Below, in pieces: positions 1 to 64,000 of a stretch of DNA of 64,000 bases. Numbering within the stretch: the first letter of the stretch is position 1; the number at the start of each line of letters is the position of its first letter. Source of the stretch: Planctomycetota bacterium (GTDB taxonomy: Bacteria; Planctomycetota; SZUA-567; H5-PLA8); contig JAKLKQ010000007.1 in NCBI GenBank assembly GCA_023150555.1, forward strand, positions 65,253 to 129,252, read 5' to 3'. Under the pieces are notes generated by a model. The model worked only from the letters and a program-made list of their open reading frames with translations. It was not told where the DNA came from and did no database searches. The position numbers and the translations under genes are program-made.

Positions 1-653
1 GCCGAACGCTTCACGATCAGCGCCAGTTCGTCCGCCGAGTAGAAGGCCAGTTTCTGCGGGATGCCGAAGCGGTCCTGGAAGGGCCGCGAGAGTAACCCGT
101 CGCGCGTGGTCGCGCCGACCAACGTGAACGGGCGCAGGTTGAAGCGGATCGGCCGCGCCGCGGCGCCCTGGTCGACCGTCAGGTCGATGAAGTAGTCCTC
201 CATCGCCGAGTACAGGTACTCTTCCAGCGCGGCGCTTAGACGGTGGACTTCGTCGATGAAAAGGACGGTGCGCTCGGGAAGGCTGGTCAGCAGGCCCACG
301 AGGTCACCGGGCTTCTTCAGCGCCGGCGCGGCGGTGCCGTGAAAGTCGACGCCCAACTCGTTGGCCACGATGCGGGCCAGGGTCGTCTTGCCCAGGCCTG
401 GAGGCCCGGAGAGCAGGATGTGGTCCAGGGCCTCGCCGCGCTTGTCGGCGGCCTTCACATAGACCTTCAGGTTCTCGACGACGCGTTCCTGGCCCACAAA
501 GTCGGCGAAACGCTGCGGACGCAGCGTGGCTTCGAAGGCGTCCTCGTCGGCGCCGGCGCTCTGCGGCCCGACGTGGCGCTCGCCGGCGGGCGCGGGCTCC
601 GGCAGGCCGGCGTCCGCTTTCTTGCGGCGGGGCGGAAAGGGCGCGCGCGCCAT
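1..653 (-). CDS. ruvB: Holliday junction branch migration helicase RuvB (partial, C-terminus off window)
   Basis: Minus-strand translation gives ...[18 protein letters not shown]...[23 protein letters not shown]...LFIDEVHRL...[41 protein letters not shown], the RuvB Walker A/B and sensor motifs. The ATG is at 651-653. The 243..977 + ORF is its antisense artefact. Confidence 0.9.
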
Positions 654-655
654 CG

Positions 656-1471
656 TCAGCCGCGCCTCGGGCCTTCGGCGGCCAGCTCGCGTTCCATCTG
701 CGACAGGCGTTCCTCGAGCTTGAACTTCGCGACCCAGCTCATCAGCAGCGCGCGGTCCAGCTTCGGGTTGCGCTTGAGGACCTCCTTTACGTCCCAGCGG
801 TCCTTGTCACGGAAGGCCTGCAGCTTGAGCACGATCAATCCTTCGGCGCCGAGCACTCGAAGGCGAACACCCTCCAGGTGCGACTCGACGCCCGTCGCAT
901 GCAGGAAGGCCATGAACTCATGCGGAGCAACTAGCAGGTCGACATTCACTGGTGGTGCATCAGGCAGGCCGAACTGATACGGCTCCCACCAGAAGAGCGC
1001 GTCGGGCGGCATGAAGCTGGGCTTCTCGAAGCGGTGTGGGCGGATGTCGCGTTGCGCCAAGGCGGCGCGCACTTCGCGCAGGCCATCTTGGTGCCCCAAG
1101 ATGAAGAAATCCACGTCGGTGGTCGCGCGGCGCTGCCCGTGCAGGTTGACGGCCAGCCCTCCGCCCAACGCGTAGAACATACCGGTCTCGTTCAGGCTGC
1201 GCGCACCGGCAAGAACGGCCTTCCAGAGATGTTCGGCGCGCGGTTGCTTAGCGGAGGCGCCGCCGTAAACCGGCGCATCTTCGTGCGCGACCCCGGCGGG
1301 TCCCGAGGCGAATCCTTCGTCCCACGCGTCGGCCAAGCGCTCGCAGGAGCGGTAGGTGTCGAGCCAATCGTCGACGGCGCGCCGAACGCTGCCGGAAGCC
1401 GATGCGGGGTTACGGTCCATCCGTTCAGCATGCTCCTTTGAAGCCGCGCGCGCAAGGTCAACGCTACTCAA
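656..1471 (-). CDS. nucleotidyltransferase-fold protein (AbiEii/MNT-like)
   Basis: 271 aa. The motif [25 protein letters not shown] resembles the GG...R.T.D.D nucleotidyltransferase signature. It sits between ruvB and ruvA. Confidence 0.5.
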
Positions 1472-1838
1472 CTTCCACCTCCACCCAGTCGCCGTCCACC
1501 AGGCCGTGCGCGTCGCGCAGCTTCACATCGGTGGCGACCTCGATCAGACACTTCTCTTCGTCCGGCGCTTCGAACTCCGCCTTGTCCGGCCGCAAAATGA
1601 AAGCCTTGCGTCCGAAGATGCGGCAGGGAATCAGGCTTACCGAGACCGCCCCGCCGTAGTCTTCCTTCTCCAAGCGCAGGAACCTGGCCGGTCGGTGGAA
1701 CGGCGCCTCCAGCCTCACGTTCAGCGTGCCCGGAAACAGGCGCAGGCCGGTGATGCGGTGGTAGTGGTCGTTGAGTTTCTCGATCCACCGGGCGAAGTCC
1801 CCGACGCCGGTCTCGACCCGTCCGCGCAATACGCCCAT
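1464..1838 (-). CDS. DUF120 / CTP-dependent riboflavin kinase-like protein (archaeal RibK type)
   Basis: 124 aa. GVGDFARW...GTLNVRL...DGDWVEVEV aligns by eye with archaeal RibK (GLGEGRYF...GTLNLKL...DGDVIKILI). Confidence 0.55.
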   Translation of the reverse strand: MGVLRGRVETGVGDFARWIEKLNDHYHRITGLRLFPGTLNVRLEAPFHRPARFLRLEKEDYGGAVSVSLIPCRIFGRKAFILRPDKAEFEAPDEEKCLIEVATDVKLRDAHGLVDGDWVEVEVE

Positions 1839-1842
1839 CGCC

Positions 1843-2523
1843 TCACTCCGCGTAGGGCAGCGCGCGGCGGATCAGGTCCTGCACGCTTTCGGGCGCGGCG
1901 CCTTTGTTGCGCAGATCTTCGATGGCGCGCTGCACCGAACGCAGGGCCACGTCGGACGGCACCTCGTTGAGCTGCGTCACGGCCTTCACCGCCAGGTCGG
2001 TCATCTCGTCGAGATCGGACAGCGTTGCGGCGCCGGTTTCCGCTGCCGGAGCCGGCATGCCTTTTTTGCCGCGCTTGCCGGCGGCTTCGGCGGGTTGCGG
2101 CGTCTGCGTCTCGGCCTGCTTGACGAGGATCTTGCCGAGTTCCAGGACGATGCGCTTGGCGGTGGCCTCGCCGACGCCCTTGATCGCCTTCAGCGTGGCG
2201 ACGTCGCCGAGGCGGATGGCCTGCTGCAGGTGCTCGACGCGCCCGCCGCTGAGCACCGCCAGGGCCACGCGCGGGCCGACGCCCTTCACGCTGCCGATCA
2301 GCTGCCGGAAGAAGGCGCGTTCGCGTTCGGTGGCGAAGCCGTACAGCGCCAGGTTGTCGTCGGTGACGTGCAGGTGCGTCAGGACCTTCACCGGCTGGCC
2401 GGCCGCGGGCAGAGTCTCGTAGGTGTGCAGCGAGATGCGCAGCTGGTAGCCCACGCCGGCGGCCTCGACGATGGCTTCGCCCGGGGTCTTGGAGGCCAGG
2501 ATACCGGCGAGGTGGTGGTACAT
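1843..2523 (-). CDS. ruvA: Holliday junction DNA helicase RuvA
   Basis: MYHHLAGILASKTPGEAIVEAAGVGYQL...FGF...ERERAFFRQLIGSVKGVGPRVALAVLS...LKAIKGVGEATAKRIVLEL shows the RuvA domains I-III pattern. Confidence 0.9.
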   Translation of the reverse strand: MYHHLAGILASKTPGEAIVEAAGVGYQLRISLHTYETLPAAGQPVKVLTHLHVTDDNLALYGFATERERAFFRQLIGSVKGVGPRVALAVLSGGRVEHLQQAIRLGDVATLKAIKGVGEATAKRIVLELGKILVKQAETQTPQPAEAAGKRGKKGMPAPAAETGAATLSDLDEMTDLAVKAVTQLNEVPSDVALRSVQRAIEDLRNKGAAPESVQDLIRRALPYAE

Positions 2524-2637
2524 AGCGACGGTTTACGCTCTTTTCGCGGCGGCGACAAGCCCGCGCTCGGCACCAAAGAAAACCGGCGGCCTGGTAGGCC
2601 GCCGGCAATGCGTCGATGCTTGAACGGTCCGGCCGGC

Positions 2638-3960
2638 TCAGTTGACCGTCTTCAGGCCCAGGCCGATCTCGCCGAGTTTGCTCTTGATCTCGTTGAGGCT
2701 GGTCTGGCCGAAGTTCTTGGTGGCCATCAGTTCGGCCTCGGTGCGTTCGACGAGGTCGCCGATGGTCTCGATGTTCAGCCGCTGCATGCACTTGCGGCTG
2801 CGGACCGAGAACTCGAGGTCGGTGATGGGCTTCATCAGGTTGGCGTTCTCGGGCGTGCCGGTGCGCAGGCGCTGGGCGCGGGAGCGCTTGTTTTCCTCTT
2901 CCTTGTACATGCCCAGGCGCAGGCCCTTCGATTCGAGCAGGTTCTTTATTTCGCTGAGCGAGGTCTCGCCGAAGTTCTTGTAGCTGAGCAGCTCCTGCTC
3001 GGTCTTGCGGACCATGTCGCCGAGCGTGCGGACGTTCATCTTGGCGAGGCAGTTGCGGCTGCGGACGCTGAGCTCGAAGTCGCTGACGGGGATGCGCAGC
3101 ACGGCCTCGAGGCGCTCGTTCTCCTTGCGCTCGGCTTCGTCGTAGTACATGTCCAGCGACTCGATGGCATCGCGGAGGAACAGCTGCGCGCGGCGGTTGG
3201 TCGGATCGACCTTCAGGGCTTCGCGCAGGCAGGTGATCGCGCCGTCCACTTCCTCGCGGTCGTCCAGCAACAGCGCCAGGTTGACCATCGCGCTGACGAA
3301 GGCCGGGCCCTGGCCGGTGACCTTCTTGTACAGCTGCACCGCCTTCTCGTCCTCGCCGCGCAGGTCCAGGTAGTAGGCGAGGCGGAAGGCCGCGTCGCTG
3401 TGGCTGGGGTCGATCTCCAGCGCGCGGGTGTAGGCGTTGCACGCCGATTCCTGCTCGCCCTTCTTCTCCAGGCAGCGGCCCTTGTGGTAGTGCAGGTCCG
3501 CGTCGCCGGAGGCCTTGGACTCCAGCTTGGCCAGTTCGGCCAGCGCCTCGTCGGTCTTCCCGGCGGCGCACAGCGCGCCGGCGTACTCGATGGCGACCTT
3601 GGGCGTGTCGGTGATCTGCTGCGCGGCCTCGCCCAGCAGCTTGGCGGCTTCGTCGGTGCGGCCGCGGTCCAGGGCCAGTTCGCCGGCCAGCAGCTTGGCG
3701 CCGCTGCCGGTCACGTTCTTGAGCGCGTTCTCGGCCTGGTCGTAGCGGCACAGCACCCAGGCGAAGGCGCACTGGCGCAGGGCCTTCTCGTCGGCGGGCA
3801 GGTCCTCGCCGTCCAGCGTGCCGTAGCGGGTCTGCAGGACGTTGCGCTCGGCGACGGTGTTTCGCGCGACGGTGCGGAGTTTCAACAGAAGCTCGGGCGT
3901 CAGCGCGGGCTGGGCGCAGAGTTCATCGACAATGCTGGCGACGTTCACATCGGAAGCCAT
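2638..3960 (-). CDS. TPR-repeat protein with two C-terminal RNA polymerase alpha-subunit CTD-like domains
   Basis: 440 aa. The N-terminal ~270 aa carry TPR-like repeats. Two modules then follow: FELSVRSRNCLAKMNVRTLGDMVRKTEQELLSYKNFGETSLSEIKNLLESKGLRLGM and LEFSVRSRKCMQRLNIETIGDLVERTEAELMATKNFGQTSLNEIKSKLGEIGLGL. Both closely match E. coli RpoA alpha-CTD ([57 protein letters not shown]). Confidence 0.75.
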   Translation of the reverse strand: MASDVNVASIVDELCAQPALTPELLLKLRTVARNTVAERNVLQTRYGTLDGEDLPADEKALRQCAFAWVLCRYDQAENALKNVTGSGAKLLAGELALDRGRTDEAAKLLGEAAQQITDTPKVAIEYAGALCAAGKTDEALAELAKLESKASGDADLHYHKGRCLEKKGEQESACNAYTRALEIDPSHSDAAFRLAYYLDLRGEDEKAVQLYKKVTGQGPAFVSAMVNLALLLDDREEVDGAITCLREALKVDPTNRRAQLFLRDAIESLDMYYDEAERKENERLEAVLRIPVSDFELSVRSRNCLAKMNVRTLGDMVRKTEQELLSYKNFGETSLSEIKNLLESKGLRLGMYKEEENKRSRAQRLRTGTPENANLMKPITDLEFSVRSRKCMQRLNIETIGDLVERTEAELMATKNFGQTSLNEIKSKLGEIGLGLKTVN

Positions 3961-4240
3961 GGGTACCCCCTACTGTGGAAGAGCTCGAACCGACAGGCCA
4001 AGCAGCCCGCGGCCGGATCGCGTGCCGTATCTCTTTGCTAAGACGTTGGTTCGAGGCCGTCTCCCGAATCGAAGCCGAATAAATTAAGGCCTCGGGGCCC
4101 GGAGTTCAAGCGGTTTTACAGGCCCGGCCGGAGGCGGCCCGGAGGGCGGAAAACGCCCGCTTGTCCTTGACCCCCTGCGGGCATACCTTATAAGTGGAAT
4201 TCCTTTCCAGCGCTGTATCGGAGAAGCCTCTCCATTCGGT

Positions 4241-4316
<76 letters not shown>

Positions 4317-4444
4317 ATTTCTCCCCTCTCTCCGGCTGTCCGAATCCGCAGGCCTGAAACAACCCACTTGAGGGGCCGCGCGGCGGTTGCCCGAAACGGG
4401 CAAAACGGGGAGAATCCCGGCTGCCCATTCACCCTACGCAATCT

Positions 4445-5449
4445 TTGGCGCCGGCGGCAGAGGCCATGATCGAAGCCCGCAACCTGACCAAGCGCTACGG
4501 CGACTTCACCGCGATCCAGGACCTCACCTTCCAGGTGCAGCCCGGCGAAGTCGTCGGCTTTCTGGGCGTCAACGGCGCGGGCAAGACCACCACCCTGCGC
4601 ATCCTCTCGTGCTACATGCCGGCCAGTTCGGGGCAGGCCACCGTCGCCGGCTTCGACGTCTTCAAGGACTCGCTGCGCGTGCGCGAGCAGATCGGCTACC
4701 TGCCCGAATCGGTGCCGCTGTACCCCGAACTGCGCGTGCAGGAGTACCTCGCCTTCCGCGCGCGCCTGAAGGCCGTGCCACGCGCCAAGCGCCAGAGCGA
4801 ACTCGCGCGCGTGATGGACGCCTGCAAGATCGCCGACCGCGCGCGCCAGACCATCGGAACGCTCTCCCGCGGCTACCGCCAGCGCGTGGGCCTGGCCGAC
4901 GCCCTGCTGGGCCCGCCGAAGCTCCTGATCCTCGACGAACCCACCAGCGGCCTGGACCCGCTGCAGCGCATGGAAGTGCGCGCGCTGATGCAGGAGCTCA
5001 AGCGCGAGCACACCGTCTTCCTGTCCACGCACATCCTCGGCGAAGTCGAATCGACCTGCACGCGGGTGATCATCCTGCACCGCGGCAAGCTGGTGCCCGA
5101 GGCCGAGGTCGCGCGGCTGCGCGGCGCCTGCCAGTACGAAGCCCGCGTCGCGGGGCCGATGGGGCGCGTGCTGGAGGCCCTGCGGCGGCTGAACGCCGTG
5201 GCTTCGGCGGAACCGATCCCGCCGGAAGCCAGCACCGAGCCGCCGGAGCCGGCCGAGCACACGCACATCCGCATCGTGCCGAAGGCGGGTCTCGACAAGG
5301 ACCCGCGCGACGAACTGGTCGCGCTGATGGCGGGCAAGGCGGGCGAGGGCTGGCGGCTGCTGGAACTGCGGCGGCGCATCCCGACGCTGGAGGAAGTCTT
5401 CGCGCAGGCGACGGCGGAGGAAGGCGGCAAGGAGGGCGCGCAGGCGTGA
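4445..5449 (+). CDS. ABC transporter ATP-binding protein (ABC-2 / GldA-like)
   Basis: Walker A GVNGAGKTT, signature LSRGYRQRV, Walker B LLILDEPTSGLD. The likely true start is MIEARNL at 4466. The N-terminal part of track ORF 4387..6177 is an artefact. Confidence 0.9.
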   Translation: MAPAAEAMIEARNLTKRYGDFTAIQDLTFQVQPGEVVGFLGVNGAGKTTTLRILSCYMPASSGQATVAGFDVFKDSLRVREQIGYLPESVPLYPELRVQEYLAFRARLKAVPRAKRQSELARVMDACKIADRARQTIGTLSRGYRQRVGLADALLGPPKLLILDEPTSGLDPLQRMEVRALMQELKREHTVFLSTHILGEVESTCTRVIILHRGKLVPEAEVARLRGACQYEARVAGPMGRVLEALRRLNAVASAEPIPPEASTEPPEPAEHTHIRIVPKAGLDKDPRDELVALMAGKAGEGWRLLELRRRIPTLEEVFAQATAEEGGKEGAQA

Positions 5450-6177
5450 GGAATTTCGTCGCGCTGACCCGCCGGGAGCTGCTCTCGGTCTTCGTCTCGC
5501 CGCTGGGCTACGGCACGGCGGCGGTCTTCCTGTTCATCTTCGGGCTGATCTTCGTCTCGCAGTTCGCGGCCACGAAGCTGGTGGAAGTGCACACGCTGAT
5601 CGATCCCATGGGCTACCTGCTGCCGCTGCTGCTCTCGCCGATCCTGACCATGCGCCTGCTGGCCGAGGAGCGCCGCCAGGGCACGCTGGAGATGCTGCTG
5701 ACGGCGCCGGTGCGCAACATCGAGGTGGTGCTGAGCAAGTTCGCCGGCGCGTGGCTCTTCTACGCCTGCATGCTGGCGCTGACGCTGATCCACCTCTTCG
5801 CCATGCGCTTCCACTACGAGGGCGAGGTGGACTGGGGGCGCTTCGCCGTCGGCTACCTGGGGATGCTGCTGATCGCGGGGCTTTTCCTCAGCTTCGGCCT
5901 GTTCGTCTCGTCGCTGTTCGAGCAACCGATGCTCGCGGCGCTGACGTCCTTCGTCGCCAGCCTCTCGCTGCTGATGGTCAACTTCGTGCTGAACGTGCCC
6001 GCGTTCCTGCAGGAAGGCGTGGGGAAGGACGTCTTCCGCTTCACGCTGCCGTTCACGCACTACCGCAACTTCCTGGCCGGGCTGGTGGACACCGGCGACC
6101 TGGCCTACTTCGGGCTGATCACCGCCTTCTTCCTGTTCCTGACCACGAAGGTCCTGGAGGCGCGGCGCAACCAATGA
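5446..6177 (+). CDS. ABC-2 type transporter permease (GldF-like)
   Basis: GTG start at 5446 overlaps the upstream TGA (GTGA). The product is a hydrophobic six-TM ABC-2 permease, VRNFVALTRRELLSVFVSPLGYG... Confidence 0.8.
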   Translation: MRNFVALTRRELLSVFVSPLGYGTAAVFLFIFGLIFVSQFAATKLVEVHTLIDPMGYLLPLLLSPILTMRLLAEERRQGTLEMLLTAPVRNIEVVLSKFAGAWLFYACMLALTLIHLFAMRFHYEGEVDWGRFAVGYLGMLLIAGLFLSFGLFVSSLFEQPMLAALTSFVASLSLLMVNFVLNVPAFLQEGVGKDVFRFTLPFTHYRNFLAGLVDTGDLAYFGLITAFFLFLTTKVLEARRNQ

Positions 6178-7928
6178 CCTCGCCCGCCCCCGTCACGCCA
6201 TCCACCCCTTCGGCCTCGGCCGCGCCGCTGGCGGTGCGCGCCTTCCGCCTGGTGGGCTCCTTCGCCTGCATGGGCCTGGGCGTGAACGTCTTCCTGTGCG
6301 TGGCGCGGGGAAGCTGGAGCGACGCGGCGGCGCTCGCGCCCTTCGCCGTCTTCCTGCCGCTGTTGGCGCTCTCGATCTGGGTCTGCCGGCAGGACTTCGT
6401 GCACTCGTTCACTTCGCCGCAGGGCCGCGCGACGCTGCTGGTGATCGTGCAGGGCGGCCTGGGCCTGCTGGTGCTCTGCTTCGCGCTGTACATCCTGGGC
6501 TACCGCTTCCGCGCGAAGGCCGATTTCACCAGTTCGCAGATGTTCAGCCTTTCCGAAGAGACGAAGCTCGTACTGGCCGGACTCAAGGACCTGGACCGGC
6601 CCATCGAGATCTTCTATCTGCAGGGCCTCGACTCCGCCGACCCCAAGGAGCGGGATGCCGCCGACCGCGAGCGCGCGCGCGTGACGGCGCTGCTGCGCGA
6701 GTACCAGGCCCATGCCGATGCCCTGAAGCCCGGGCGGCTGGTCTTCGAGTCCTACAACCTCAACGAGAACTCCCTGGAACTCAACGCGCTGAGCAAGCGG
6801 ATCCACGACGCCACGCAGTTCCTGGGCGGGCTGGAAGAGGCCACGGTCTTCCTGTGGGGCGAACGCATCAAGATCGTGCGGAAACAGGAACTGAACCCGG
6901 TCGTCATCCACGAGAAGGCCGTAGGCCGGCCGTTCCAGAGCGAGCGCGTCTTCACCGATACCATCCGCGAGCTGCTGGCCGTGAACCCGAAGGCCGTCTA
7001 CTTCTCGACGGGGCACGGCGAGCGCGACGTACAGAGTTGCGCGCAGTTCCGCGGACTGCTCAAGCAGCAGACCTACGCCGAGAAGGAATGGAAATCCGGC
7101 GAAGCCGTGCCCTCCGATGCCGCGATGGTGATCGTGCTCGGCCCGCGCGATGCCTTTTCCGAGAAGGACGCCGCGGCCTTGCGCGCGTACCTCGTCGGCG
7201 GCGGACGCCTGCTCCTTTTCTTCGACCCGCTGCTGGACAAGATCCAGGGCCTGCCCCGCGAAGGCTGCGGCCTGGACGCGGTCCTGAATGCCTACGGCCT
7301 GCAGCCGCGCCAGGACGTGCTGACGCGAAGGTTCATCCCCGACGTCCTGGGCGGGCGGCCCATCCCGCGCGATGAAGTGGTGGCCTACCCGCGCAAGGAG
7401 AGCGATTCGGTGCTGCTCGAGACGCTCAAATTTGAAGGCCAGCATCTCGTCACCACCCTCACCTGCGCCGTGCAGATTTCCGCCGCCGCGGGGGAAGGCG
7501 TCAGACCGCAGGTGGTGCTCGAGACGCCGCCCTACATCCGCGGCAAGCAACTCTTCTGGGCCGATCCGATCGCCGCAAAATCCGAATCGAACGAGCCCGG
7601 ACCGAACAGCCTGCCGGGGCCGGTGCCGGTGGCCGCCGCGTCCGAAGGCTCCGCCGGATCGCGCATCGTGGCCGTCGCGGGATCGAACGTGGCCGTGGAC
7701 CAGTATTTCATGAACTACGACGGCAACCGGACCTTTCTCCTGGCGGCGGCGCGCTGGCTGGCGGGCGAGGACGAACTGGTGACGCAGATCCAGCCCAAAA
7801 GCCCCGACGTGCGCGTGGCGAAGATCAGCCCCGAACAGAGCAAGATCCTGATGGTGCTGCTGGTGCTGGGCCTGCCGGTCGCCGTCTTCTTCGCGGGCAT
7901 GATCGTGTGGGCCATGCGGCGGACCTGA
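6174..7928 (+). CDS. GldG-like ABC-transporter auxiliary component (Gldg family)
   Basis: ATG at 6174 overlaps the permease stop (ATGA). The protein has an N-terminal TM segment, a large extracytoplasmic domain and a C-terminal TM (ILMVLLVLGLPVAVFFAGMIVWAMRR), which is the GldG architecture. Confidence 0.7.
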   Translation: MTSPAPVTPSTPSASAAPLAVRAFRLVGSFACMGLGVNVFLCVARGSWSDAAALAPFAVFLPLLALSIWVCRQDFVHSFTSPQGRATLLVIVQGGLGLLVLCFALYILGYRFRAKADFTSSQMFSLSEETKLVLAGLKDLDRPIEIFYLQGLDSADPKERDAADRERARVTALLREYQAHADALKPGRLVFESYNLNENSLELNALSKRIHDATQFLGGLEEATVFLWGERIKIVRKQELNPVVIHEKAVGRPFQSERVFTDTIRELLAVNPKAVYFSTGHGERDVQSCAQFRGLLKQQTYAEKEWKSGEAVPSDAAMVIVLGPRDAFSEKDAAALRAYLVGGGRLLLFFDPLLDKIQGLPREGCGLDAVLNAYGLQPRQDVLTRRFIPDVLGGRPIPRDEVVAYPRKESDSVLLETLKFEGQHLVTTLTCAVQISAAAGEGVRPQVVLETPPYIRGKQLFWADPIAAKSESNEPGPNSLPGPVPVAAASEGSAGSRIVAVAGSNVAVDQYFMNYDGNRTFLLAAARWLAGEDELVTQIQPKSPDVRVAKISPEQSKILMVLLVLGLPVAVFFAGMIVWAMRRT

Positions 7929-7936
7929 GTGCTGCG

Positions 7937-8578
7937 ATGCGAACAACCCTGGTACTGATCGTGCTCGCCGTGGCCCTGGGCGGCTGGGTCCTGTGGGACC
8001 TCAACACTGTGCCCGAGGAAACGCGCACCGGCGGTTCGCTGCTGATGGAGTTCCCGCGCGAGGCCGCCACGCGCATCGAGATCGACCGACCCGACCCCGG
8101 CAACCCAGCCAAGCGCGAGCTGCTGGTCTTCGAGCGCCGCGAGGGCGCCTGGTTCGTGGCGATGCCCGATCTCGGCAAGGCCGATCCGAAGCAGATCACC
8201 GAGATGATCCAGCAGCCCTGCGCGAACTGGTCCACCACCTGGCTGAAAGTCCCCGAGGACCTCGGCAAGTACGGCTTGGGCGACGAGGCCCTGCGCGTGA
8301 CGCTGGTCCACCCCGGCGGCAAGTCCGTGGTGCGGATCGGAGCGCACAACGAACTGCAGAAACGGGTCTACGCGCACGTGGAGGGCGACCCTTACATCGG
8401 CCTGATGGACCAGTACTTCGATCATGTCTTCCACCTTCCGGTCAACCGCTTCCTCCTGGCCCCCGCGAACGAGAAAATGAGCCCTCCGCTGAAACAGGAA
8501 GGCGCTGAAAAAACGTCCCAGGCCCCGGCCGAAGCGCCTCCCGAAGCACCCGCCAAAGCGCCTGGCCAAATGCCCTGA
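7937..8578 (+). CDS. DUF4340-like membrane-anchored protein (partner of GldG-like proteins)
   Basis: The signal anchor MRTTLVLIVLAVALGGWVLW sits immediately after the GldG-like gene, as is typical of DUF4340. An alternative start is at 7907. Confidence 0.5.
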   Translation: MRTTLVLIVLAVALGGWVLWDLNTVPEETRTGGSLLMEFPREAATRIEIDRPDPGNPAKRELLVFERREGAWFVAMPDLGKADPKQITEMIQQPCANWSTTWLKVPEDLGKYGLGDEALRVTLVHPGGKSVVRIGAHNELQKRVYAHVEGDPYIGLMDQYFDHVFHLPVNRFLLAPANEKMSPPLKQEGAEKTSQAPAEAPPEAPAKAPGQMP

Positions 8579-8708
8579 CCGCGATCGCGGCGGAGACGCT
8601 TGACATCCCACCGCACTATCGTACAGTTCGCGTCCTTTCAGGCAGGGGCACCAACCCTCACCCGGATGTCCCGCCTGCGGCCGGCTGATCGAGACCACGG
8701 GAGGGCGC

Positions 8709-9374
8709 ATGGCCAAAGCAACCAAATCCAAGCCCAAGAAGAAGCCCGCGACCAAAAAGAAGGCTTCCGCCAGCAACGCGAAGGCCAAGAAAGTCACCGG
8801 CAAAGCCAAGCCGCCAGCCAAGGGAAAACCCACGGGCGGCGCGCGCAAGAGTTCCGCGTCGGCCAGCCGCGTCGAGGAGGCCGTCAAGCCGCGCAAGGAG
8901 ATCCTGCTTGACGACGACCAGATCGAGAGCCTGCCGCCGCCGGAGAAGCTCAAGCCCCTGTTCACCAAGCAGGAGTTGGACGAGATCCGCCAGCAGCTCC
9001 TGGGGGTCCTGGGACGCCTGCGCAACGACATCGAACAGGAAGTGAAGGGCGCCGGCCAGCGCGACCTGGCGCACATCAAGGAAGACTCGGACATCGCCAG
9101 CGACGCGGCCGAAGGCGACCTGGCCCTGCGCCTGGCCGAAAGCGAAGGCGTCGAGGCCGCCGAAGTCGAGCGCGCCATCGAGAAGATCGACGAAGGCTCC
9201 TACGGCTACTGCGACGTCACTGGCAAGCCGATCAACAAGGAGCGCTTGAAGTTCCTGCCCTGGGCCATCCGCAGCGTCGAGGCGCAGGAGCGCTACGAAC
9301 TGCGCAAGAAGCTGGGCGAAGACGAGGACCTGGACGACCTGGACGTCGACGACACCGGCGGCGAAGAGGAATAA
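8709..9374 (+). CDS. DksA/TraR-family transcription factor with Lys/Ala-rich histone-H1-like N-terminal tail
   Basis: The C-terminus YGYCDVTGKPINKERLKFLPWAIRSVEAQ is a DksA C4-finger region with only one Cys retained. The first ~60 aa are MAKATKSKPKKKPATKKKASASNAKAKKVTGKAKPPAKGKP. A coiled-coil lies between them. Confidence 0.7.
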   Translation: MAKATKSKPKKKPATKKKASASNAKAKKVTGKAKPPAKGKPTGGARKSSASASRVEEAVKPRKEILLDDDQIESLPPPEKLKPLFTKQELDEIRQQLLGVLGRLRNDIEQEVKGAGQRDLAHIKEDSDIASDAAEGDLALRLAESEGVEAAEVERAIEKIDEGSYGYCDVTGKPINKERLKFLPWAIRSVEAQERYELRKKLGEDEDLDDLDVDDTGGEEE

Positions 9375-9412
9375 GCGCCCGCCCCAACCGCAATCCTACA
9401 CGCAACAAAAAA

Positions 9413-9438
9413 CCCATCGCGCAGGCGATGGGTTTTTT
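9413..9438. terminator. bidirectional rho-independent terminator between convergent genes
   Basis: The sequence cccatcgc-gcag-gcgatggg is flanked by A6 upstream and T6 downstream, between the 8709..9374 (+) and 9472..10989 (-) genes. Confidence 0.8.
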
Positions 9439-9471
9439 ATTGTTCGCTCTTGCGCTCTTCGGACGTCGCGT

Positions 9472-10989
9472 TTACTCGGGCTGGATGTCTCCACCGCCGC
9501 CGCCGGGCGCGGGCGCCGCGCCGCCGCCGGGCGCGGGCGCCGCACCGCCGCCGGCATCGGGCGCCGCGCCGCCGCCGGCATCGGGCGCCGGGGCCGGGGC
9601 TTCGCCCTTCTTCACGGGAGCAACCGGTGCGGCGGGGGCCTCTTCCTTCTTCTTGACCGGGCCGGCGTTGCCGGTGATCTCGCGGAAGCTCAGCAGGCGG
9701 TTGTCCTCGGTGACCGCGTAGACGCGCAGCGCGCCGCCCTTGCTCTTCCAGGGGTTGTGGTATTGCAGGTAGAAGCTGACGCCGCTCTCCGCGCCGGTCT
9801 GCCAGCGCACCTTGCCGGTGGCCTTCTCGACGACGGCGATGTTCTTGTAGCCCGGGAAGTCCTTGAACGCGCCCAGCCCCATGACCACGTCGTTCTCGCT
9901 GGCGCCGGCGACGCCGTCGGCGGGCAGCTTCCACGCCAACGAGAAGCTCTCGACGCGCTCGGCCGAGCGGTTCGGATCGACCTGCGGGCGAATGATCTTC
10001 AGCGCGTGGACGCCGTCGTCCTTGGTCGGCACGAAGACGTAGGTGTCCAGGCTCGGCTCGTCGGCGAAGATCTTGCCCACCGGTGTGTTGCCGGCGGCGT
10101 AGGACCACTTGCGGCGCAGGGTCAGGCGGTCCAGCGCATACAGGGAGAAGTCGTGCGCGCCGACGTAGAGGTTGTCCTCATCGGAGCTCAGATGCGAGCT
10201 GGGCAGGTCCTGCAGCAGGTAGGGGTTGCGCCCTTCTCCGTCCCGCGTGTAGGCGTAGACGCGGTGGTCGTCGGAGGCGAAATAAATCAGGTCGTCGACG
10301 AGCACCAGCGGCGTGACGATCTTGCCGCGCGACGGAAGCGTGCGGTGCCAGGTCTTCTCCAGCTCGAACTGCGGCGCGACTAGGCCCGGCGCGTAGCTGG
10401 CCATGCGCACGCGCACGGTCATCGCCTGCAGGCGGCCGTGCCAGCTGCCGACGTACACCTGTTCCTGGTTCACCCAATCCTTCGTGTAGTTCTGCGGGTA
10501 GACCTCGGGGTCCACCACCAGCGGCGCGCCGCTCATCACGAAGTCCGGCTCCAGGCGCCAGCGGATGCGCCCTTCGCGCCGGTCGACGGCCACCAGCCAG
10601 TTCTTGACGTTCACGACGATGTTGTTGCGCGAGACCAACGGCGTGTAGCGGATATCGTCTTCCAGTTCCACGCGCCACAACTCGGTGCCGTCGCTGCGAC
10701 GCACCGCGATCAGGTTGTGCAGGTCGGTCTCGAGCAGGATCACTTCGGCGCTGACCCAGCCGCGGACCATCCGGCCCGCCTGAGGCCCGACGATGGGGCT
10801 GTACCATTCCAGGTCCAGCTTCAGGTCCGCGGGCTTGATCACGCGCCGGCCCTCGAACTCGGCAGAGGCGAGGACCTGTTGCTCCTTCTCTACCGCCCGG
10901 GCCCGCCCGGCCGCCGCCACGCACAGCAGGCACAGCGCCGCCAGCACCAAGCCCCGTTCCCGCCGTGCCGAACCGCCGTAGCGCATCAT
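9472..10989 (-). CDS. PQQ-like beta-propeller repeat protein (BamB-like), secreted, with Pro/Ala/Gly low-complexity C-terminal tail
   Basis: There is a signal peptide (LVLAALCLLCVAAAGRARA) and repeated ...LIYFASDDHRVYAY.../...WR.E... propeller motifs. The C-terminus is PAAPVAPVKKGEAPAPAPDAGGGAAPDAGGGAAPAPGGGAAPAPGGGGG. Confidence 0.7.
   Translation of the reverse strand: MMRYGGSARRERGLVLAALCLLCVAAAGRARAVEKEQQVLASAEFEGRRVIKPADLKLDLEWYSPIVGPQAGRMVRGWVSAEVILLETDLHNLIAVRRSDGTELWRVELEDDIRYTPLVSRNNIVVNVKNWLVAVDRREGRIRWRLEPDFVMSGAPLVVDPEVYPQNYTKDWVNQEQVYVGSWHGRLQAMTVRVRMASYAPGLVAPQFELEKTWHRTLPSRGKIVTPLVLVDDLIYFASDDHRVYAYTRDGEGRNPYLLQDLPSSHLSSDEDNLYVGAHDFSLYALDRLTLRRKWSYAAGNTPVGKIFADEPSLDTYVFVPTKDDGVHALKIIRPQVDPNRSAERVESFSLAWKLPADGVAGASENDVVMGLGAFKDFPGYKNIAVVEKATGKVRWQTGAESGVSFYLQYHNPWKSKGGALRVYAVTEDNRLLSFREITGNAGPVKKKEEAPAAPVAPVKKGEAPAPAPDAGGGAAPDAGGGAAPAPGGGAAPAPGGGGGDIQPE
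9478..9600. repeat. imperfect ~24-30 bp tandem repeats (GC-rich) encoding the PAAP/GGGAAP tail
   Basis: gccgccgccgggcgcgggcgccgcg and ccgccgccggcatcgggcgccgcg units occur twice each. Confidence 0.6.
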
Positions 10990-11072
10990 GGTCCGCTCCT
11001 TACCTCTTCATCCCCGGTGTTCGGACGAACCCAATCCGTCCGAACTCGAATCCGTCACCCCAGCCGATTCCG

Positions 11073-11378
11073 TTACGTGCCAGGCGCGCTCTTTAGCCAC
11101 GCGGCCAGATCCACGCCGCGGGCCTGCTCGTACGCCCGCATCCGCTCGATCGCCGCCACGTCCCGCGCGATCGTCTGCGAGAGCTTGTAGACGTACGGCT
11201 TCCCGTCCAGCCGCGCGCGCAGGTCCGCCAGCACCCGGTCCCAGGAGCCCTCGTACAGCGTCTCCCGCACCTGCACCAGCACCCGCTCGTACGCTTCCAA
11301 GCTTTCCCAATACGCGTCGGGCGACAGCTTCAAAGCCGGGTCCGTTGGACTGGGCGTGCCGCCGCCCGCGTCGCTCAA
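11073..11378 (-). CDS. hypothetical protein (101 aa)
   Basis: The ORF has balanced composition (DAYWESLEAYERVLVQVRETLYEGSWDRVLADLRARL...). The alternative + frame ORF 10988..11383 is Pro/Arg-rich and looks spurious. Confidence 0.3.
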   Translation of the reverse strand: MSDAGGGTPSPTDPALKLSPDAYWESLEAYERVLVQVRETLYEGSWDRVLADLRARLDGKPYVYKLSQTIARDVAAIERMRAYEQARGVDLAAWLKSAPGT

Positions 11379-11440
11379 TGTGACTCTCCGCTTTTTCGCT
11401 CTAAGCCAAGGCTACGATTGTAGTAACGGGAAGCTTCCTG

Positions 11441-12514
11441 TCAACCGGGTGAAATCTGCTTATGGCCGCCCGGGTCAGGCGGTTCCGGCCCCGGCCCGGC
11501 GGCCCGTTTCGCGTCCTGCTGGCCCTCCCAGACCACCAGCCCCAGGCCGCAAAGGATCAAGCCGCCGCCGCCCAACAGCGCCAGCCGCGCCGCCTCGAAG
11601 CCCAGCCAGATCGAGAAAGCCGACGCGAAGATCGGCTCCAGGCAGTAGATCACTCCCGCCTTCGCCGGCGTGACGAACGGCTGGTACTTGTTCATCAGGT
11701 GGAAGCTGCCCACCGAACAGAAGACGATCGTCGTCGCGACGGTCCACTGGATCGTCCAGTCCCCGGACATGCGACCCAGGGCGTCCGCCGCGAACAACGC
11801 GCCGAAGCCGTCGAAGAACGGCGCCAGCGCCAGGTTCACGCCGCCCGTGGCCAGGAACATCATCACCGTCAGGCGCTGCGTGTCGCTGCGCCGCCCGTAG
11901 CGGTCCACCAGCATGATCTGCGCGGTGAAGATAAGCGCCGCGCCCACCGTGAGCAGTTCGCCGAAGTACGGGAACGGCGCCGCCGCGACGTCCGCCGCCG
12001 AGGCCCCGCTGGAACTCAGCGCCACGCTGCCGCTCAGCGCCAGGGCCACCGCGATCCACGTCATCCGGCCCGGCATGCGCCGCAGCACCAGCGCCTGCGC
12101 CACCGGGAGGAAGACGACCACCAGCGAGGTCAGAAAGCCCGACGTCGAAGGATGCACGTACCGCAGGCCGACCAGCTGCAGCAGCATCCCCAGCCCCAGC
12201 GAGATGCCGATCAGCGTTCCGCCCAGGACCTCGTCGCGCGAGAAGCCGCGCATCGAGCGCCACGCCACCAGCGCGTACAGCAGCGCCGCCGCCAGAAAAC
12301 GCACGCCCATGTATGCCGCGCGCACCGCCAGCTCGCCGGCCTGCGGCGCGTATTCCTCGATGCGCATCGTCCCCACCTTCATCGCCGGGAACGACCAGCC
12401 CCAGAAGACGTTCGTCACCACCAGCGCGAGGATCGCCACGCGCACCGCACGCATCGCGCGCACGGAATCGCCGCTGGACGGCAGGGCCGGTGTGGAAGCG
12501 TCGAGCATCCGCAC
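11441..12514 (-). CDS. EamA/DMT-family transporter
   Basis: 357 aa with about ten hydrophobic helices in two EamA-like halves. The overlapping frames (11462..12727 +, 11475..12617 -) are Arg/Gly-rich artefacts. Confidence 0.75.
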   Translation of the reverse strand: MRMLDASTPALPSSGDSVRAMRAVRVAILALVVTNVFWGWSFPAMKVGTMRIEEYAPQAGELAVRAAYMGVRFLAAALLYALVAWRSMRGFSRDEVLGGTLIGISLGLGMLLQLVGLRYVHPSTSGFLTSLVVVFLPVAQALVLRRMPGRMTWIAVALALSGSVALSSSGASAADVAAAPFPYFGELLTVGAALIFTAQIMLVDRYGRRSDTQRLTVMMFLATGGVNLALAPFFDGFGALFAADALGRMSGDWTIQWTVATTIVFCSVGSFHLMNKYQPFVTPAKAGVIYCLEPIFASAFSIWLGFEAARLALLGGGGLILCGLGLVVWEGQQDAKRAAGPGPEPPDPGGHKQISPG

Positions 12515-12675
12515 ATCCTATCCCGCGGCCACGGCACTGTCGAAGGGTCCCTTCTGGACTCGACCGCGGAAGAGCGCGCGCTATCTTTCTTCGGACCCGG
12601 CGAAACGGCTGTTCCAAATTGCGAAACGCCTGTCCCCGGGCGTACCGCTTCTTTGCTCAGGAAAAGGAGTCTTCC

Positions 12676-13539
12676 ATGCGACTGGTCAGCTACGGCCCGC
12701 CCGGACAGGAGCGCCTCGGGGCGCTGATCGACGGCGGCAAGAAGATCGTGGACCTCAACCGCGCCAAGCCCGACCTACCCTCGGGGATGCTGGCCTTCCT
12801 GCAGGGGGATTTTTGGGCAAGCGCCAGGGCCCTGCTGGCCGATACCTCCCGTATTGGGCCGCAAGCCGTCGTCGAGCGGGCCGCGGTGCGCTTGGGCGCG
12901 CCGGTGCCCCGCCCGGGGCTGATCGTCTGCGTGGGGTTGAACTACAAGGACCACGCGGACGAGCAGGGCGTCGAGTACCCCAAGGCGCCGCTGCTGTTCA
13001 GCAAAGCGCCCGGCGCGGCGTGCGGGCCCAACGACGACGTGGTCTATCCGGACGTCGTCGAGAAGCTCGATTACGAAGTGGAACTCGGCGTTGTCATCGG
13101 CAAGACGGCGAAGAAGGTGGCAGCCAACCGCGCGAAGGACGTGATCGCCGGCTACTGCACCTTCAACGACGTCTCGGCCCGCTGCGCGCAGTTCGGGGAC
13201 AAGCAATGGTTCCGCGGGAAGTCCTTCGACACCTTCGCCCCCTTCGGGCCCGCGCTGGTGACGGCCGACGAAGTTCCCGATCCGCAGAACCTGCGCCTGA
13301 CCTGCAAGGTCAACGGCGAGACGCGGCAGGACGGCCACACGAGCAAGATGATTCACGACGTGGCGCACATCGTCGAGTACGTCACGAGGGGCCATACGCT
13401 GCAGCCGGGCGACGTGATCGCCACCGGTACGCCGTCGGGCGTGGGTGTCTTCTTCGACCCGCCGAAACTCCTGAAGCGCGGCGACACGGTGGAGCTGAGC
13501 GTCGAGGGGCTGGGCACCGTCATAAACCGGATCGTCTGA
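12676..13539 (+). CDS. fumarylacetoacetate hydrolase (FAH) family protein
   Basis: ATG at 12676 is preceded by the RBS aaaggag. MRLVSYG...GLNYKDHADE...KLDYEVELGVVIGK...FNDVSARCAQF...GDVIATGTPSGVG is the FAH-fold signature. Confidence 0.85.
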   Translation: MRLVSYGPPGQERLGALIDGGKKIVDLNRAKPDLPSGMLAFLQGDFWASARALLADTSRIGPQAVVERAAVRLGAPVPRPGLIVCVGLNYKDHADEQGVEYPKAPLLFSKAPGAACGPNDDVVYPDVVEKLDYEVELGVVIGKTAKKVAANRAKDVIAGYCTFNDVSARCAQFGDKQWFRGKSFDTFAPFGPALVTADEVPDPQNLRLTCKVNGETRQDGHTSKMIHDVAHIVEYVTRGHTLQPGDVIATGTPSGVGVFFDPPKLLKRGDTVELSVEGLGTVINRIV

Positions 13540-13598
13540 GCAAGAGCGGCTGCGCCCGCGCTTGCCCGCGTTCCACGGCAAGCAAGGGGGTAGCCTCC

Positions 13599-14501
13599 AT
13601 GCGTCTTTCCCTGTTCCGCTTCGGCGCCATCGCCGCGGCCCTGCCGCTGCTGCTGGCGTCCTGGGGCTGCAAAGACAACCGGCAGGCCGCCGCCGGCGAC
13701 CAGTACTTCGGTGCCAAGCCTCCCGCCCCGCCGCCGGCGAACTACACCGCCAAGCGCTACAGCGACACCATCACCGTCTTCACGCCGATGTCCGACGAGG
13801 CCATGGAGCGCTACACGTCGGGCAGGATGAGCAACCTGGGAAGCAACCAGTACCCCGAGGAACCGCGCGCGACCTTCCCGCCGCCCGAACTGGACCTCCG
13901 TCCGCCCGCGGCGCCGCCCGCGCACGCGGCCGCCGGCGGCGACCCGGCCTGGAACGTGCCCCTGACCCGCACCTGGTCGAGCATCGTCATCCACCATTCG
14001 GCCAGCGACCGCGGCAGCGCCTCCATCTTCCACAAGTGGCACCTGCAGCGCGGCTGGGAGAACGGCCTGGGCTACGACTTCGTCATTGGCAACGGCTCCG
14101 ACAGCGGCGACGGCGAAGTCGAGGTCGGCCCGCGCTGGAAGAAGCAGATCGACGGCGCCCACGCCGGCAACGACCACTACAACCAGCACGGCATCGGCAT
14201 CTGCCTGGTCGGCAACTTCGACCACGAACGTCCCAGCGCGCGGCAGATGGCCAGCCTCGAGCGCCTGGTGCGCTTCCTGCAGGCCAAGTGCGGCATCCCG
14301 GCCAGCCGCGTCATTGGCCACGACGACGTCCCGGGCAAAGACACCCACTGCCCCGGCGCGCACTTCGACCTCGCCGGCTTCCGCGCGCGCCTGGGCGGAA
14401 GCCCTTCGTCCGCCTACGTCCCGCCCGTCACCACCGCCAGCACCGCCAGCACCGGCAAGAAGAGCGCCGTGAAAGCGAACTCGGTGATGTCGGTGCCGTA
14501 A
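13599..14501 (+). CDS. N-acetylmuramoyl-L-alanine amidase (amidase_2/PGRP fold) lipoprotein
   Basis: RBS aagggggtag-ATG. There is a lipoprotein signal ...LLLASWGC, and IVIHHSASDRG...GYDFVIGNG...DGAHAGN...GIGICLVGNF...IGHDDV...THCPG matches the amidase_2 family. Confidence 0.8.
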   Translation: MRLSLFRFGAIAAALPLLLASWGCKDNRQAAAGDQYFGAKPPAPPPANYTAKRYSDTITVFTPMSDEAMERYTSGRMSNLGSNQYPEEPRATFPPPELDLRPPAAPPAHAAAGGDPAWNVPLTRTWSSIVIHHSASDRGSASIFHKWHLQRGWENGLGYDFVIGNGSDSGDGEVEVGPRWKKQIDGAHAGNDHYNQHGIGICLVGNFDHERPSARQMASLERLVRFLQAKCGIPASRVIGHDDVPGKDTHCPGAHFDLAGFRARLGGSPSSAYVPPVTTASTASTGKKSAVKANSVMSVP

Positions 14502-14540
14502 CGGCAGCAGTCAACTTTAAGCTGTCAGCGATCAGCTAAA

Positions 14541-14571
14541 AGCGCCCGCGGAAACGCGGGCGCTTTTTTTA
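14541..14571 (+). terminator. rho-independent terminator after the amidase gene
   Basis: Stem agcgcccgcg, loop gaaa, stem cgcgggcgct, then T7. Confidence 0.85.
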
Positions 14572-14804
14572 TCGGGTGGTCGGGCGAGCGGGTGATCCGG
14601 CGATTGAGAAAATCTTTAACCGGGAAGCGCGCAGACGTGAAGCAAACCGTCTCCACTTTCGCCCAATCCTAGAGGCGTCCCATAGGGACGCCGTGAAAGT
14701 AGCCCAGCACTTCAGTGCTGGGTTCCCGGCCAGCAGCCCTTGAAGTCCCGTTGGGACGACTGAAAGCGCATGGACGGCGGGCGCAAAACAGCGGGTGAAG
14801 ACCG

Positions 14805-15326
14805 CTATGGGTTGGTCGCGTCTGGCGGCGTTGGTGCCGATGTTTCCTGACCCATAAAGGCCTGGAATAGCTCATCCATATCGTCCGACGAGAGTGCAAA
14901 CTTCCGTGCCGCACACCACGCGCTCATTCGGGAAAAGTGGGCGTCGTTCCAGACGCTCGGGTCTCCATTCGCGTCACGGCCGGTGATGGAACCGCCGTAC
15001 CACGAATAGACATTGTTTCCCACGTAGAAAAATCCCCAGGGTTTTCCGCCCGGATTGTGATCGAGAAATTTTGGCTTTGAATTCAACACCGCAATGAATT
15101 CCTGCGCCTCCTGCCCGGCCAGATGGTAGGTCAGGTCGGCGGACATAGTGAAAAATACGTGCTCGCCGCCATTTGCCTTTAGCCTGGCATTCTCTTCCTG
15201 AAGGCGACGGCACTCCTGGTTAGCCAGGAAAAGACCGACGGCCAGACCCACAACCAGACATATCAGGATCAGTGTCGAGAGCCGGAACTGGATCTTCTGC
15301 CGGCCGGCGGGCACCGCATCGTCCAT
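14805..15326 (-). CDS. hypothetical membrane-anchored protein in a lower-GC segment
   Basis: 173 aa with an N-terminal TM (LSTLILICLVVGLAVGLFLA). The local GC is clearly lower than the flanks. Confidence 0.35.
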   Translation of the reverse strand: MDDAVPAGRQKIQFRLSTLILICLVVGLAVGLFLANQECRRLQEENARLKANGGEHVFFTMSADLTYHLAGQEAQEFIAVLNSKPKFLDHNPGGKPWGFFYVGNNVYSWYGGSITGRDANGDPSVWNDAHFSRMSAWCAARKFALSSDDMDELFQAFMGQETSAPTPPDATNP

Positions 15327-15444
15327 CGCATTTGGCTCCAGAATATTGAAAGTATTCGCGAAAGGTATAGCCTGCTCGGCCGCTGAAGTCGATAGGTGAA
15401 CGCGGCCAACCCAAAATCCAAAACCTAAAATCCAAAATCGGGCG

Positions 15445-16686
15445 TCAGCCGCCTAACTCAATACACCGCTTCCGGTAGTACTCGTAGTTCGCGAGGCTCA
15501 CTTCCGCCGGCACGCCGTGGTCGCAGGTGGGGATGTACCCGCCGCGCGCGCGCATGGCGGGGAGGATGTACTCGAGGTGCCGGTCGATTGCCGCCGGTCC
15601 TGCGGCGAGCACGCGCTTGTCGATGCCGCCGGAGATCGTCAGCCACGGAAAGCGCGCGCCGATCTTCACCACGTCGCTGCCCGAAGCCACTTCGAAGGGG
15701 CTCATCACGTCCATGCCGACGGTCTCGCGGTACAGCTCGATCACCGTCTCGGCGTTGCCGTCGGTGTCGATCTGCACGAAGAGGTGGCGGCGCGCATCGA
15801 GTTGCCGCGCCTTCACGCGCGCGAGCAACTCCTGGTAGTACGGCACCAGGAACTCGCGGATCATCGCCGGCGAGATCAGCGGGCCCTTGTTGTAGCAGAT
15901 GTCCTCGGCGAAGAAGACCTCGTCCAGCGTCACGTGCCGCTGGTGCCGCGCGGTCACCGCGTCGGCGAGGTCCAGCCACGCCTGCATGCACGCGTGGATC
16001 AACTCGGGCTGGTCCACGAACGCATACAGCACCTGCTCGGGCCCGATCAGGCTGCGCAGGTACATGTAGCCGCCGACGACGCGCTGCACGATCATCTTGC
16101 CCTGAGCGGCGGCGGCCTTCGCCGCGTCAACGCGCGCGTCCAGATCCGCATAGCGTTCGGGGCTCGCCGGATCCATGCGCCAGCGGATCTCGCGCTCCCA
16201 GCTCGCCAGGTCCTTCACCGGATGATCGAGGTACTCGGGCATGAAGCCGTTGCGGCGGTTCTTGAAGCAGAGCAGCTTGCGGCCGACGCGGTCGAGCACG
16301 ACTTCGTGCGCGCCGCGGTCTTCCAGCACCGCGGGCTCAAACTCGGGCACCAGCGCGGCCTCGCACCAGCCCAACCCGGCCAGGTCGTAGCGCGCGGGCG
16401 GATCGAAGCCGAAGCGCGCGGCGAAGTCGGCGCCTTCGGGCAGGCCCTGCGCCGCCCAGGCCTCGCGCGAGTAGAACCCGAACTCCTTGCGGTAGAGCGG
16501 CGCGCCCGGCACGACGCGGTAGGCGTCCCACAGCCGCCGGATGTGCGGCGCCATCTGCTCGTAGGGGATCGGCAGCGGGATCGCGCGGCGTTCGGCGAGC
16601 AGCGCGGCGGTATCCGCTTCGGCGGCGACGGTCGCAGGCATGAGAAAGTCCTCCGGAGCGGCGGCGCCGGCGCGGGGCCAAGACAA
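15445..16686 (-). CDS. uroporphyrinogen decarboxylase (URO-D)-family protein / MtaA-CmuA-like methyltransferase fold
   Basis: 413 aa. FGFYSREAW...MPEYLDHPVKDL...GGYMYLRSLIG...MDVMSPFE...TCDHGVPAEVSLANYEYY resembles the UroD/MtaA family. Confidence 0.6.
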   Translation of the reverse strand: MSWPRAGAAAPEDFLMPATVAAEADTAALLAERRAIPLPIPYEQMAPHIRRLWDAYRVVPGAPLYRKEFGFYSREAWAAQGLPEGADFAARFGFDPPARYDLAGLGWCEAALVPEFEPAVLEDRGAHEVVLDRVGRKLLCFKNRRNGFMPEYLDHPVKDLASWEREIRWRMDPASPERYADLDARVDAAKAAAAQGKMIVQRVVGGYMYLRSLIGPEQVLYAFVDQPELIHACMQAWLDLADAVTARHQRHVTLDEVFFAEDICYNKGPLISPAMIREFLVPYYQELLARVKARQLDARRHLFVQIDTDGNAETVIELYRETVGMDVMSPFEVASGSDVVKIGARFPWLTISGGIDKRVLAAGPAAIDRHLEYILPAMRARGGYIPTCDHGVPAEVSLANYEYYRKRCIELGG

Positions 16687-16829
16687 AATGCTTTGTCCCG
16701 TGCGCCGCGCGCGGCCTGCACTTCTCTCTTAGTTTCACCGCAAAATCGGGAAGGCCATGTACGCGGTGCCCGCTTTTGATGGACTTTTTGCTCTATCCCA
16801 CCGCGAGGCCTAACCAAACGCAAACGGAA

Positions 16830-16855
16830 TTAACCGCAGAGAGCGCAGAGGCCGC
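16830..16855. repeat. 26-nt dispersed repeat copy A (ttaaccgcagagagcgcagaggccgc)
   Basis: 25 of 26 positions are identical to the reverse complement of 20669..20694. Confidence 0.7.
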
Positions 16856-17025
16856 CGAGAAGGGTTCCTCGTTTCGGGTTTCTTGTTTCTGGTTTTGGCG
16901 GCGCGCAAGCGAACAGCGAACCCTGGAATTCTCCGTCGGGACAGAATTTCCCTTTAACGTTTCTCAGTCGCTAAGTCCGAACCAGAAACCAGGAACTTGA
17001 AACCAGAAACAATCCGTTTCTGATG

Positions 17026-17043
17026 CCTGAATCCTGATTCCTG
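17026..17043. repeat. short dispersed repeat family, copy 1 (cctgaatcctgattcctg)
   Basis: Related copies lie at 17448..17465 (inverted), 18443..18466 (inverted, extended) and 18528..18545 (direct, 1 mismatch). Confidence 0.6.
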
Positions 17044-17447
17044 CCGTCGCATCTTCCCTGCACTTCCGCTGCCAATTCATCGCTCGCTTGCCCTTCCAAT
17101 CCAAAATCGGCAATCTAATACCGACCCGCCTGTCCCGGGCCCCCGCCTATAGACACATCCATTGCAAGGGGCGCGGCCTGCCGCGGTGCGCTGCGCCGGA
17201 CCTTCCGGCGTAGCGCGCGGCGTCGTTCGCTAGACATGAACCGGCGTACGAATGGCCTTCGCTCTCCACGGCTTGCCGTTGCCCGCCGCGCCCCTCGCTC
17301 CGGACGCGAGGAACCCGGGACAGGCGGTACTGCGTACTGCATGGCTCCGGCAAACCACGGCGCGTGAGGCCTCGTCGGCCCATCGAACGACATCCTGCCG
17401 CGGGTACGTCTTAACTGCAGACGTCTTAACTGCAGGGGTTAGGGCTC

Positions 17448-17465
17448 AGGATTCAGGGATCAGGG
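17448..17465. repeat. short dispersed repeat family, copy 2 (caggattcagggatcagg)
   Basis: It is preceded by a 15-bp tandem duplication acgtcttaactgcag x2 at 17405..17434. Confidence 0.6.
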
Positions 17466-17944
17466 GTGGAGCGGCTACGCCGCCCCTTCTGGCACGGCCT
17501 ACCTACGCCGAGCCAGCCCTGAGGCCTGTTTCCTGCTTCCTAAAGCCTTCAGTTATTTGAACGACCATGGGTCGAAAAAATCCGCGTCGGGATCCCGCAA
17601 CTCCAGACATGGAAAGGAGTAGAAAATTTAATTTTTGCTTTTTAAAAGACATTAAAAGATATAACAAAGGTTGTGCCGCAAAGAGAATGTTGCCCGAAAA
17701 GCTGGCGCGCTCCCGATAGCGGCGGTCGGCTGCGGCTCACCCGCGGTACGGGCCTCTTGCGGACCCGGCAACCTCCGCGCCATGAAATTCCGCAGGCGGA
17801 ACTGGCCGGAGCTTCAACTCGTTCAGCGCAAATAGGTTATACCCTTCCATCCGGTCCGGATTCGGTGAAGACGGGAATGTCACGGCACGTCCTTCACATT
17901 ACAATTGGAGGAAGCCTTTAAACCCCTTTTCAGGAGGACGTCAG

Positions 17945-18367
17945 ATGAAGCGCATGTTGAGCGCAGCGGCGGCCATCGCGGTGGTCGCGGTCGTCGGGAT
18001 GGCCAGCCTCGGCGAGGAGACCTACCCGGACATAAAGATCGAGGATCTCAAGAAGGCGATGGAAGAGAAGACCGTCACCCTGATCGACTGCAACGGCACC
18101 GAGACCTACGCCAAGAGCCACCTCCCCGGCGCCAAGGACTTCAAGGCCGTCGAAAAGGATCTGGCCAAGAACCTGCCTGAAGACAAGGGCGCGCTGGTCG
18201 TCGCGTACTGCGGCAGCAGCAAGTGCACCGCCTACAAGGCCGGCGCCGACGCCGTCGCCAAGCTGGGCTACACCAACGTGAAGCACTTCTCCGCCGGGCT
18301 GAAGGGCTGGACCGACGCCGGCGAGAAGACCGAAGGCACCGGCGAGAAGACCGAAGGCAGCAAGTAA
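17945..18367 (+). CDS. rhodanese-like domain protein, secreted
   Basis: RBS aggagga-n6-ATG. There is a signal peptide, and ...LIDCNGTETYAKSHLPGA...VVAYCGSSKCTAYKAGA... carries the rhodanese active-site Cys loop. Confidence 0.8.
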   Translation: MKRMLSAAAAIAVVAVVGMASLGEETYPDIKIEDLKKAMEEKTVTLIDCNGTETYAKSHLPGAKDFKAVEKDLAKNLPEDKGALVVAYCGSSKCTAYKAGADAVAKLGYTNVKHFSAGLKGWTDAGEKTEGTGEKTEGSK

Positions 18368-18384
18368 CGCCGACCGCACCGCGC

Positions 18385-18433
18385 TTCCTTTACAGGAAGC
18401 GAAAACGCCCGCGCAAAAACGCGGGCGTTTTTC
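18385..18433 (+). terminator. tandem hairpins / rho-independent terminator after rhodanese gene
   Basis: The first hairpin is gcttcc-tttaca-ggaagc. The second is cgcccgcg-caaaaa-cgcgggcg followed by T5. The stem sequence is nearly identical to the 14541 terminator. Confidence 0.8.
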
Positions 18434-18442
18434 TATGGGTTC

Positions 18443-18466
18443 AGGATTCCGGGATCAGGATTCAGG
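18443..18466. repeat. short dispersed repeat family, copy 3 (caggattccgggatcaggattcagg)
   Basis: See copy 1. Confidence 0.6.
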
Positions 18467-18527
18467 TGCGGACCGGCTTCGCCGCCCTCCTTGAAAGGGC
18501 TCCGCCGCAGGCGCTCCATCCCTGCCT

Positions 18528-18545
18528 CCTGAATCCCGATTCCTG
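18528..18545. repeat. short dispersed repeat family, copy 4 (cctgaatcccgattcctg)
   Basis: See copy 1. Confidence 0.6.
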
Positions 18546-18556
18546 TTTCCTCACTT

Positions 18557-19456
18557 TCACCGCGCCGCGTTCTCCTGCTGTTCGCGGAAGAGCGTCGGCG
18601 AGGCGCCCTCGCGCTGCCGGAAGATCCGCGAGAAGTAATACGGGTCCTCGAAGCCCACCTCCCGCGCGATCGCCTCCACGGGCTGTTCCGTGAACGCGAG
18701 CAGTTCCTTCGCGCGCCGCAGCTGCACGCGCAGGATGTACTCCTTCACGCTGTACCCCGTCACCTGCTTGAAGCGGCGGCGCAAGGTCGAATACCCCACG
18801 TGCACGCGCGCCGCCAGGTCTTCGGGCCGCAGGCCCAGCATCGCTTCCTGTTCGACGATGCGCACGCATTGCGCGACTTCCGCGTCGGCCGGTGCGGCAT
18901 CGGCGCGCGTCTGCCCGGAGGCGATGCCGTACACCGCGACGATCAGCTGGTGCACGATCGCCGCCGCCATGGGCACGGACAGCGGCCCGCCGCCGATGAA
19001 GGCGTCCTGGATGCGCGTGAAGCAGTCGGCGATCTCCGCGTCCTCGCCGACGTGGATCACCGGCTTCGACGGCGCCAGAAAACCCTGGCGCTCGAAGGTC
19101 TCCGCCACGCGCCCGCCGAAAACGACCCACTGTTCGGCCCAGGTGCCGTCTTCCGGCGAGTAGCTGTGCGGGACGGTGGGGAAGACCCAGATCAGGTCGC
19201 CGGGCTTGATCGTGCGGCGGCCCGTCAGCGCGCATTCGAAGTAGCCGCGTCCCTTCGAGATCAGCACCGCGGCGTACGCGCCCAGCACGCGGTCGCGCAT
19301 CCCGTGCGGCTTCGTCGCGCTGCTGAAGCCCACGCCGCGCACCCACAGGCCCAGGTCCTCGTGCGCCGCGCTGGGGACCTCGTAGCGCGCCTGGCGGACT
19401 TGCAGCGCCGGTTTCTCCTGCGGCTGGGGCTCGGCGGCGGGGGGCTTGCGGGCCAC
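18557..19456 (-). CDS. AraC-family transcriptional regulator
   Basis: An N-terminal cupin-like sensing domain is followed by a C-terminal HTH ...EDLAARVHVGYSTLRRRFKQVTGYSVKEYILRVQLRRAKELL...EAIAREVGFEDPYYFSRIFRQ. Confidence 0.85.
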   Translation of the reverse strand: MARKPPAAEPQPQEKPALQVRQARYEVPSAAHEDLGLWVRGVGFSSATKPHGMRDRVLGAYAAVLISKGRGYFECALTGRRTIKPGDLIWVFPTVPHSYSPEDGTWAEQWVVFGGRVAETFERQGFLAPSKPVIHVGEDAEIADCFTRIQDAFIGGGPLSVPMAAAIVHQLIVAVYGIASGQTRADAAPADAEVAQCVRIVEQEAMLGLRPEDLAARVHVGYSTLRRRFKQVTGYSVKEYILRVQLRRAKELLAFTEQPVEAIAREVGFEDPYYFSRIFRQREGASPTLFREQQENAAR

Positions 19457-19647
19457 GGCGGGGTCCTCCCAGGGGGCTATTCGAGCAAAAAGTCCTGTTT
19501 CTTAGAGCACCCGGTCCATTTGCCCCAGGCTTTATTGGGGTATTTATCCTATCCAACGAGGGCGGAAAGCAAGAGGGAAGGTCATTTCCTCCAGGCCGCC
19601 CCAGGAACGGACCCCAAAGCCGCCGAACGCATAAAAGGAGCAAGCCC

Positions 19648-20565
19648 ATGCCCGCCGCCGCCCAGTCCCAGACCTTCGCGATGGACCAGTACGAGATGGC
19701 CATGGACAGCAAGTACCTGGGCCGCCTGCGCGACTGCAACGCGCTGCTGAACGACGTCGAAGCCCTGCGCGCGCGCATGGCCGAGGACGGCTACCTGCTG
19801 ATCCGCGGGCTGCACGCGCGCGAGAAGGTCGCCGCCGCGCGCGCCGCGATCATCGAGAACCTCCGCGCCAACAACCAGATCGACGAGAACTTCCCGCTGC
19901 AGGACGCGGTGGTGAAGGAAGGCGCCAATGGCGGCTTCCTGGGCGGGCGCGAGGAGATCGCCGGCAACCGCGCGTTCCTGGACGTGGTGGAATCGCCCGC
20001 GATCATGGGCTTCTTCGACCGCTTCCTCGGCAAGCCGTCGTTGACCTACGACTACAAGTGGGTCCGCGCGGTCAAGCCCGGCGGCAACACCGGCGCGCAC
20101 TACGACGTCGTGTACATGGGCCGCGGCACCAAGAACCTCTACACCTGCTGGACGCCGCTGGGCGACATCCCGATGACCCACGGCACGCTGGCCGTGCTGG
20201 TGGGCAGCCACAACCTGCCGGCGTACAAGAAGATTCAGGAGACGTACGGGCAGAGCGACGTCGACCGCGACCACACGCAGGGCTGGCTGACGCGCAACCC
20301 CATCGAGATGGTCGACGCCTACGGCGGGCAGTGGCAGACCACCGACTTCGCCATGGGCGACGTGATCGTCTTCGGAATGTTCACGATGCACGGTTCGCTG
20401 AACAACACCACCAACCGCTACCGCATCAGCTGCGACACGCGCTACCAGCCCGCCGACGAGCCCACCGACGAACGCTGGGTCGGCAAGAAGCCCAAGGCCC
20501 ACTACGCCTGGCACAAGAAAGAGCTGATCCCCGTGGAGGTCAGCCGCAAGGAGTGGGGAATCTGA
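19648..20565 (+). CDS. phytanoyl-CoA dioxygenase (PhyH) family Fe(II)/2-oxoglutarate oxygenase
   Basis: RBS aaaaggagc. The HxD...H pattern is present (GAHYDVVY ... FTMHGSLNN) in PhyH-like context. Confidence 0.75.
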   Translation: MPAAAQSQTFAMDQYEMAMDSKYLGRLRDCNALLNDVEALRARMAEDGYLLIRGLHAREKVAAARAAIIENLRANNQIDENFPLQDAVVKEGANGGFLGGREEIAGNRAFLDVVESPAIMGFFDRFLGKPSLTYDYKWVRAVKPGGNTGAHYDVVYMGRGTKNLYTCWTPLGDIPMTHGTLAVLVGSHNLPAYKKIQETYGQSDVDRDHTQGWLTRNPIEMVDAYGGQWQTTDFAMGDVIVFGMFTMHGSLNNTTNRYRISCDTRYQPADEPTDERWVGKKPKAHYAWHKKELIPVEVSRKEWGI

Positions 20566-20567
20566 GC

Positions 20568-20596
20568 GATTGCGGATTGCGGATTGCGGATTGCGG
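20568..20596. repeat. heptamer tandem repeat (gattgcg)x4
   Basis: gattgcggattgcggattgcggattgcgg lies immediately after the PhyH stop codon. Confidence 0.8.
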
Positions 20597-20668
20597 AGAA
20601 CACGGAGAGCGCAGAGGAAATATATTAGACTCCCTTAGACTTGAGCAAGCCCGATTCAGCAGTTCTCT

Positions 20669-20694
20669 GCGGCCTCAGCGCTCTCTGCGGTTAA
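20669..20694. repeat. 26-nt dispersed repeat copy B (inverted relative to 16830..16855)
   Basis: gcggcctcagcgctctctgcggttaa. A partial direct copy ggagagcgcagagg at 20608..20621 forms a local inverted pair with it. Confidence 0.7.
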
Positions 20695-20718
20695 CTCCGG
20701 ATATCGGAAAGCGTTGCG

Positions 20719-21672
20719 TCAGTTATTTATCTTACAGGTCTGGCAGGGCTTGAGGTTCTCGAACTGCTTGTTGAGATATTCGCGGCGCAGCTTCGTCGCC
20801 CACGGACCGTTCCAGATCTCGTAGACCGACTGCTCGTGGACGTTGCCGAGTTTCACCTCGCGCATGTAATCCACGCAGCAGATCACCGCCTGCCCTTCCC
20901 ACGTCAGCACCATGGTGTGAAAGGGGCGGCGGCAGGTCACATTAGGCTTCATGTCGCCCTGGTCGGCGGCGAGCGTCGACTCCTTCCCCATGTCCAGCTG
21001 GTCGCCGCGGTTGTCCATGTCCAGCGTCAGGAAGCGGAAGCCTTCGCCCTTCTCCCACTTCTCGCGCATCTGCTGGATCTCCGGCGCAACGCGGCGCGTC
21101 TTGACGACCTTCACCGCCACGTCGAGGTTTTTGCGGATGTCCGGGTGCGCGCGCAGGTAGTCGGTGAAGACCTGCAGGCTCTTCATGCTGCGCTCGAAGG
21201 GCAGCTTCATCAGATCTTCGTAGACTTCCTTCGTGTAGCCGTTGATCGAGAGGAAGACCTCGTTGACCACCCCTGAACCGATCAGTTCCTCGACCTTCTG
21301 CTGCGTGAAGAGCGACCCGTTGGTGGTCAGGTTGCGCTTGGCTTCGGGGCAGTGCTTGCGCAGGGCTTCGAACTTTTCCGTGATCGAGCCGTCCATCAGG
21401 GGCTCGTTGTCGAGCGCCAGGATGAAGCGTTCGACCCCACGGCCCGCGCATTCCTTGGCGATCTTCTCGAACGTCGCCGTGGTCATGCGCCCGCGCGGCA
21501 GGTCGTCCTTCAATTGCGGGTACTGGCAGAAGACGCAGCCGGCATTGCAGCCGAACTGCGTCTCGATCAGAACGGTCTTGGGGAAGTCCGGCACGGGTTT
21601 GCGGAAGATCCGGTTGCGGACCTTCTCCAGCACGTTCGTCTCTTCGCCGGGGTAGTAGTACCAGCGCGCCAA
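20719..21672 (-). CDS. radical SAM enzyme with C-terminal SPASM/twitch-like Cys cluster
   Basis: The motif CNAGCVFC is CxxxCxxC. The C-terminus has C...CC...CxxC (CRRPF...ICCVD...CQTCK). Confidence 0.85.
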   Translation of the reverse strand: MARWYYYPGEETNVLEKVRNRIFRKPVPDFPKTVLIETQFGCNAGCVFCQYPQLKDDLPRGRMTTATFEKIAKECAGRGVERFILALDNEPLMDGSITEKFEALRKHCPEAKRNLTTNGSLFTQQKVEELIGSGVVNEVFLSINGYTKEVYEDLMKLPFERSMKSLQVFTDYLRAHPDIRKNLDVAVKVVKTRRVAPEIQQMREKWEKGEGFRFLTLDMDNRGDQLDMGKESTLAADQGDMKPNVTCRRPFHTMVLTWEGQAVICCVDYMREVKLGNVHEQSVYEIWNGPWATKLRREYLNKQFENLKPCQTCKINN

Positions 21673-21827
21673 GGCCGCTCTCCGATTGCGTTTACGAGGC
21701 CATGATTGTTACCGGTCCGTTCCGATTAGACAACCGGAAAGAAAGCCCCTTCACTCCTCTTTCGGCCGGTTTGACCCGCGCCTGTAACCCTTTTACCCAC
21801 TTGAGGTAAAGAAATCGGCGCGCGCCG

Positions 21828-22349
21828 CTATTTCAGGCCCTCGGCGGCCCGCAGGCCCGCTGGCGTAAGTTCGAAGAAGCACTCCATAAGAAGGTGCGGG
21901 GGCGGCGGGTCGTGCGGGTCGCGCCCGTTGCCCAGGGCCTCGACGCGCACCCAGCCCTTGCGCAGCAGAGCGTCGAAGCCGTCGCGCAGCGCCTGCATGT
22001 TGCGCGCGCCTTCGAGCATGGTCAGGTTCGCGAGCGCGAAAGCGTAGCCCACCCGCGCACGCACGCCGATGGTGTGATGCAGAAAACCCGCCGCGCGCAG
22101 CAGGTGCGACGCGCGACGCTCTCCCGTCCACGCGCCGGCCGCGCGGCCGCTCGTGACGACGCCCGCCAGTTGCTTGCGCTGGGCCTCGCTGAGCTTCTGG
22201 CCGTCGAGGAAGCTCAGGCCGCGGATCAGGGTCTCGACGATCTCGCCGGCCGGCTGCGCGCCGGACCATTCGTGAAAGCCCTCTTTCTTGCCCTTCTTTT
22301 TGCCGCCGCCATCCCCTTCCCCGCCGCCCTTCTTCCGAGTCTTCGCCAT
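21828..22349 (-). CDS. hypothetical protein with Lys/Gly-rich N-terminus
   Basis: The start MAKTRKKGGGEGDGGGKKKGKK is at 22349, with a ggagaa RBS about 12 nt upstream. The other frames here are Arg-rich artefacts. Confidence 0.4.
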   Translation of the reverse strand: MAKTRKKGGGEGDGGGKKKGKKEGFHEWSGAQPAGEIVETLIRGLSFLDGQKLSEAQRKQLAGVVTSGRAAGAWTGERRASHLLRAAGFLHHTIGVRARVGYAFALANLTMLEGARNMQALRDGFDALLRKGWVRVEALGNGRDPHDPPPPHLLMECFFELTPAGLRAAEGLK

Positions 22350-22375
22350 GAACGGTTCGATTCTCCATTTCCCGC

Positions 22376-24826
22376 TTACTTGTCCTCGCCCGGCTTGAAG
22401 CCGGCCTGGCGCACGGCCGAGGCCAACGCCGCACGATCCGCCTTCGCCGAGTCGTAGCGCACCGTCGCCTGGCCCGACTTGAGTTGCACCTGCGCCTGCG
22501 CCACGCCCGGCACGTCCTGCAGCGCTTTCGTCACGGTTTTCACGCAATGTTCGCAGTTCATCCCGTCGACCGGGAACGTCACCGACGCGAGTTCGCTCGG
22601 CTCGGCGGGCGTTTGGGTTTCGGCGTGCGTACGCTTGCCGCGCAGCCGCAGCGCGTTGCCGACGACCGAAACGGAACTCAACGACATCGCTCCGGCCGCC
22701 CACATCGGGTTGAGCAGTCCCAGCGCCGCCGGCGGCACGGCGATCAGATTGTACCCGAAGGCCCAGCCGAGGTTCTGCAGGATCACGCGGCGCGCGGCGC
22801 GCGCGATGCGCACGGCCTCCAGCACCTGCGCGATGTCGGGGCGCTTGAGCGTGATGTCCGCGGCCTGCATCGCGATGGCCGTGCCCGAGCCCACCGCGAA
22901 GCCGACGGTTGCCGAGGCCAGCGCCGACGCGTCGTTGATGCCGTCGCCCACGAAGCCCACGCGGCGGCCGTCCTTGAGGAATCGCTCGACTAGGTCGCGC
23001 TTCTGCTCGGGCTGCATCCCGGCGTGCACGCGCTCGGCGGGGATCCCGACGTCCTGTGCGATCTTCTTCGCAGCGCTTTCCCGGTCGCCCGTGACCATGT
23101 GGACCTCGATACTCGAGGCTCCCAGCGCGGCAACAGCTTCCTTCGCGCCGGGACGCAGCGTATCGGCAATGCCCAGCGCCAGCGCGGGCTTCCCGTCGAA
23201 CGCGGCCACAACCACCGAATGCCCGGGCGGAATCTCGAGGTCCTTGGGAAGCCCGTCCCAGCCTTCGGCCACCTCCTTAATAAAGGAGGCGCTGCCGGCG
23301 GCCACGTCCACGCCGCCGGCCTGCGCGCGAATGCCGCGCCCGGCATGGGAGCTGAAGTTCGCCGCCTCGAGTTTCCTCGCGCCGAGCGCCTGCGCTTCGG
23401 CCCAGCGCACGACCGCCTTCGCGACGGGGTGTTCGCTGAGGCGCTCGGCAGCGGCCAGCTGCGCGATGCGTTCGTCCGAAAGCTCCGCGCCGTTCAGCGC
23501 ACGCTGCCACGCGACCGACAGCTTGCCCTCGGTCAGCGTGCCGGTCTTGTCGCACAGCAGCACGTCGATCTGCCCGGCGCGCTCCAGGGCCGCGGCGTTG
23601 CCGACCAGGATACCCTCGCGCGCGGCGCGCCCGCTGACAACCATCACGACGGTCGGCGTCGCCAAGCCAAGCGCACAGGGGCACGCGATCAGCAGCACCG
23701 CCAGCGCCGGGAAAACCGCCTCGCCCAGCGTGTGGCCCGTGGCCAGCCACCCGCCGAAAGTCGCCGCCGCGGCCAGCAGCACGCACGGCACGAATACGGC
23801 GCTGATTTTGTCGGCCAAGCGCTGGGCGTCGGCCTTGGTCCCGATCGCGCGTTCGACGGCGGCGACGGTCTGCGCAAGCGACGATTTGGCGCCGACCCGC
23901 GTGGCGCGGAAGACGAGCGAACCCTCGACCACCGTGGCGCCCGCGGCGATCTCGTCGCCCTTGCTGCGCCGCACGGTCAGGGGCTCGCCGGTGATCACCG
24001 ACTCGTCCAGCGACGCGGACCCTTCGGTCACCCGGCCGTCCACCGGCACGGCGTCGCCGGGCCGCAGCCGGATTTCGTCGCCTTCCTGCAATTCAGCAAC
24101 CGGCACGGAGCGCTCCTCGCCGTTTCGGCGCACGCTGGCGTGCTCGGGCGTGAGTTTCAACAGGCTGCGCACGGCGTCGCCGGCGGCGAAGCGCGCGCGC
24201 TCTTCGAGAAAGCGCCCCATCAACACCAGCGTGGCAATCACCGCGGCGGACTCGAAGTAGACCGGCACGTCCATGTGGTGCGCGGGCGCGGCCATGCCGC
24301 CCGAGAGATACGGCAGGGCCGTTGACATGCTGTAGGCCCAGGCCGCGCCGGCGCCCAGCGCGACGAGCGTGTCCATGTTGGTCTCGAGGCGCAGGGCCAG
24401 CCGCACTGCTCGCACAAAGAAACCTCGGCCCGGCCACGCCAACAACACGGTGGTTAAGAGCGCGCTGAAGCCCAGCGCGGTGGCCATGTCCCCGAACGGC
24501 ACGCCGAACATGCCCTGCACGAAGACTGGCACGCCGAGAATCGCGGCGATGACGAAGCGGTTGCGCGCCGCGCGCAGGGCCTCACGCTCGCCGGCTTCGC
24601 GGTCGGCGGCCCGCTCGCCCGGTTCCGCCAGTTCGTAGCCGCTGGCCTTGACCGCCGAGGCTAGGTCTTCGAAGGAAGCGTCGCCCTCGACCGAGGCACT
24701 CTTCGCTGCGAAATTCACCTCGGCTTCGGTGACCCCGGGGACCTTTTGCAGCGCGGCTTCGACCCGCGCCGCGCAACTTGCGCAGGTCATTCCACGAACG
24801 GGGTAGGACTTGGCTTCGGCGGCCAT
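22376..24826 (-). CDS. copA: copper-translocating P1B-type ATPase with N- and C-terminal HMA domains
   Basis: N-terminal HMA is GMTCASCAARVE. The CPC motif is ACPCALGLATP. The signatures DKTGTLT and GDGINDAPAL-like (GDGINDASALA) are present. The C-terminal HMA is VDGMNCEHCVKTV. Confidence 0.93.
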   Translation of the reverse strand: MAAEAKSYPVRGMTCASCAARVEAALQKVPGVTEAEVNFAAKSASVEGDASFEDLASAVKASGYELAEPGERAADREAGEREALRAARNRFVIAAILGVPVFVQGMFGVPFGDMATALGFSALLTTVLLAWPGRGFFVRAVRLALRLETNMDTLVALGAGAAWAYSMSTALPYLSGGMAAPAHHMDVPVYFESAAVIATLVLMGRFLEERARFAAGDAVRSLLKLTPEHASVRRNGEERSVPVAELQEGDEIRLRPGDAVPVDGRVTEGSASLDESVITGEPLTVRRSKGDEIAAGATVVEGSLVFRATRVGAKSSLAQTVAAVERAIGTKADAQRLADKISAVFVPCVLLAAAATFGGWLATGHTLGEAVFPALAVLLIACPCALGLATPTVVMVVSGRAAREGILVGNAAALERAGQIDVLLCDKTGTLTEGKLSVAWQRALNGAELSDERIAQLAAAERLSEHPVAKAVVRWAEAQALGARKLEAANFSSHAGRGIRAQAGGVDVAAGSASFIKEVAEGWDGLPKDLEIPPGHSVVVAAFDGKPALALGIADTLRPGAKEAVAALGASSIEVHMVTGDRESAAKKIAQDVGIPAERVHAGMQPEQKRDLVERFLKDGRRVGFVGDGINDASALASATVGFAVGSGTAIAMQAADITLKRPDIAQVLEAVRIARAARRVILQNLGWAFGYNLIAVPPAALGLLNPMWAAGAMSLSSVSVVGNALRLRGKRTHAETQTPAEPSELASVTFPVDGMNCEHCVKTVTKALQDVPGVAQAQVQLKSGQATVRYDSAKADRAALASAVRQAGFKPGEDK

Positions 24827-24972
24827 CGGGGCTCCTCTGATGTACTGCCTCCTTGATTATACCGCTTTGAATCGCCAACGATATGCCGGACGGCCCGATT
24901 GACCGCAGCCGAGAAATCGCGTAAAAACCATGAACCGCGTCTATAGCACAACATGAATAAGGAATCGCTATC

Positions 24973-27921
24973 GTGTCCGTGATCCGAGACGGCATCGGCG
25001 GCGTGCTTCGCTGGATCGTGCGCAAGCTGCTGCGCATCTACTACCCCAAAATCGAGATCACCGACCAGGAGAAGATCCCCCCGGCGGGCCCGGTGCTGCT
25101 GGTCTCGAACCATCCGAACTCGATGCTCGATCCCGTGGTGCTGGGCACCACCGCGCAGCGCCCGGTGCGCTTCATGGCCAAGGCGCCGCTGTTCGATATT
25201 CCCGTCTTCGGCCAGGCGATGTACGCGCTGGGGATGATCCCCGCCTACCGCGGCAGCGACGATCCGACACAGGTGGGCCGCAACGTCGATTCGCTGGTCG
25301 CCTGCGCCGAAGTGCTGGCCGAAGGCGCGGTGATGGGCATCTTCCCCGAAGGCAAGACGCACGACGAGCCGGCGCTGGAGATGGTGCGCAGCGGGCCATC
25401 GCGGATCGCGATGCAGGCGGTCGAACGCGGCGTCGTCGGCGTGAAGATCGTGCCCGTGGGCCTGCACTACGAGGACAAGGAACGCCTGCGCAGCTCGATC
25501 TGGGTGCGCGTGGGCGATCCGATCGACGCCAACGCCTGGTTGCAACAGCACGAAGGCGACGTGCGCAAGGCCACCCGGCTGCTTACGCAGGAGATCGCGC
25601 GCCGCCTGAAGGAACTGGTTCTGCACCTCGACGACCCCAAGCTGGCACCGCTGCTGGACGACCTCGAGACCCTGGTGCCGCCGCCGCCCGAACGCGCCGT
25701 GCTGCCGGCCGCGGCGCTGCGCCAGCGCAAGGCCGTCGCAGATTCGATCAACTACTTCCTCGCCGCGGACCGCCCGCGCGCGGAGGCCATCGCGCGCGCC
25801 ATCGACGAGCACCGCACAAAGATCCACGATGCCGGCCTTACAATGCGCAGCTCCATCCTGCACAAACGCGGCCTGCGGCTGGCCGCACGCCTGGCCTGGC
25901 GCTCGGTATGGCTCGTGCTTCTCAGCATCCCCGCACTCTTCGCGTCCCTCTTTCACCTTCTCCCGTTCGCCCTGACACGCTTCATCACCGAGAAGGTGAA
26001 GACGCCCGGCCGGTCGGCGGTCTCCTTCGGGCGCCTGATGCTGGGCCTGCCGATCTACGGCGCATGGTACGCACTCTTCTACTGGTACCTGAAGGAGCAC
26101 GCCTTCACGACGGTGGCCATCTGCGCGATCCTGATCCTGCTTCCCTTCGCGGGACTGCTGGCGCTCGGCCACGGCCGAAACCTGCGCCGCGCCGGATTCT
26201 CGTGGATGCATCAGATCGCGATGCTCTTCGGCCGCCAGCGCCTCGAAAAGCTGCGCGCCGAACGCGGGGCGCTGCAGGCGCGCCTGAGCGACCTGGCCGC
26301 CGAGTACCGCCGCGCTTTCCCGCTCAAGCAGCCGCCGGTCCAGCCGCCGCGCGTGCGGCTGGGTTTCGCCGGCGTCACGGTCGCGGTTTTGGCGGCGCTG
26401 CTCCTCGGCTGGGCCTACCTCCGCACGCGCGCAGCGACGATCGCCGAGCAACTCGGAGACGGCCCCGACCTGGCGAAGATCGAGGCGCCCGTGCTGGTCG
26501 AGCAACTCGACCGCGACGCGGCGGGCTTGGCCCAGATTGTCGACGGGCTGAAGGATCTTGAGACGAAAGCGCTGCTCTTGCGCAAGTCGTTCGCCGAGGG
26601 CGAACGATCCTACTACAACGTCGCGGACGACAACGCCGTGCGGCAGGCACTGTGGTCCTACCTATCGTACCGCAAGGCGCTGCTGCGACTGGTCTGGTAC
26701 TACCAGAATTTCGCGCAGGCCCGGGACGAAGGCCTGCGCCTGCGCGCGCAGCTGCTGGAGACCGCGGCGGCGGCGGCGCTGTACGAGTATTCGGTGCGTT
26801 TCGTCACCGAATTCGGCCGCAGCGAGGAGACCATAAAGAAGCTCAACGAAGGCGAGCCGCGCTGGGGCATTCCGCCCGACGCGTACGATACGATTCGCAA
26901 GAACCTCGCGCGCGCCCATAACCGCCGCACCATCGAGGCCTTCTTCGAGCAATACCACGAGGCCGCAGGCGACTTCGAACGCCTGGGGCTGAAGGACGAC
27001 GAACCCTACGCAAAGATGCATGCCGCGATCGCCAACGCGCAGGACAGCATCGCCGAACTGGGCCGCAGCGTATGGACCGAAGAACTGGCGCTGACGGCCC
27101 GCGAAACGAAAGCGCTGGGCTACCAGGCCTACTACACCGGGCAGTCCCTAATCGCTACCTGGATCGGCAACACCATGGTGCGCAAGCCGCGCGAGGGCCA
27201 TACGCTGATTGGTGAAGCGCAGCTGGAAGCGCTAAAGAAGAAGCTGCAGCCCGGCGACATCCTGCTCGAACGCCGCAACTGGTTCCTCTCGAACATGTTC
27301 CTGCCCGGCTACTGGCCCCACGCGGCGATGTACGTCGGCACGGCGGAAGACATCGAGCGGCTGGGCCTGAAGGACGACCCCTTCGTGGCAAAGCACTGGG
27401 CCGAGTTCGCCGCGGCCGACGCCGAGGGGCACCACCACGTGATCATCGAGGCCCTGAGCGAAGGCATCGTCTGCGCATCCCTGGAGCACAGCATCGGCGG
27501 CGGCGACAGCACGGCCGTCCTGCGCCCGAAGTTGAGCGAGGAAAAGATCAAGCAGGCCATCGTCCGTGCGTTCAGCCACATGGGCAAACCGTACGACTTC
27601 GAGTTCGATTTCTTCAGCAGCGACAAAATCGTCTGCACGGAACTGGTCTACCGCTGCTACCAGGAGGAGATCGATTTCCCGCTCGTCGACGTGATGGGCC
27701 GCCAGACGCTTCCGGCCATCGAGATCGTGCGCAAGTTTGCCAATGACCGCAAGGCGGGTACGCCGCAGCTGGAACTGATCGCGTTTTTGGACGGAGATGA
27801 GAAGACCGGCGCGTGCCGATTCTTTGGCGACGAGGAATTCGTCCAGACCCTGGAGCGCCCCGCGCTGACTTTCCTGCAATCCTCACAGGAAGGCGGGGAG
27901 GATCCGGGCGAAGGTCAGTAG
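24973..27921 (+). CDS. fusion protein: lysophospholipid acyltransferase (PlsC/LPLAT) N-domain + membrane region + C-terminal YiiX-like permuted papain-fold domain
   Basis: The N-terminus has the acyltransferase HX4D motif (SNHPNSMLD) and FPEG. Mid-protein there are TM helices. The C-terminus ...HHHVIIEALSEGIV...GKPYDFEFDFFSSDKIVCTELVYRCY resembles the YiiX/DUF830 permuted NlpC/P60-like family. Confidence 0.65.
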   Translation: MSVIRDGIGGVLRWIVRKLLRIYYPKIEITDQEKIPPAGPVLLVSNHPNSMLDPVVLGTTAQRPVRFMAKAPLFDIPVFGQAMYALGMIPAYRGSDDPTQVGRNVDSLVACAEVLAEGAVMGIFPEGKTHDEPALEMVRSGPSRIAMQAVERGVVGVKIVPVGLHYEDKERLRSSIWVRVGDPIDANAWLQQHEGDVRKATRLLTQEIARRLKELVLHLDDPKLAPLLDDLETLVPPPPERAVLPAAALRQRKAVADSINYFLAADRPRAEAIARAIDEHRTKIHDAGLTMRSSILHKRGLRLAARLAWRSVWLVLLSIPALFASLFHLLPFALTRFITEKVKTPGRSAVSFGRLMLGLPIYGAWYALFYWYLKEHAFTTVAICAILILLPFAGLLALGHGRNLRRAGFSWMHQIAMLFGRQRLEKLRAERGALQARLSDLAAEYRRAFPLKQPPVQPPRVRLGFAGVTVAVLAALLLGWAYLRTRAATIAEQLGDGPDLAKIEAPVLVEQLDRDAAGLAQIVDGLKDLETKALLLRKSFAEGERSYYNVADDNAVRQALWSYLSYRKALLRLVWYYQNFAQARDEGLRLRAQLLETAAAAALYEYSVRFVTEFGRSEETIKKLNEGEPRWGIPPDAYDTIRKNLARAHNRRTIEAFFEQYHEAAGDFERLGLKDDEPYAKMHAAIANAQDSIAELGRSVWTEELALTARETKALGYQAYYTGQSLIATWIGNTMVRKPREGHTLIGEAQLEALKKKLQPGDILLERRNWFLSNMFLPGYWPHAAMYVGTAEDIERLGLKDDPFVAKHWAEFAAADAEGHHHVIIEALSEGIVCASLEHSIGGGDSTAVLRPKLSEEKIKQAIVRAFSHMGKPYDFEFDFFSSDKIVCTELVYRCYQEEIDFPLVDVMGRQTLPAIEIVRKFANDRKAGTPQLELIAFLDGDEKTGACRFFGDEEFVQTLERPALTFLQSSQEGGEDPGEGQ

Positions 27922-28718
27922 TGCAAAACGTTGCGCTCGAGGAGCCAGCCTTCTCCCACCCCGGGCAGCCGCGCAAGAACCCAATCGCCTCGCGACTCAA
28001 CGAGTTCGAACTCCGCGCCTTCCTGCAGCGCTTTGACGAACGCTTCCTTGTAGTCCTCTCCGGGACCTAAGCGCGCAACGGTGGTTTCCAAAACCACGCC
28101 GTACTCGGCCTGCACGTCCTCTTGGTAACCCAGCACCGCGCTGGCGCCTGCGACCAGCAGCAGGGCCGCGGCCACCGCCATCGCGCCGTGCAACCCCGGA
28201 TGCATTCGCGTCCTGCGCCAGGCCAGCAGGCGAAGGCTCGCCAACACGAACAGCAGCGCAAAGCACCCCACGGCAGCCTGTTGCCGCTCCTCCTGGGACA
28301 TCGAATCGTGGAGGAACAATACATGCTTCCACCACGGCGGCTTGGCTTCCGGGTAATGCCCCGGCGCGGTTGCCAGCGCCGACTGAAGGTTGTATTCCAG
28401 GTACGGGTCGCGGGGGCGCAGGCGCTGCGCGCGCCGGTAAGCTGCGATGGCGCGCGCCACCTGCCCCGCGCGCATGTAGGCGTTGCCGAGATTGTACAGC
28501 ACCGCGCCGTTCTGGTAGCCGTCGGCGAGCAGGGATTCGAACAGCGCTGCCGCGTGCGCGAACTCGGCGGGCGTCTTCGCCTTGTCGAAAGCCTCGAGGC
28601 CCTGCACGAACGTCCGCGTGCGGCTCGACTCGTCGGCCCATGCCGGAGCGGCGGCAATCCACGCGCACGCCGCAAGCCCGGCGGCCATCAGGAGGGCCCT
28701 CGCAGCGCGCCTGCTCAT
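27915..28718 (-). CDS. BatE-like TPR/SH3b protein (last gene of Bat operon)
   Basis: There is a signal peptide and TPR motifs (AVLYNLGNAYMRAGQVARAIAAYRRA). A TM follows. The C-terminus is an SH3b-like beta segment (GAEFELVESRGDWVLARLPG...GWLLERNV). Confidence 0.5.
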   Translation of the reverse strand: MSRRAARALLMAAGLAACAWIAAAPAWADESSRTRTFVQGLEAFDKAKTPAEFAHAAALFESLLADGYQNGAVLYNLGNAYMRAGQVARAIAAYRRAQRLRPRDPYLEYNLQSALATAPGHYPEAKPPWWKHVLFLHDSMSQEERQQAAVGCFALLFVLASLRLLAWRRTRMHPGLHGAMAVAAALLLVAGASAVLGYQEDVQAEYGVVLETTVARLGPGEDYKEAFVKALQEGAEFELVESRGDWVLARLPGVGEGWLLERNVLHY

Positions 28719-30616
28719 GCCGAAAGCGCCTTATACAGGCGCCGCGCCAGCGCGGCGGCTCGTTTCCGGATCTCGGCCGCGTCGCCGGCCGCCACGGCGG
28801 CGCCGTAGGCCTGTGCCTCAAGGGCCTCCAACAGCCCGGCCAAATCCTGCCGCAGGTCCTGGTCGGCGGCGGCGGCTTCCAAGGCGCCATCTGCGTCGCG
28901 CGGCGTCGTGCCAGCGGCCGGCAGGTTGACCTGGTCGGCGACCAGACCAAGCAGCGCCGCGCGGACCTCAGCCGATGCATCGGCAGGCTTCCCTTCGGTA
29001 GAAGCGATGCGTTCCAGGCAGCGTTTGAGCGCACCCTGGCGGCGCTGCCACGCGACGTCGTTCTCAATGCGGCGGCGGCGCGCCACCAGAGACCACAACG
29101 CCAGGTAACACAGCACCAGCCCGGCCGGCAGGGCGACATAGGGACGGATGTCCACGCGCTGGTCGTCCAGCTGCGCGAGGTCGGTGATGTTCTGGCGCAG
29201 GCCGCCTTCGGTTTCCTTTAGATCCAGCACGCCCTGGGTCCGGCGCTCGGCGGAGACGATCTCTGCCGAACTGACGCGATCGGCCTTTTGTACGTCAAGT
29301 TTCACCGGATCGGTGTGCACGGTCTCGAACTTCTCGTTCTCGGGATTAAAGTACGTCATGGTAATCGGAGGAAGGTCCACGCCCGCCGCCGCGGGACGCA
29401 GGCTGTAGGTGAAGACCTTGCCCTCCTCCGACTTCTCGCCGATGGGCTTCTCGTCGAACACCTTGAAGCGCTCAACGACCTGCGGCTGGTCGGCGAGATT
29501 GGGGGCCTCGATCAGATTCAACGAGCCGCTACCGGGCTCGGACCTGATCTCCAGCTTCACCTCCAGCGGATCGCCGACGCGCAGGCGCCGAGGGGTAGCC
29601 GTCGCGTGAATGGTGAACCGGCCGATAGCGCCGGAAAAGTCCGCGGGCGCGTTCAGGGTGGCCAGGTCGACCACATCGACAGTGGCGGGCTCGGCGACGA
29701 CCATAAGGCGCTGCGTATTGAGGCGGTTGCCGGTCGCACCAGTTGGCAGCATGCCCTTCAGCGTCGCGGGCCCGAAGGTGACGCGGCCGGGGTGTTCCGC
29801 AACGAATTTCAGCGGAAAGTCGTAGACGAAGTAAAAGGCCTTGGAACCGTCCAGCTTCGCGCGCTGCATCCGGTCGGATTTAGGCAGGACGACGGCCGCG
29901 CGGGTGCCGAAGCCGAAATCCAGCGGCCCGCGGTTGATCGTGTAGCCTTCCATCTCGAAGCCGAAGCGCTTGCGCTGCAGGATCTCGCGCAGCAGGTCGT
30001 CGGGGCGCTGTCGCATCTCGACGCCTTCCGGGGGTTCGAGGAACCACGGCACGCGCAGCGAAGGCGGATTGACAAACTTGATCGGGTCGCGCCCTTCCAA
30101 TCCGGGAACTTCCTGAAGCGCCACCCGCAGGGTGACGGTGAACGGCTGCGTCGGGAAGACGCGCTTGGGCTCGATTACGATCTCGGCCTGGGCCCAGTCC
30201 TGCAACTCCGGCGCGTTGACCGTGATGGCCAGCGGATCGCTGGTGTAGGTCTTCCCTTTGACGGTGATCGTCGCTCCGGGCAGGCGCAGGCGGCCCGACT
30301 TGCGGGGCGTCAGCCGATAGGTGTAGCGCACACCCTGGTAGAGGCGCGTGTTGACCTGGTGCGTGAACGTCATGCGATTCGGGCCGGCGATGTCCCAAAC
30401 GGCCGGATCGAGGCCCAGGTCGGGCGTGATGGACTCGGTGACGTTCAACGCGGTCAACTGATAGGCGATATTCTCGCCGACGTAGACTTCCGTTACGTCG
30501 GTCTCCACCAGCACCTGCACGTCGCCTTCCGCCGCGCGAACGCAGCACGAAACCGCACCGGCCAGTACGGCCGCGAGCAGTTGAAGCGTGCGCGGGTTTC
30601 GCATGCCGATTACCAA
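28715..30616 (-). CDS. batD: BatD-family (oxygen tolerance) protein
   Basis: 633 aa. The architecture is a signal peptide, a large extracytoplasmic domain, a TM near residue ~490, and a C-terminal cytoplasmic helix domain. It sits between BatB and BatE homologs. Confidence 0.7.
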   Translation of the reverse strand: MVIGMRNPRTLQLLAAVLAGAVSCCVRAAEGDVQVLVETDVTEVYVGENIAYQLTALNVTESITPDLGLDPAVWDIAGPNRMTFTHQVNTRLYQGVRYTYRLTPRKSGRLRLPGATITVKGKTYTSDPLAITVNAPELQDWAQAEIVIEPKRVFPTQPFTVTLRVALQEVPGLEGRDPIKFVNPPSLRVPWFLEPPEGVEMRQRPDDLLREILQRKRFGFEMEGYTINRGPLDFGFGTRAAVVLPKSDRMQRAKLDGSKAFYFVYDFPLKFVAEHPGRVTFGPATLKGMLPTGATGNRLNTQRLMVVAEPATVDVVDLATLNAPADFSGAIGRFTIHATATPRRLRVGDPLEVKLEIRSEPGSGSLNLIEAPNLADQPQVVERFKVFDEKPIGEKSEEGKVFTYSLRPAAAGVDLPPITMTYFNPENEKFETVHTDPVKLDVQKADRVSSAEIVSAERRTQGVLDLKETEGGLRQNITDLAQLDDQRVDIRPYVALPAGLVLCYLALWSLVARRRRIENDVAWQRRQGALKRCLERIASTEGKPADASAEVRAALLGLVADQVNLPAAGTTPRDADGALEAAAADQDLRQDLAGLLEALEAQAYGAAVAAGDAAEIRKRAAALARRLYKALSA

Positions 30617-33447
30617 TCCTTCTCGACGGGCGCAGGTTGCCCCATGCGCGCCTTCAGGTCTTCCTGAACCTTGCGGCGCTCCTTCTCGTGCTCGCGCGCC
30701 TTGCGCATCAGGGCCTCGATCTCTTCTTCGGTCATCTCGCGCTGGTCCTGGTTTTCCTGGCCGCCGTCTTTCTGCTCCTTCTTGTCCTGATCCTTCTTCT
30801 GGTCACCCTGATTATTGCCTTTGTTCTTATCCTGGTCCTTGTCGTCCTTCTTCTGGTCCTCACCCTTCTTCTGCTGCTGGTCCTGCGGGTCGCCCTGCTG
30901 TTGCTGCTGGTCTTTCGGCAGGTTCTTCGAGATCTCCTCCAGGATCTTGCGCGCCTCCCCCGCTTCCGGATGTGCCGCGCCGCGCCGGCCCGCGGACAAA
31001 TGCTTCGCCGCAGCCGCCTGGTGCTTCAGGGCTTTGGGCGCAAGATCGATCGCCTTCTCAACGCCTTCCTTGACCTTCTTCGGATCCTGCTCCTGCTTGG
31101 GCACGGGTGGCTGCGTGCCGTTCTTGGGATCGGCCTGGTCCGTATCGGGCAAGGCTTCCAGCATCTTAAGCATCTCTTTCGCTTTCGGCACTATCAGAGC
31201 GGCCGACCGCTGGGCGTTCTCCTGTTCCTTCAGCACCCGCGCGGTAGGCGTCGCGACGGCGGGATCCGGCGCCGCGGAGCCATCCGCCGCCTGCGGCCTG
31301 ACGGCTTCGACGACGCGCGTCTGCCGTTCCAGCGCACGCGCCACGATCGGCCCGACGGGCGCCAGCACTTCCCAGATCGATTCCAGATTCGAACTCGCCT
31401 GTTCCTGGGCCTGCGATGCTGCAGCCGGATCGTGCAAGCCCAGCTTCTCGGCGGCCAGGCCCATCTGCCGGGCAGACTCGGCGGACCATTTGAGGAACTG
31501 GGCGACAGCCTGTTCGAGGTGCTCGGTCTGCTCCTTCGAGGGCGCCGGGCCCTGCTGGCCGGGCGGCCCGCCCTGGCCATGGGCCTGGGCCTTGAGTTCC
31601 TCGATCTTCGCGTTGAGAGTGGGAATCTCCTCGAGCAGCGCGGCCTGAGCGCGCTTGAGTTCCGCAAAGCGATCGACCGGCGTCTGCGGATCGGCGGCGG
31701 CGGCATCGCTCTGGTCGCGCAGGCCGTTCTCGGTTTTCATCAGGTAGTCCAGGAACTGTACGAGGTCCATGTCCTTGCGGCGCTGCTCCTGCTCCTGCTT
31801 GCGCCAGAGTTCCGTGTAGTACTTGATCCAGAGGCGGATGCGCTCCAGGTTGCGGCGCGCTTGTGCGTGGCTCTTGTCAAAGGCCAGGCACTGGCGGTAG
31901 TTCGCAACTGCCGCGGCGAGGCGCTCGAGCACCTGAGGGCGCTTCTCGGGCGCGAGTTGCGCGGGATTGGATCCCACCAGCGCATTGGCCGCGTCGGCTT
32001 CCAGGCAGCCAAGATTGTAACGCGCGGACGAAGCAATGTGGCGGTCGCGCGAGAGGCTGGCCTTCTGGTACTGCTCGGCCGCGCGTTCGAGGTCGCCTTC
32101 CTTCTGGTAGGCGCAAGCGAGGTCGAAGGCGATCTCCGGCGTCTCGGGCTGGGAGACGTCGGCCCCCATGAACTTGCGCCGCGCGCCGGAGTAATCGGCG
32201 TTCGCATATGCCTCCAGGCCTTCGCGGACCAGCACCACCGGGTCGCCGGTCGCGATCTCCTCCTTTTTCTTTTCCTTGCCCTGCGATTCTTCTGCGGGCG
32301 GTCCGGTCTTCTCCGGTACCGCGGATACGGCTTCGCTCGCCCGAACGCTGCCCGCGCCCAGCACCACGGCCAGCAGCACGCCGCCAGCGGCCAGCGACCC
32401 CCTGCCTGCTGGCGCGGCCACCTCCGGCCGCGCGCGCCTCGGGAAACGGCGCACGAACATCTCGAGCACAAAGAAGATCAGCCCGAGGCCAAGGAAGACC
32501 TGGTACTGCTCCCGCATGCGCTTGCGCTTCTGCTCGTTGGCCTCCTCGCCCTGCATCTTGCGGATGCGCTCGGCCAGGTCCTCGAAGTCGTAGCCGCGCA
32601 CGCCGAAGGGCACGTAGGCACCGCGCGTCGTCAGGGCAATCTTGCGCAGCAGGTCCTCATCCAGTTGCGAACGCACTTCCTTGCCCTGGTAGGTCATCAC
32701 CGAACCGGCGGTCTTGCCGGGCACCGGCGCGCCCTCCTCCGGATCGCCCACGCCGACGGCGAAGACGGGGATGTTGCGCTCCTCGGCGGCCTCCGCCGCT
32801 TCCATGGGATAGCTGTCCTGGTCGCCGCCGTCGGTGATGAGGAGCATGGCCTGGTCACGCGAGCCGTCCTTGGGCAGCACCTCCAAGGCCTTGCGGATGG
32901 CGTCGCCAATGGCCGTTCCGCCGCGCGGCGCGCTGTCGGTGTCTACGTCGTCCAGGGCCAGGCGGAAGAAACCGCTGTCGGACGTCAGCGGGCACTGCAC
33001 GACCGGCCGGCCCGCGAAGGCGATCAGGCCCATGCGCACGCCTTCCAGCTTGTTGGCCAGCACCTTGATGTCTTCCTTGGCGCGCTGCAGGCGGCTGGGC
33101 GCGACGTCCCGCGCGGTCATCGAACGAGAGACATCCAGCAACACGTACAGGTCACCGCCGCGCTGGCGAATCTGCGTGAAATACACCCCGAAGCGCGGCC
33201 GCGCCGCCGCCAGGAGCACGCAAACCAGTGCCAAGGCCCACAGGCCCGTCTTGAGCCAGAAGCGCGCAGGGCTGTCGGGCGGCAGCAGGCGCTCGTGCAT
33301 AGCTTCCGCGACGAAGGCCCGCGCGGCGCGGCGCCGGCGGATGCGCGCGTAGTAGGCCAGCCCGATCCACAGCGGGACCAGCCAAAGGAAGTAAAGCGCC
33401 TCGGGGTTCTGCCAGTTCATCGCTCGTTTCCCGTCATGGCAGCGCAC
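30610..33447 (-). CDS. batB: BatB-like VWA + TPR protein with long C-terminal coiled-coil and Gln/Asp/Lys-rich tail
   Basis: Two N-terminal TM segments are followed by a VWA domain (LLDVSRSM...LLITDGGD). TPRs follow (ACAYQKEGDLERAAEQYQKA...), then a ~400-aa coiled-coil and the tail KDQQQQQGDPQDQQQKKGEDQKKDDKDQDKNKGNNQGDQKKDQDKKEQKDGG. The likely start is MNWQNPE at 33420. Confidence 0.8.
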   Translation of the reverse strand: MRCHDGKRAMNWQNPEALYFLWLVPLWIGLAYYARIRRRRAARAFVAEAMHERLLPPDSPARFWLKTGLWALALVCVLLAAARPRFGVYFTQIRQRGGDLYVLLDVSRSMTARDVAPSRLQRAKEDIKVLANKLEGVRMGLIAFAGRPVVQCPLTSDSGFFRLALDDVDTDSAPRGGTAIGDAIRKALEVLPKDGSRDQAMLLITDGGDQDSYPMEAAEAAEERNIPVFAVGVGDPEEGAPVPGKTAGSVMTYQGKEVRSQLDEDLLRKIALTTRGAYVPFGVRGYDFEDLAERIRKMQGEEANEQKRKRMREQYQVFLGLGLIFFVLEMFVRRFPRRARPEVAAPAGRGSLAAGGVLLAVVLGAGSVRASEAVSAVPEKTGPPAEESQGKEKKKEEIATGDPVVLVREGLEAYANADYSGARRKFMGADVSQPETPEIAFDLACAYQKEGDLERAAEQYQKASLSRDRHIASSARYNLGCLEADAANALVGSNPAQLAPEKRPQVLERLAAAVANYRQCLAFDKSHAQARRNLERIRLWIKYYTELWRKQEQEQRRKDMDLVQFLDYLMKTENGLRDQSDAAAADPQTPVDRFAELKRAQAALLEEIPTLNAKIEELKAQAHGQGGPPGQQGPAPSKEQTEHLEQAVAQFLKWSAESARQMGLAAEKLGLHDPAAASQAQEQASSNLESIWEVLAPVGPIVARALERQTRVVEAVRPQAADGSAAPDPAVATPTARVLKEQENAQRSAALIVPKAKEMLKMLEALPDTDQADPKNGTQPPVPKQEQDPKKVKEGVEKAIDLAPKALKHQAAAAKHLSAGRRGAAHPEAGEARKILEEISKNLPKDQQQQQGDPQDQQQKKGEDQKKDDKDQDKNKGNNQGDQKKDQDKKEQKDGGQENQDQREMTEEEIEALMRKAREHEKERRKVQEDLKARMGQPAPVEKDW

Positions 33448-34516
33448 GGAAGCGCGTCGCCATCAGTACGGCCTCCAGCAGCAGCAAACCCAGCCCGGCC
33501 AGCAGCGGAATGAGGAACAGTTCGTCGTACTCGGTGTACACCGCCTGCTCGGTCTCGCTGCGTTCGAGCTGGTCGATGCTCTTGTAGACTTCCACCAGGG
33601 CCTCGGTGTTCTCGGCGTGGTAGTAGCTTCCGCCGGTCTCCTCGGCGGCCTTGCGCAGCAGGTCTTCGTCGAGCGAAACGCTGATGTGCTCGATGACAGT
33701 GCGTCCGTAGGCGTCCTCGACCTGGATGGGTGCCTGCCCAGTGTGCCCGATGCCGATGGCGTAGATCTTCACGCCCTTCTTCTTGGCTGCTTCGATGGCC
33801 TTCTCCGGCTCCACGACCCCGACGTTGCTCTCGCCGTCGGACAGCAGAACGATGATCTTGCTCTTGGCCTCGACCTGCTCGAGCCGGTCCAGTGCCAGCG
33901 CCAGGGCGTCGCCGATGGCCGTGGCGCGCTCCTCCTGGACCAGTTCCCGGTTGATGGGCCGGCCCTGGCGGTCGAAGATCAGGCGCGGGACTTCCAGCGA
34001 ATTCAACACGTCCACGAACGCGCCGTGATCCAGCGTCAGCGGGCAGCGGCTGTAGGCCGTGCCGCCGAAACCGACCAGGCCCATCAGATCGTTCGCGCGC
34101 CCGCGCAGGCCCGAACCCTTACTACCGGCCACGAACTCGCCGAGCACATACTTGACGGCTTCCAGGCGCGTGACCTGCTTGTCGTCGAGGCTGAAGTCCA
34201 TAGCCTCCATGGAGCCCGAGACGTCCAGGGCTGCCTCGATGGCAATGCCTTCCGTGCGCACGCGCGTCTCCGTGATGCCCAGCTGAGGCCGCGCCAGCGC
34301 CACGGTCAGGAACAGCAGCCCCAGGCAGCGGATGACCGGCATCCAGGCCTTCACGCGCTGCGCGACCGTGACCGGCACGTCCTTCAGGCCCTGCAGGCTG
34401 CTGAAGATCGCCGTCGGCCGGTTGCGCGCGCGCGCCGACCACCACACACCGGCGACGGCCAGCGGTGCCAGGAAGAACGCCTGCGGCGTATGCCACTGCG
34501 GCAGCCAGTCCCACAC
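33434..34516 (-). CDS. batA: BatA-like VWA-domain membrane protein
   Basis: N- and C-terminal TM segments flank a VWA domain with MIDAS (LDVSGSM ... VLLSDGESN). Confidence 0.85.
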   Translation of the reverse strand: MWDWLPQWHTPQAFFLAPLAVAGVWWSARARNRPTAIFSSLQGLKDVPVTVAQRVKAWMPVIRCLGLLFLTVALARPQLGITETRVRTEGIAIEAALDVSGSMEAMDFSLDDKQVTRLEAVKYVLGEFVAGSKGSGLRGRANDLMGLVGFGGTAYSRCPLTLDHGAFVDVLNSLEVPRLIFDRQGRPINRELVQEERATAIGDALALALDRLEQVEAKSKIIVLLSDGESNVGVVEPEKAIEAAKKKGVKIYAIGIGHTGQAPIQVEDAYGRTVIEHISVSLDEDLLRKAAEETGGSYYHAENTEALVEVYKSIDQLERSETEQAVYTEYDELFLIPLLAGLGLLLLEAVLMATRFRALP

Positions 34517-34558
34517 GGGCGTTGCGGTCCCCTCTCCGGTCGTTCACGCCGCGCCGCC

Positions 34559-35680
34559 TCAACGCAGCGTCGCGGCCTGCTCCTTGCGCAGCGCTTCCTC
34601 GGGCTCGCCCTGCGCGATCAACCTGCTCTCGCCGCGCACGCCGACGAACTCCTGCGCGCGCGTAAACGCTTCCTCGATGTCCTTCGCATCCGGACGGTGC
34701 GCGGCGTACTTCACCATGTCGCTGGCTTCCAGGAAGCGGCTCAGCTGACGCGCCTTCTCGGCCACGAAGCGCCGGTCGGCCTGCATCGCGCGCAGGAACT
34801 CCTCGGTGGTCTGCTCCGGCGCGTGGATGCCGGTGATGCGTTCGATGTAGCGGCGCACGACGCCGGTCAGTTCGACGTAGAAATCCACGATCAGACCCTG
34901 CTCGGGCAGGTTGCGCTGCATCAATGCGAGCAGCTCCTGATAGGCGACCATTTCCGGAGACGGCGGCGGCGGAATAAAGATCGGCTCCTCGCGGCGCCTG
35001 AACGCGAAGTACGCGATCGTACCCAGGACCACGACCGTCCCCACGATGACCCAGGCCAGCCAACCGAAGCGCGGTTCGCCGGGCAGCGGCACCGGATCGG
35101 CCATGGGCTCGAGTTTCGCGAGGTCCGGCACGTCCTCGCCGAATTCGGAAGAGACCTCCAATTCCACCGGATCGAGTTCGATCGCGGAGGTCTTGCCCTT
35201 TGACTCGCTGCCTTCCCGGCGGTCGGTGAACTCGATGCGAATCGCGCGGACCAGGTGCTTCTCCGCGCAGGTCGGTTCGAGGCGGTACTCCCAGCGGCGA
35301 ACCGTCTTGCCGTCCTCGATGGCCGGCGCAGGCGAAGCGTAGTCCAGGATAGTGAAGTCGCCGACGGCGGCGGCAAAAGGAGGAGGCGCGATGTCCACCT
35401 GCGGTTCGGCGCGGACGGTGACGACCAGCGTCACGACGTCGCTCAAGCGCGGCTCCGCGGGCGTGACCTCCAGATGCGCGTGGACCGGACCGTTCTCCGC
35501 GTCGCGCGTGACATTCGCCGGCGCCGCAGCTTCATTCTCCGCCGGGCCGTCCTCGCCGGACGGCTCGGATTTCCCACACCCCGCCAAGACCAGGGCCAAA
35601 GCCAGCGCTGCCAACAGCACCGGCGCGGCGTCCGCCCGGCGGCGGCATTCCTCGGAGTATGGGCGCATCGGCATGTTCAT
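34559..35680 (-). CDS. Bat-operon lipoprotein / DUF4381-like membrane protein
   Basis: A lipobox LAGCG, a central TM (WLAWVIVGTVVVLGTIAYFAF) and a C-terminal helical domain sit in the position of the TM hypothetical upstream of batA in Bat operons. Confidence 0.45.
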   Translation of the reverse strand: MNMPMRPYSEECRRRADAAPVLLAALALALVLAGCGKSEPSGEDGPAENEAAAPANVTRDAENGPVHAHLEVTPAEPRLSDVVTLVVTVRAEPQVDIAPPPFAAAVGDFTILDYASPAPAIEDGKTVRRWEYRLEPTCAEKHLVRAIRIEFTDRREGSESKGKTSAIELDPVELEVSSEFGEDVPDLAKLEPMADPVPLPGEPRFGWLAWVIVGTVVVLGTIAYFAFRRREEPIFIPPPPSPEMVAYQELLALMQRNLPEQGLIVDFYVELTGVVRRYIERITGIHAPEQTTEEFLRAMQADRRFVAEKARQLSRFLEASDMVKYAAHRPDAKDIEEAFTRAQEFVGVRGESRLIAQGEPEEALRKEQAATLR

Positions 35681-37110
35681 TTCTGCGCGGGGGCCTTCTC
35701 CGGTTCGGGTCCTCGGCCGCGGCTATCGCCTTCCAGTATCACGCGGTAGCGCGCACGCAGGTCACGGACCAGCTCATCGCTCAATTCCCGCTGCCGGGTC
35801 TGCAGGCAGCGTGCGCGAACCTGCTCGGCGGCCTGCTCGAACGGCCGCACGGGGTCAATCTCGCGCGATTGCACCAGGAAGAGAAAGTGCCGGCCCTCGA
35901 CCTGCATCGGCGCGGAGACCCTGCCCGTCGGTTCGCCAAAGACGAAGGCGTCGAGGTCCACCGAATTCGGCAGGCCCAGCAGGCTGCCGCCCTGCTGGTA
36001 GGACGTGGAAAGCGCGCCGCCGTCCTTTTTGGTGGCCTCGTGGATCGAACTTGCCTTGGCGGCCTCCCGGAAAGCCGGCTCGCCGGCCTCCTTCAGCTTC
36101 GCAGCCAGGTCCAGGGCGTCCTTGGCTGAGGCGCATTCGATCAGCAGCAGCTTCGCATTCGATGGCCCGGTGAACTCGCTCTTGTGCCCGGCGTAGTAGT
36201 TCTTCAGGTCCTCGGGCGTCGCGACCAGCCGCGCGCCGATCTCCTTTTCAAGCACCGCCCGCTCCAGGAGCATGCGCTCGACCTGGCTCATGCGTCCCAG
36301 AAAGGCATCGTCGCGGTCCAGGCCCAATTCGCGGGCGCGCCTTACGAGCACTTCCTGCTGGAGCAGTTGGTTCAGGATCTCCTCGCGGTGCCGGGGCGCG
36401 CGCAACTCGGACAACAGCTGTTCGCGGGCTTGGGCGTCCATCCGCCCGCCCAGCATTGCGTCGACCTGGCCTTCGACAAGGCGATCCAGGTCTGCGGTGG
36501 TCACCGGCTCACCGTCGATGCGCGCGAGCACCTCTGCCTCGCCGGCCTCCGCGCCCGTGGTGCGCCGGCGCAGTTCGCGGCCGACTTCGCCCGAACGGCC
36601 TAGCTTGCCCAGGCAATCGACCAGGCGCAGCCCGATCTGGTGCTTGAGATTGTCGTCGCCGCCCTGCTTCAGGTCGCGCTCGGCGGCCACGTAAGACGCG
36701 GCTGCTTTTTCCGCGTCGCCGGCCTTCTCGAAGAGCGTCCCGGCGCGGTACATGAACTTGGCTCGCTTACCGGCGTCCGCTTGACCGCGCGCGACCGCGC
36801 GCCACTCGGCGGCGGCTTCAGACCACAGGCTGCGCTCTTCCAGGCGCAGGGCCAGGGCATCGTCCCCGGTCAGCGCGGAGCCGGACGCAGCGGACTCGGA
36901 CTCGGCGCCGGCGGACGAACCGCCGCCGGGGCGCAGCAGCAGGAGAACCAGGATGCCGAGATTCAGCAGGAGCACGAGAAAGACCAGCGAACGCCCGCCG
37001 GAAGGGGCAGGCGAAGCAGCGGACCTGGCGAGCGGGCCGGGTGCCGGAGCCAACTGGAGTTGAGGCGACGGGCCCGCGCCGGGTGCCTGATCGCCGCTGG
37101 TTTCGGACAT
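35677..37110 (-). CDS. membrane-anchored SurA/PrsA-like parvulin (PpiC-type) peptidyl-prolyl isomerase
   Basis: A TM anchor is followed by a SurA-N-like region (IDGEPVTTADLDRLV), then a PpiC rotamase-like region (...NAKLLLIECASAKDALDLAAKLKEAG...GGALSTSYQQGGSLLG...EGRHFLFLV). Confidence 0.55.
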   Translation of the reverse strand: MSETSGDQAPGAGPSPQLQLAPAPGPLARSAASPAPSGGRSLVFLVLLLNLGILVLLLLRPGGGSSAGAESESAASGSALTGDDALALRLEERSLWSEAAAEWRAVARGQADAGKRAKFMYRAGTLFEKAGDAEKAAASYVAAERDLKQGGDDNLKHQIGLRLVDCLGKLGRSGEVGRELRRRTTGAEAGEAEVLARIDGEPVTTADLDRLVEGQVDAMLGGRMDAQAREQLLSELRAPRHREEILNQLLQQEVLVRRARELGLDRDDAFLGRMSQVERMLLERAVLEKEIGARLVATPEDLKNYYAGHKSEFTGPSNAKLLLIECASAKDALDLAAKLKEAGEPAFREAAKASSIHEATKKDGGALSTSYQQGGSLLGLPNSVDLDAFVFGEPTGRVSAPMQVEGRHFLFLVQSREIDPVRPFEQAAEQVRARCLQTRQRELSDELVRDLRARYRVILEGDSRGRGPEPEKAPAQK

Positions 37111-37134
37111 AGCGATGTCTTTCTCTCCGGCGCG

Positions 37135-38022
37135 CTACCGAAAGCGGCGCTCGCGCATGCGGAAGAAGGCCTGCAGGGTCTGGGCGTACGGGCGGTCCGT
37201 CCGGATCTCCAGGCGGTCGACGCCCATGCGCCGCATGCCGGTCTCGAGCGCAAAACGGCGCCGCGCGGCAATCTGCTCGAAGAGGCGCCGGACCGCGCGG
37301 CTGCGCGTATCAAGTTCGCGGACCTCCCCGGTTTCGGCGTCCTCAAGGACGATGAAACCTACATCGGGCAGCGTCTCCTCGCGCGGGTCGGCGAGGTTCA
37401 TGGCGATCACGTCGTGGCGCAGGTTCGCGATGGCCAGGGCGCGGCTGCATTCGGGCCCCAGGAAATCGCTCATGACGAAGACCACGGCGCGGCGGCGCTG
37501 GACGCGCCGGATGAACTCCAGCGCGGCGCCGATGTCGGTGACTTCGCGCACGGGCTCGACGGCCAGCAGGTCGCGGATCAGCCGAAGGACGTTGCTGCGC
37601 CCCTTGCGCGGCGGGACGTAGCGGCGGACGCCGTCGGCAAAGAGCACCAGGCCGACCTTGTCGTTGTTCTTGAGCGCGCTGAACATCAGCACGGCCGCGA
37701 CATGGGCGGCAGTCTCGAGCATGCTCCGGCTGTGGCTGCCGAACATGCCGGACGCGGAGATGTCCACGGCCAGCAGCACGGTCAGTTCGCGCTCCTCGCA
37801 GAAGCGCTTCACGTACGGATGGCCGGTGCGTGCGGTGACGTTCCAGTCGATGCTGCGGATCTCGTCGCCGGGCACGTATTCGCGGACTTCCTCGAAGACC
37901 ATGCCGCGGCCCTTAAAGGCCGACAGGTACCCGCCGGCCAGGAAGTCGTTGACCTGGCGGCTGGCGGTGATCTGGATGCGGCGGACTTCCTTGAGTATTT
38001 CCGCGATTTCGCGCTGCGGCAT
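37135..38022 (-). CDS. DUF58-family protein (MoxR-associated VWA-like)
   Basis: The start MPQREIAEILK is at 38022, 12 nt after the moxR stop. ...GGYLSAFKGRGMVFEEVREYVPGDEIRSIDWNVTAR...LLAVDISASM... is the typical DUF58 sequence. Confidence 0.85.
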   Translation of the reverse strand: MPQREIAEILKEVRRIQITASRQVNDFLAGGYLSAFKGRGMVFEEVREYVPGDEIRSIDWNVTARTGHPYVKRFCEERELTVLLAVDISASGMFGSHSRSMLETAAHVAAVLMFSALKNNDKVGLVLFADGVRRYVPPRKGRSNVLRLIRDLLAVEPVREVTDIGAALEFIRRVQRRRAVVFVMSDFLGPECSRALAIANLRHDVIAMNLADPREETLPDVGFIVLEDAETGEVRELDTRSRAVRRLFEQIAARRRFALETGMRRMGVDRLEIRTDRPYAQTLQAFFRMRERRFR

Positions 38023-38033
38023 GGACAGAACCC

Positions 38034-39026
<993 letters not shown>

Positions 39027-39165
39027 GTCCCTTCCTCGAACCCGTTTACAAACCTGGAGTTGCCGGCAAGCAGCGTATTACACCGCGCCTGTCAAAGCGA
39101 CGCCGAAAAAGCCGCGCCCTTCAGGGCCGAAACGCCAGAAGAGCGGGCCGCCCGATGAAAAAGGA

Positions 39166-41109
39166 TTACGCGGGGCTTCTGGTCTTTACCTCGGTACTCC
39201 ACGTCTCGTTCCGGGTCTCGGTCTGGCCGCCGGCCATCTCCTTGTCGGTAACGTCCAGGCCGACGGAGATCAGGTTCCCGTTCGGCAGGCGGAAATTGGC
39301 CCACTGCTGCCTGCGAGGCGAACCGTCCTTGGCGCGCACGGTGTAAGGCCGGAACGTCCCATCGCCCGATTCGACGGCCTTCCACACCACGTCGCGGACC
39401 TTCGGATCGGCGTAGAAGAGGGCCATCGGGTCGGCGCAGGCCATCACCTCCTCGGACTTCCAGCCCAGGTACTTCTCGCATTCCTTGTTCCACAGGATGC
39501 AGCGCCGGTCTGCGTCGAACCCGTCGATCATCACCGGGGCGTGCTCGAGGATGGTCTGGAAGCGCTGTTCGCTCTCCGCCAGCTTCTCGTCCGCTTTTCG
39601 CCGGTTCGAGATGTCGGTGCTGACACCCAGCACAGTCTCCACGCGGCCATCCCGGATCAGCGGCACCAGGCGAACGATGTAGGTTCGTTTGAAGAGGTCC
39701 GCGAGTTCCAGTTCCTGGCGCTCCGCGGTGCGGAAGACCTGTTCCACCGCGCAGCGGAACGCCGTCCGGTGGGGCGGGTGGATGAACTGGTCCGCGCGCT
39801 GCCCGATGACCTGGTCCTTCTTGTAGCCGGTCGCCACGTGGTTGATGTAGAGGATGGTCAGGTTGGCGTCGTACAGGAGAATATTGCTGGGTACGTTCTC
39901 CAGCAGCTTACGGTTACGCTCTTCGCTGGAACGGATCGTCTCCTCCATCTGCCGGCGCTCGGTGATGTCGCGGACGATGATCGCGATGCGCACCACCTTG
40001 CCGTGGCGGTCCTTGATCGGGTGCGCGATGGTGTCGAAGAACCGGCCGTTGCGCTGATCTTCCTCGCGCATCGGCGCGCCGGTGCGAACGATCTCGGCGG
40101 CGTAGGCTTTCCGCTGCTCGGCGATCTCCTTCGGGAAATGGTTCCAGAGTATCTTGCCCACCATGTCCTCGGGGCGCGTGCGCATGTGCTTGGCCATCGT
40201 CTCGTTGACGGCCAGCACCCGCCCGTCGGGCTCGATCAACACCGACAATTCGAACGGCGTATTGAGAACTACGCGCGTCGTCTCCTCGCTCTCGCTGAGC
40301 GCCTGCAGAAGGTTCTCGCGCTCGGTGATGTCGTGAAAGACCGTGCTCACGCCGGACACGGTTCCGTCGTCCAGCCGCAACGGGAAGTGGCTCAACAGCG
40401 CGACGAATTCCTCCTGCGGGCGCGACGGGAGACGCCCCCGCAGTTCCAGGTCGAAGACCGGTTCGCCGGTCTCGATCACCTGCCGCAGCATGGGCTCGAC
40501 GGCATCGGCCAGGTCCGGCAGAATCTCCCGCACCGTCCGGCCGAAGTGTTCGTCCACCGAACGCCCGCTGAGCTCCGCCATCAAGCCGTTGACGCGGATG
40601 TACTGCAGGTTGGTGTCCACCATGCACAGGCCGACCGGCACCGTGCGATAGTGGTGTTCCAGTTCGGCAAATCGCTTGCGCGCGCGCTCCTCGCTCTGCT
40701 TCAGCGCATTCCGCGTGCGGATGCGCTTGGCCCGGATCCGCGCCCAGCGCTGCGCGACCTCCAGCCGCACCCGCAGGCGTTCGACATCAAGCGGCTCGCT
40801 CAGGCAATCGTGTGCGCCGGCGTCCAAGGCCTCGGCGACCACGGCCACCCGGGGCTCGCTCAGCAACGCGACGACCTGTGGCGTATGCGAATCGCCTTCG
40901 TGGCCAATCTCTCCGCACAGCTTCAGTTTTTCCGCTTGGTCCGACGCGCTTCCCCGCAGGTCCACCAGCAAAACGGCAAACTCCTCCGCCGCAAGCGCAT
41001 CGGCGGTCTCTTCCGCCGTCCGGCAGAAGACCGCTTCATAGCCCAGCGAGGCCACCAGGGGCTCAAGGCTGGCCGGTCCGGCCGAGGCACTCCATAATAG
41101 GATCTTCAT
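39166..41109 (-). CDS. response-regulator receiver domain protein with four PAS domains and no recognisable output domain
   Basis: The N-terminus is REC-like (KILLW...VLLVDL...). Repeated PAS cores follow, each ending ...DITERxx (FHDITEREN, VRDITERRQ, STDISNRRK). Confidence 0.7.
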   Translation of the reverse strand: MKILLWSASAGPASLEPLVASLGYEAVFCRTAEETADALAAEEFAVLLVDLRGSASDQAEKLKLCGEIGHEGDSHTPQVVALLSEPRVAVVAEALDAGAHDCLSEPLDVERLRVRLEVAQRWARIRAKRIRTRNALKQSEERARKRFAELEHHYRTVPVGLCMVDTNLQYIRVNGLMAELSGRSVDEHFGRTVREILPDLADAVEPMLRQVIETGEPVFDLELRGRLPSRPQEEFVALLSHFPLRLDDGTVSGVSTVFHDITERENLLQALSESEETTRVVLNTPFELSVLIEPDGRVLAVNETMAKHMRTRPEDMVGKILWNHFPKEIAEQRKAYAAEIVRTGAPMREEDQRNGRFFDTIAHPIKDRHGKVVRIAIIVRDITERRQMEETIRSSEERNRKLLENVPSNILLYDANLTILYINHVATGYKKDQVIGQRADQFIHPPHRTAFRCAVEQVFRTAERQELELADLFKRTYIVRLVPLIRDGRVETVLGVSTDISNRRKADEKLAESEQRFQTILEHAPVMIDGFDADRRCILWNKECEKYLGWKSEEVMACADPMALFYADPKVRDVVWKAVESGDGTFRPYTVRAKDGSPRRQQWANFRLPNGNLISVGLDVTDKEMAGGQTETRNETWSTEVKTRSPA

Positions 41110-41469
41110 ATCCCAATTCCTTCACGGTCATGTCGTCAACTGGATAGGTCGCTGCGTCCCATCGGCACAGCTAAGTATAGGGCACCTCGTGAAAATGTCA
41201 CCGGGCGTCTGGGGCCGTTTCAAATCGAGTAACGCACCTGCGCAATGGTCATAACCTGCCGCTCATATTTGAATAACGCACTCCAAATCGCGGGTTCGAG
41301 TGCCGAAATCACAATGCGCATTACGATCCCGGCCGCCTGAGTCCAGGAAATGAGGAAGGTGGCGGCTTGAACCTCGAGGAATTCCGGGGTATCGTCGGTG
41401 GTTCAGTCTGGTTGAGAAGCACCCTGCCCAGCATCGCAGGATCATCGTAGATCCGACAGGAACAGACCG

Positions 41470-42156
41470 ATGAGCAACCCGCGAACCGACGAAGCACTCG
41501 ACGCCGCACCGCGCCGCACCCGCGGCCGGCCGCCGAATCTCGAACTTCGCAACGCCAAACACAGCCGCATGCTCGACGCAGCCTTCGCGCTGTTCACGCA
41601 GAACGGCTACGACCAGGTGACCGTCGAAGAGATCGCGCGGGGCAGCAGCCAGTCCAAGGGCGCCTTCTACTGGTACTTCAAGGATAAGGAAGACTGCTTG
41701 CGCCAGGTGTTGCAGGAAAAGACCCGGCAGCTCGAGGAAATGCTGACCGAGGTCGTGCTGGCCCAGCCCACCGCGCGCGAGCAGCTGATGGGCATCGCAG
41801 ACTTCGAACAGTGGGTCGGCCAGGATCTCTTCCAGATCGTCGTGCTGCTGAACCACATGCAGCACTGCAGCTCGTCGGTCGCGCGCGACATGGCCAAGGA
41901 AATCGAGTCCCAGTGGATTCACGGCGCACGCCGGATGCTCTGCGACCTCGGCCGCAAGGCGGCCAAGGAGCAGGGCTGGTCCAAAGAACAAGCCGATGCC
42001 TTTGACTTCGAGTCCTGGAGCCTCTGCTGCCTTGCGAGCTGCGAGGGTCTGCTGCACCGCGCCCAGCAGTCGCCGGAGACCATGATCGAGCCGCGCCGCC
42101 TTACGTCCACGTTCCGCTCGATCTTCCTTGAGCCCTTCCTGCACGAGCCGAAGTAG
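41470..42156 (+). CDS. TetR/AcrR-family transcriptional regulator
   Basis: The N-terminal HTH is RMLDAAFALFTQNGYDQVTVEEIARGSSQSKGAFYWYFKDKEDCL. Confidence 0.85.
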   Translation: MSNPRTDEALDAAPRRTRGRPPNLELRNAKHSRMLDAAFALFTQNGYDQVTVEEIARGSSQSKGAFYWYFKDKEDCLRQVLQEKTRQLEEMLTEVVLAQPTAREQLMGIADFEQWVGQDLFQIVVLLNHMQHCSSSVARDMAKEIESQWIHGARRMLCDLGRKAAKEQGWSKEQADAFDFESWSLCCLASCEGLLHRAQQSPETMIEPRRLTSTFRSIFLEPFLHEPK

Positions 42157-42168
42157 CGACGACGCCGC

Positions 42169-42624
42169 TCACGTCAGCGGCGGACCCACGAATTCGATGC
42201 CGAACTTCATCGCGATCTCCGCCAAGGCCGCGATCTGTTCCGGCGTCGGGGCACTCGCCGGCGGCATACCGTCCCCTTGTGCGGGGCGGGCCACCGCCTT
42301 CACGAAACGCTCGAAATCCGTGTGGGCCGTAACCGTGATAAACCGCGCGCCGCCGGGCGAAATCACCCGGTAGCCGTGCGGCACGTTCTTGGTCGCGCAG
42401 AACGAATCGCCCGCCTTGGCCCGGCGCTCCTGGCCACCGACAATCACGCGCAGTTCACCTTCCAGCACGACGAAGACCTCATCTTCGGTGCGATGAAGAT
42501 GCAGCGGCGGCGCGTCACCCATCGACACCCGGTGATCCAGCACCGATAGTCCGTCCGGGCCTTCCGTATGCGAAGCCCGCACGACAACGAGGCTGTTCAG
42601 GAACCAGTAACGTTCATTAGCCAT
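42169..42624 (-). CDS. cupin-domain protein
   Basis: HLHRTEDEVFVVLEGELRV...GDSF..TKNVPHGY shows the cupin motifs 1 and 2. Confidence 0.7.
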   Translation of the reverse strand: MANERYWFLNSLVVVRASHTEGPDGLSVLDHRVSMGDAPPLHLHRTEDEVFVVLEGELRVIVGGQERRAKAGDSFCATKNVPHGYRVISPGGARFITVTAHTDFERFVKAVARPAQGDGMPPASAPTPEQIAALAEIAMKFGIEFVGPPLT

Positions 42625-42634
42625 GGCGTGCGCC

Positions 42635-42835
42635 TTAGTCGTGATGGTCCGCGGGACGCAGGTTCTCGGCGCCCTTCAATCGCCCGATCAGTTGCGCCGG
42701 ATCATGGATCAGAACGGGCATGTGCTGCGGGCAGATCCAGAGCTTCCCGCCCTGGTAGTGCAGGTTGATCAAGGGCGTCTGGTGCTCGTCTCGATTGCAG
42801 AACAAGCAGGCTTTTTCTTTCTTCGGTTCGCTCAT
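42635..42835 (-). CDS. small hypothetical protein with CxxC...CxxH cluster
   Basis: 66 aa: MSEPKKEKACLFCNRDEHQTPLINLHYQGGKLWICPQHMPV... Confidence 0.25.
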   Translation of the reverse strand: MSEPKKEKACLFCNRDEHQTPLINLHYQGGKLWICPQHMPVLIHDPAQLIGRLKGAENLRPADHHD

Positions 42836-42877
42836 GGCGTCTCTCCTAAACGATCGAACGGTCGTAATGCCCCTGCG

Positions 42878-43312
42878 TCATTCCTTTTCGCCAAAGATAA
42901 CGCGGTCGAGCGAGAAACGCCCCGAACCGGCCAGCAGGAAAAGCAAAGCAATGCAGAAGTACACGGCTGCCAACTCGTACGAGGCCCCCGGCCCCTGCGG
43001 AACGAACGGGTCGCCGCGCACTACGGCATGAAAGTGGGCCGCGACGGCCATGGTGCAGAGCAGGCCAAGGGACGCCAGCCGGGTAAGCAGACCCAACATC
43101 CACGCCAGCCCGCCACCGAACTCCGAGATCGCAGCCAAGGCCAGAAAAACCCCCGGAATGGCGCTGTCCGGCCCCGCCCAGCCTGTGGGATTCTGGATTT
43201 TTCCCCAGCCATGGTGCATGAAAGCCAGTCCGGCCACCAGGCGCAGGACCAGGAAGCCGGTGGAGGCGGCGGCCGACAGACGCGGTGTCTTGAACAGATC
43301 GAGCGGCTTCAT
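42878..43312 (-). CDS. DoxX-family membrane protein
   Basis: The start MKPLDLFK is at 43312. Four TM helices include HHGWGKI, the DoxX pattern. Confidence 0.7.
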   Translation of the reverse strand: MKPLDLFKTPRLSAAASTGFLVLRLVAGLAFMHHGWGKIQNPTGWAGPDSAIPGVFLALAAISEFGGGLAWMLGLLTRLASLGLLCTMAVAAHFHAVVRGDPFVPQGPGASYELAAVYFCIALLFLLAGSGRFSLDRVIFGEKE

Positions 43313-43379
43313 CAATGGTCTCCAAGAGGGTCCTGCATGGTAGCACTCTCTCCCATTCCTGCTAACACAGGCGGCCGCG

Positions 43380-45299
43380 TCAGCACGGTCGCGCACATTC
43401 CGGCTTCACGAACGCCTTGATAACCTTCGCCTCGCCGAGGCCGGTATTCACCAACCGGTATGACCCGGCCGCGGCCGGCACGACAAAGGTCTCGGCGTAG
43501 TTCACCCGCAACCCCGCGCCAGCGGACGTCTCGACCCTCACCGGGCCGCCCTCGACGACGTTCAACACATGGCAGGCGTCTTCCGAGCGCACGTCCACCG
43601 CAGTAATGAATTCGTAGCGCTCGACGTCGTAAAAGTGTGCGCGGTGCGTCGGCAGGCGAATGCGCTTCCACCCGTCGCCGCGCGCGATTTCCCGCGGCAC
43701 ACTGACAAGCTCGGCGCGTACTTTCGGGCCTTGGCGCCCAAAGCACAGGTTGTCCATCGCGCGGGCGATATTCAGGGGGCGCGGCCGCCCGTCCAGGTCC
43801 AGGCGCTGCCAGTCGTACATCTTGAAGGTGAAGATGTACGGCGTCGCACTGATCTCCAGAACGACGTTGCCGGCGCCGCTGCAATGGATCGTGCCATTGG
43901 GAATCAGAAAGAGATAGTGTTTGTGCGCAGGCTCCACGTTCACGAAGCGCTCGGCGTCCAGCGGCACGGCCTCCCGGTAGCTCTTCTCCAGCGCCGCGCG
44001 GAAGGCCTGCGGATCGACGCCTTCGCGAAAGCCCAGGTACACCTGCGCGCCCGGCTTGCAGTCGAGGATGTAATACGTCTCATCCTGCGTGAAGGGTTCC
44101 CCGAAGTTCGAGCGGATGAACTCGGGACGCGGGTGGCACTGCACCGACAGGTTGCCGCCCTCGACGGTATCGAGATAATCGAAGCGAATCGGAAAGTCGA
44201 AGCCGAAGCGCGCAGCGGCCGTACCCAGTACCGCCTCGTGCGCGTGGAACATCAGCAGGTCGAAGCTGCACTCCAGCAGCCGGCTCTGGTGCTCGACGAG
44301 CAGTCCGTTCTCCGGCGCGATCAGTTCGAACGACCATGCGTAGTTTGCCGCACCCTGCGGCAGTTGCGGAACCTTTTTTTTCAGCCATTGCCCACCCCAA
44401 GGCCCGGGCTCGAACCACGGCCGCGGGCGAAAGGGTGCATGCGCCATGCGCTCCAGCGTCGCGCGCAAGTCGGCGCCTACCATCGACGAAGGTTCGGACG
44501 GCCGCTGCGCGTCGACGAAATAGCCGATGCGGGGAAGCAGCGCGCGTTTGTGCGCATTCAGCGCGGGCCAGTCGACGAAGTACGAACGCTTGTAGGCGGG
44601 CTTCGGGTCCGTGGCCTTGTGCATGCCCACGTTCGCAACGCTGCCGGCGCGCGCGCGGAACTGGATCTCGTTCTTGGGCACGTCGAGATACACCAGCGGG
44701 CCGGCCCAAACCTCCACATTGCACAACGCCGCACCGCAGCCGTAGCAGATACTCAGCTTCGCGCCGCCGGGGCGCAGGGCCTTCAGCCTGGCTGCGTCGA
44801 AGAACGCACAAAGCTCCCCGTCGAAGCGCATGCCGAAGATCGGGTCGTCGCCGCCCAGGTACGGCGCAACGTGCCGCTCGATCTCGTGCTCAGGCAGGAG
44901 CGCGTCGTCGATACAGACCCACTCGGCCTCGACGCCCAAGGCTTTCAGCGCCGCGTCCAAACCCTGGCGAAAGTCGCTCCAAAGCACGCCTGCGTATCCA
45001 TCGATGACCGCGTGCCGGTGCCGCGCCAACGCACGAGCGAGGTATCCGAACCCTGGGTAAATCTCGCCGGCGGCGGGAAAGGCCGGGTAGAGGTCGTAGG
45101 CTCCGTCCGGCGGCGAGGGACGCTTCGAGGGTAATAGGTCCTGCGTGGTTTTTCGGAAGGACATGATCTTCGATTTCGTCCCCGGCGTCCGTGGCTCGGC
45201 GAGTCGCCTGCCCGCCTCCTTTATCAGGGGATTCACGCAGGGCGGCAAGAGCCTTCCGCGCAGCAGATCCTTTTGTGCGGCGGCATCAGCCCACGCCAA
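43380..45299 (-). CDS. large cupin protein with class-I mannose-6-phosphate isomerase-like core
   Basis: ...LSVQCHPRPEFIRSNFGEPFTQDETYYILDC...VYLGFREG resembles the type I PMI QVHP/metal-binding region. The rest has no family assignable by eye. The start may be MSFRKT at 45164. Confidence 0.4.
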   Translation of the reverse strand: MAWADAAAQKDLLRGRLLPPCVNPLIKEAGRRLAEPRTPGTKSKIMSFRKTTQDLLPSKRPSPPDGAYDLYPAFPAAGEIYPGFGYLARALARHRHAVIDGYAGVLWSDFRQGLDAALKALGVEAEWVCIDDALLPEHEIERHVAPYLGGDDPIFGMRFDGELCAFFDAARLKALRPGGAKLSICYGCGAALCNVEVWAGPLVYLDVPKNEIQFRARAGSVANVGMHKATDPKPAYKRSYFVDWPALNAHKRALLPRIGYFVDAQRPSEPSSMVGADLRATLERMAHAPFRPRPWFEPGPWGGQWLKKKVPQLPQGAANYAWSFELIAPENGLLVEHQSRLLECSFDLLMFHAHEAVLGTAAARFGFDFPIRFDYLDTVEGGNLSVQCHPRPEFIRSNFGEPFTQDETYYILDCKPGAQVYLGFREGVDPQAFRAALEKSYREAVPLDAERFVNVEPAHKHYLFLIPNGTIHCSGAGNVVLEISATPYIFTFKMYDWQRLDLDGRPRPLNIARAMDNLCFGRQGPKVRAELVSVPREIARGDGWKRIRLPTHRAHFYDVERYEFITAVDVRSEDACHVLNVVEGGPVRVETSAGAGLRVNYAETFVVPAAAGSYRLVNTGLGEAKVIKAFVKPECARPC

Positions 45300-46923
45300 A
45301 AACCTTCAGCACCTCATCGGCAGCGCGCACGCCCTGGTACTGGGCTTCCTCGAACAAAGCCACGCCGCTGAGGTCCGAATGCGCGAAATGAATGCCGCGG
45401 AAGGGCGCCGCCGCCTGCCGGCGCGCCTGCCCCCACAGGAAGCCGGGCTTGGGCCGAACCATCGCGTGGCCCCACCGCATCACGTCCAGCCGTTCGCAGA
45501 GGGACCGGATCTCCGGGTGCGGCCGCGCGAGATCGGCCAACGCCGTCTCCGCCCACGCGTCGCGATCCGTGGCGAGCAGCCGCGCGCGGGCCTGCTTCGG
45601 ATCCGAATCGCAGAGCGGATAATAATAGGTGAACACCGTCGGGCCCCGTTCCCGGCCCGCCTGATGGGTCGCGACCACGTAGCCCAGCGACGGGCTGTCG
45701 TAGATGACGTTGTCCCAGCAGAGCGGATAGCCGGGCTCGGCTGGGCGGTCTTTTAGCGTCAGATTGGCAACCATCCACGCCCCGTATTCGAAGGCTCCCA
45801 CATGCGAAGGTGGATCGGAGCGCCACGGCCGGATCACGTAACGCGCCAGGAACTGAGGCGCCGCGAAGATTACGCACTTCGCGCGATAGGCTGCGCCGCA
45901 CTCGTTGACGCGATCGAAGGCGCGGATCTCCACTTCCGCCTTTCCGTTGCGCTCCACGGGATTCACGTCAGCGACCGCGAGGCCAGTGCGGATTTTCTCG
46001 CGCGCCAACGAGGTCAAGTATTCGACGATGCGACCGTTGCCCTGCGGCCACGTGACCAGCGGCCGTGATTCGCTGCTGGAGCGCACCAAACGTGACGCAT
46101 AATAGAAGACTCCGGCCCAGGCGCTGGTCTGCTCCAGTTCGGCGCCGTAGTCGTCGCGGCAGGCGTAGCGGACGAAGCGGCAGAGCCGCTCCGAAGTGAA
46201 GCCGTTGCGCGATAGGAATTCGGCCATGCTCATGCGGTCGAGTTCGGCCAGGATCGCATCGTCCGATCCCAGGCTCAGGGGAATCTCGAATGCCCTGCGC
46301 CCCTGGCCGTCCCGCATTCCCGCGTACTTGCCGATGAGCGCTTCGAACGCGGCGAGTTGCCGCAGGTCTTCCTCCGACGCGCCGGCGCGCTGGTACAGGC
46401 CTTCCTCCCAGCGGCCCATGTGGAACAAGCGTTCGTCGGGATCCCGAACGACGAACTGCTCGCCGACCACCGGCTCGCCGCGTTCGTCGGTTCCGTCCAG
46501 GATGCCCATCTCGCCGAGCAGATCCGTGAGCGGCCTGTTGCGCGCCGACGGCGCGCAGATGTAGTGCGCGCCCCACGGATAGGCAGTCACCGCGTTCCGC
46601 CCGCCGCGCGCGGTGCCGCCCGCTTCGGATTCAAGTTCCAAGAGAAAGAAATCTCGGTACCCTGCGCGCAGCAGGCGCCACGCGGCGCTGAGTCCCGCCA
46701 CGCCGCCGCCGACAATGACGACGCCCGCCGATTGCCAGGCCTCGGAGGGCGGCTCCGGAGGCGCTTCGGTGCGCAGTCGGTGGCCGAAGTCGAGGGAGGC
46801 GCCGGCCAGGCTGCCGGGTGGTAGGTCGCGTTCCTGCTTCGAAGTACCGCAGCCGCCCAGGGCCGCCAGGGCCGGCGCGCCGAGGAAGAGGCGCAGAATC
46901 TCGCGGCGGGTCATGCGCGTCAT
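45286..46923 (-). CDS. Tat-exported FAD-dependent oxidoreductase (amine/polyamine oxidase-like)
   Basis: Tat motif TRREILRLFLGAPALAALGGCG. FAD GxGxxG is VVIVGGGVAGLSAAWRL. The C-terminal amine-oxidase-like region is ...GIHFAHSDLSG... Confidence 0.7.
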   Translation of the reverse strand: MTRMTRREILRLFLGAPALAALGGCGTSKQERDLPPGSLAGASLDFGHRLRTEAPPEPPSEAWQSAGVVIVGGGVAGLSAAWRLLRAGYRDFFLLELESEAGGTARGGRNAVTAYPWGAHYICAPSARNRPLTDLLGEMGILDGTDERGEPVVGEQFVVRDPDERLFHMGRWEEGLYQRAGASEEDLRQLAAFEALIGKYAGMRDGQGRRAFEIPLSLGSDDAILAELDRMSMAEFLSRNGFTSERLCRFVRYACRDDYGAELEQTSAWAGVFYYASRLVRSSSESRPLVTWPQGNGRIVEYLTSLAREKIRTGLAVADVNPVERNGKAEVEIRAFDRVNECGAAYRAKCVIFAAPQFLARYVIRPWRSDPPSHVGAFEYGAWMVANLTLKDRPAEPGYPLCWDNVIYDSPSLGYVVATHQAGRERGPTVFTYYYPLCDSDPKQARARLLATDRDAWAETALADLARPHPEIRSLCERLDVMRWGHAMVRPKPGFLWGQARRQAAAPFRGIHFAHSDLSGVALFEEAQYQGVRAADEVLKVFGVG

Positions 46924-46929
46924 GGCCGG

Positions 46930-48429
46930 TCAGTCCCAGCGCCGAAGTTCGTCGTCGTAGTAACGGACGAGCACCTGGTTATCGAGCCGGTTGATCTCGA
47001 CTTCCACCGGCCCCATGTCGGCATTAAGCACAAAGAGTGCGGCCAGGCTCGGCGTATCCAAGGAACGCACCTCGGCGGAGATCGTGTGCGGAAGCTCAAA
47101 TTCCGTCTGCGACGCCAGGGAGAAACCCCACACGCCGAAAGACGGCACGGCCGTCTGGTACGGTTTGACGTGGAAGCCCGCCTTTCCCATCGTGCGGTTG
47201 ATGCACCAAAAGGACTTTCGCGCAAACAGCGGCGAGGTGCTCTGCACGGCAACTCGGCCTCCGGGCGCCAGGCGCGCCTTCAGAAGCCGGTAGAAGCGCG
47301 TCGTGTAGAGTTTGCCCAACGAGAAATTACTGGGATCGGGGAAGTCGACCAGCACCACGTCGAAGGACTCGTTGCACTCCTCCAGCCACAGCATGGCGTC
47401 GCGGTTGACGACGCGCACGCGCGGGTCGTCGAACGAATGCGCATTCAACACCGCCAGCGGCGGAAAACTGCTCGAGAGCTCCGTCATGCCGGGATCCAGG
47501 TCGACCAGCGTCACTTGTTCCACCTGCGTGTACTTTAGGATCTCACGCAGGGCCAGCCCGTCGCCGCCGCCCAGCACCGCAACCCGCCTCGGCGTTGCGC
47601 ACGAAGCCATGGCCGGATGAACCAGCGCTTCGTGGTACCGGTACTCGTCGATCGAATTGAACTGGAGATGTCCGTTCAGATACAACTGGAAGCCGCCGCC
47701 GCCGCGCGTGACCACTATGCGCTGGTAGTGCGTGTTCTTCGCGTACACGATCTCGTCGTTGTAGAGGTTGTCCTCAGCGAGGCTCGTCAGGTAACCGGCG
47801 CCGGCAAAGCCCGCGGCCAGCAGGACCAGCACCAGGGCACAGCGCACGCGCAGGCCCGCGACCCGCGCCAGCTGCGGCCGCAGGATGAAGGTCGCCCACA
47901 GTCCGACGAGTCCGTTGAGCAGCCCGAATGCGAGGCTGGTGCGCACCAGTCCCAGGTACGGGACCAGCAGAATGGGAAATAGGATGGAGGCCGCCAGCGC
48001 GCCGAGGTAATCGAAGGTCAGCACGCGCGCGACAAGGTCTTTGAACTCGAACGAATCCTTCAGCAGGCGCATCAGGATGGGGATCTCGAGGCCCACCAGC
48101 ACGCCAATGGCGAAGACCATCCCGTAGAGCGCCGGATAGAAGTGCCGCATGTGTGCGAAGATCAGGAAAAGGATGGGCGCCGAAAATCCGCCCAGGAGCG
48201 CCACCGCAAGCTCGATTTCAATGAAGCGCCTGGCCAAGCCCTGTTCCAGGTACTTCGAGAGCCACGAGCCTACGCCGAGCGCCGACAGGTATAGCCCGAT
48301 GATCAGCGAGAACTGCGTGACGCTGTCGCCCATCACGTAGGACGCAAGCGTCCCCGCGAGCAGTTCGTACACCAGCCCGCACGCGGCGACGACCGCAACG
48401 TTTAGGAATAGAACGGGCGCCCGGTTCAT
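46930..48429 (-). CDS. speE: membrane-anchored spermidine synthase-like polyamine aminopropyltransferase
   Basis: The start MNRAPV is at 48429. About seven N-terminal TM helices are followed by a SpeE catalytic domain (...[10 protein letters not shown]...[18 protein letters not shown]...[11 protein letters not shown]...VVLVDFPDP...). Confidence 0.8.
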
Positions 48430-48431
48430 GG

Positions 48432-48659
48432 TCAGCCGTGGATCGCGGCAGCCACGATCAGCGCAATGCCCAGGATCACCGACGCCATGACTATGGCCAG
48501 CGCCGTGTTCTGGTCCGTCTCGATCTCCTCGCGGATTGAGAAGGGCGTGACCTTGCTCATGAGCCAGAAGGCCGCGCCGAACAGCACCACGCCCAGGCCC
48601 GTGAAGAGCAGGGACAGGATGACCTGCTGCAGGACCACGTCCCAATTGGTTGGCATCAT
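48432..48659 (-). CDS. DUF350-family small membrane protein
   Basis: The start MMPTNWD is preceded by the RBS gaggagg. There are two TM helices ([21 protein letters not shown] / [21 protein letters not shown]). It is 3 nt from the speE-like start. Confidence 0.6.
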
Positions 48660-48834
48660 TTGCCTCCTCTGTATCCCGAGTACCTGGAAACCGCCGAGCG
48701 GTAGCTGCCGGCCTGCCGCGCGTCGGGGCCGATCACCTCCGCGCCCTCGCTGTCGAACTCCATGCCGGTCCACGCGATCACCGCGTAAGTGGCCAGCAGC
48801 GCGCCGCCGACCAGCATGTAGAATTTTCGAAGCA
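48655..48834 (-). CDS. small membrane protein (59 aa), translationally coupled to DUF350 gene
   Basis: Manual translation gives [59 protein letters not shown]. Its stop overlaps the DUF350 start (aaATGATG). It is absent from the track because it is under 60 aa. Confidence 0.3.
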
Positions 48835-48844
48835 TGGCGCCTCC

Positions 48845-50764
48845 TTACTCGTCGTCATCGTCCGATTCGTACGGGTTGTACATGCTCTTGCTCCAACGGC
48901 TGCGCTCGAAGGATCGCTCCCACAGCAGCACCAGTCCTGGGATCACCGACAGGGCCAACAGCAGCGCGACGAAGTAGCCCCAGCGCGCAACACCTTCGCG
49001 AATGGTCACCGTTGCATTCATGGGCTCGTTCCATGCCTGCCAGCTGCCTTCCATTCGCACCAGGTAGGTCCCGGCAGGCGGCGCCGAGAGAAACGTGTCG
49101 TTTTCCTCCGAGCCTTCGCTCCACGACTCGCCATCGTCAACGCCGTGGTAGTACTCGACGGGCAGCTCGAAATGCTGGACCTGCTGCGACTGTTCCTCGA
49201 CCAGATCACCGTCGACGAAGAACCAGGTGTTGTTGACGTTGGCGCGCATCGAAACCTGGATGTTCTTCCCGCCGGAAATCTGGACCGGACCGCCGAATAC
49301 GACCTGCGGCGCAGTGGTGCTGGTCATCGCGGGAAATTTCACGTTCTCCTGCATCAGGGTCCGTTCGGGGCTGTTCATGCGCAGGATCACGAAGAGCACT
49401 ACTGCCGCCGCCACGAACAAGCCCCACAGCGGGTATATATTGCGGTGTACGAACGGCTGGCAGGACCCGCCGCCCTTGGGCCGCGGCATCTCGGTCACGG
49501 CAAATTTGCGCGCGATCTCCTGCCACGGCACATAGACGGCGTGCGACCAGCTGATCTCGCTCGACTTTTTGCCACCCGTAGCCTCGCTCGAGAGCATCTC
49601 GGGCGGACGGACGTAATCCGCCGCGCGGACTTTCTCCCCCTTCTCCACCTTCCAGTAGAACTCGCCGGTTATGTATTCGACTTCTGCGGTGGTGCGCTGG
49701 AACGCCTTGAAGGTCTTGCTGTTCCACTGGGCAAAGTTCCATTCGCTTCGGACATGCGACGGCGGCACCGGCGAAACGTACGTCCAGTGGTGGTCACTCT
49801 CGACGAGCCACCGGAATCCGAGCTTGACGCTGTAGAGCAGGTACTCGCGCCAGTAGTAGGTGATGTGGTCGATCTCGGTGCTGCGCACCATGAAGCCGAT
49901 CACGGTCTGCGAGACGCCATCGAACTCCGCGGAGGATCCCAGCCGCAGCAGCGGCGTCCAGCGCGACTTGCCCAGCGACTTCAGGAACCGGAGATTGCCT
50001 TCGTCGGCGTCCAACAGCGAGCCGCAGTACGGACAGCCCAGGCGCTCGGTCCGGTCGGGCGCGCGCAACTCCAGGGCGCCTCCGCACTGCGGACAGCTGA
50101 CCTTGGCCGAAGCCACCCGGCGCTCGTTCGTACGCGCCGCGGCGTCGCCCAGTCCGAGTTCCTCCAGTGTCACTTCCCAGCCGGCGAAGAAGAGGCCGGC
50201 CGGTTCGGAGTAATCGAGCGTCGCGAAGATCCGGTTCGGCCCGTAGAGGTCTGCATAACGGTAGGTCGCGCCGGGCACCAGGCGAAACGGGATCTCCCCT
50301 TCTGCGGCTGCGTACGCCGCTTCGCCGGTCTCGGCCACGACCAATTCGCTGCCGTCGCCGAGCCGGAAGGCCGGATGCTCGGGCTTCAGCTCTTCGAAGT
50401 GCGGCAGCCGCGGAACGTCTTTGCGCGCAAAGGTGAGGTAAAAGCGGCCCTGGGCTTCGGCGATCCAGCCCCATCGACCATCGGAAAACGCGGTGTACCA
50501 CTCGTTCCATACGCCGCCCTGCGCATGGCGCAGCTGCGCGCGTCCGGTCAGCTGGAACGATTGGCCCACGTACTTTCCGGCCAGCCCGACCGCCAGCGGC
50601 GAGGCCGTGTCGTGCAGGTCGGCGACTTTCCCCAGGGATTCCAGGGTGCGGTCGGTGCGCGCCACGACCGAACGGCACGAGGGGCAGACCGCCACCAGGG
50701 AGGTCGCCTGCGTGAATGGCAGGTCTCCACCGCACCCCGGACACTGCGCGCGAAGGGTGGTCAT
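48845..50764 (-). CDS. DUF4178-domain protein with two zinc-ribbon + DUF4178 modules and C-terminal TM region
   Basis: CPGCGG...CPSC and CPQCGG...CPYCGS zinc ribbons each precede a DUF4178-like beta region. The C-terminal half has a TM (LWGLFVAAAVVLFVIL), a second TM and an acidic tail DDDDE. Confidence 0.6.
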   Translation of the reverse strand: MTTLRAQCPGCGGDLPFTQATSLVAVCPSCRSVVARTDRTLESLGKVADLHDTASPLAVGLAGKYVGQSFQLTGRAQLRHAQGGVWNEWYTAFSDGRWGWIAEAQGRFYLTFARKDVPRLPHFEELKPEHPAFRLGDGSELVVAETGEAAYAAAEGEIPFRLVPGATYRYADLYGPNRIFATLDYSEPAGLFFAGWEVTLEELGLGDAAARTNERRVASAKVSCPQCGGALELRAPDRTERLGCPYCGSLLDADEGNLRFLKSLGKSRWTPLLRLGSSAEFDGVSQTVIGFMVRSTEIDHITYYWREYLLYSVKLGFRWLVESDHHWTYVSPVPPSHVRSEWNFAQWNSKTFKAFQRTTAEVEYITGEFYWKVEKGEKVRAADYVRPPEMLSSEATGGKKSSEISWSHAVYVPWQEIARKFAVTEMPRPKGGGSCQPFVHRNIYPLWGLFVAAAVVLFVILRMNSPERTLMQENVKFPAMTSTTAPQVVFGGPVQISGGKNIQVSMRANVNNTWFFVDGDLVEEQSQQVQHFELPVEYYHGVDDGESWSEGSEENDTFLSAPPAGTYLVRMEGSWQAWNEPMNATVTIREGVARWGYFVALLLALSVIPGLVLLWERSFERSRWSKSMYNPYESDDDDE

Positions 50765-51159
50765 CGCTCGCGGCGCGCGGCGCCCTGTTCCGGAAGAGCC
50801 ACGTCAGCTTCGGCGCAGCCGCGCGTGATCCTACGGACGTTCACGTGTCCCGCGCCCAGGTTGCGAACCAGTTCGTCGGCCCACGGCCATTCGGGGCGCT
50901 CGCGGCAGCAGTAGAGGTTGAACGTCGCCAGGCGGTACTCGGGAAAGGTGTGCACGGCCAGATGCGACTCGGTGAGCAGCAACAGGCCGGTGACGCCGCC
51001 GGGCCCGGGAAACGAGCGCCACTGCGCGGGCGCCGCCGGATGGAGATCCAGGTCTTTCACGATGCGATCGAGAAGACTGCGCAGCCTGTCGCGGTCGCGC
51101 AAGGCCCCTTCGTCACACTCCGCCGCGTCGATGATCCATTCCATTCCGACCAGCGCCAT
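50761..51159 (-). CDS. speH: S-adenosylmethionine decarboxylase proenzyme (SpeH/SpeD class 1, pyruvoyl-dependent)
   Basis: LLLTESHLAVHTFPE matches the ...ESH..hT.PE self-cleavage/active-site motif. The stop overlaps the DUF4178 start (ATGA). Confidence 0.8.
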   Translation of the reverse strand: MALVGMEWIIDAAECDEGALRDRDRLRSLLDRIVKDLDLHPAAPAQWRSFPGPGGVTGLLLLTESHLAVHTFPEYRLATFNLYCCRERPEWPWADELVRNLGAGHVNVRRITRGCAEADVALPEQGAARRER

Positions 51160-51318
51160 CGCATGCCCTCCTTCCGGCCACGACAGGAATCCGGGCTGAC
51201 GCCGCTTTTTTCAGCGGATGACGCGATCGCTTTTACTCTTTTTTTCAAGTTGCCGGAATACCGAAGCCGCTCGGCAGCGAACCACCGGCCGTTGGGCGTC
51301 AGAGCGCGAGAAGCTGCT

Positions 51319-54279
51319 TCAACTGGCGGCTGGGCTGCGCGCGGGCTGCCAGCGCTTACGCAGCCGTGCGAAATCACTGGCGGCCGATTGCAGCGTATCG
51401 CCGGCCCGGTCGAGCATCCCGCCGACGGCGGCGGTCTCGAGTTGCGCGAAGAGCTGCCGCAGCGTCTCGCAGCCCACGCAGGAGCTGCTTCCCTTCAGCG
51501 TGTGGGCCAGGCGGCAGGCCGCGCGTTCGTCGCGAGCCGCGAGCGCGGCTTCGAGCTCCATCAAACGCACGGCGCCGTCCCGGAGGTAGCTTTCCAGCAC
51601 CTCCACCGCACCATCCTCGCCGATCTCCCTGACCAGCACGGCCATCCGCTCTTCCACCTGCGTCACCGGATCGGGCGGCGGCTGCATCGAGACGCGCACG
51701 GCCGGAGGCTCGGCCGGGCCCTGAACGGCGCGGAATTGAGCGCTGCTGCGTGCGGAAGGGATGCGGCCTTCCAGCTGCGTGCGCAGGCGCGCAGCCAGCT
51801 CGTGGGCGCGAACCGGCTTGCTGAGATAGTCGTCCATGCCGGCGGCCAGGCAGCGTTCGCGTTCGCCTTCCAGGGCGTGAGCGGTGAGCGCGATGATCGG
51901 CAGCCGCGCGCCGTTCGTCTGGGCGGCGCGGATCGCGCGGGTGGCCTCGTAGCCGTCCATCTCCGGCATCTGGCAATCCATCAAAACCGCATCGTAGGGC
52001 AGCACCTTGACGGCCTCGACAGCCTCGCGCCCATCGGCGACGACGTCCACGCGATAGCCCTGCTTCTCGAGCATGCGCGCGACGACCTTCTGGTTGGTAA
52101 TGTTGTCCTCGGCGACCAGAATGCGGTATCGGTTCTGCGCGCGGCGTTCGGAGATCACGCGGCTGGTGACCATCGTGTCGCGGTCGAGGTCGCGGCGGCG
52201 GTTGAGGATCTCGCGAATGGTGTCGCGCAGCATGGCGGAGCGAATGGGCTTGGTGAGGTAGCCCGCGAACCCGGCGGCCCGGGCCGTCGCGGCGGACTCG
52301 CGGCGAGAGATGGAGCTGAGCATCAGCAGCGGCAGGCCCTTCCACTCGGGCGCGGCCTTGATGAGGCGGGCCAGCTCGATGCCGTCCATCTCGGGCATCT
52401 GGTAGTCGACGACGGCGAAGAGGAACCCGCGGCCGGCGGCGCGCGCGGCATCGAGGCGTTCGAGCGCCACGCGGGCGCTGGGCGCGCACTCGGCTTCCAG
52501 GCCCAACCGTTCGACCTGCTGGCGCAGCAGCGCGCGATTGTCCGCATTGTCGTCGACGATCAGGACGCAACCGCCCTGCCAGGCCGGTTCTTCGGAGCTG
52601 TTCTCCAGCGGCGGGCGCACCGCCAGGGGAATGACAAAGGCGAAGGTGGAGCCCTTGCCAAGCTCGCTGCACAGGTCGATCGAGCCGCCCATCAGTTCGA
52701 CCAGGCGGCGGCTGATGGTCAGCCCCAGCCCGGAACCGCCGTAGCGCCGCGTGGTCGAGGCGTCGGCCTGCATGAAGGGCTCGAAGAGGCGCGTCTGCGC
52801 CGCGGGGTCGATGCCGATCCCGGTGTCTTGGACCTCGAAGCGGATGCGCGCGACGCCTTCGCACGCGCCGTCCTGGGTCACGCGCACCAGGACTTCGCCT
52901 CGATCGGTGAACTTCACGGCGTTGCTGAGCAGGTTCAGCAGGATCTGCCGCAGGCGGCCCGGGTCGCCGGCGACGCGGACCGGGACATTGCCCTGGAAGA
53001 GCGAGAGCAGTTCAAGACCCTTGCGGTCGGCGTGCTCGGCAATCAGTTCGATGGCCTCTTCCACCACTGTGCGAAGATCGAAGTCGACGGTCTCCATGCT
53101 CATGCGGCCGGCCTCGATCTTGGAGAAGTCGAGGACGTCGTTGATGATGGTGAGGAGAGCCTGTCCCGAGGTGCGGACGGTGCCGACATACTCCCGCTGT
53201 TCGGGGGAGAGTTCCGTGTCGGCCAGGAGGTCGGTCATGCCGATTACGGCGTTCATAGGCGTACGGATCTCGTGGCTCATGTTTGCGAGAAACTCGGACT
53301 TCGCGCGCAGCGCCTCGCGGACCTGGGCCTCGGCCTTCTGCTTCTCTTCGACCTCGACCTTCAGGCGCTCGTTGAGCACCTGCAGGTCGTTGGTGCGGGT
53401 CTGGATGCGGTCCTCCAGGTCGTGATTGATCTTCGCCAGCGCGTCGCACATGCGATTGAAGGCAGCGCCCATCTTGCCGATCTCGTCTCGGCCGAGGTCG
53501 CTGACGCGCGCGCAGGTGGACGGATCGGCGGCGATGCCTTCCATCACCGTCTTCAGGCGCGCAAGCCGGCGCAGGACGTACGCGTACAGGAGCCCGGCCA
53601 GGAAGACGAGGAAGAACAGGGCCAGGCCGGCGCGCTCCAGGTTGAACGTCGCGGCCTGGGCGGCGGCGGCGGCGCGCAGGTCGGCGGTGGGCACGGAGAC
53701 GACGATGGCGCTGTTGACATCGCCGACTTTCCATCCGAATCCATGCTCGGTGCCGTACTTGGCCACCAGCTTGGCGGGGGCTCTCTCTGGGGTGTCGTGG
53801 CAAGCCATGCAATCCTGGGCGACGATGGTCGGCTGCGCGACGTAGAAGTGCTCGATACCGTCCTTGATACGAAATCCGGTGAGTTCCTCCAGACTGCGGT
53901 CTTTGTCGAAGCGGCGAATCAGATTCGCCTCGAAGTCGTCGGCCTGGTCCTTCAGGTTCAGGGGGTTCAGCGCGGCCTGTTTGTAATGGTATTCCGGATG
54001 TTCCTTGTTGAATTCTTCAAAAATCCGGGCTGTGGCGAAGGTAGAGGACATCGCCTCCAGCACGAGTTCGTCACCAACGTAGCCTTCCACCGCGGGGCGC
54101 AGCCGTTCCTTGACGTACTTCCGGCTGGCCTTGCCAAAGGACGACATCAGCGTCGCGCGCGCGCGCACTTCGGACTCGAAGTGCCGCTGCGTCTGGCGCT
54201 GGCTGTTCCATGCGCCTGCGGCCAGCAGGCCCGCCAGGATCAGCCCGAAGCCGATCACCACCTTCCACTTGAGCGACAT
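51319..54279 (-). CDS. hybrid sensor histidine kinase: CXXCH (heme-c-type) periplasmic sensor, HAMP, HisKA, HATPase, two REC domains, HPt
   Basis: CMACH lies in the extracytoplasmic domain between two TM segments. The H-box is [12 protein letters not shown]. The N/G boxes are NAVKFT / GSGLGL. The two REC domains are ...VLIVDDN...DYQMPEMDG... and ...ILVAEDN...DCQMPEMDG.... The C-terminal HPt is HTLKGSS. Confidence 0.9.
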
Positions 54280-54292
54280 GCCCCTACCCTCC

Positions 54293-55984
54293 TCACTCCG
54301 GACGCACGCGGGACAGCATGCGTGCCATCACGTGGCGCAAGGCTTCCTTGGTGAAGGGTTTGGCCAGGTACGCGTCGGCGCCGGCCATCAGGCAGCGTGT
54401 CTGCCCGACGCTCTGCGGGATCGCCGAGACGGCCACCACCGGCGTCAGCGCCAGGCCCGGCTGCGCACGAATCCACTCGATCATCTCGTATCCGTCGGTC
54501 GCGCCCAGGCAGACGTCGGTGAAGACGATCTCCGGGACGGCTTCCGCGATGCGCGCCTGCGCCTCCTCCGCCGAGGCCGCCTGTATGACTTCGAGCGGCC
54601 ACGGCAGCGCCTCGAGGAAACGCTTCATCAGCAGGCGCATCGTGGCGTCGTCGTCGATCGCCAGCACCCGCACGGTCGCGGGCGCCGGCGCCTTGCCCGG
54701 TTCGGGCGAAGACCGCTCGGCCCGGTGGGCGGTCTCGGCCGCCGGCGGCGCATCCACCAGCCGGTCCAGGCAAAGTTCCAGCGCCAGGAGCATCGCGGCG
54801 CCGTCGGCCCAGCGTTCGTCGGGTGCCTTGCGCAGGCAGCGTTCGATGACTTCGGCGGTGGCTGGGGAGAGGCCGGAGACTTCGGTATCAAGGGGTTCGT
54901 GGTGCGCCTCGAGCGTATTGCGCAGCGCCTCGTTGACCGTCAGGCCGCGCACCGGCGGGCGGCCGGACAGCAGCGCGTACAGGGTCGCGCCGAGCCCGAA
55001 GACATCGGCGGCCTTGCCGGCGTTGCGCGCGTCGCGCGCCTGTTCGGGCGCCATGTACCCCAGCGTGCCCATGGTCGCCGAGGTGCCGGTCAGCCCCTTC
55101 TCCTGGCCGTCCAGCTTGGCGATGCCCAGGTCGGCCAGTTTCGCTTCCGCCCAGCGCAGTTCCGTGCCGGCGGGGGAACGCGGGATGAGCAGGTTGGCGG
55201 GCTTCAGATCGCGGTGGACGACGCCGGCCTCGTGTGCGTCGGCCAGCCCCTGCGCAGCGGCAATGCCCAACTCGAGCACCACGTCCTCGGGCAGGCCTTT
55301 GCGCTTCTGCTTGAAGGCGCCCAGCAGGGCGTCCTCGGCCGAGCAGCCGACGACGAATTCCATGACGATGTACTCGAGGCCGAACTCGCGATTGACGTCG
55401 ATCACGCCCACCAGGTGGCGGGACTGGATGCGCGCGGCCAACTGCGCCTCGCGCTGGAAGCGCACCACCAGTTCGGGATGGCGCAGGATCAGGTCGGCGT
55501 TGAGCACCTTCACGGCGACGTTGGTGCGCAGGCGGGAGTGCAGGCCGTAATAGACCGCGCCCATGCCTCCCTGGCCGATCCGCCGGATCAGCAGAATGCC
55601 GCCCAGGGCCGGCACCGGCTGGCCGCGATAGGGCACGCGTCGGACCCCGGCCAGAAAGTCGTCGTTCTCCAGATCCTCAAGGGGCAGCGCCAGCGGGAAG
55701 GTTTCCAGCTCTGTGGGAAAGGCCTCTGCGGGCGAGAGCACCGTGCGCGCACTTGAGCGGATGCCGTCCGGGCCTTCGGACGCGGAGGCATCCACGTCCT
55801 CCGGCTGTCCGTGCGAATGCACAGCCTCACCGGCCGGCGGCGGAGTCAGAGCCGCCATCGCGAGCCGTTTCGAATCTCTAACTTCTTGAGCCTCAAGCGG
55901 ATATCGTCGATCCATGACCGTATCCCTCGCTTCGGAAGCCGTCGGAAGCCGTTCGCTTCGGGCGGACGAGGGATAGAATGGCAA
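54293..55984 (-). CDS. Ser/Thr protein kinase fused to C-terminal response-regulator receiver domain
   Basis: The kinase subdomains are [29 protein letters not shown] and GTLGYMAPE. The C-terminus ...[15 protein letters not shown]...[11 protein letters not shown]...KPF is REC-like. The likely start is MDRRYPL at 55915. Confidence 0.85.
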
Positions 55985-56003
55985 ACGCTGCGCCTACGAA
56001 AAC

Positions 56004-56028
56004 AAAAACCCGCGCACGTGTGCGCGGG
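56004..56028 (-). terminator. rho-independent terminator after HEAT-repeat gene (minus strand)
   Basis: A perfect 20-nt palindrome cccgcgcacgtgtgcgcggg is followed on the minus strand by T5 (plus strand aaaaa at 56004-56008). Confidence 0.7.
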
Positions 56029-56061
56029 CGAGTGAAGGTCAGCTGTTGATGGGCCGCGTCA

Positions 56062-57372
56062 CTAAGGGCTGCCGGCGGCCTCGCGTTCGCGGCGCCGGCG
56101 CTCGCGTTCCTTGGTAAAGACCGTACGCCGGCCGCGGTCGCCTTCCGGCTCGCCGGTCGCAAGCCAGTTCGACCAGCTCTCGGCATGGCGGCCCTGGTCG
56201 ACGCCGAAGGCCGCGACCAGGGCATCCTTTGCGAGCATGCGGTCGCCCATGCTGAACTTCCGGTCGGTGAAGATCTTCATGATATGGGGAATCACTTCGT
56301 ACTCGGGGTAATTCGCGTACGCCTTTAGGTAAACGCGGAGGACCGCAGGATCCTGCTCCTGCTGAAAATTGAAGTTCAGGCGCTGCACGACGATCTCGTG
56401 GCGGCCCAGTCCGCGCACCGCGGCGGCCCGAAGGGCAGGCTCCGGGTCGCTGAGCAGCGGCGTGAGTTGGTCCTGGATGACCAGGGGCGGGAACTCGCCC
56501 ATGGTCTCGACGAAAGGCAGCTTGGCTTTGCCTTCGCGCGCGGCGAGGTCCTTGGCGAGGCGCTCGAGGATCTTCGCCTGCACGTCGGCATCGTCGGCCA
56601 GCTTGCCCAGCGCCACGCGGGACCACTTCTTCTCGATCGCATCGCCCTTCTCGATGCCCGCATATAGGAACTCGAGATCCGCGGCCGTCGGGCACTTGGC
56701 GAAGGCCTCCCAGCCCATACCGCGCAGGCGGATGTCCTTATCCTTGAGCAGCCTAAGTGCGTAGTTGCGGCAGTCGCGGTCACCGATGTCGCCGATGGCG
56801 CGGAAGACCTCGTAGCCCGCCTTCGCGCCTTCCTTATCGGCGATCTTGATCAGGGGCCGTGCCGCCGCCTGGAGTCTCCATTCGCCGCAGGCCTGCGCAA
56901 TCCAGGGCAGAACCTTGGGTTTGGCCTTGGCGAGTTCAGCCGGCATCTCACCGGCGATCTGCTCCTTCATCGCCAGCAGGGCGCGATAGGCCGCCTTCTT
57001 CTCCGGAAGGGAGTCGCTCTCGAAGATCTTGATGAGCTCGTCAAGGCGCCCCATGGCCTCATCCCTGGAGCCGACCGGCATGGAGAAGCGTTCGGTGACC
57101 TGCTCGGCGGCGCTGGCCAGGGACGGCGCCGCGTTCTGGCGGGGGCCGGGCGGCGGCTCGTTGCCCACAGCCGGCCGGCCCTCCCTGTCATCGGGCGGCG
57201 GCGCCACCGCCGGGGGCTTCTGGGCCACCGGCTCTTCCTTGAAGAAGTAATCGCCGACGACGTAGATGATCGCGACCAGGACCATGATGGCCAGCCCGGC
57301 CAGGTAGCGGAATTTTATGGCCGGCGCGGCCAGCTCGCGCGCCGCACGCGCCCTGCCCCCGACATACGCCAT
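56062..57372 (-). CDS. membrane-anchored HEAT/Armadillo-like repeat protein
   Basis: An N-terminal TM (LAGLAIMVLVAIIYVV) is followed by a Pro-rich linker and then repeated alpha-helical units with ...AAVRGLG... HEAT-like motifs. Confidence 0.5.
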   Translation of the reverse strand: MAYVGGRARAARELAAPAIKFRYLAGLAIMVLVAIIYVVGDYFFKEEPVAQKPPAVAPPPDDREGRPAVGNEPPPGPRQNAAPSLASAAEQVTERFSMPVGSRDEAMGRLDELIKIFESDSLPEKKAAYRALLAMKEQIAGEMPAELAKAKPKVLPWIAQACGEWRLQAAARPLIKIADKEGAKAGYEVFRAIGDIGDRDCRNYALRLLKDKDIRLRGMGWEAFAKCPTAADLEFLYAGIEKGDAIEKKWSRVALGKLADDADVQAKILERLAKDLAAREGKAKLPFVETMGEFPPLVIQDQLTPLLSDPEPALRAAAVRGLGRHEIVVQRLNFNFQQEQDPAVLRVYLKAYANYPEYEVIPHIMKIFTDRKFSMGDRMLAKDALVAAFGVDQGRHAESWSNWLATGEPEGDRGRRTVFTKERERRRREREAAGSP

Positions 57373-57400
57373 AAGGAACGCCCCTTTCCCCGAATGTGCG

Positions 57401-58060
57401 CTACTCGCCCTCTTCTTCGACCCCGAAGTCCTTCATCAGGTCCTTGTAGTTGCGGCCCTTCTTTACGGACTCAATCGTCTCGTCCTTGGCCTCGTCGATC
57501 TTCTTACCCTTGCGCGCCCCGCGCTCCATGGCTTCCTTCATCTTCTTGGTCTCTTCCTCGCCCATGCCTTTCTTCTTGCATTCCTCACCGACGCCTTCCT
57601 TGGCGTCTTCGAGGTCCTTCGACCACTTGGCCTTCTCCTCGTCGGACTTCTTGTCCCAGCCCGGAGGATATTCGTTCTCCCAGCCCTTCTTCTCGCCCTT
57701 GTCCCAACCTTCGGGGCGGTCCTTGGCGTCCTTACCCTTGCCGTGCCCTTCGCCTTCGTCACCTTCCTTCTTCTGCCCCTTGTCCTTTTCCTTGTCTTTG
57801 CCCTTGCCCTTGTTGGTCTTGTCCTTATTGCCCTTGCCTTTTTCCCCATCTCCGTCGCCGTCGTCCTCCTGCTCGCCTTCAGCCTCGTCGCCGCCGCCCT
57901 CGTCATCGCCGGCCTTGCCCTTATCACCACCTTTGCCTTTGTCGCCTCCCTTGGCACTGCCCTTGTCCTTGCCCTTGCCGCCGGCGTAGACGTTGCCGTT
58001 CACGAAGAAGGCCAGTCCCAGCACGAGCAGCAGAATGCCCATCAGGCGCGCAAGCGTCAT
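57401..58060 (-). CDS. secreted highly charged low-complexity protein (KGD/E-rich)
   Basis: A signal peptide MTLARLMGILLLVLGLAFFVNGNVYA is followed by GGKGKDKGSAKGGDKGKGGDKGKAGDDEGGGDEAEGEQEDDGDGDGEKGKGNKDK.... Only this frame looks protein-like. Confidence 0.45.
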   Translation of the reverse strand: MTLARLMGILLLVLGLAFFVNGNVYAGGKGKDKGSAKGGDKGKGGDKGKAGDDEGGGDEAEGEQEDDGDGDGEKGKGNKDKTNKGKGKDKEKDKGQKKEGDEGEGHGKGKDAKDRPEGWDKGEKKGWENEYPPGWDKKSDEEKAKWSKDLEDAKEGVGEECKKKGMGEEETKKMKEAMERGARKGKKIDEAKDETIESVKKGRNYKDLMKDFGVEEEGE

Positions 58061-58117
58061 CGCAAATCCCCTTTATCCAGAAAACGAAAAACGGCGGGCA
58101 GGTCCGCCCGGCCTCTC

Positions 58118-58153
58118 CCGAATTTCAAAACAAACCGGCCCCTTCCGGGGCCG
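58118..58153 (-). terminator. rho-independent terminator after 58180..59277 gene (minus strand)
   Basis: The hairpin ccggcccc-ttcc-ggggccgg (58134-58153) is followed on the minus strand by tttgttttgaaat. Confidence 0.6.
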
Positions 58154-58179
58154 GTTCTACCACAACTGTTTTCTCGTCG

Positions 58180-59277
58180 CTATTCCTCGAGCTTGCGCCA
58201 ACTGCGGATCTGCACCGAGGTCTTGACTTCGGCGATGGCGTTCATCAGCGCGTCGTAGCTGTACTTCAGGTCCGAGGTCCCGCGGGTGCGGTACAGTTCC
58301 TGGCCGTAGACGCTGCCGGGATCCGCGCTGCTGTTGGAATTGTTGCGCATGTAGACCAGGGCGCCGCCGGTGATGTGGTTCTCGTTGCCGCCGCCGCGGA
58401 CGTCCAGGATCGAGACGGCGGTGGTGGGGCGCTTGTTGACCACGACCAGGACCAGGCCGATCCAGCGGTATTGGCCGCTCATGATGAACTGGGCGTTGTC
58501 GGGGTTGTCGATCTCGACCACCAGCACGCCCCAGCCTTCGTTGTTGCCGGTAAGGTGAAGCGTGTGCTCGGAGAAGACCCCATTGACCACGGCGCCCTTG
58601 GCGTATACGACCTTCACGTCGCCTTCGCCGCCGATCTGGCCGGGCGGAGCGTTGTGGATCTGCCCGGTCTCCGCGTCGTAGTACTCGCCGGTGGCCAAGT
58701 TGATGGTGGCGTCGGCGCTGTTGCGCGCGGACTCTATAAAGGCCTCAAGCATGTCCTCCTTCACCACCAGGTTGTTCTGCACGTCTCCGGTGATGTTGCT
58801 GTCGTTGTGTTCGCCGTCAATGTTGATGCCCGAACCGCTGGTGTCGCCGGGTGTGCCGTCGACCCACTCGCCGGTGACTTCGGAGAGCCCTACCGCCGCC
58901 TTGTCCGGCTTGGAGGTATCAATGGTGCCGTCGACAGCGTGGTTGGTGCCATCCACTGTATTGGGCGAACCATTTATCTGCAGTTCGACGGCGTGAGCGC
59001 TGTCGAACGCCACCGTCTGAGTGGACTCGGACGTAGTGGTCGTGGTCGACTGGGTACCACCGCCGCTGGAGGTGCTGCTCGAGCCGTTGCCGCCGCCGTT
59101 GCCGCCGCCACCGCCCGTCGTGCTGCCACCGCCACTGCTGCCACCACCGCCACCACCGCCACCACCGTTGCCACTACCCTGCGCATAGGCGCTGGGGTGG
59201 CAAAGCAGGAGGCCGAGGAGAAGGGCCAAAGCCACGGCCGAGAATTTTCCGGTACTGCCCTTCACGATGCTCTTCAT
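58180..59277 (-). CDS. secreted protein with Gly-rich N-terminal region, encoded downstream of pilin-like genes
   Basis: There is a signal peptide (AVALALLLGLLLCHPSAYA), then GSGNGGGGGGGGGSSGGGSTTGGGGGNGGGNGSS, then a ~250-aa domain. Confidence 0.5.
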   Translation of the reverse strand: MKSIVKGSTGKFSAVALALLLGLLLCHPSAYAQGSGNGGGGGGGGGSSGGGSTTGGGGGNGGGNGSSSTSSGGGTQSTTTTTSESTQTVAFDSAHAVELQINGSPNTVDGTNHAVDGTIDTSKPDKAAVGLSEVTGEWVDGTPGDTSGSGINIDGEHNDSNITGDVQNNLVVKEDMLEAFIESARNSADATINLATGEYYDAETGQIHNAPPGQIGGEGDVKVVYAKGAVVNGVFSEHTLHLTGNNEGWGVLVVEIDNPDNAQFIMSGQYRWIGLVLVVVNKRPTTAVSILDVRGGGNENHITGGALVYMRNNSNSSADPGSVYGQELYRTRGTSDLKYSYDALMNAIAEVKTSVQIRSWRKLEE

Positions 59278-59349
59278 GGTCTTCTAGCCTCCGAGGTACC
59301 GTTACCTAAATCCGCTCCGTGTCCCCTTTCCGTAGCACCACATGGCCTG

Positions 59350-60171
59350 CTACGGCTTGAACTGTCCAATCTGCAATTCCAATGCCGCATCCAGCTGCAA
59401 ACTGTTTTGGAAGATCAAGCGCTGGCCAACGGCCTCCACCGTGGTGAACTTGCCTTCGGGCGTGGCGGGGTTGCTGAACCCCGTCGAGTAGATGGTGAAC
59501 CAGCCGCGCTCGCCTGGATCAAAGGGAGCGGTCTCGTCGGTCGGGTCGAGCGGGTTGACGTCGGTGAGGCCGTTGCCGTCATTGTCGATGCCGTCGGTCT
59601 CCCAGCTGACCGCAATGGTGTAGTAGCGCACGTCGCCAAAGGTGACCGCGTGCTTGTAGAAGTTGAACTCCTGCGGCTGCGGGCGCGGAAAATTCCTCAT
59701 GACATAGCCCAGGGGCGCGGTCTCGTCGTTTACCTTGGTCTTGTCGGCCTTGGCCAGGCCGCGGGGCGGAACGAAGGTCGGATCGTATTCGTCGTAGGAG
59801 TGGCCGTCCTGGTAGACCGTGGCCAGGGAGTACTTGACGTTGTTGTTCCTGAGAGGCTTGTAACGGCCGTCGTTGGGACCGGTTTCCTGCTCCTGGGCGG
59901 TGATGTCGCCATCGCCGTTCACGTCGGTCCAGCCCAGCCCCAGACAGCCATTGCCGAAGGTGTTGAGGCTGCGCAGGGCCGCGTCGAGCCCCGCCTCGGC
60001 GGCCTCGAAGCTCTTGATGTCTTCCGAATGCACTTCCGTACGGAACGAGCGCGTGCGGATCTCGTTCATCAGCACCGCACCGAGGCCGGCAAGGATCATG
60101 ACGATGGCCATGGCCACGATCAGCGCCGTGCCGCGCGCGTTCTTGACTGGGATCAGGCGAACCATGTTCAT
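59350..60171 (-). CDS. PilX N-terminal domain-like pilus assembly protein
   Basis: ARGTALIVAMAIVMILAGLGAVLMNEIRTRSF resembles the PilX_N hydrophobic segment. Confidence 0.5.
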   Translation of the reverse strand: MNMVRLIPVKNARGTALIVAMAIVMILAGLGAVLMNEIRTRSFRTEVHSEDIKSFEAAEAGLDAALRSLNTFGNGCLGLGWTDVNGDGDITAQEQETGPNDGRYKPLRNNNVKYSLATVYQDGHSYDEYDPTFVPPRGLAKADKTKVNDETAPLGYVMRNFPRPQPQEFNFYKHAVTFGDVRYYTIAVSWETDGIDNDGNGLTDVNPLDPTDETAPFDPGERGWFTIYSTGFSNPATPEGKFTTVEAVGQRLIFQNSLQLDAALELQIGQFKP

Positions 60172-60209
60172 GTACGAACCTCCGTATGCCCCGTTAAGCG
60201 CCTAATGCG

Positions 60210-61034
60210 CTACTGGTTCCGCAGGAAGATCTGGCCCTTGTTGACCACCATGGCCGCGATGCGGTCGGTGGAGATCGTCATTAGGTGAAAGGTCACGGTC
60301 AGGATCGCGCCGTTCGCGCTGAAGATGCGGCCGCTGATGTCCGAGGCGTCCAGCGGGTCGCCCAGAATGGACTGGCCCCAGTTTGCGTTGCCGGTGCGCT
60401 GGACGATGTTGGGGTCGCCGATGGTGTTGAAGAAGCGCGGCTGGTCGGTGCCGGTGTTGTCCGTCGCGTAGTAGTACTCCCAGCGCAGGCGGCCGATGTC
60501 GAAGGTGTCGGCCTTGATGTCGTTGCCGTTGAGGTCGATGTCTTCGTTTGCTTCGTCGAGTTCACGGATCTTCTCGTACCGGAAGAGCATCACGCCGGCG
60601 ACGATCGGGTTGCCCAGTCCGTCGGTGTCGACGATGCGGTCGTCCAGGCCGTACTCGAGGTTGCGCTGGTCGATGGCGCCTTCCAGGCCCTGGATCTCGC
60701 CGTCGGGAGCCTTGGTCAGCGGGTTGCCCGTATCGTCCACGTCGCGCGGTACCTGGTAGGTGATGTTCGCGTACGGGCCCTTTACAAATGGGGTCGTAGT
60801 CGCAACCGTATTCAGACTCAACTGCGTGCCGGGCTCGATGGCGTCGATGACCTGCTTCAGCGTGCGCTCGCCCTTGGTCTGCAGGGTGGAGAGCGTGATC
60901 TTTTCGCCAGCGGCCCGGGACGAGAATCGGCTGATCTCCAGAGCCATGCCGATCATCAGGGCAAAGACGGCCAGCGAAACGCAGACCTCGATCAACGTGA
61001 AGCCCGAAACGCGGCGGCGTCGCATCGTCGTCAT
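60210..61034 (-). CDS. prepilin-type N-terminal cleavage/methylation domain protein (type IV pilin-like/pseudopilin)
   Basis: RRRVSGFTLIEVCVSLAVFALMIGMALE carries the G-F-T-L-I-E prepilin peptidase motif. Confidence 0.7.
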   Translation of the reverse strand: MTTMRRRRVSGFTLIEVCVSLAVFALMIGMALEISRFSSRAAGEKITLSTLQTKGERTLKQVIDAIEPGTQLSLNTVATTTPFVKGPYANITYQVPRDVDDTGNPLTKAPDGEIQGLEGAIDQRNLEYGLDDRIVDTDGLGNPIVAGVMLFRYEKIRELDEANEDIDLNGNDIKADTFDIGRLRWEYYYATDNTGTDQPRFFNTIGDPNIVQRTGNANWGQSILGDPLDASDISGRIFSANGAILTVTFHLMTISTDRIAAMVVNKGQIFLRNQ

Positions 61035-61750
61035 CAGAATTGCCCTTCCCGGTCGGTGATGAAGGTGAGGATCTGCACGCGGCGCGGCAGGCCCGCCCGG
61101 CTGTCCCAGCGCACGACCACCGCCAGCGGGATCAGCCGCATCAGGCCGATCTCCCCCAGCGCCGGATCGAACGAATCGGTGAAGCTGGTCTTGTCTCTGC
61201 CCAAGTCAATCGGGAAGGTCAGCGTATTGTTCATGTCCTTGGTCGGCGTGATGCAGTTGTTGGCGGTCAGGTTGCTGGAGAAGCTGCCGTCCAGGTTCAG
61301 GTCGACGGGGAAGTCCAGGTCGCCGTCGGCATCCGTGTCGCCGTAGTTGCCCTCGTTCGGCGCTTCGTCGTGGATGATCACCACGCCCATCTCGTTGCCG
61401 TTGTTGCCCATCAGCGCGTCGGGCGAGAGCCCCGCGTTGGCGATCGGCGCCTCGCAGGTGCCCAGGCGCTGGTTGGGCACGTTGTCGCCGGCGATGTTCA
61501 CCGCGAACGTGTCGAGGTAATAGTCGGCCACGATCTCGTTGTCGGTCGGATCCGCCGTGCGTGAGGCCACCGAGAAAGGCTTGGCGCGGATCTCGTTGAT
61601 CAGTTCCGACGCCGCGAACAGCGCCGTGGCTTCCTCGCGCGCGATGATGTTCATGCGCTCGGACGTCAGGAACAGGTTGAAGACCCCGACCACCGCCAGC
61701 GCCAGGATCACGACCGCGATCGAGACCTCGAGCAAGGTGAGGCCGCGCAT
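61034..61750 (-). CDS. prepilin-type N-terminal cleavage/methylation domain protein (pseudopilin)
   Basis: The start MRGLTLLEVSIAVVILALAVVGVFNLF is at 61750. The stop overlaps the downstream start (ATGA). The N-terminal 62 aa of track ORF 61034..61936 (Cys-rich) are probably not translated. Confidence 0.6.
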   Translation of the reverse strand: MRGLTLLEVSIAVVILALAVVGVFNLFLTSERMNIIAREEATALFAASELINEIRAKPFSVASRTADPTDNEIVADYYLDTFAVNIAGDNVPNQRLGTCEAPIANAGLSPDALMGNNGNEMGVVIIHDEAPNEGNYGDTDADGDLDFPVDLNLDGSFSSNLTANNCITPTKDMNNTLTFPIDLGRDKTSFTDSFDPALGEIGLMRLIPLAVVVRWDSRAGLPRRVQILTFITDREGQF

Positions 61751-62290
61751 CCGTCTTCGGGGACATCGGAAGAAGTTCACTGGGCTGCTCCTCAATGCCG
61801 TTACCCTGGATCGCACTCCGCTACGACGCAAGGTGCATGAAGAGCAAATGATGGGCGCAGTCCAATCGATTCTCGATTTTGTGCATGTTTCACATGTGCA
61901 AGCGCATTGCGTATGCTCCTTCACGGTGCTATCCACCGTGCACCGAACGGGTTACGCAAGATGCGGGGAACGCGGGATGCACTCGTGAAACCGTCGGGAT
62001 GCCGGCCGCTACGCGAAACGGTGACGGCTTGCAAGCTGCCGCGAGTGGGATGTTCCCGATTGGTAGCCTTTTAGCGCCAAACGCTGTGTCCTTCTCGTAA
62101 CGCACCCCGGTTAACTCACGCGCCACGAACACGTTGCATAGCGCATGCCAAGGCGCCCGCCTGTCCTAAGTCCAAAAAGAGCGCGGATGCACGGGTGCAA
62201 CGCGCAGCTAAGCATTCCGCGGCGCCGTGTCTGCCAATCGTCGATGGTTTGGATGCGCGGAGCGCGTCCGCGCGCGGTGCGGATTAACTG

Positions 62291-64000
62291 CTAGCCGGGC
62301 TTGCCGGGTTTGTCCGGTTTGTCTGGCTTGTCCGGTTTTTCCGGCTTGTCCGGCTTGTCCGGTTTGTCCGGCTTGTCCGGCTTGTCGGGCTTGTCGGGCT
62401 TGTCCGGTTTGTCCGGCTTGTCGGGTTTGTCTGGTTTGTCAGGCTTGTCCGGCGCATCGGGTTTGCCGGGCGCATCGGGCTTGCCAGGGGCCTCCAGGGT
62501 TCCCGGACCGTCAAAGTCGCCCTCGGGGCCCTTAGGCCCATTGGGGCCGTGCGCAGCGCCGGTGTTGCCGTTCCCATTGCTATTGCCGTTGCCGTTGCCA
62601 TTGCCATTGCCGTTGCCGCCCGCATTGCTGGTGCTCTTGCCGGGGGCCTCGTCGGAGCCGTGCAGGCCGTTGCCCACGTGGTCAGCCGAATCGTCCTTGC
62701 CTTCGTTGCCATTGCTGCCCTGCGGTTCGGCGTTGCCTTCGCCTTCACCGGACGCGGGAGCCAATTCCTGCAGCAGTGCGGCGCTGGACTTCTGCGCCTG
62801 CTCGAGCGCCTGCTGGAACGCGCCGTCCTGGCTGCCGGCCAGCGCGGCCAGGCGGGCCTTGTCGTGGTTCAGCACGCCGGCCAGTTCCGCCCGTTCCGCC
62901 GCGCCGGTACCGATGCGTTGGGCCAGCGCATGGATGCCGTCCACGGAGAGTTCGACGAGCATCTGCTGCAGCCGCGTGCGCTCTTCGGGCGGCAGCTCGG
63001 GTTTCAACTCGCGCACGAAGCGTTCGGCCAGGCGGTCCAGAGCCGCCGCGCGGTCCGCGGGGCCGGCCAGGGTGAGCACTTCTTCCGCCGCAGCCGAGAG
63101 CGCCTGCACCACCGACGCGCCCCGGCCGGTCACGCTGACGGGCGCCGCGCCTCGCGCGCGCCCTTCGAGCACGTCCAGGGCATGGGCGGTCAGGGCTTCG
63201 GCGGCCAGCACCGCAGCGCTGTGGCCGCGCAGCGCGCGCAGTTGCCTGCCGCGTTCGCGGAAGAGACCGGCGTCGGCCGCGCCGTCGTTCAGTCTAGGCA
63301 GCAGCGCGTGCTCCAGGAACGAACCGTAGGCCAGGGCCGCGGCGTCGCGCAACTGCGAGCCTTCGGGTTCGACGGCCACGCTGCCCAGCAAGTCGTCGGC
63401 GAAGCGCTCGGCCAGCGCGTGCTGCCGTTCGGCCACCTCGTTCTTCGCGAGGGCCAGGGCGCCGGCCTGCAGGGCCTGCCAGGCCGCCGTGCGGCTATCG
63501 AAGCGCGCGGGGACCGGCGCGGCCGGCGCAGGCTGCGGCTGCGGAGTCGGCGCGGCCACCATTGGCGCTTCCACGACGGGTGCGGGTGAAACAGGCGCGG
63601 GTGCTTCAGATACGGGCGCGGGCTCGGCAAGCGGCGCCGGTTCGGGCTGCGAAGCTTCGACCGCGGCCGGGGCCGGCGCTTCGGCAGGCTGCATCGATGC
63701 GGCCGCCTGGGACTCGTCGTTGCGCTGCAGGGCCTTCATCGCGGCCACGGTGCCCAGCACGGAGACCGCGACCAGGGCTGCGGTGGCGACGAACCAGCGG
63801 CGGAAGCCGTAGTTCGCGCGGCGCGAACTGCGCGCCGGCATGCGCACGGTGGCCGGATGGGCGAGCAGGTCCTTGACGTGCTGGCGGGTGCGCTCGCGGG
63901 CGGCTTCCGAATCGGGGATGGCGACGGCGGCGATGGCGCGTTCGAGACCCACGGCCATGCGGTATTCGCGGCTGCAATGCGGGCAGGCCTTCAGGAGGCC
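62291..64000 (-). CDS. anti-sigma-factor-like membrane protein (partial, N-terminus off window) with Pro/Ala-rich linker and C-terminal (KPD)n repeat tail
   Basis: The frame stays open to the window end. The upstream in-frame residues ...GLLKACPHCSREY suggest a zf-HC2 anti-sigma motif. There is a TM (WFVATAALVAVSVLGTVAAM), a PAPA-rich region and a helical domain. The tail is ...APGKPDAPGKPDAPDKPDKPDKPDKPDKPDKPDKPDKPDKPDKPDKPEKPDKPDKPDKPGKPG. Confidence 0.4.
   Translation of the reverse strand, partial: GLLKACPHCSREYRMAVGLERAIAAVAIPDSEAARERTRQHVKDLLAHPATVRMPARSSRRANYGFRRWFVATAALVAVSVLGTVAAMKALQRNDESQAAASMQPAEAPAPAAVEASQPEPAPLAEPAPVSEAPAPVSPAPVVEAPMVAAPTPQPQPAPAAPVPARFDSRTAAWQALQAGALALAKNEVAERQHALAERFADDLLGSVAVEPEGSQLRDAAALAYGSFLEHALLPRLNDGAADAGLFRERGRQLRALRGHSAAVLAAEALTAHALDVLEGRARGAAPVSVTGRGASVVQALSAAAEEVLTLAGPADRAAALDRLAERFVRELKPELPPEERTRLQQMLVELSVDGIHALAQRIGTGAAERAELAGVLNHDKARLAALAGSQDGAFQQALEQAQKSSAALLQELAPASGEGEGNAEPQGSNGNEGKDDSADHVGNGLHGSDEAPGKSTSNAGGNGNGNGNGNGNSNGNGNTGAAHGPNGPKGPEGDFDGPGTLEAPGKPDAPGKPDAPDKPDKPDKPDKPDKPDKPDKPDKPDKPDKPDKPDKPEKPDKPDKPDKPGKPG
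62296..62490. repeat. 9-bp tandem repeat (ttgtccggc)n ~17 copies plus 18-bp x2, encoding (KPD)n
   Basis: The period-9 tract is near-perfect. The 62227..62535 + ORF is its antisense artefact. Confidence 0.85.

Follow-up and report, generated by a model that had tools for sequence, protein, structure and literature searches.

A tetratricopeptide repeat protein with two tandem RNA polymerase alpha-CTD modules is conserved across Planctomycetota

The window, i.e. the whole stretch of 64,000 nucleotides that was analysed (G+C content of about 67%), encodes near its start a protein of 440 amino acids composed of a tetratricopeptide repeat (TPR) region and two modules homologous to the C-terminal domain of RNA polymerase's alpha subunit (alpha-CTD), hereafter CTD1 and CTD2. 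The gene is followed on the same strand by ruvA, a riboflavin-kinase-like gene, a nucleotidyltransferase gene and ruvB, and is preceded by a tRNA-Lys gene and by a divergent ABC-2 transporter operon. The features of this region are the following:

..653, minus strand: ruvB, whose start is at 653 and which is cut off by the beginning of the window (PF05496, E=1e-70)
656..1471, minus strand: AbiEii/DUF2204-like nucleotidyltransferase gene, downstream of the riboflavin-kinase-like gene
1464..1838, minus strand: riboflavin-kinase-like gene, downstream of ruvA
1843..2523, minus strand: ruvA, directly downstream of the TPR and alpha-CTD gene (TIGR00084, E=4e-45)
2582..2606, minus strand: terminator-like hairpin with an 11-bp stem containing 9 G-C pairs, followed by the T-run TTTTCTTT, between the stop of the TPR and alpha-CTD gene and the start of ruvA
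2638..3960, minus strand: TPR and double alpha-CTD gene, a complete open reading frame with an ATG start, 440 amino acids
3175..3960, minus strand: N-terminal helical region and TPR superhelix, residues 1-262 (Pfam TPR families, AF2, Foldseek, conservation)
3109..3174, minus strand: conserved linker, residues 263-284, with an S-L-D-M-Y-Y-D-E motif and a short helix (alignment, AF2)
2905..3108, minus strand: CTD1, residues 285-352 (Pfam, phmmer against PDB sequences, fold, conservation)
2851..2904, minus strand: charged inter-domain linker, residues 353-370, poorly conserved and predicted to pass from helical to disordered
2641..2850, minus strand: CTD2, residues 371-440 (Pfam, phmmer, BLASTP, conservation)
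4241-4316, plus strand: tRNA-Lys, upstream of the TPR and alpha-CTD gene

The GC3 of the reading frame (0.94) is typical of real genes in the window, and its product is identical to MCK6471099.1, deposited in NCBI/GenBank as 'MAG: tetratricopeptide repeat protein [Planctomycetes bacterium]'. Several Pfam TPR families (TPR_19, TPR_16, TPR_2, TPR_1 and others) exceed their cut-offs and together span approximately residues 85 to 260. The full-length AF2 model (pLDDT 87.4, pTM 0.60) displays, in order, an all-helical TPR solenoid (residues 9-270, pLDDT >90), a short helix (residues 275-288), CTD1, a charged helix (residues 351-367), a low-confidence stretch and CTD2; residues 271-280 of the linker preceding CTD1 are also modelled with low confidence, and the mutual placement of the domains is left undefined because the pTM is only 0.60. 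The Foldseek neighbours of the full-length model are generic TPR proteins only (CTPR, OGT and APC TPR structures). Residues 232-285 were also compared with RpoA 192-250, and their similarity is too weak to be read.

The two C-terminal modules share strong homology with the alpha-CTD. Indeed (i) the Pfam family PF03118 (RNA_pol_A_CTD) matches the protein in two stretches with E=1.2e-44 and 150.3 bits, against a gathering cut-off of 23.8, (ii) a phmmer search of PDB sequences aligns residues 286-354 (CTD1) with E. coli RpoA 251-319 and matches CTD2 to the Caulobacter alpha-CTD, both modules aligning with the E. coli domain without a gap, and (iii) CTD2 is 52% identical to E. coli alpha-CTD 253-314 (BLASTP). 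A separate AF2 model of the CTD tandem (pLDDT 84.9) superimposes on solved alpha-CTDs with an rmsd of 0.6-1.0 Å over 64-66 residues, and the target-normalised TM scores given by Foldseek for this predicted model are 0.8-0.94 against 9zum, 1lb2, 3n97 and 1z3e, the first three of which are DNA-bound alpha-CTD structures. Both modules are therefore bona fide alpha-CTDs, for which a compact (HhH)2 fold is predicted. A sequence-only reading of this stretch had described a TPR protein with two tandem alpha-CTD domains that align almost residue for residue with E. coli RpoA, and this description holds in full.

The protein is not an RpoA, since it lacks the alpha N-terminal domain and scores under the cut-offs of the RpoA equivalogs. 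No match to PF01193 or PF01000 was found in it with Pfam, and a tblastn search with the E. coli alpha N-terminal domain returned nothing in the window or in 84 related loci. The NCBIfam models TIGR02027 (140 bits against a cut-off of 227.8) and NF003513 (161 against 302) match over their C-terminal model positions only. In Rhodopirellula baltica SH1, the family is represented by RB1964 (CAD72353.1, 'RNA polymerase alpha subunit domain protein', COG0202/K03040), and the genuine rpoA is RB12626, which encodes 331 amino acids and lies beside the L17 gene (supplement of Wecker et al. 2009, PMC2754498). The family is consequently a gene separate from rpoA, because RB1964 coexists with an RpoA of normal length in that organism. 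The only point in favour of a degenerate rpoA fragment, a pseudogene or a misassembly is the name 'DNA-directed RNA polymerase subunit alpha', which JGI pipelines give to family members. This explanation was rejected and its probability is negligible: the frame is intact with a GC3 typical of real genes, its length and architecture are shared by hundreds of orthologues under strong purifying selection, the alpha N-terminal domain is missing, the equivalog scores fall far under the cut-offs and R. baltica has its separate 331-residue rpoA. The gene product is thus free-standing, as had been proposed from the sequence.

Relatives are present in at least 595 species-level genomes from all classes of Planctomycetota, a lower bound obtained by scanning a single genome for each GTDB species. 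The best 80 genome matches belong to Gemmatales, Pirellulales, Planctomycetales, Singulisphaera, Phycisphaerae, Sedimentisphaerales and Brocadiia (including Kuenenia), with one locus per genome among these 80. A database search returned thousands of matches; the best 120 are mostly 430-460 amino acids long, with a few truncated sequences, and share the architecture down to 43% identity, all the named ones being from Planctomycetota. In addition, when the CTD tandem was searched against 1.84 billion cluster representatives, 263 clusters (50% identity) were obtained at E<=1e-30, again mostly of 430-460 amino acids. Length varies little in the family, nearly all relatives with a full-length match having 430-460 amino acids. 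The architecture is already present in databases under generic names; no functional study of the family, of RB1964 or of alpha-CTD-like relatives was found in the literature.

In E. coli RpoA numbering, which is the protein position minus 35 for CTD1 and minus 122 for CTD2, CTD1 reads D259, F260, E261, then R265, S266, R267, N268, C269, and further on N294, F295, G296, E297, T298, S299; CTD2 reads R265, S266, R267, K268, C269, then N294, F295, G296, Q297, T298, S299. In the protein itself, R300, N303, C304, N329, G331 and S334 of CTD1 correspond to E. coli R265, N268, C269, N294, G296 and S299, and R302, E332 and T333 (A267R, K297E, K298T) form a family signature; CTD2 keeps R387, C391, G418 and S421, with K390 in place of N268 and T420 in place of K298. 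Of the three UP-element contacts R265, N268 and C269 that the sequence-only reading had considered retained in both modules, all are found in CTD1 (VRSRNCL) but CTD2 (VRSRKCM) has a lysine at N268; the replacement of K298 (GETSL and GQTSL) was correctly recognised, with threonine in both modules, and is accompanied by E in CTD1 and Q in CTD2 at K297. Judged by alignment, the so-called 265 determinant (R265, N268, C269, G296, K298, S299) appears to be kept at five of its six positions in CTD1 and at four of six in CTD2. The conservation of these positions among 228 distinct family members is as follows:

R265: R in CTD1 (100%), R in CTD2 (100%)
N268: N in CTD1 (98%), K/R in CTD2 (92%)
C269: C in CTD1 (99%), C in CTD2 (83%)
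N294: N in CTD1 (100%), N in CTD2 (99%)
G296: G in CTD1 (100%), G in CTD2 (100%)
S299: S in CTD1 (100%), S in CTD2 (100%)
A267: R in CTD1 (99%), R in CTD2 (89%)
K297: E in CTD1 (97%), Q in CTD2 (64%)
K298: T in CTD1 (99%), T in CTD2 (89%)

The substitutions at 267, 297 and 298 are therefore fixed as tightly as the DNA contacts that were kept. CTD1 is the most conserved segment of the protein, with a mean column identity of 0.80-0.83 versus 0.37-0.55 for the TPR region; in an alignment of 35 sequences, the values are 0.83 for CTD1, 0.71 for the linker preceding it, 0.74 for CTD2 and 0.55 for the TPR region. The S-L-D-M-Y-Y-D-E linker motif is 86-93% conserved, and the TPR region carries a conserved patch (F192/D199/G202/Y211/N227/D234/P253/R257). 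The median charge of 35 homologs is -9 for the N-terminal and TPR part and +3 for CTD1, CTD2 being neutral. As far as can be read from the alignments, the strongest constraint falls on the DNA-contact face of the alpha-CTD, although the conservation of the HhH hairpins may be due in part to the requirements of the fold.

The best explanation of these data is that the protein is a cytoplasmic adaptor conserved across Planctomycetota. More specifically, it could combine a DNA minor-groove tether, formed by the two alpha-CTDs, with a TPR platform that recruits a partner, and act in transcription or in nucleoid organisation; this is the reading tentatively preferred here, with a probability that falls a little short of even. 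Contact of the modules with DNA is inferred because selection concentrates on exactly those residues that make the contact. Both modules would bind DNA through the minor groove and the backbone, in the manner of the alpha-CTD at A/T-rich UP elements, with a modified contact set in which R265, N268, C269, N294, G296 and S299 would be kept, K298 lost and an arginine gained at 267; this extra arginine may make up for the lost K298. As they are connected by a flexible linker of about 20 residues, the modules probably sit on two adjacent sites, and CTD1 and CTD2 would then fill adjacent minor grooves, as RNA polymerase's own pair of alpha-CTDs does. The acidic TPR platform, and perhaps also the MYYDE linker, might recruit a protein partner, which could be RNA polymerase or a sigma factor, or else some other part of the machinery for gene expression or of the nucleoid. 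The protein might in this way tether its partner to A/T-rich DNA, or else compete with the alpha-CTDs of RNA polymerase for such sites.

The main counter-argument to a DNA tether is the loss of K297 and K298 in both modules, which keeps another explanation alive, namely that of a protein-interaction hub or decoy. K298 is reportedly among the residues that E. coli alpha requires to bind UP elements, and the K298T and K297E exchanges seen in CTD1 of 97-99% of members could weaken or abolish DNA binding. The alpha-CTDs would in that case present surfaces to activators, to sigma region 4 or to Spx-like or NusA-like factors, and would either sequester proteins that dock on alpha-CTDs or bring them to a partner bound by the TPR part. 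TPR domains are scaffolds for protein-protein interactions, and several candidate protein-contact positions are well conserved in CTD1 among the 228 members: the equivalents of D259 and E261, which are the sigma region 4 contact of the E. coli alpha-CTD, at 90% and 99%, respectively, and those of E286 and E288 at 86-97%. The conservation of D259 and E261 thus leaves room for a protein-contact role of CTD1. However, the most invariant residues are those of the DNA-contact set, the new arginine is fixed at 267 beside R265, and the V287 position of the activator patch, which is central to CAP-type contacts, varies freely in CTD1 (Q/P/A/S). Near-invariant contact residues together with a variable V287 position favour docking on DNA, in so far as alignments can tell, and a hub or decoy that does not bind DNA is considered unlikely, while retaining an appreciable chance.

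In stress microarrays of R. baltica, the RB1964 transcript was detected and was found to decrease 2.3- to 2.5-fold after salt shock (log2 of -1.19 at 10 min and -1.35 at 60 min); k-means clustering grouped RB1964 (cluster 15) with rpoA, the genes of 13 ribosomal proteins and those for EF-Ts, IF-1, trigger factor, SecDF, SecE and DeaD (PMC2754498). By correlation, the profile of RB1964 is that of the growth-coupled part of the gene-expression apparatus. A special case of the DNA-tether explanation is an accessory subunit of RNA polymerase, whose TPR part would be stably docked on the enzyme and whose two extra alpha-CTDs, supplied in trans, would lengthen the upstream contacts with promoters. 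Co-regulation with rpoA and ribosomal genes, phylum-wide occurrence with a single locus in each of the best-matching genomes, and the retention of both UP-contact and sigma-contact residues are consistent with such a subunit; the normal length of the R. baltica RpoA, which presumably carries a CTD of its own, and the position of the gene outside the rpoA/ribosomal cluster argue against it, and it is regarded as rather improbable. A broader proposal, also unlikely although with an appreciable chance, is that of a phylum-specific general factor in which the alpha-CTD pair would read A/T-rich upstream DNA in trans, with RNA polymerase or the nucleoid being recruited or organised by the TPR part. 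If this were true, the protein would be a detachable reader of UP elements, co-regulated with the ribosomal and transcription apparatus, and would represent a novel class of general factor for transcription or the nucleoid in bacteria.

The proximity of ruvA and ruvB had also been pointed out from the sequence. In the window, ruvA indeed lies directly downstream, but two other genes separate it from ruvB. An accessory role in RuvAB-dependent recombination or repair, in which the (HhH)2 modules would attach to DNA, either branched or duplex, and RuvA or RuvB would be recruited by the TPR part, would agree with this arrangement and with the use of HhH motifs by RuvA itself. A ruvA gene on the same strand directly follows the family gene in 18 of the 77 related loci with sufficient room (84 loci were fetched), including relatives from Brocadiia at 37-45% identity; however, this adjacency is missing in the other 59, where a SpoIID-tgt-yajC-secDF string follows. 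The commonest followers elsewhere are SpoIID-like genes (26 loci), tgt (25), yajC (19) and secDF (18), the gene after RB1964 in R. baltica being tgt, and the full string, from the family gene through ruvA, ruvB, SpoIID, tgt and yajC to secDF, occurs in two loci (L013 and L033). The gene thus stands firmly at the front of an old string of housekeeping genes, from which ruvAB can be missing; since the gene keeps its position and ruvAB does not, inherited synteny is favoured over a dedicated tie to Holliday-junction processing. Furthermore, the terminator-like hairpin of the window has counterparts of other sequence at the same place in two (L001 and L004) of three other ruvA-linked loci checked, the third (L003) having none. 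The TPR and alpha-CTD gene is therefore probably a transcription unit of its own. The neighbourhood noticed at the outset is real in this genome, but the functional link to RuvAB is weak and, with RB1964 clustering with translation and transcription genes rather than with repair genes, a RuvAB accessory is a distinctly remote explanation.

In textbooks, the alpha-CTD appears solely as a tail that is flexibly tethered to RNA polymerase alpha. Compared with the domain in RpoA, the modules described here are homologous, have the same (HhH)2 fold, are approximately 50% identical in sequence to those of E. coli and Caulobacter and, in CTD1, keep the equivalents of R265, N268, C269, N294, G296, S299, D259 and E261. 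They differ in being carried twice per chain by a protein devoid of the alpha N-terminal domain and fused to a TPR array, and in the family-wide fixation of A267R, K297E/Q and K298T, with lysine at N268 in CTD2. Non-specific (HhH)2 DNA binders such as RuvA domain II and ComEA also possess small HhH modules, which touch DNA at its backbone and minor groove, and ruvA adjoins the gene, but the similarity of the 440-residue protein is specifically to the alpha-CTD and not to the HhH families of RuvA or ComEA. An HhH domain related to the alpha-CTD has a precedent outside RpoA in the C-terminal domain of the co-activator TfoX/Sxy, for which DNA binding beside CRP has been proposed (bioRxiv 10.1101/284836). 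TfoX/Sxy has a single HhH domain, another N-terminal domain and another lineage, and no TfoX domain was detected by Pfam in the 440-residue protein.

Other proteins with alpha-CTDs outside RpoA were encountered. In brief, these include: poly-alpha-CTD arrays (P0122 and others); an internal region of the BREX protein PglW; and stand-alone phage proteins of about 110-240 amino acids, annotated as 'RNA polymerase alpha subunit C-terminal'. No publication characterising any of these three groups was found. The arrays differ from the Planctomycetota family by their 3-11 repeats, some with a fused ResIII helicase or sigma-70 region 4, and most of their repeats keep the K298 equivalent or vary there, one repeat of P0128 reading GETSL. 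The recurrence of alpha-CTD arrays in fusions with these two partners fits a portable DNA-binding module, in line with the preferred DNA-tether reading. With the PADLOC defence models, the sole match of the protein was to the internal alpha-CTD-like region of PglW, over 74 residues (E=1e-8) and not over most of the length, and a search of phage families gave nothing beyond an unannotated TPR phrog.

The family shows the alpha-CTD module at work apart from RNA polymerase, carried by a TPR scaffold throughout a phylum. A protein under strong selection across Planctomycetota that bears two alpha-CTDs on a TPR region implies an unrecognised use of this module, which could consist in UP-element-type contacts in trans, in competition with RNA polymerase or in the tethering of another machine to DNA. 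Some planctomycetes are open to genetic manipulation and, since RB1964 is an orthologue in a cultured species, the function is directly testable. The family also has a practical consequence, as genomes of planctomycetes contain three PF03118 domains, spread over two genes. At least one marker set (PMC3663571) has treated PF03118 as a single-copy marker, and pipelines label the family 'RNA polymerase subunit alpha' (K03040). For Planctomycetota, such single-copy use and the JGI naming are misleading, and the three domains could distort marker-based estimates of genome quality as well as rpoA-based phylogenies.

The gene for the TPR protein with two alpha-CTDs is preceded by a divergent intergenic region in which a tRNA gene is encoded, and an A/T-rich patch lies about 120 nt 5' of its start codon; on its other side, ruvA is separated from ruvB by two genes.

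4241-4316, plus strand: tRNA-Lys (CTT)
about 4077-4087, minus strand: A/T-rich patch, TTAATTTATTC
656-1838, minus strand: two-gene insertion between ruvA and ruvB

This insertion comprises an AbiEii/DUF2204-like nucleotidyltransferase gene, matched in position in two related loci (L001/L002), and a CTP-dependent riboflavin-kinase-like gene.

The TPR and double alpha-CTD gene is duplicated in tandem in some Planctomycetota genomes (loci L019, L023, L030 and L040). Alpha-CTD arrays of 3-11 repeats each are present in other, unnamed proteins, namely P0122, P0223/P0273, P0165, P0150, P0166, P0208 and P0128; one of these, P0166, has a sigma-70 region 4 domain alongside its three alpha-CTDs. Such repeats occur in three consecutive genes at one locus and in a helicase gene at another.

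L085:1350-8096: three alpha-CTD-repeat genes in a row, all three with repeats
L086:5001-9191: P0274 (1396 aa), ResIII helicase domain, plus four alpha-CTD repeats at the C-terminus

An SMC gene is located about 770 bp upstream of the P0274 gene, with a single small unannotated gene in between. P0263 (365 aa) carries a tandem of three near-identical RpoA-type CTDs ('ELELSVRSANCL...NFGRKSLNEI'), which could be a genuine triplication or an assembly artefact. Small stand-alone proteins of the alpha-CTD fold, encoded by phages, were found among BFVD matches, e.g. A0A2P1JY10 (Rhodococcus phage Finch) and A0A5Q2WLP1 (Mycobacterium phage Mithril); these could mimic the host alpha-CTD or compete with it.

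Three further features are encoded elsewhere in the window.

8709-9374, plus strand: DksA/TraR C4 zinc-finger protein
27915-39026, minus strand: Bat/MoxR-type operon
51319-55984, minus strand: hybrid histidine kinase adjoining a Ser/Thr kinase-receiver domain fusion

The DksA/TraR protein has a long, Lys/Ala/Pro-rich, histone-H1-like N-terminal tail. The operon encodes a MoxR AAA ATPase, a DUF58 protein, BatA-like and vWA proteins, BatD and a TPR protein, and a PPIase/SurA-like gene lies inside it. The hybrid kinase contains a Tll0287-like sensor, two receiver domains and an Hpt domain.
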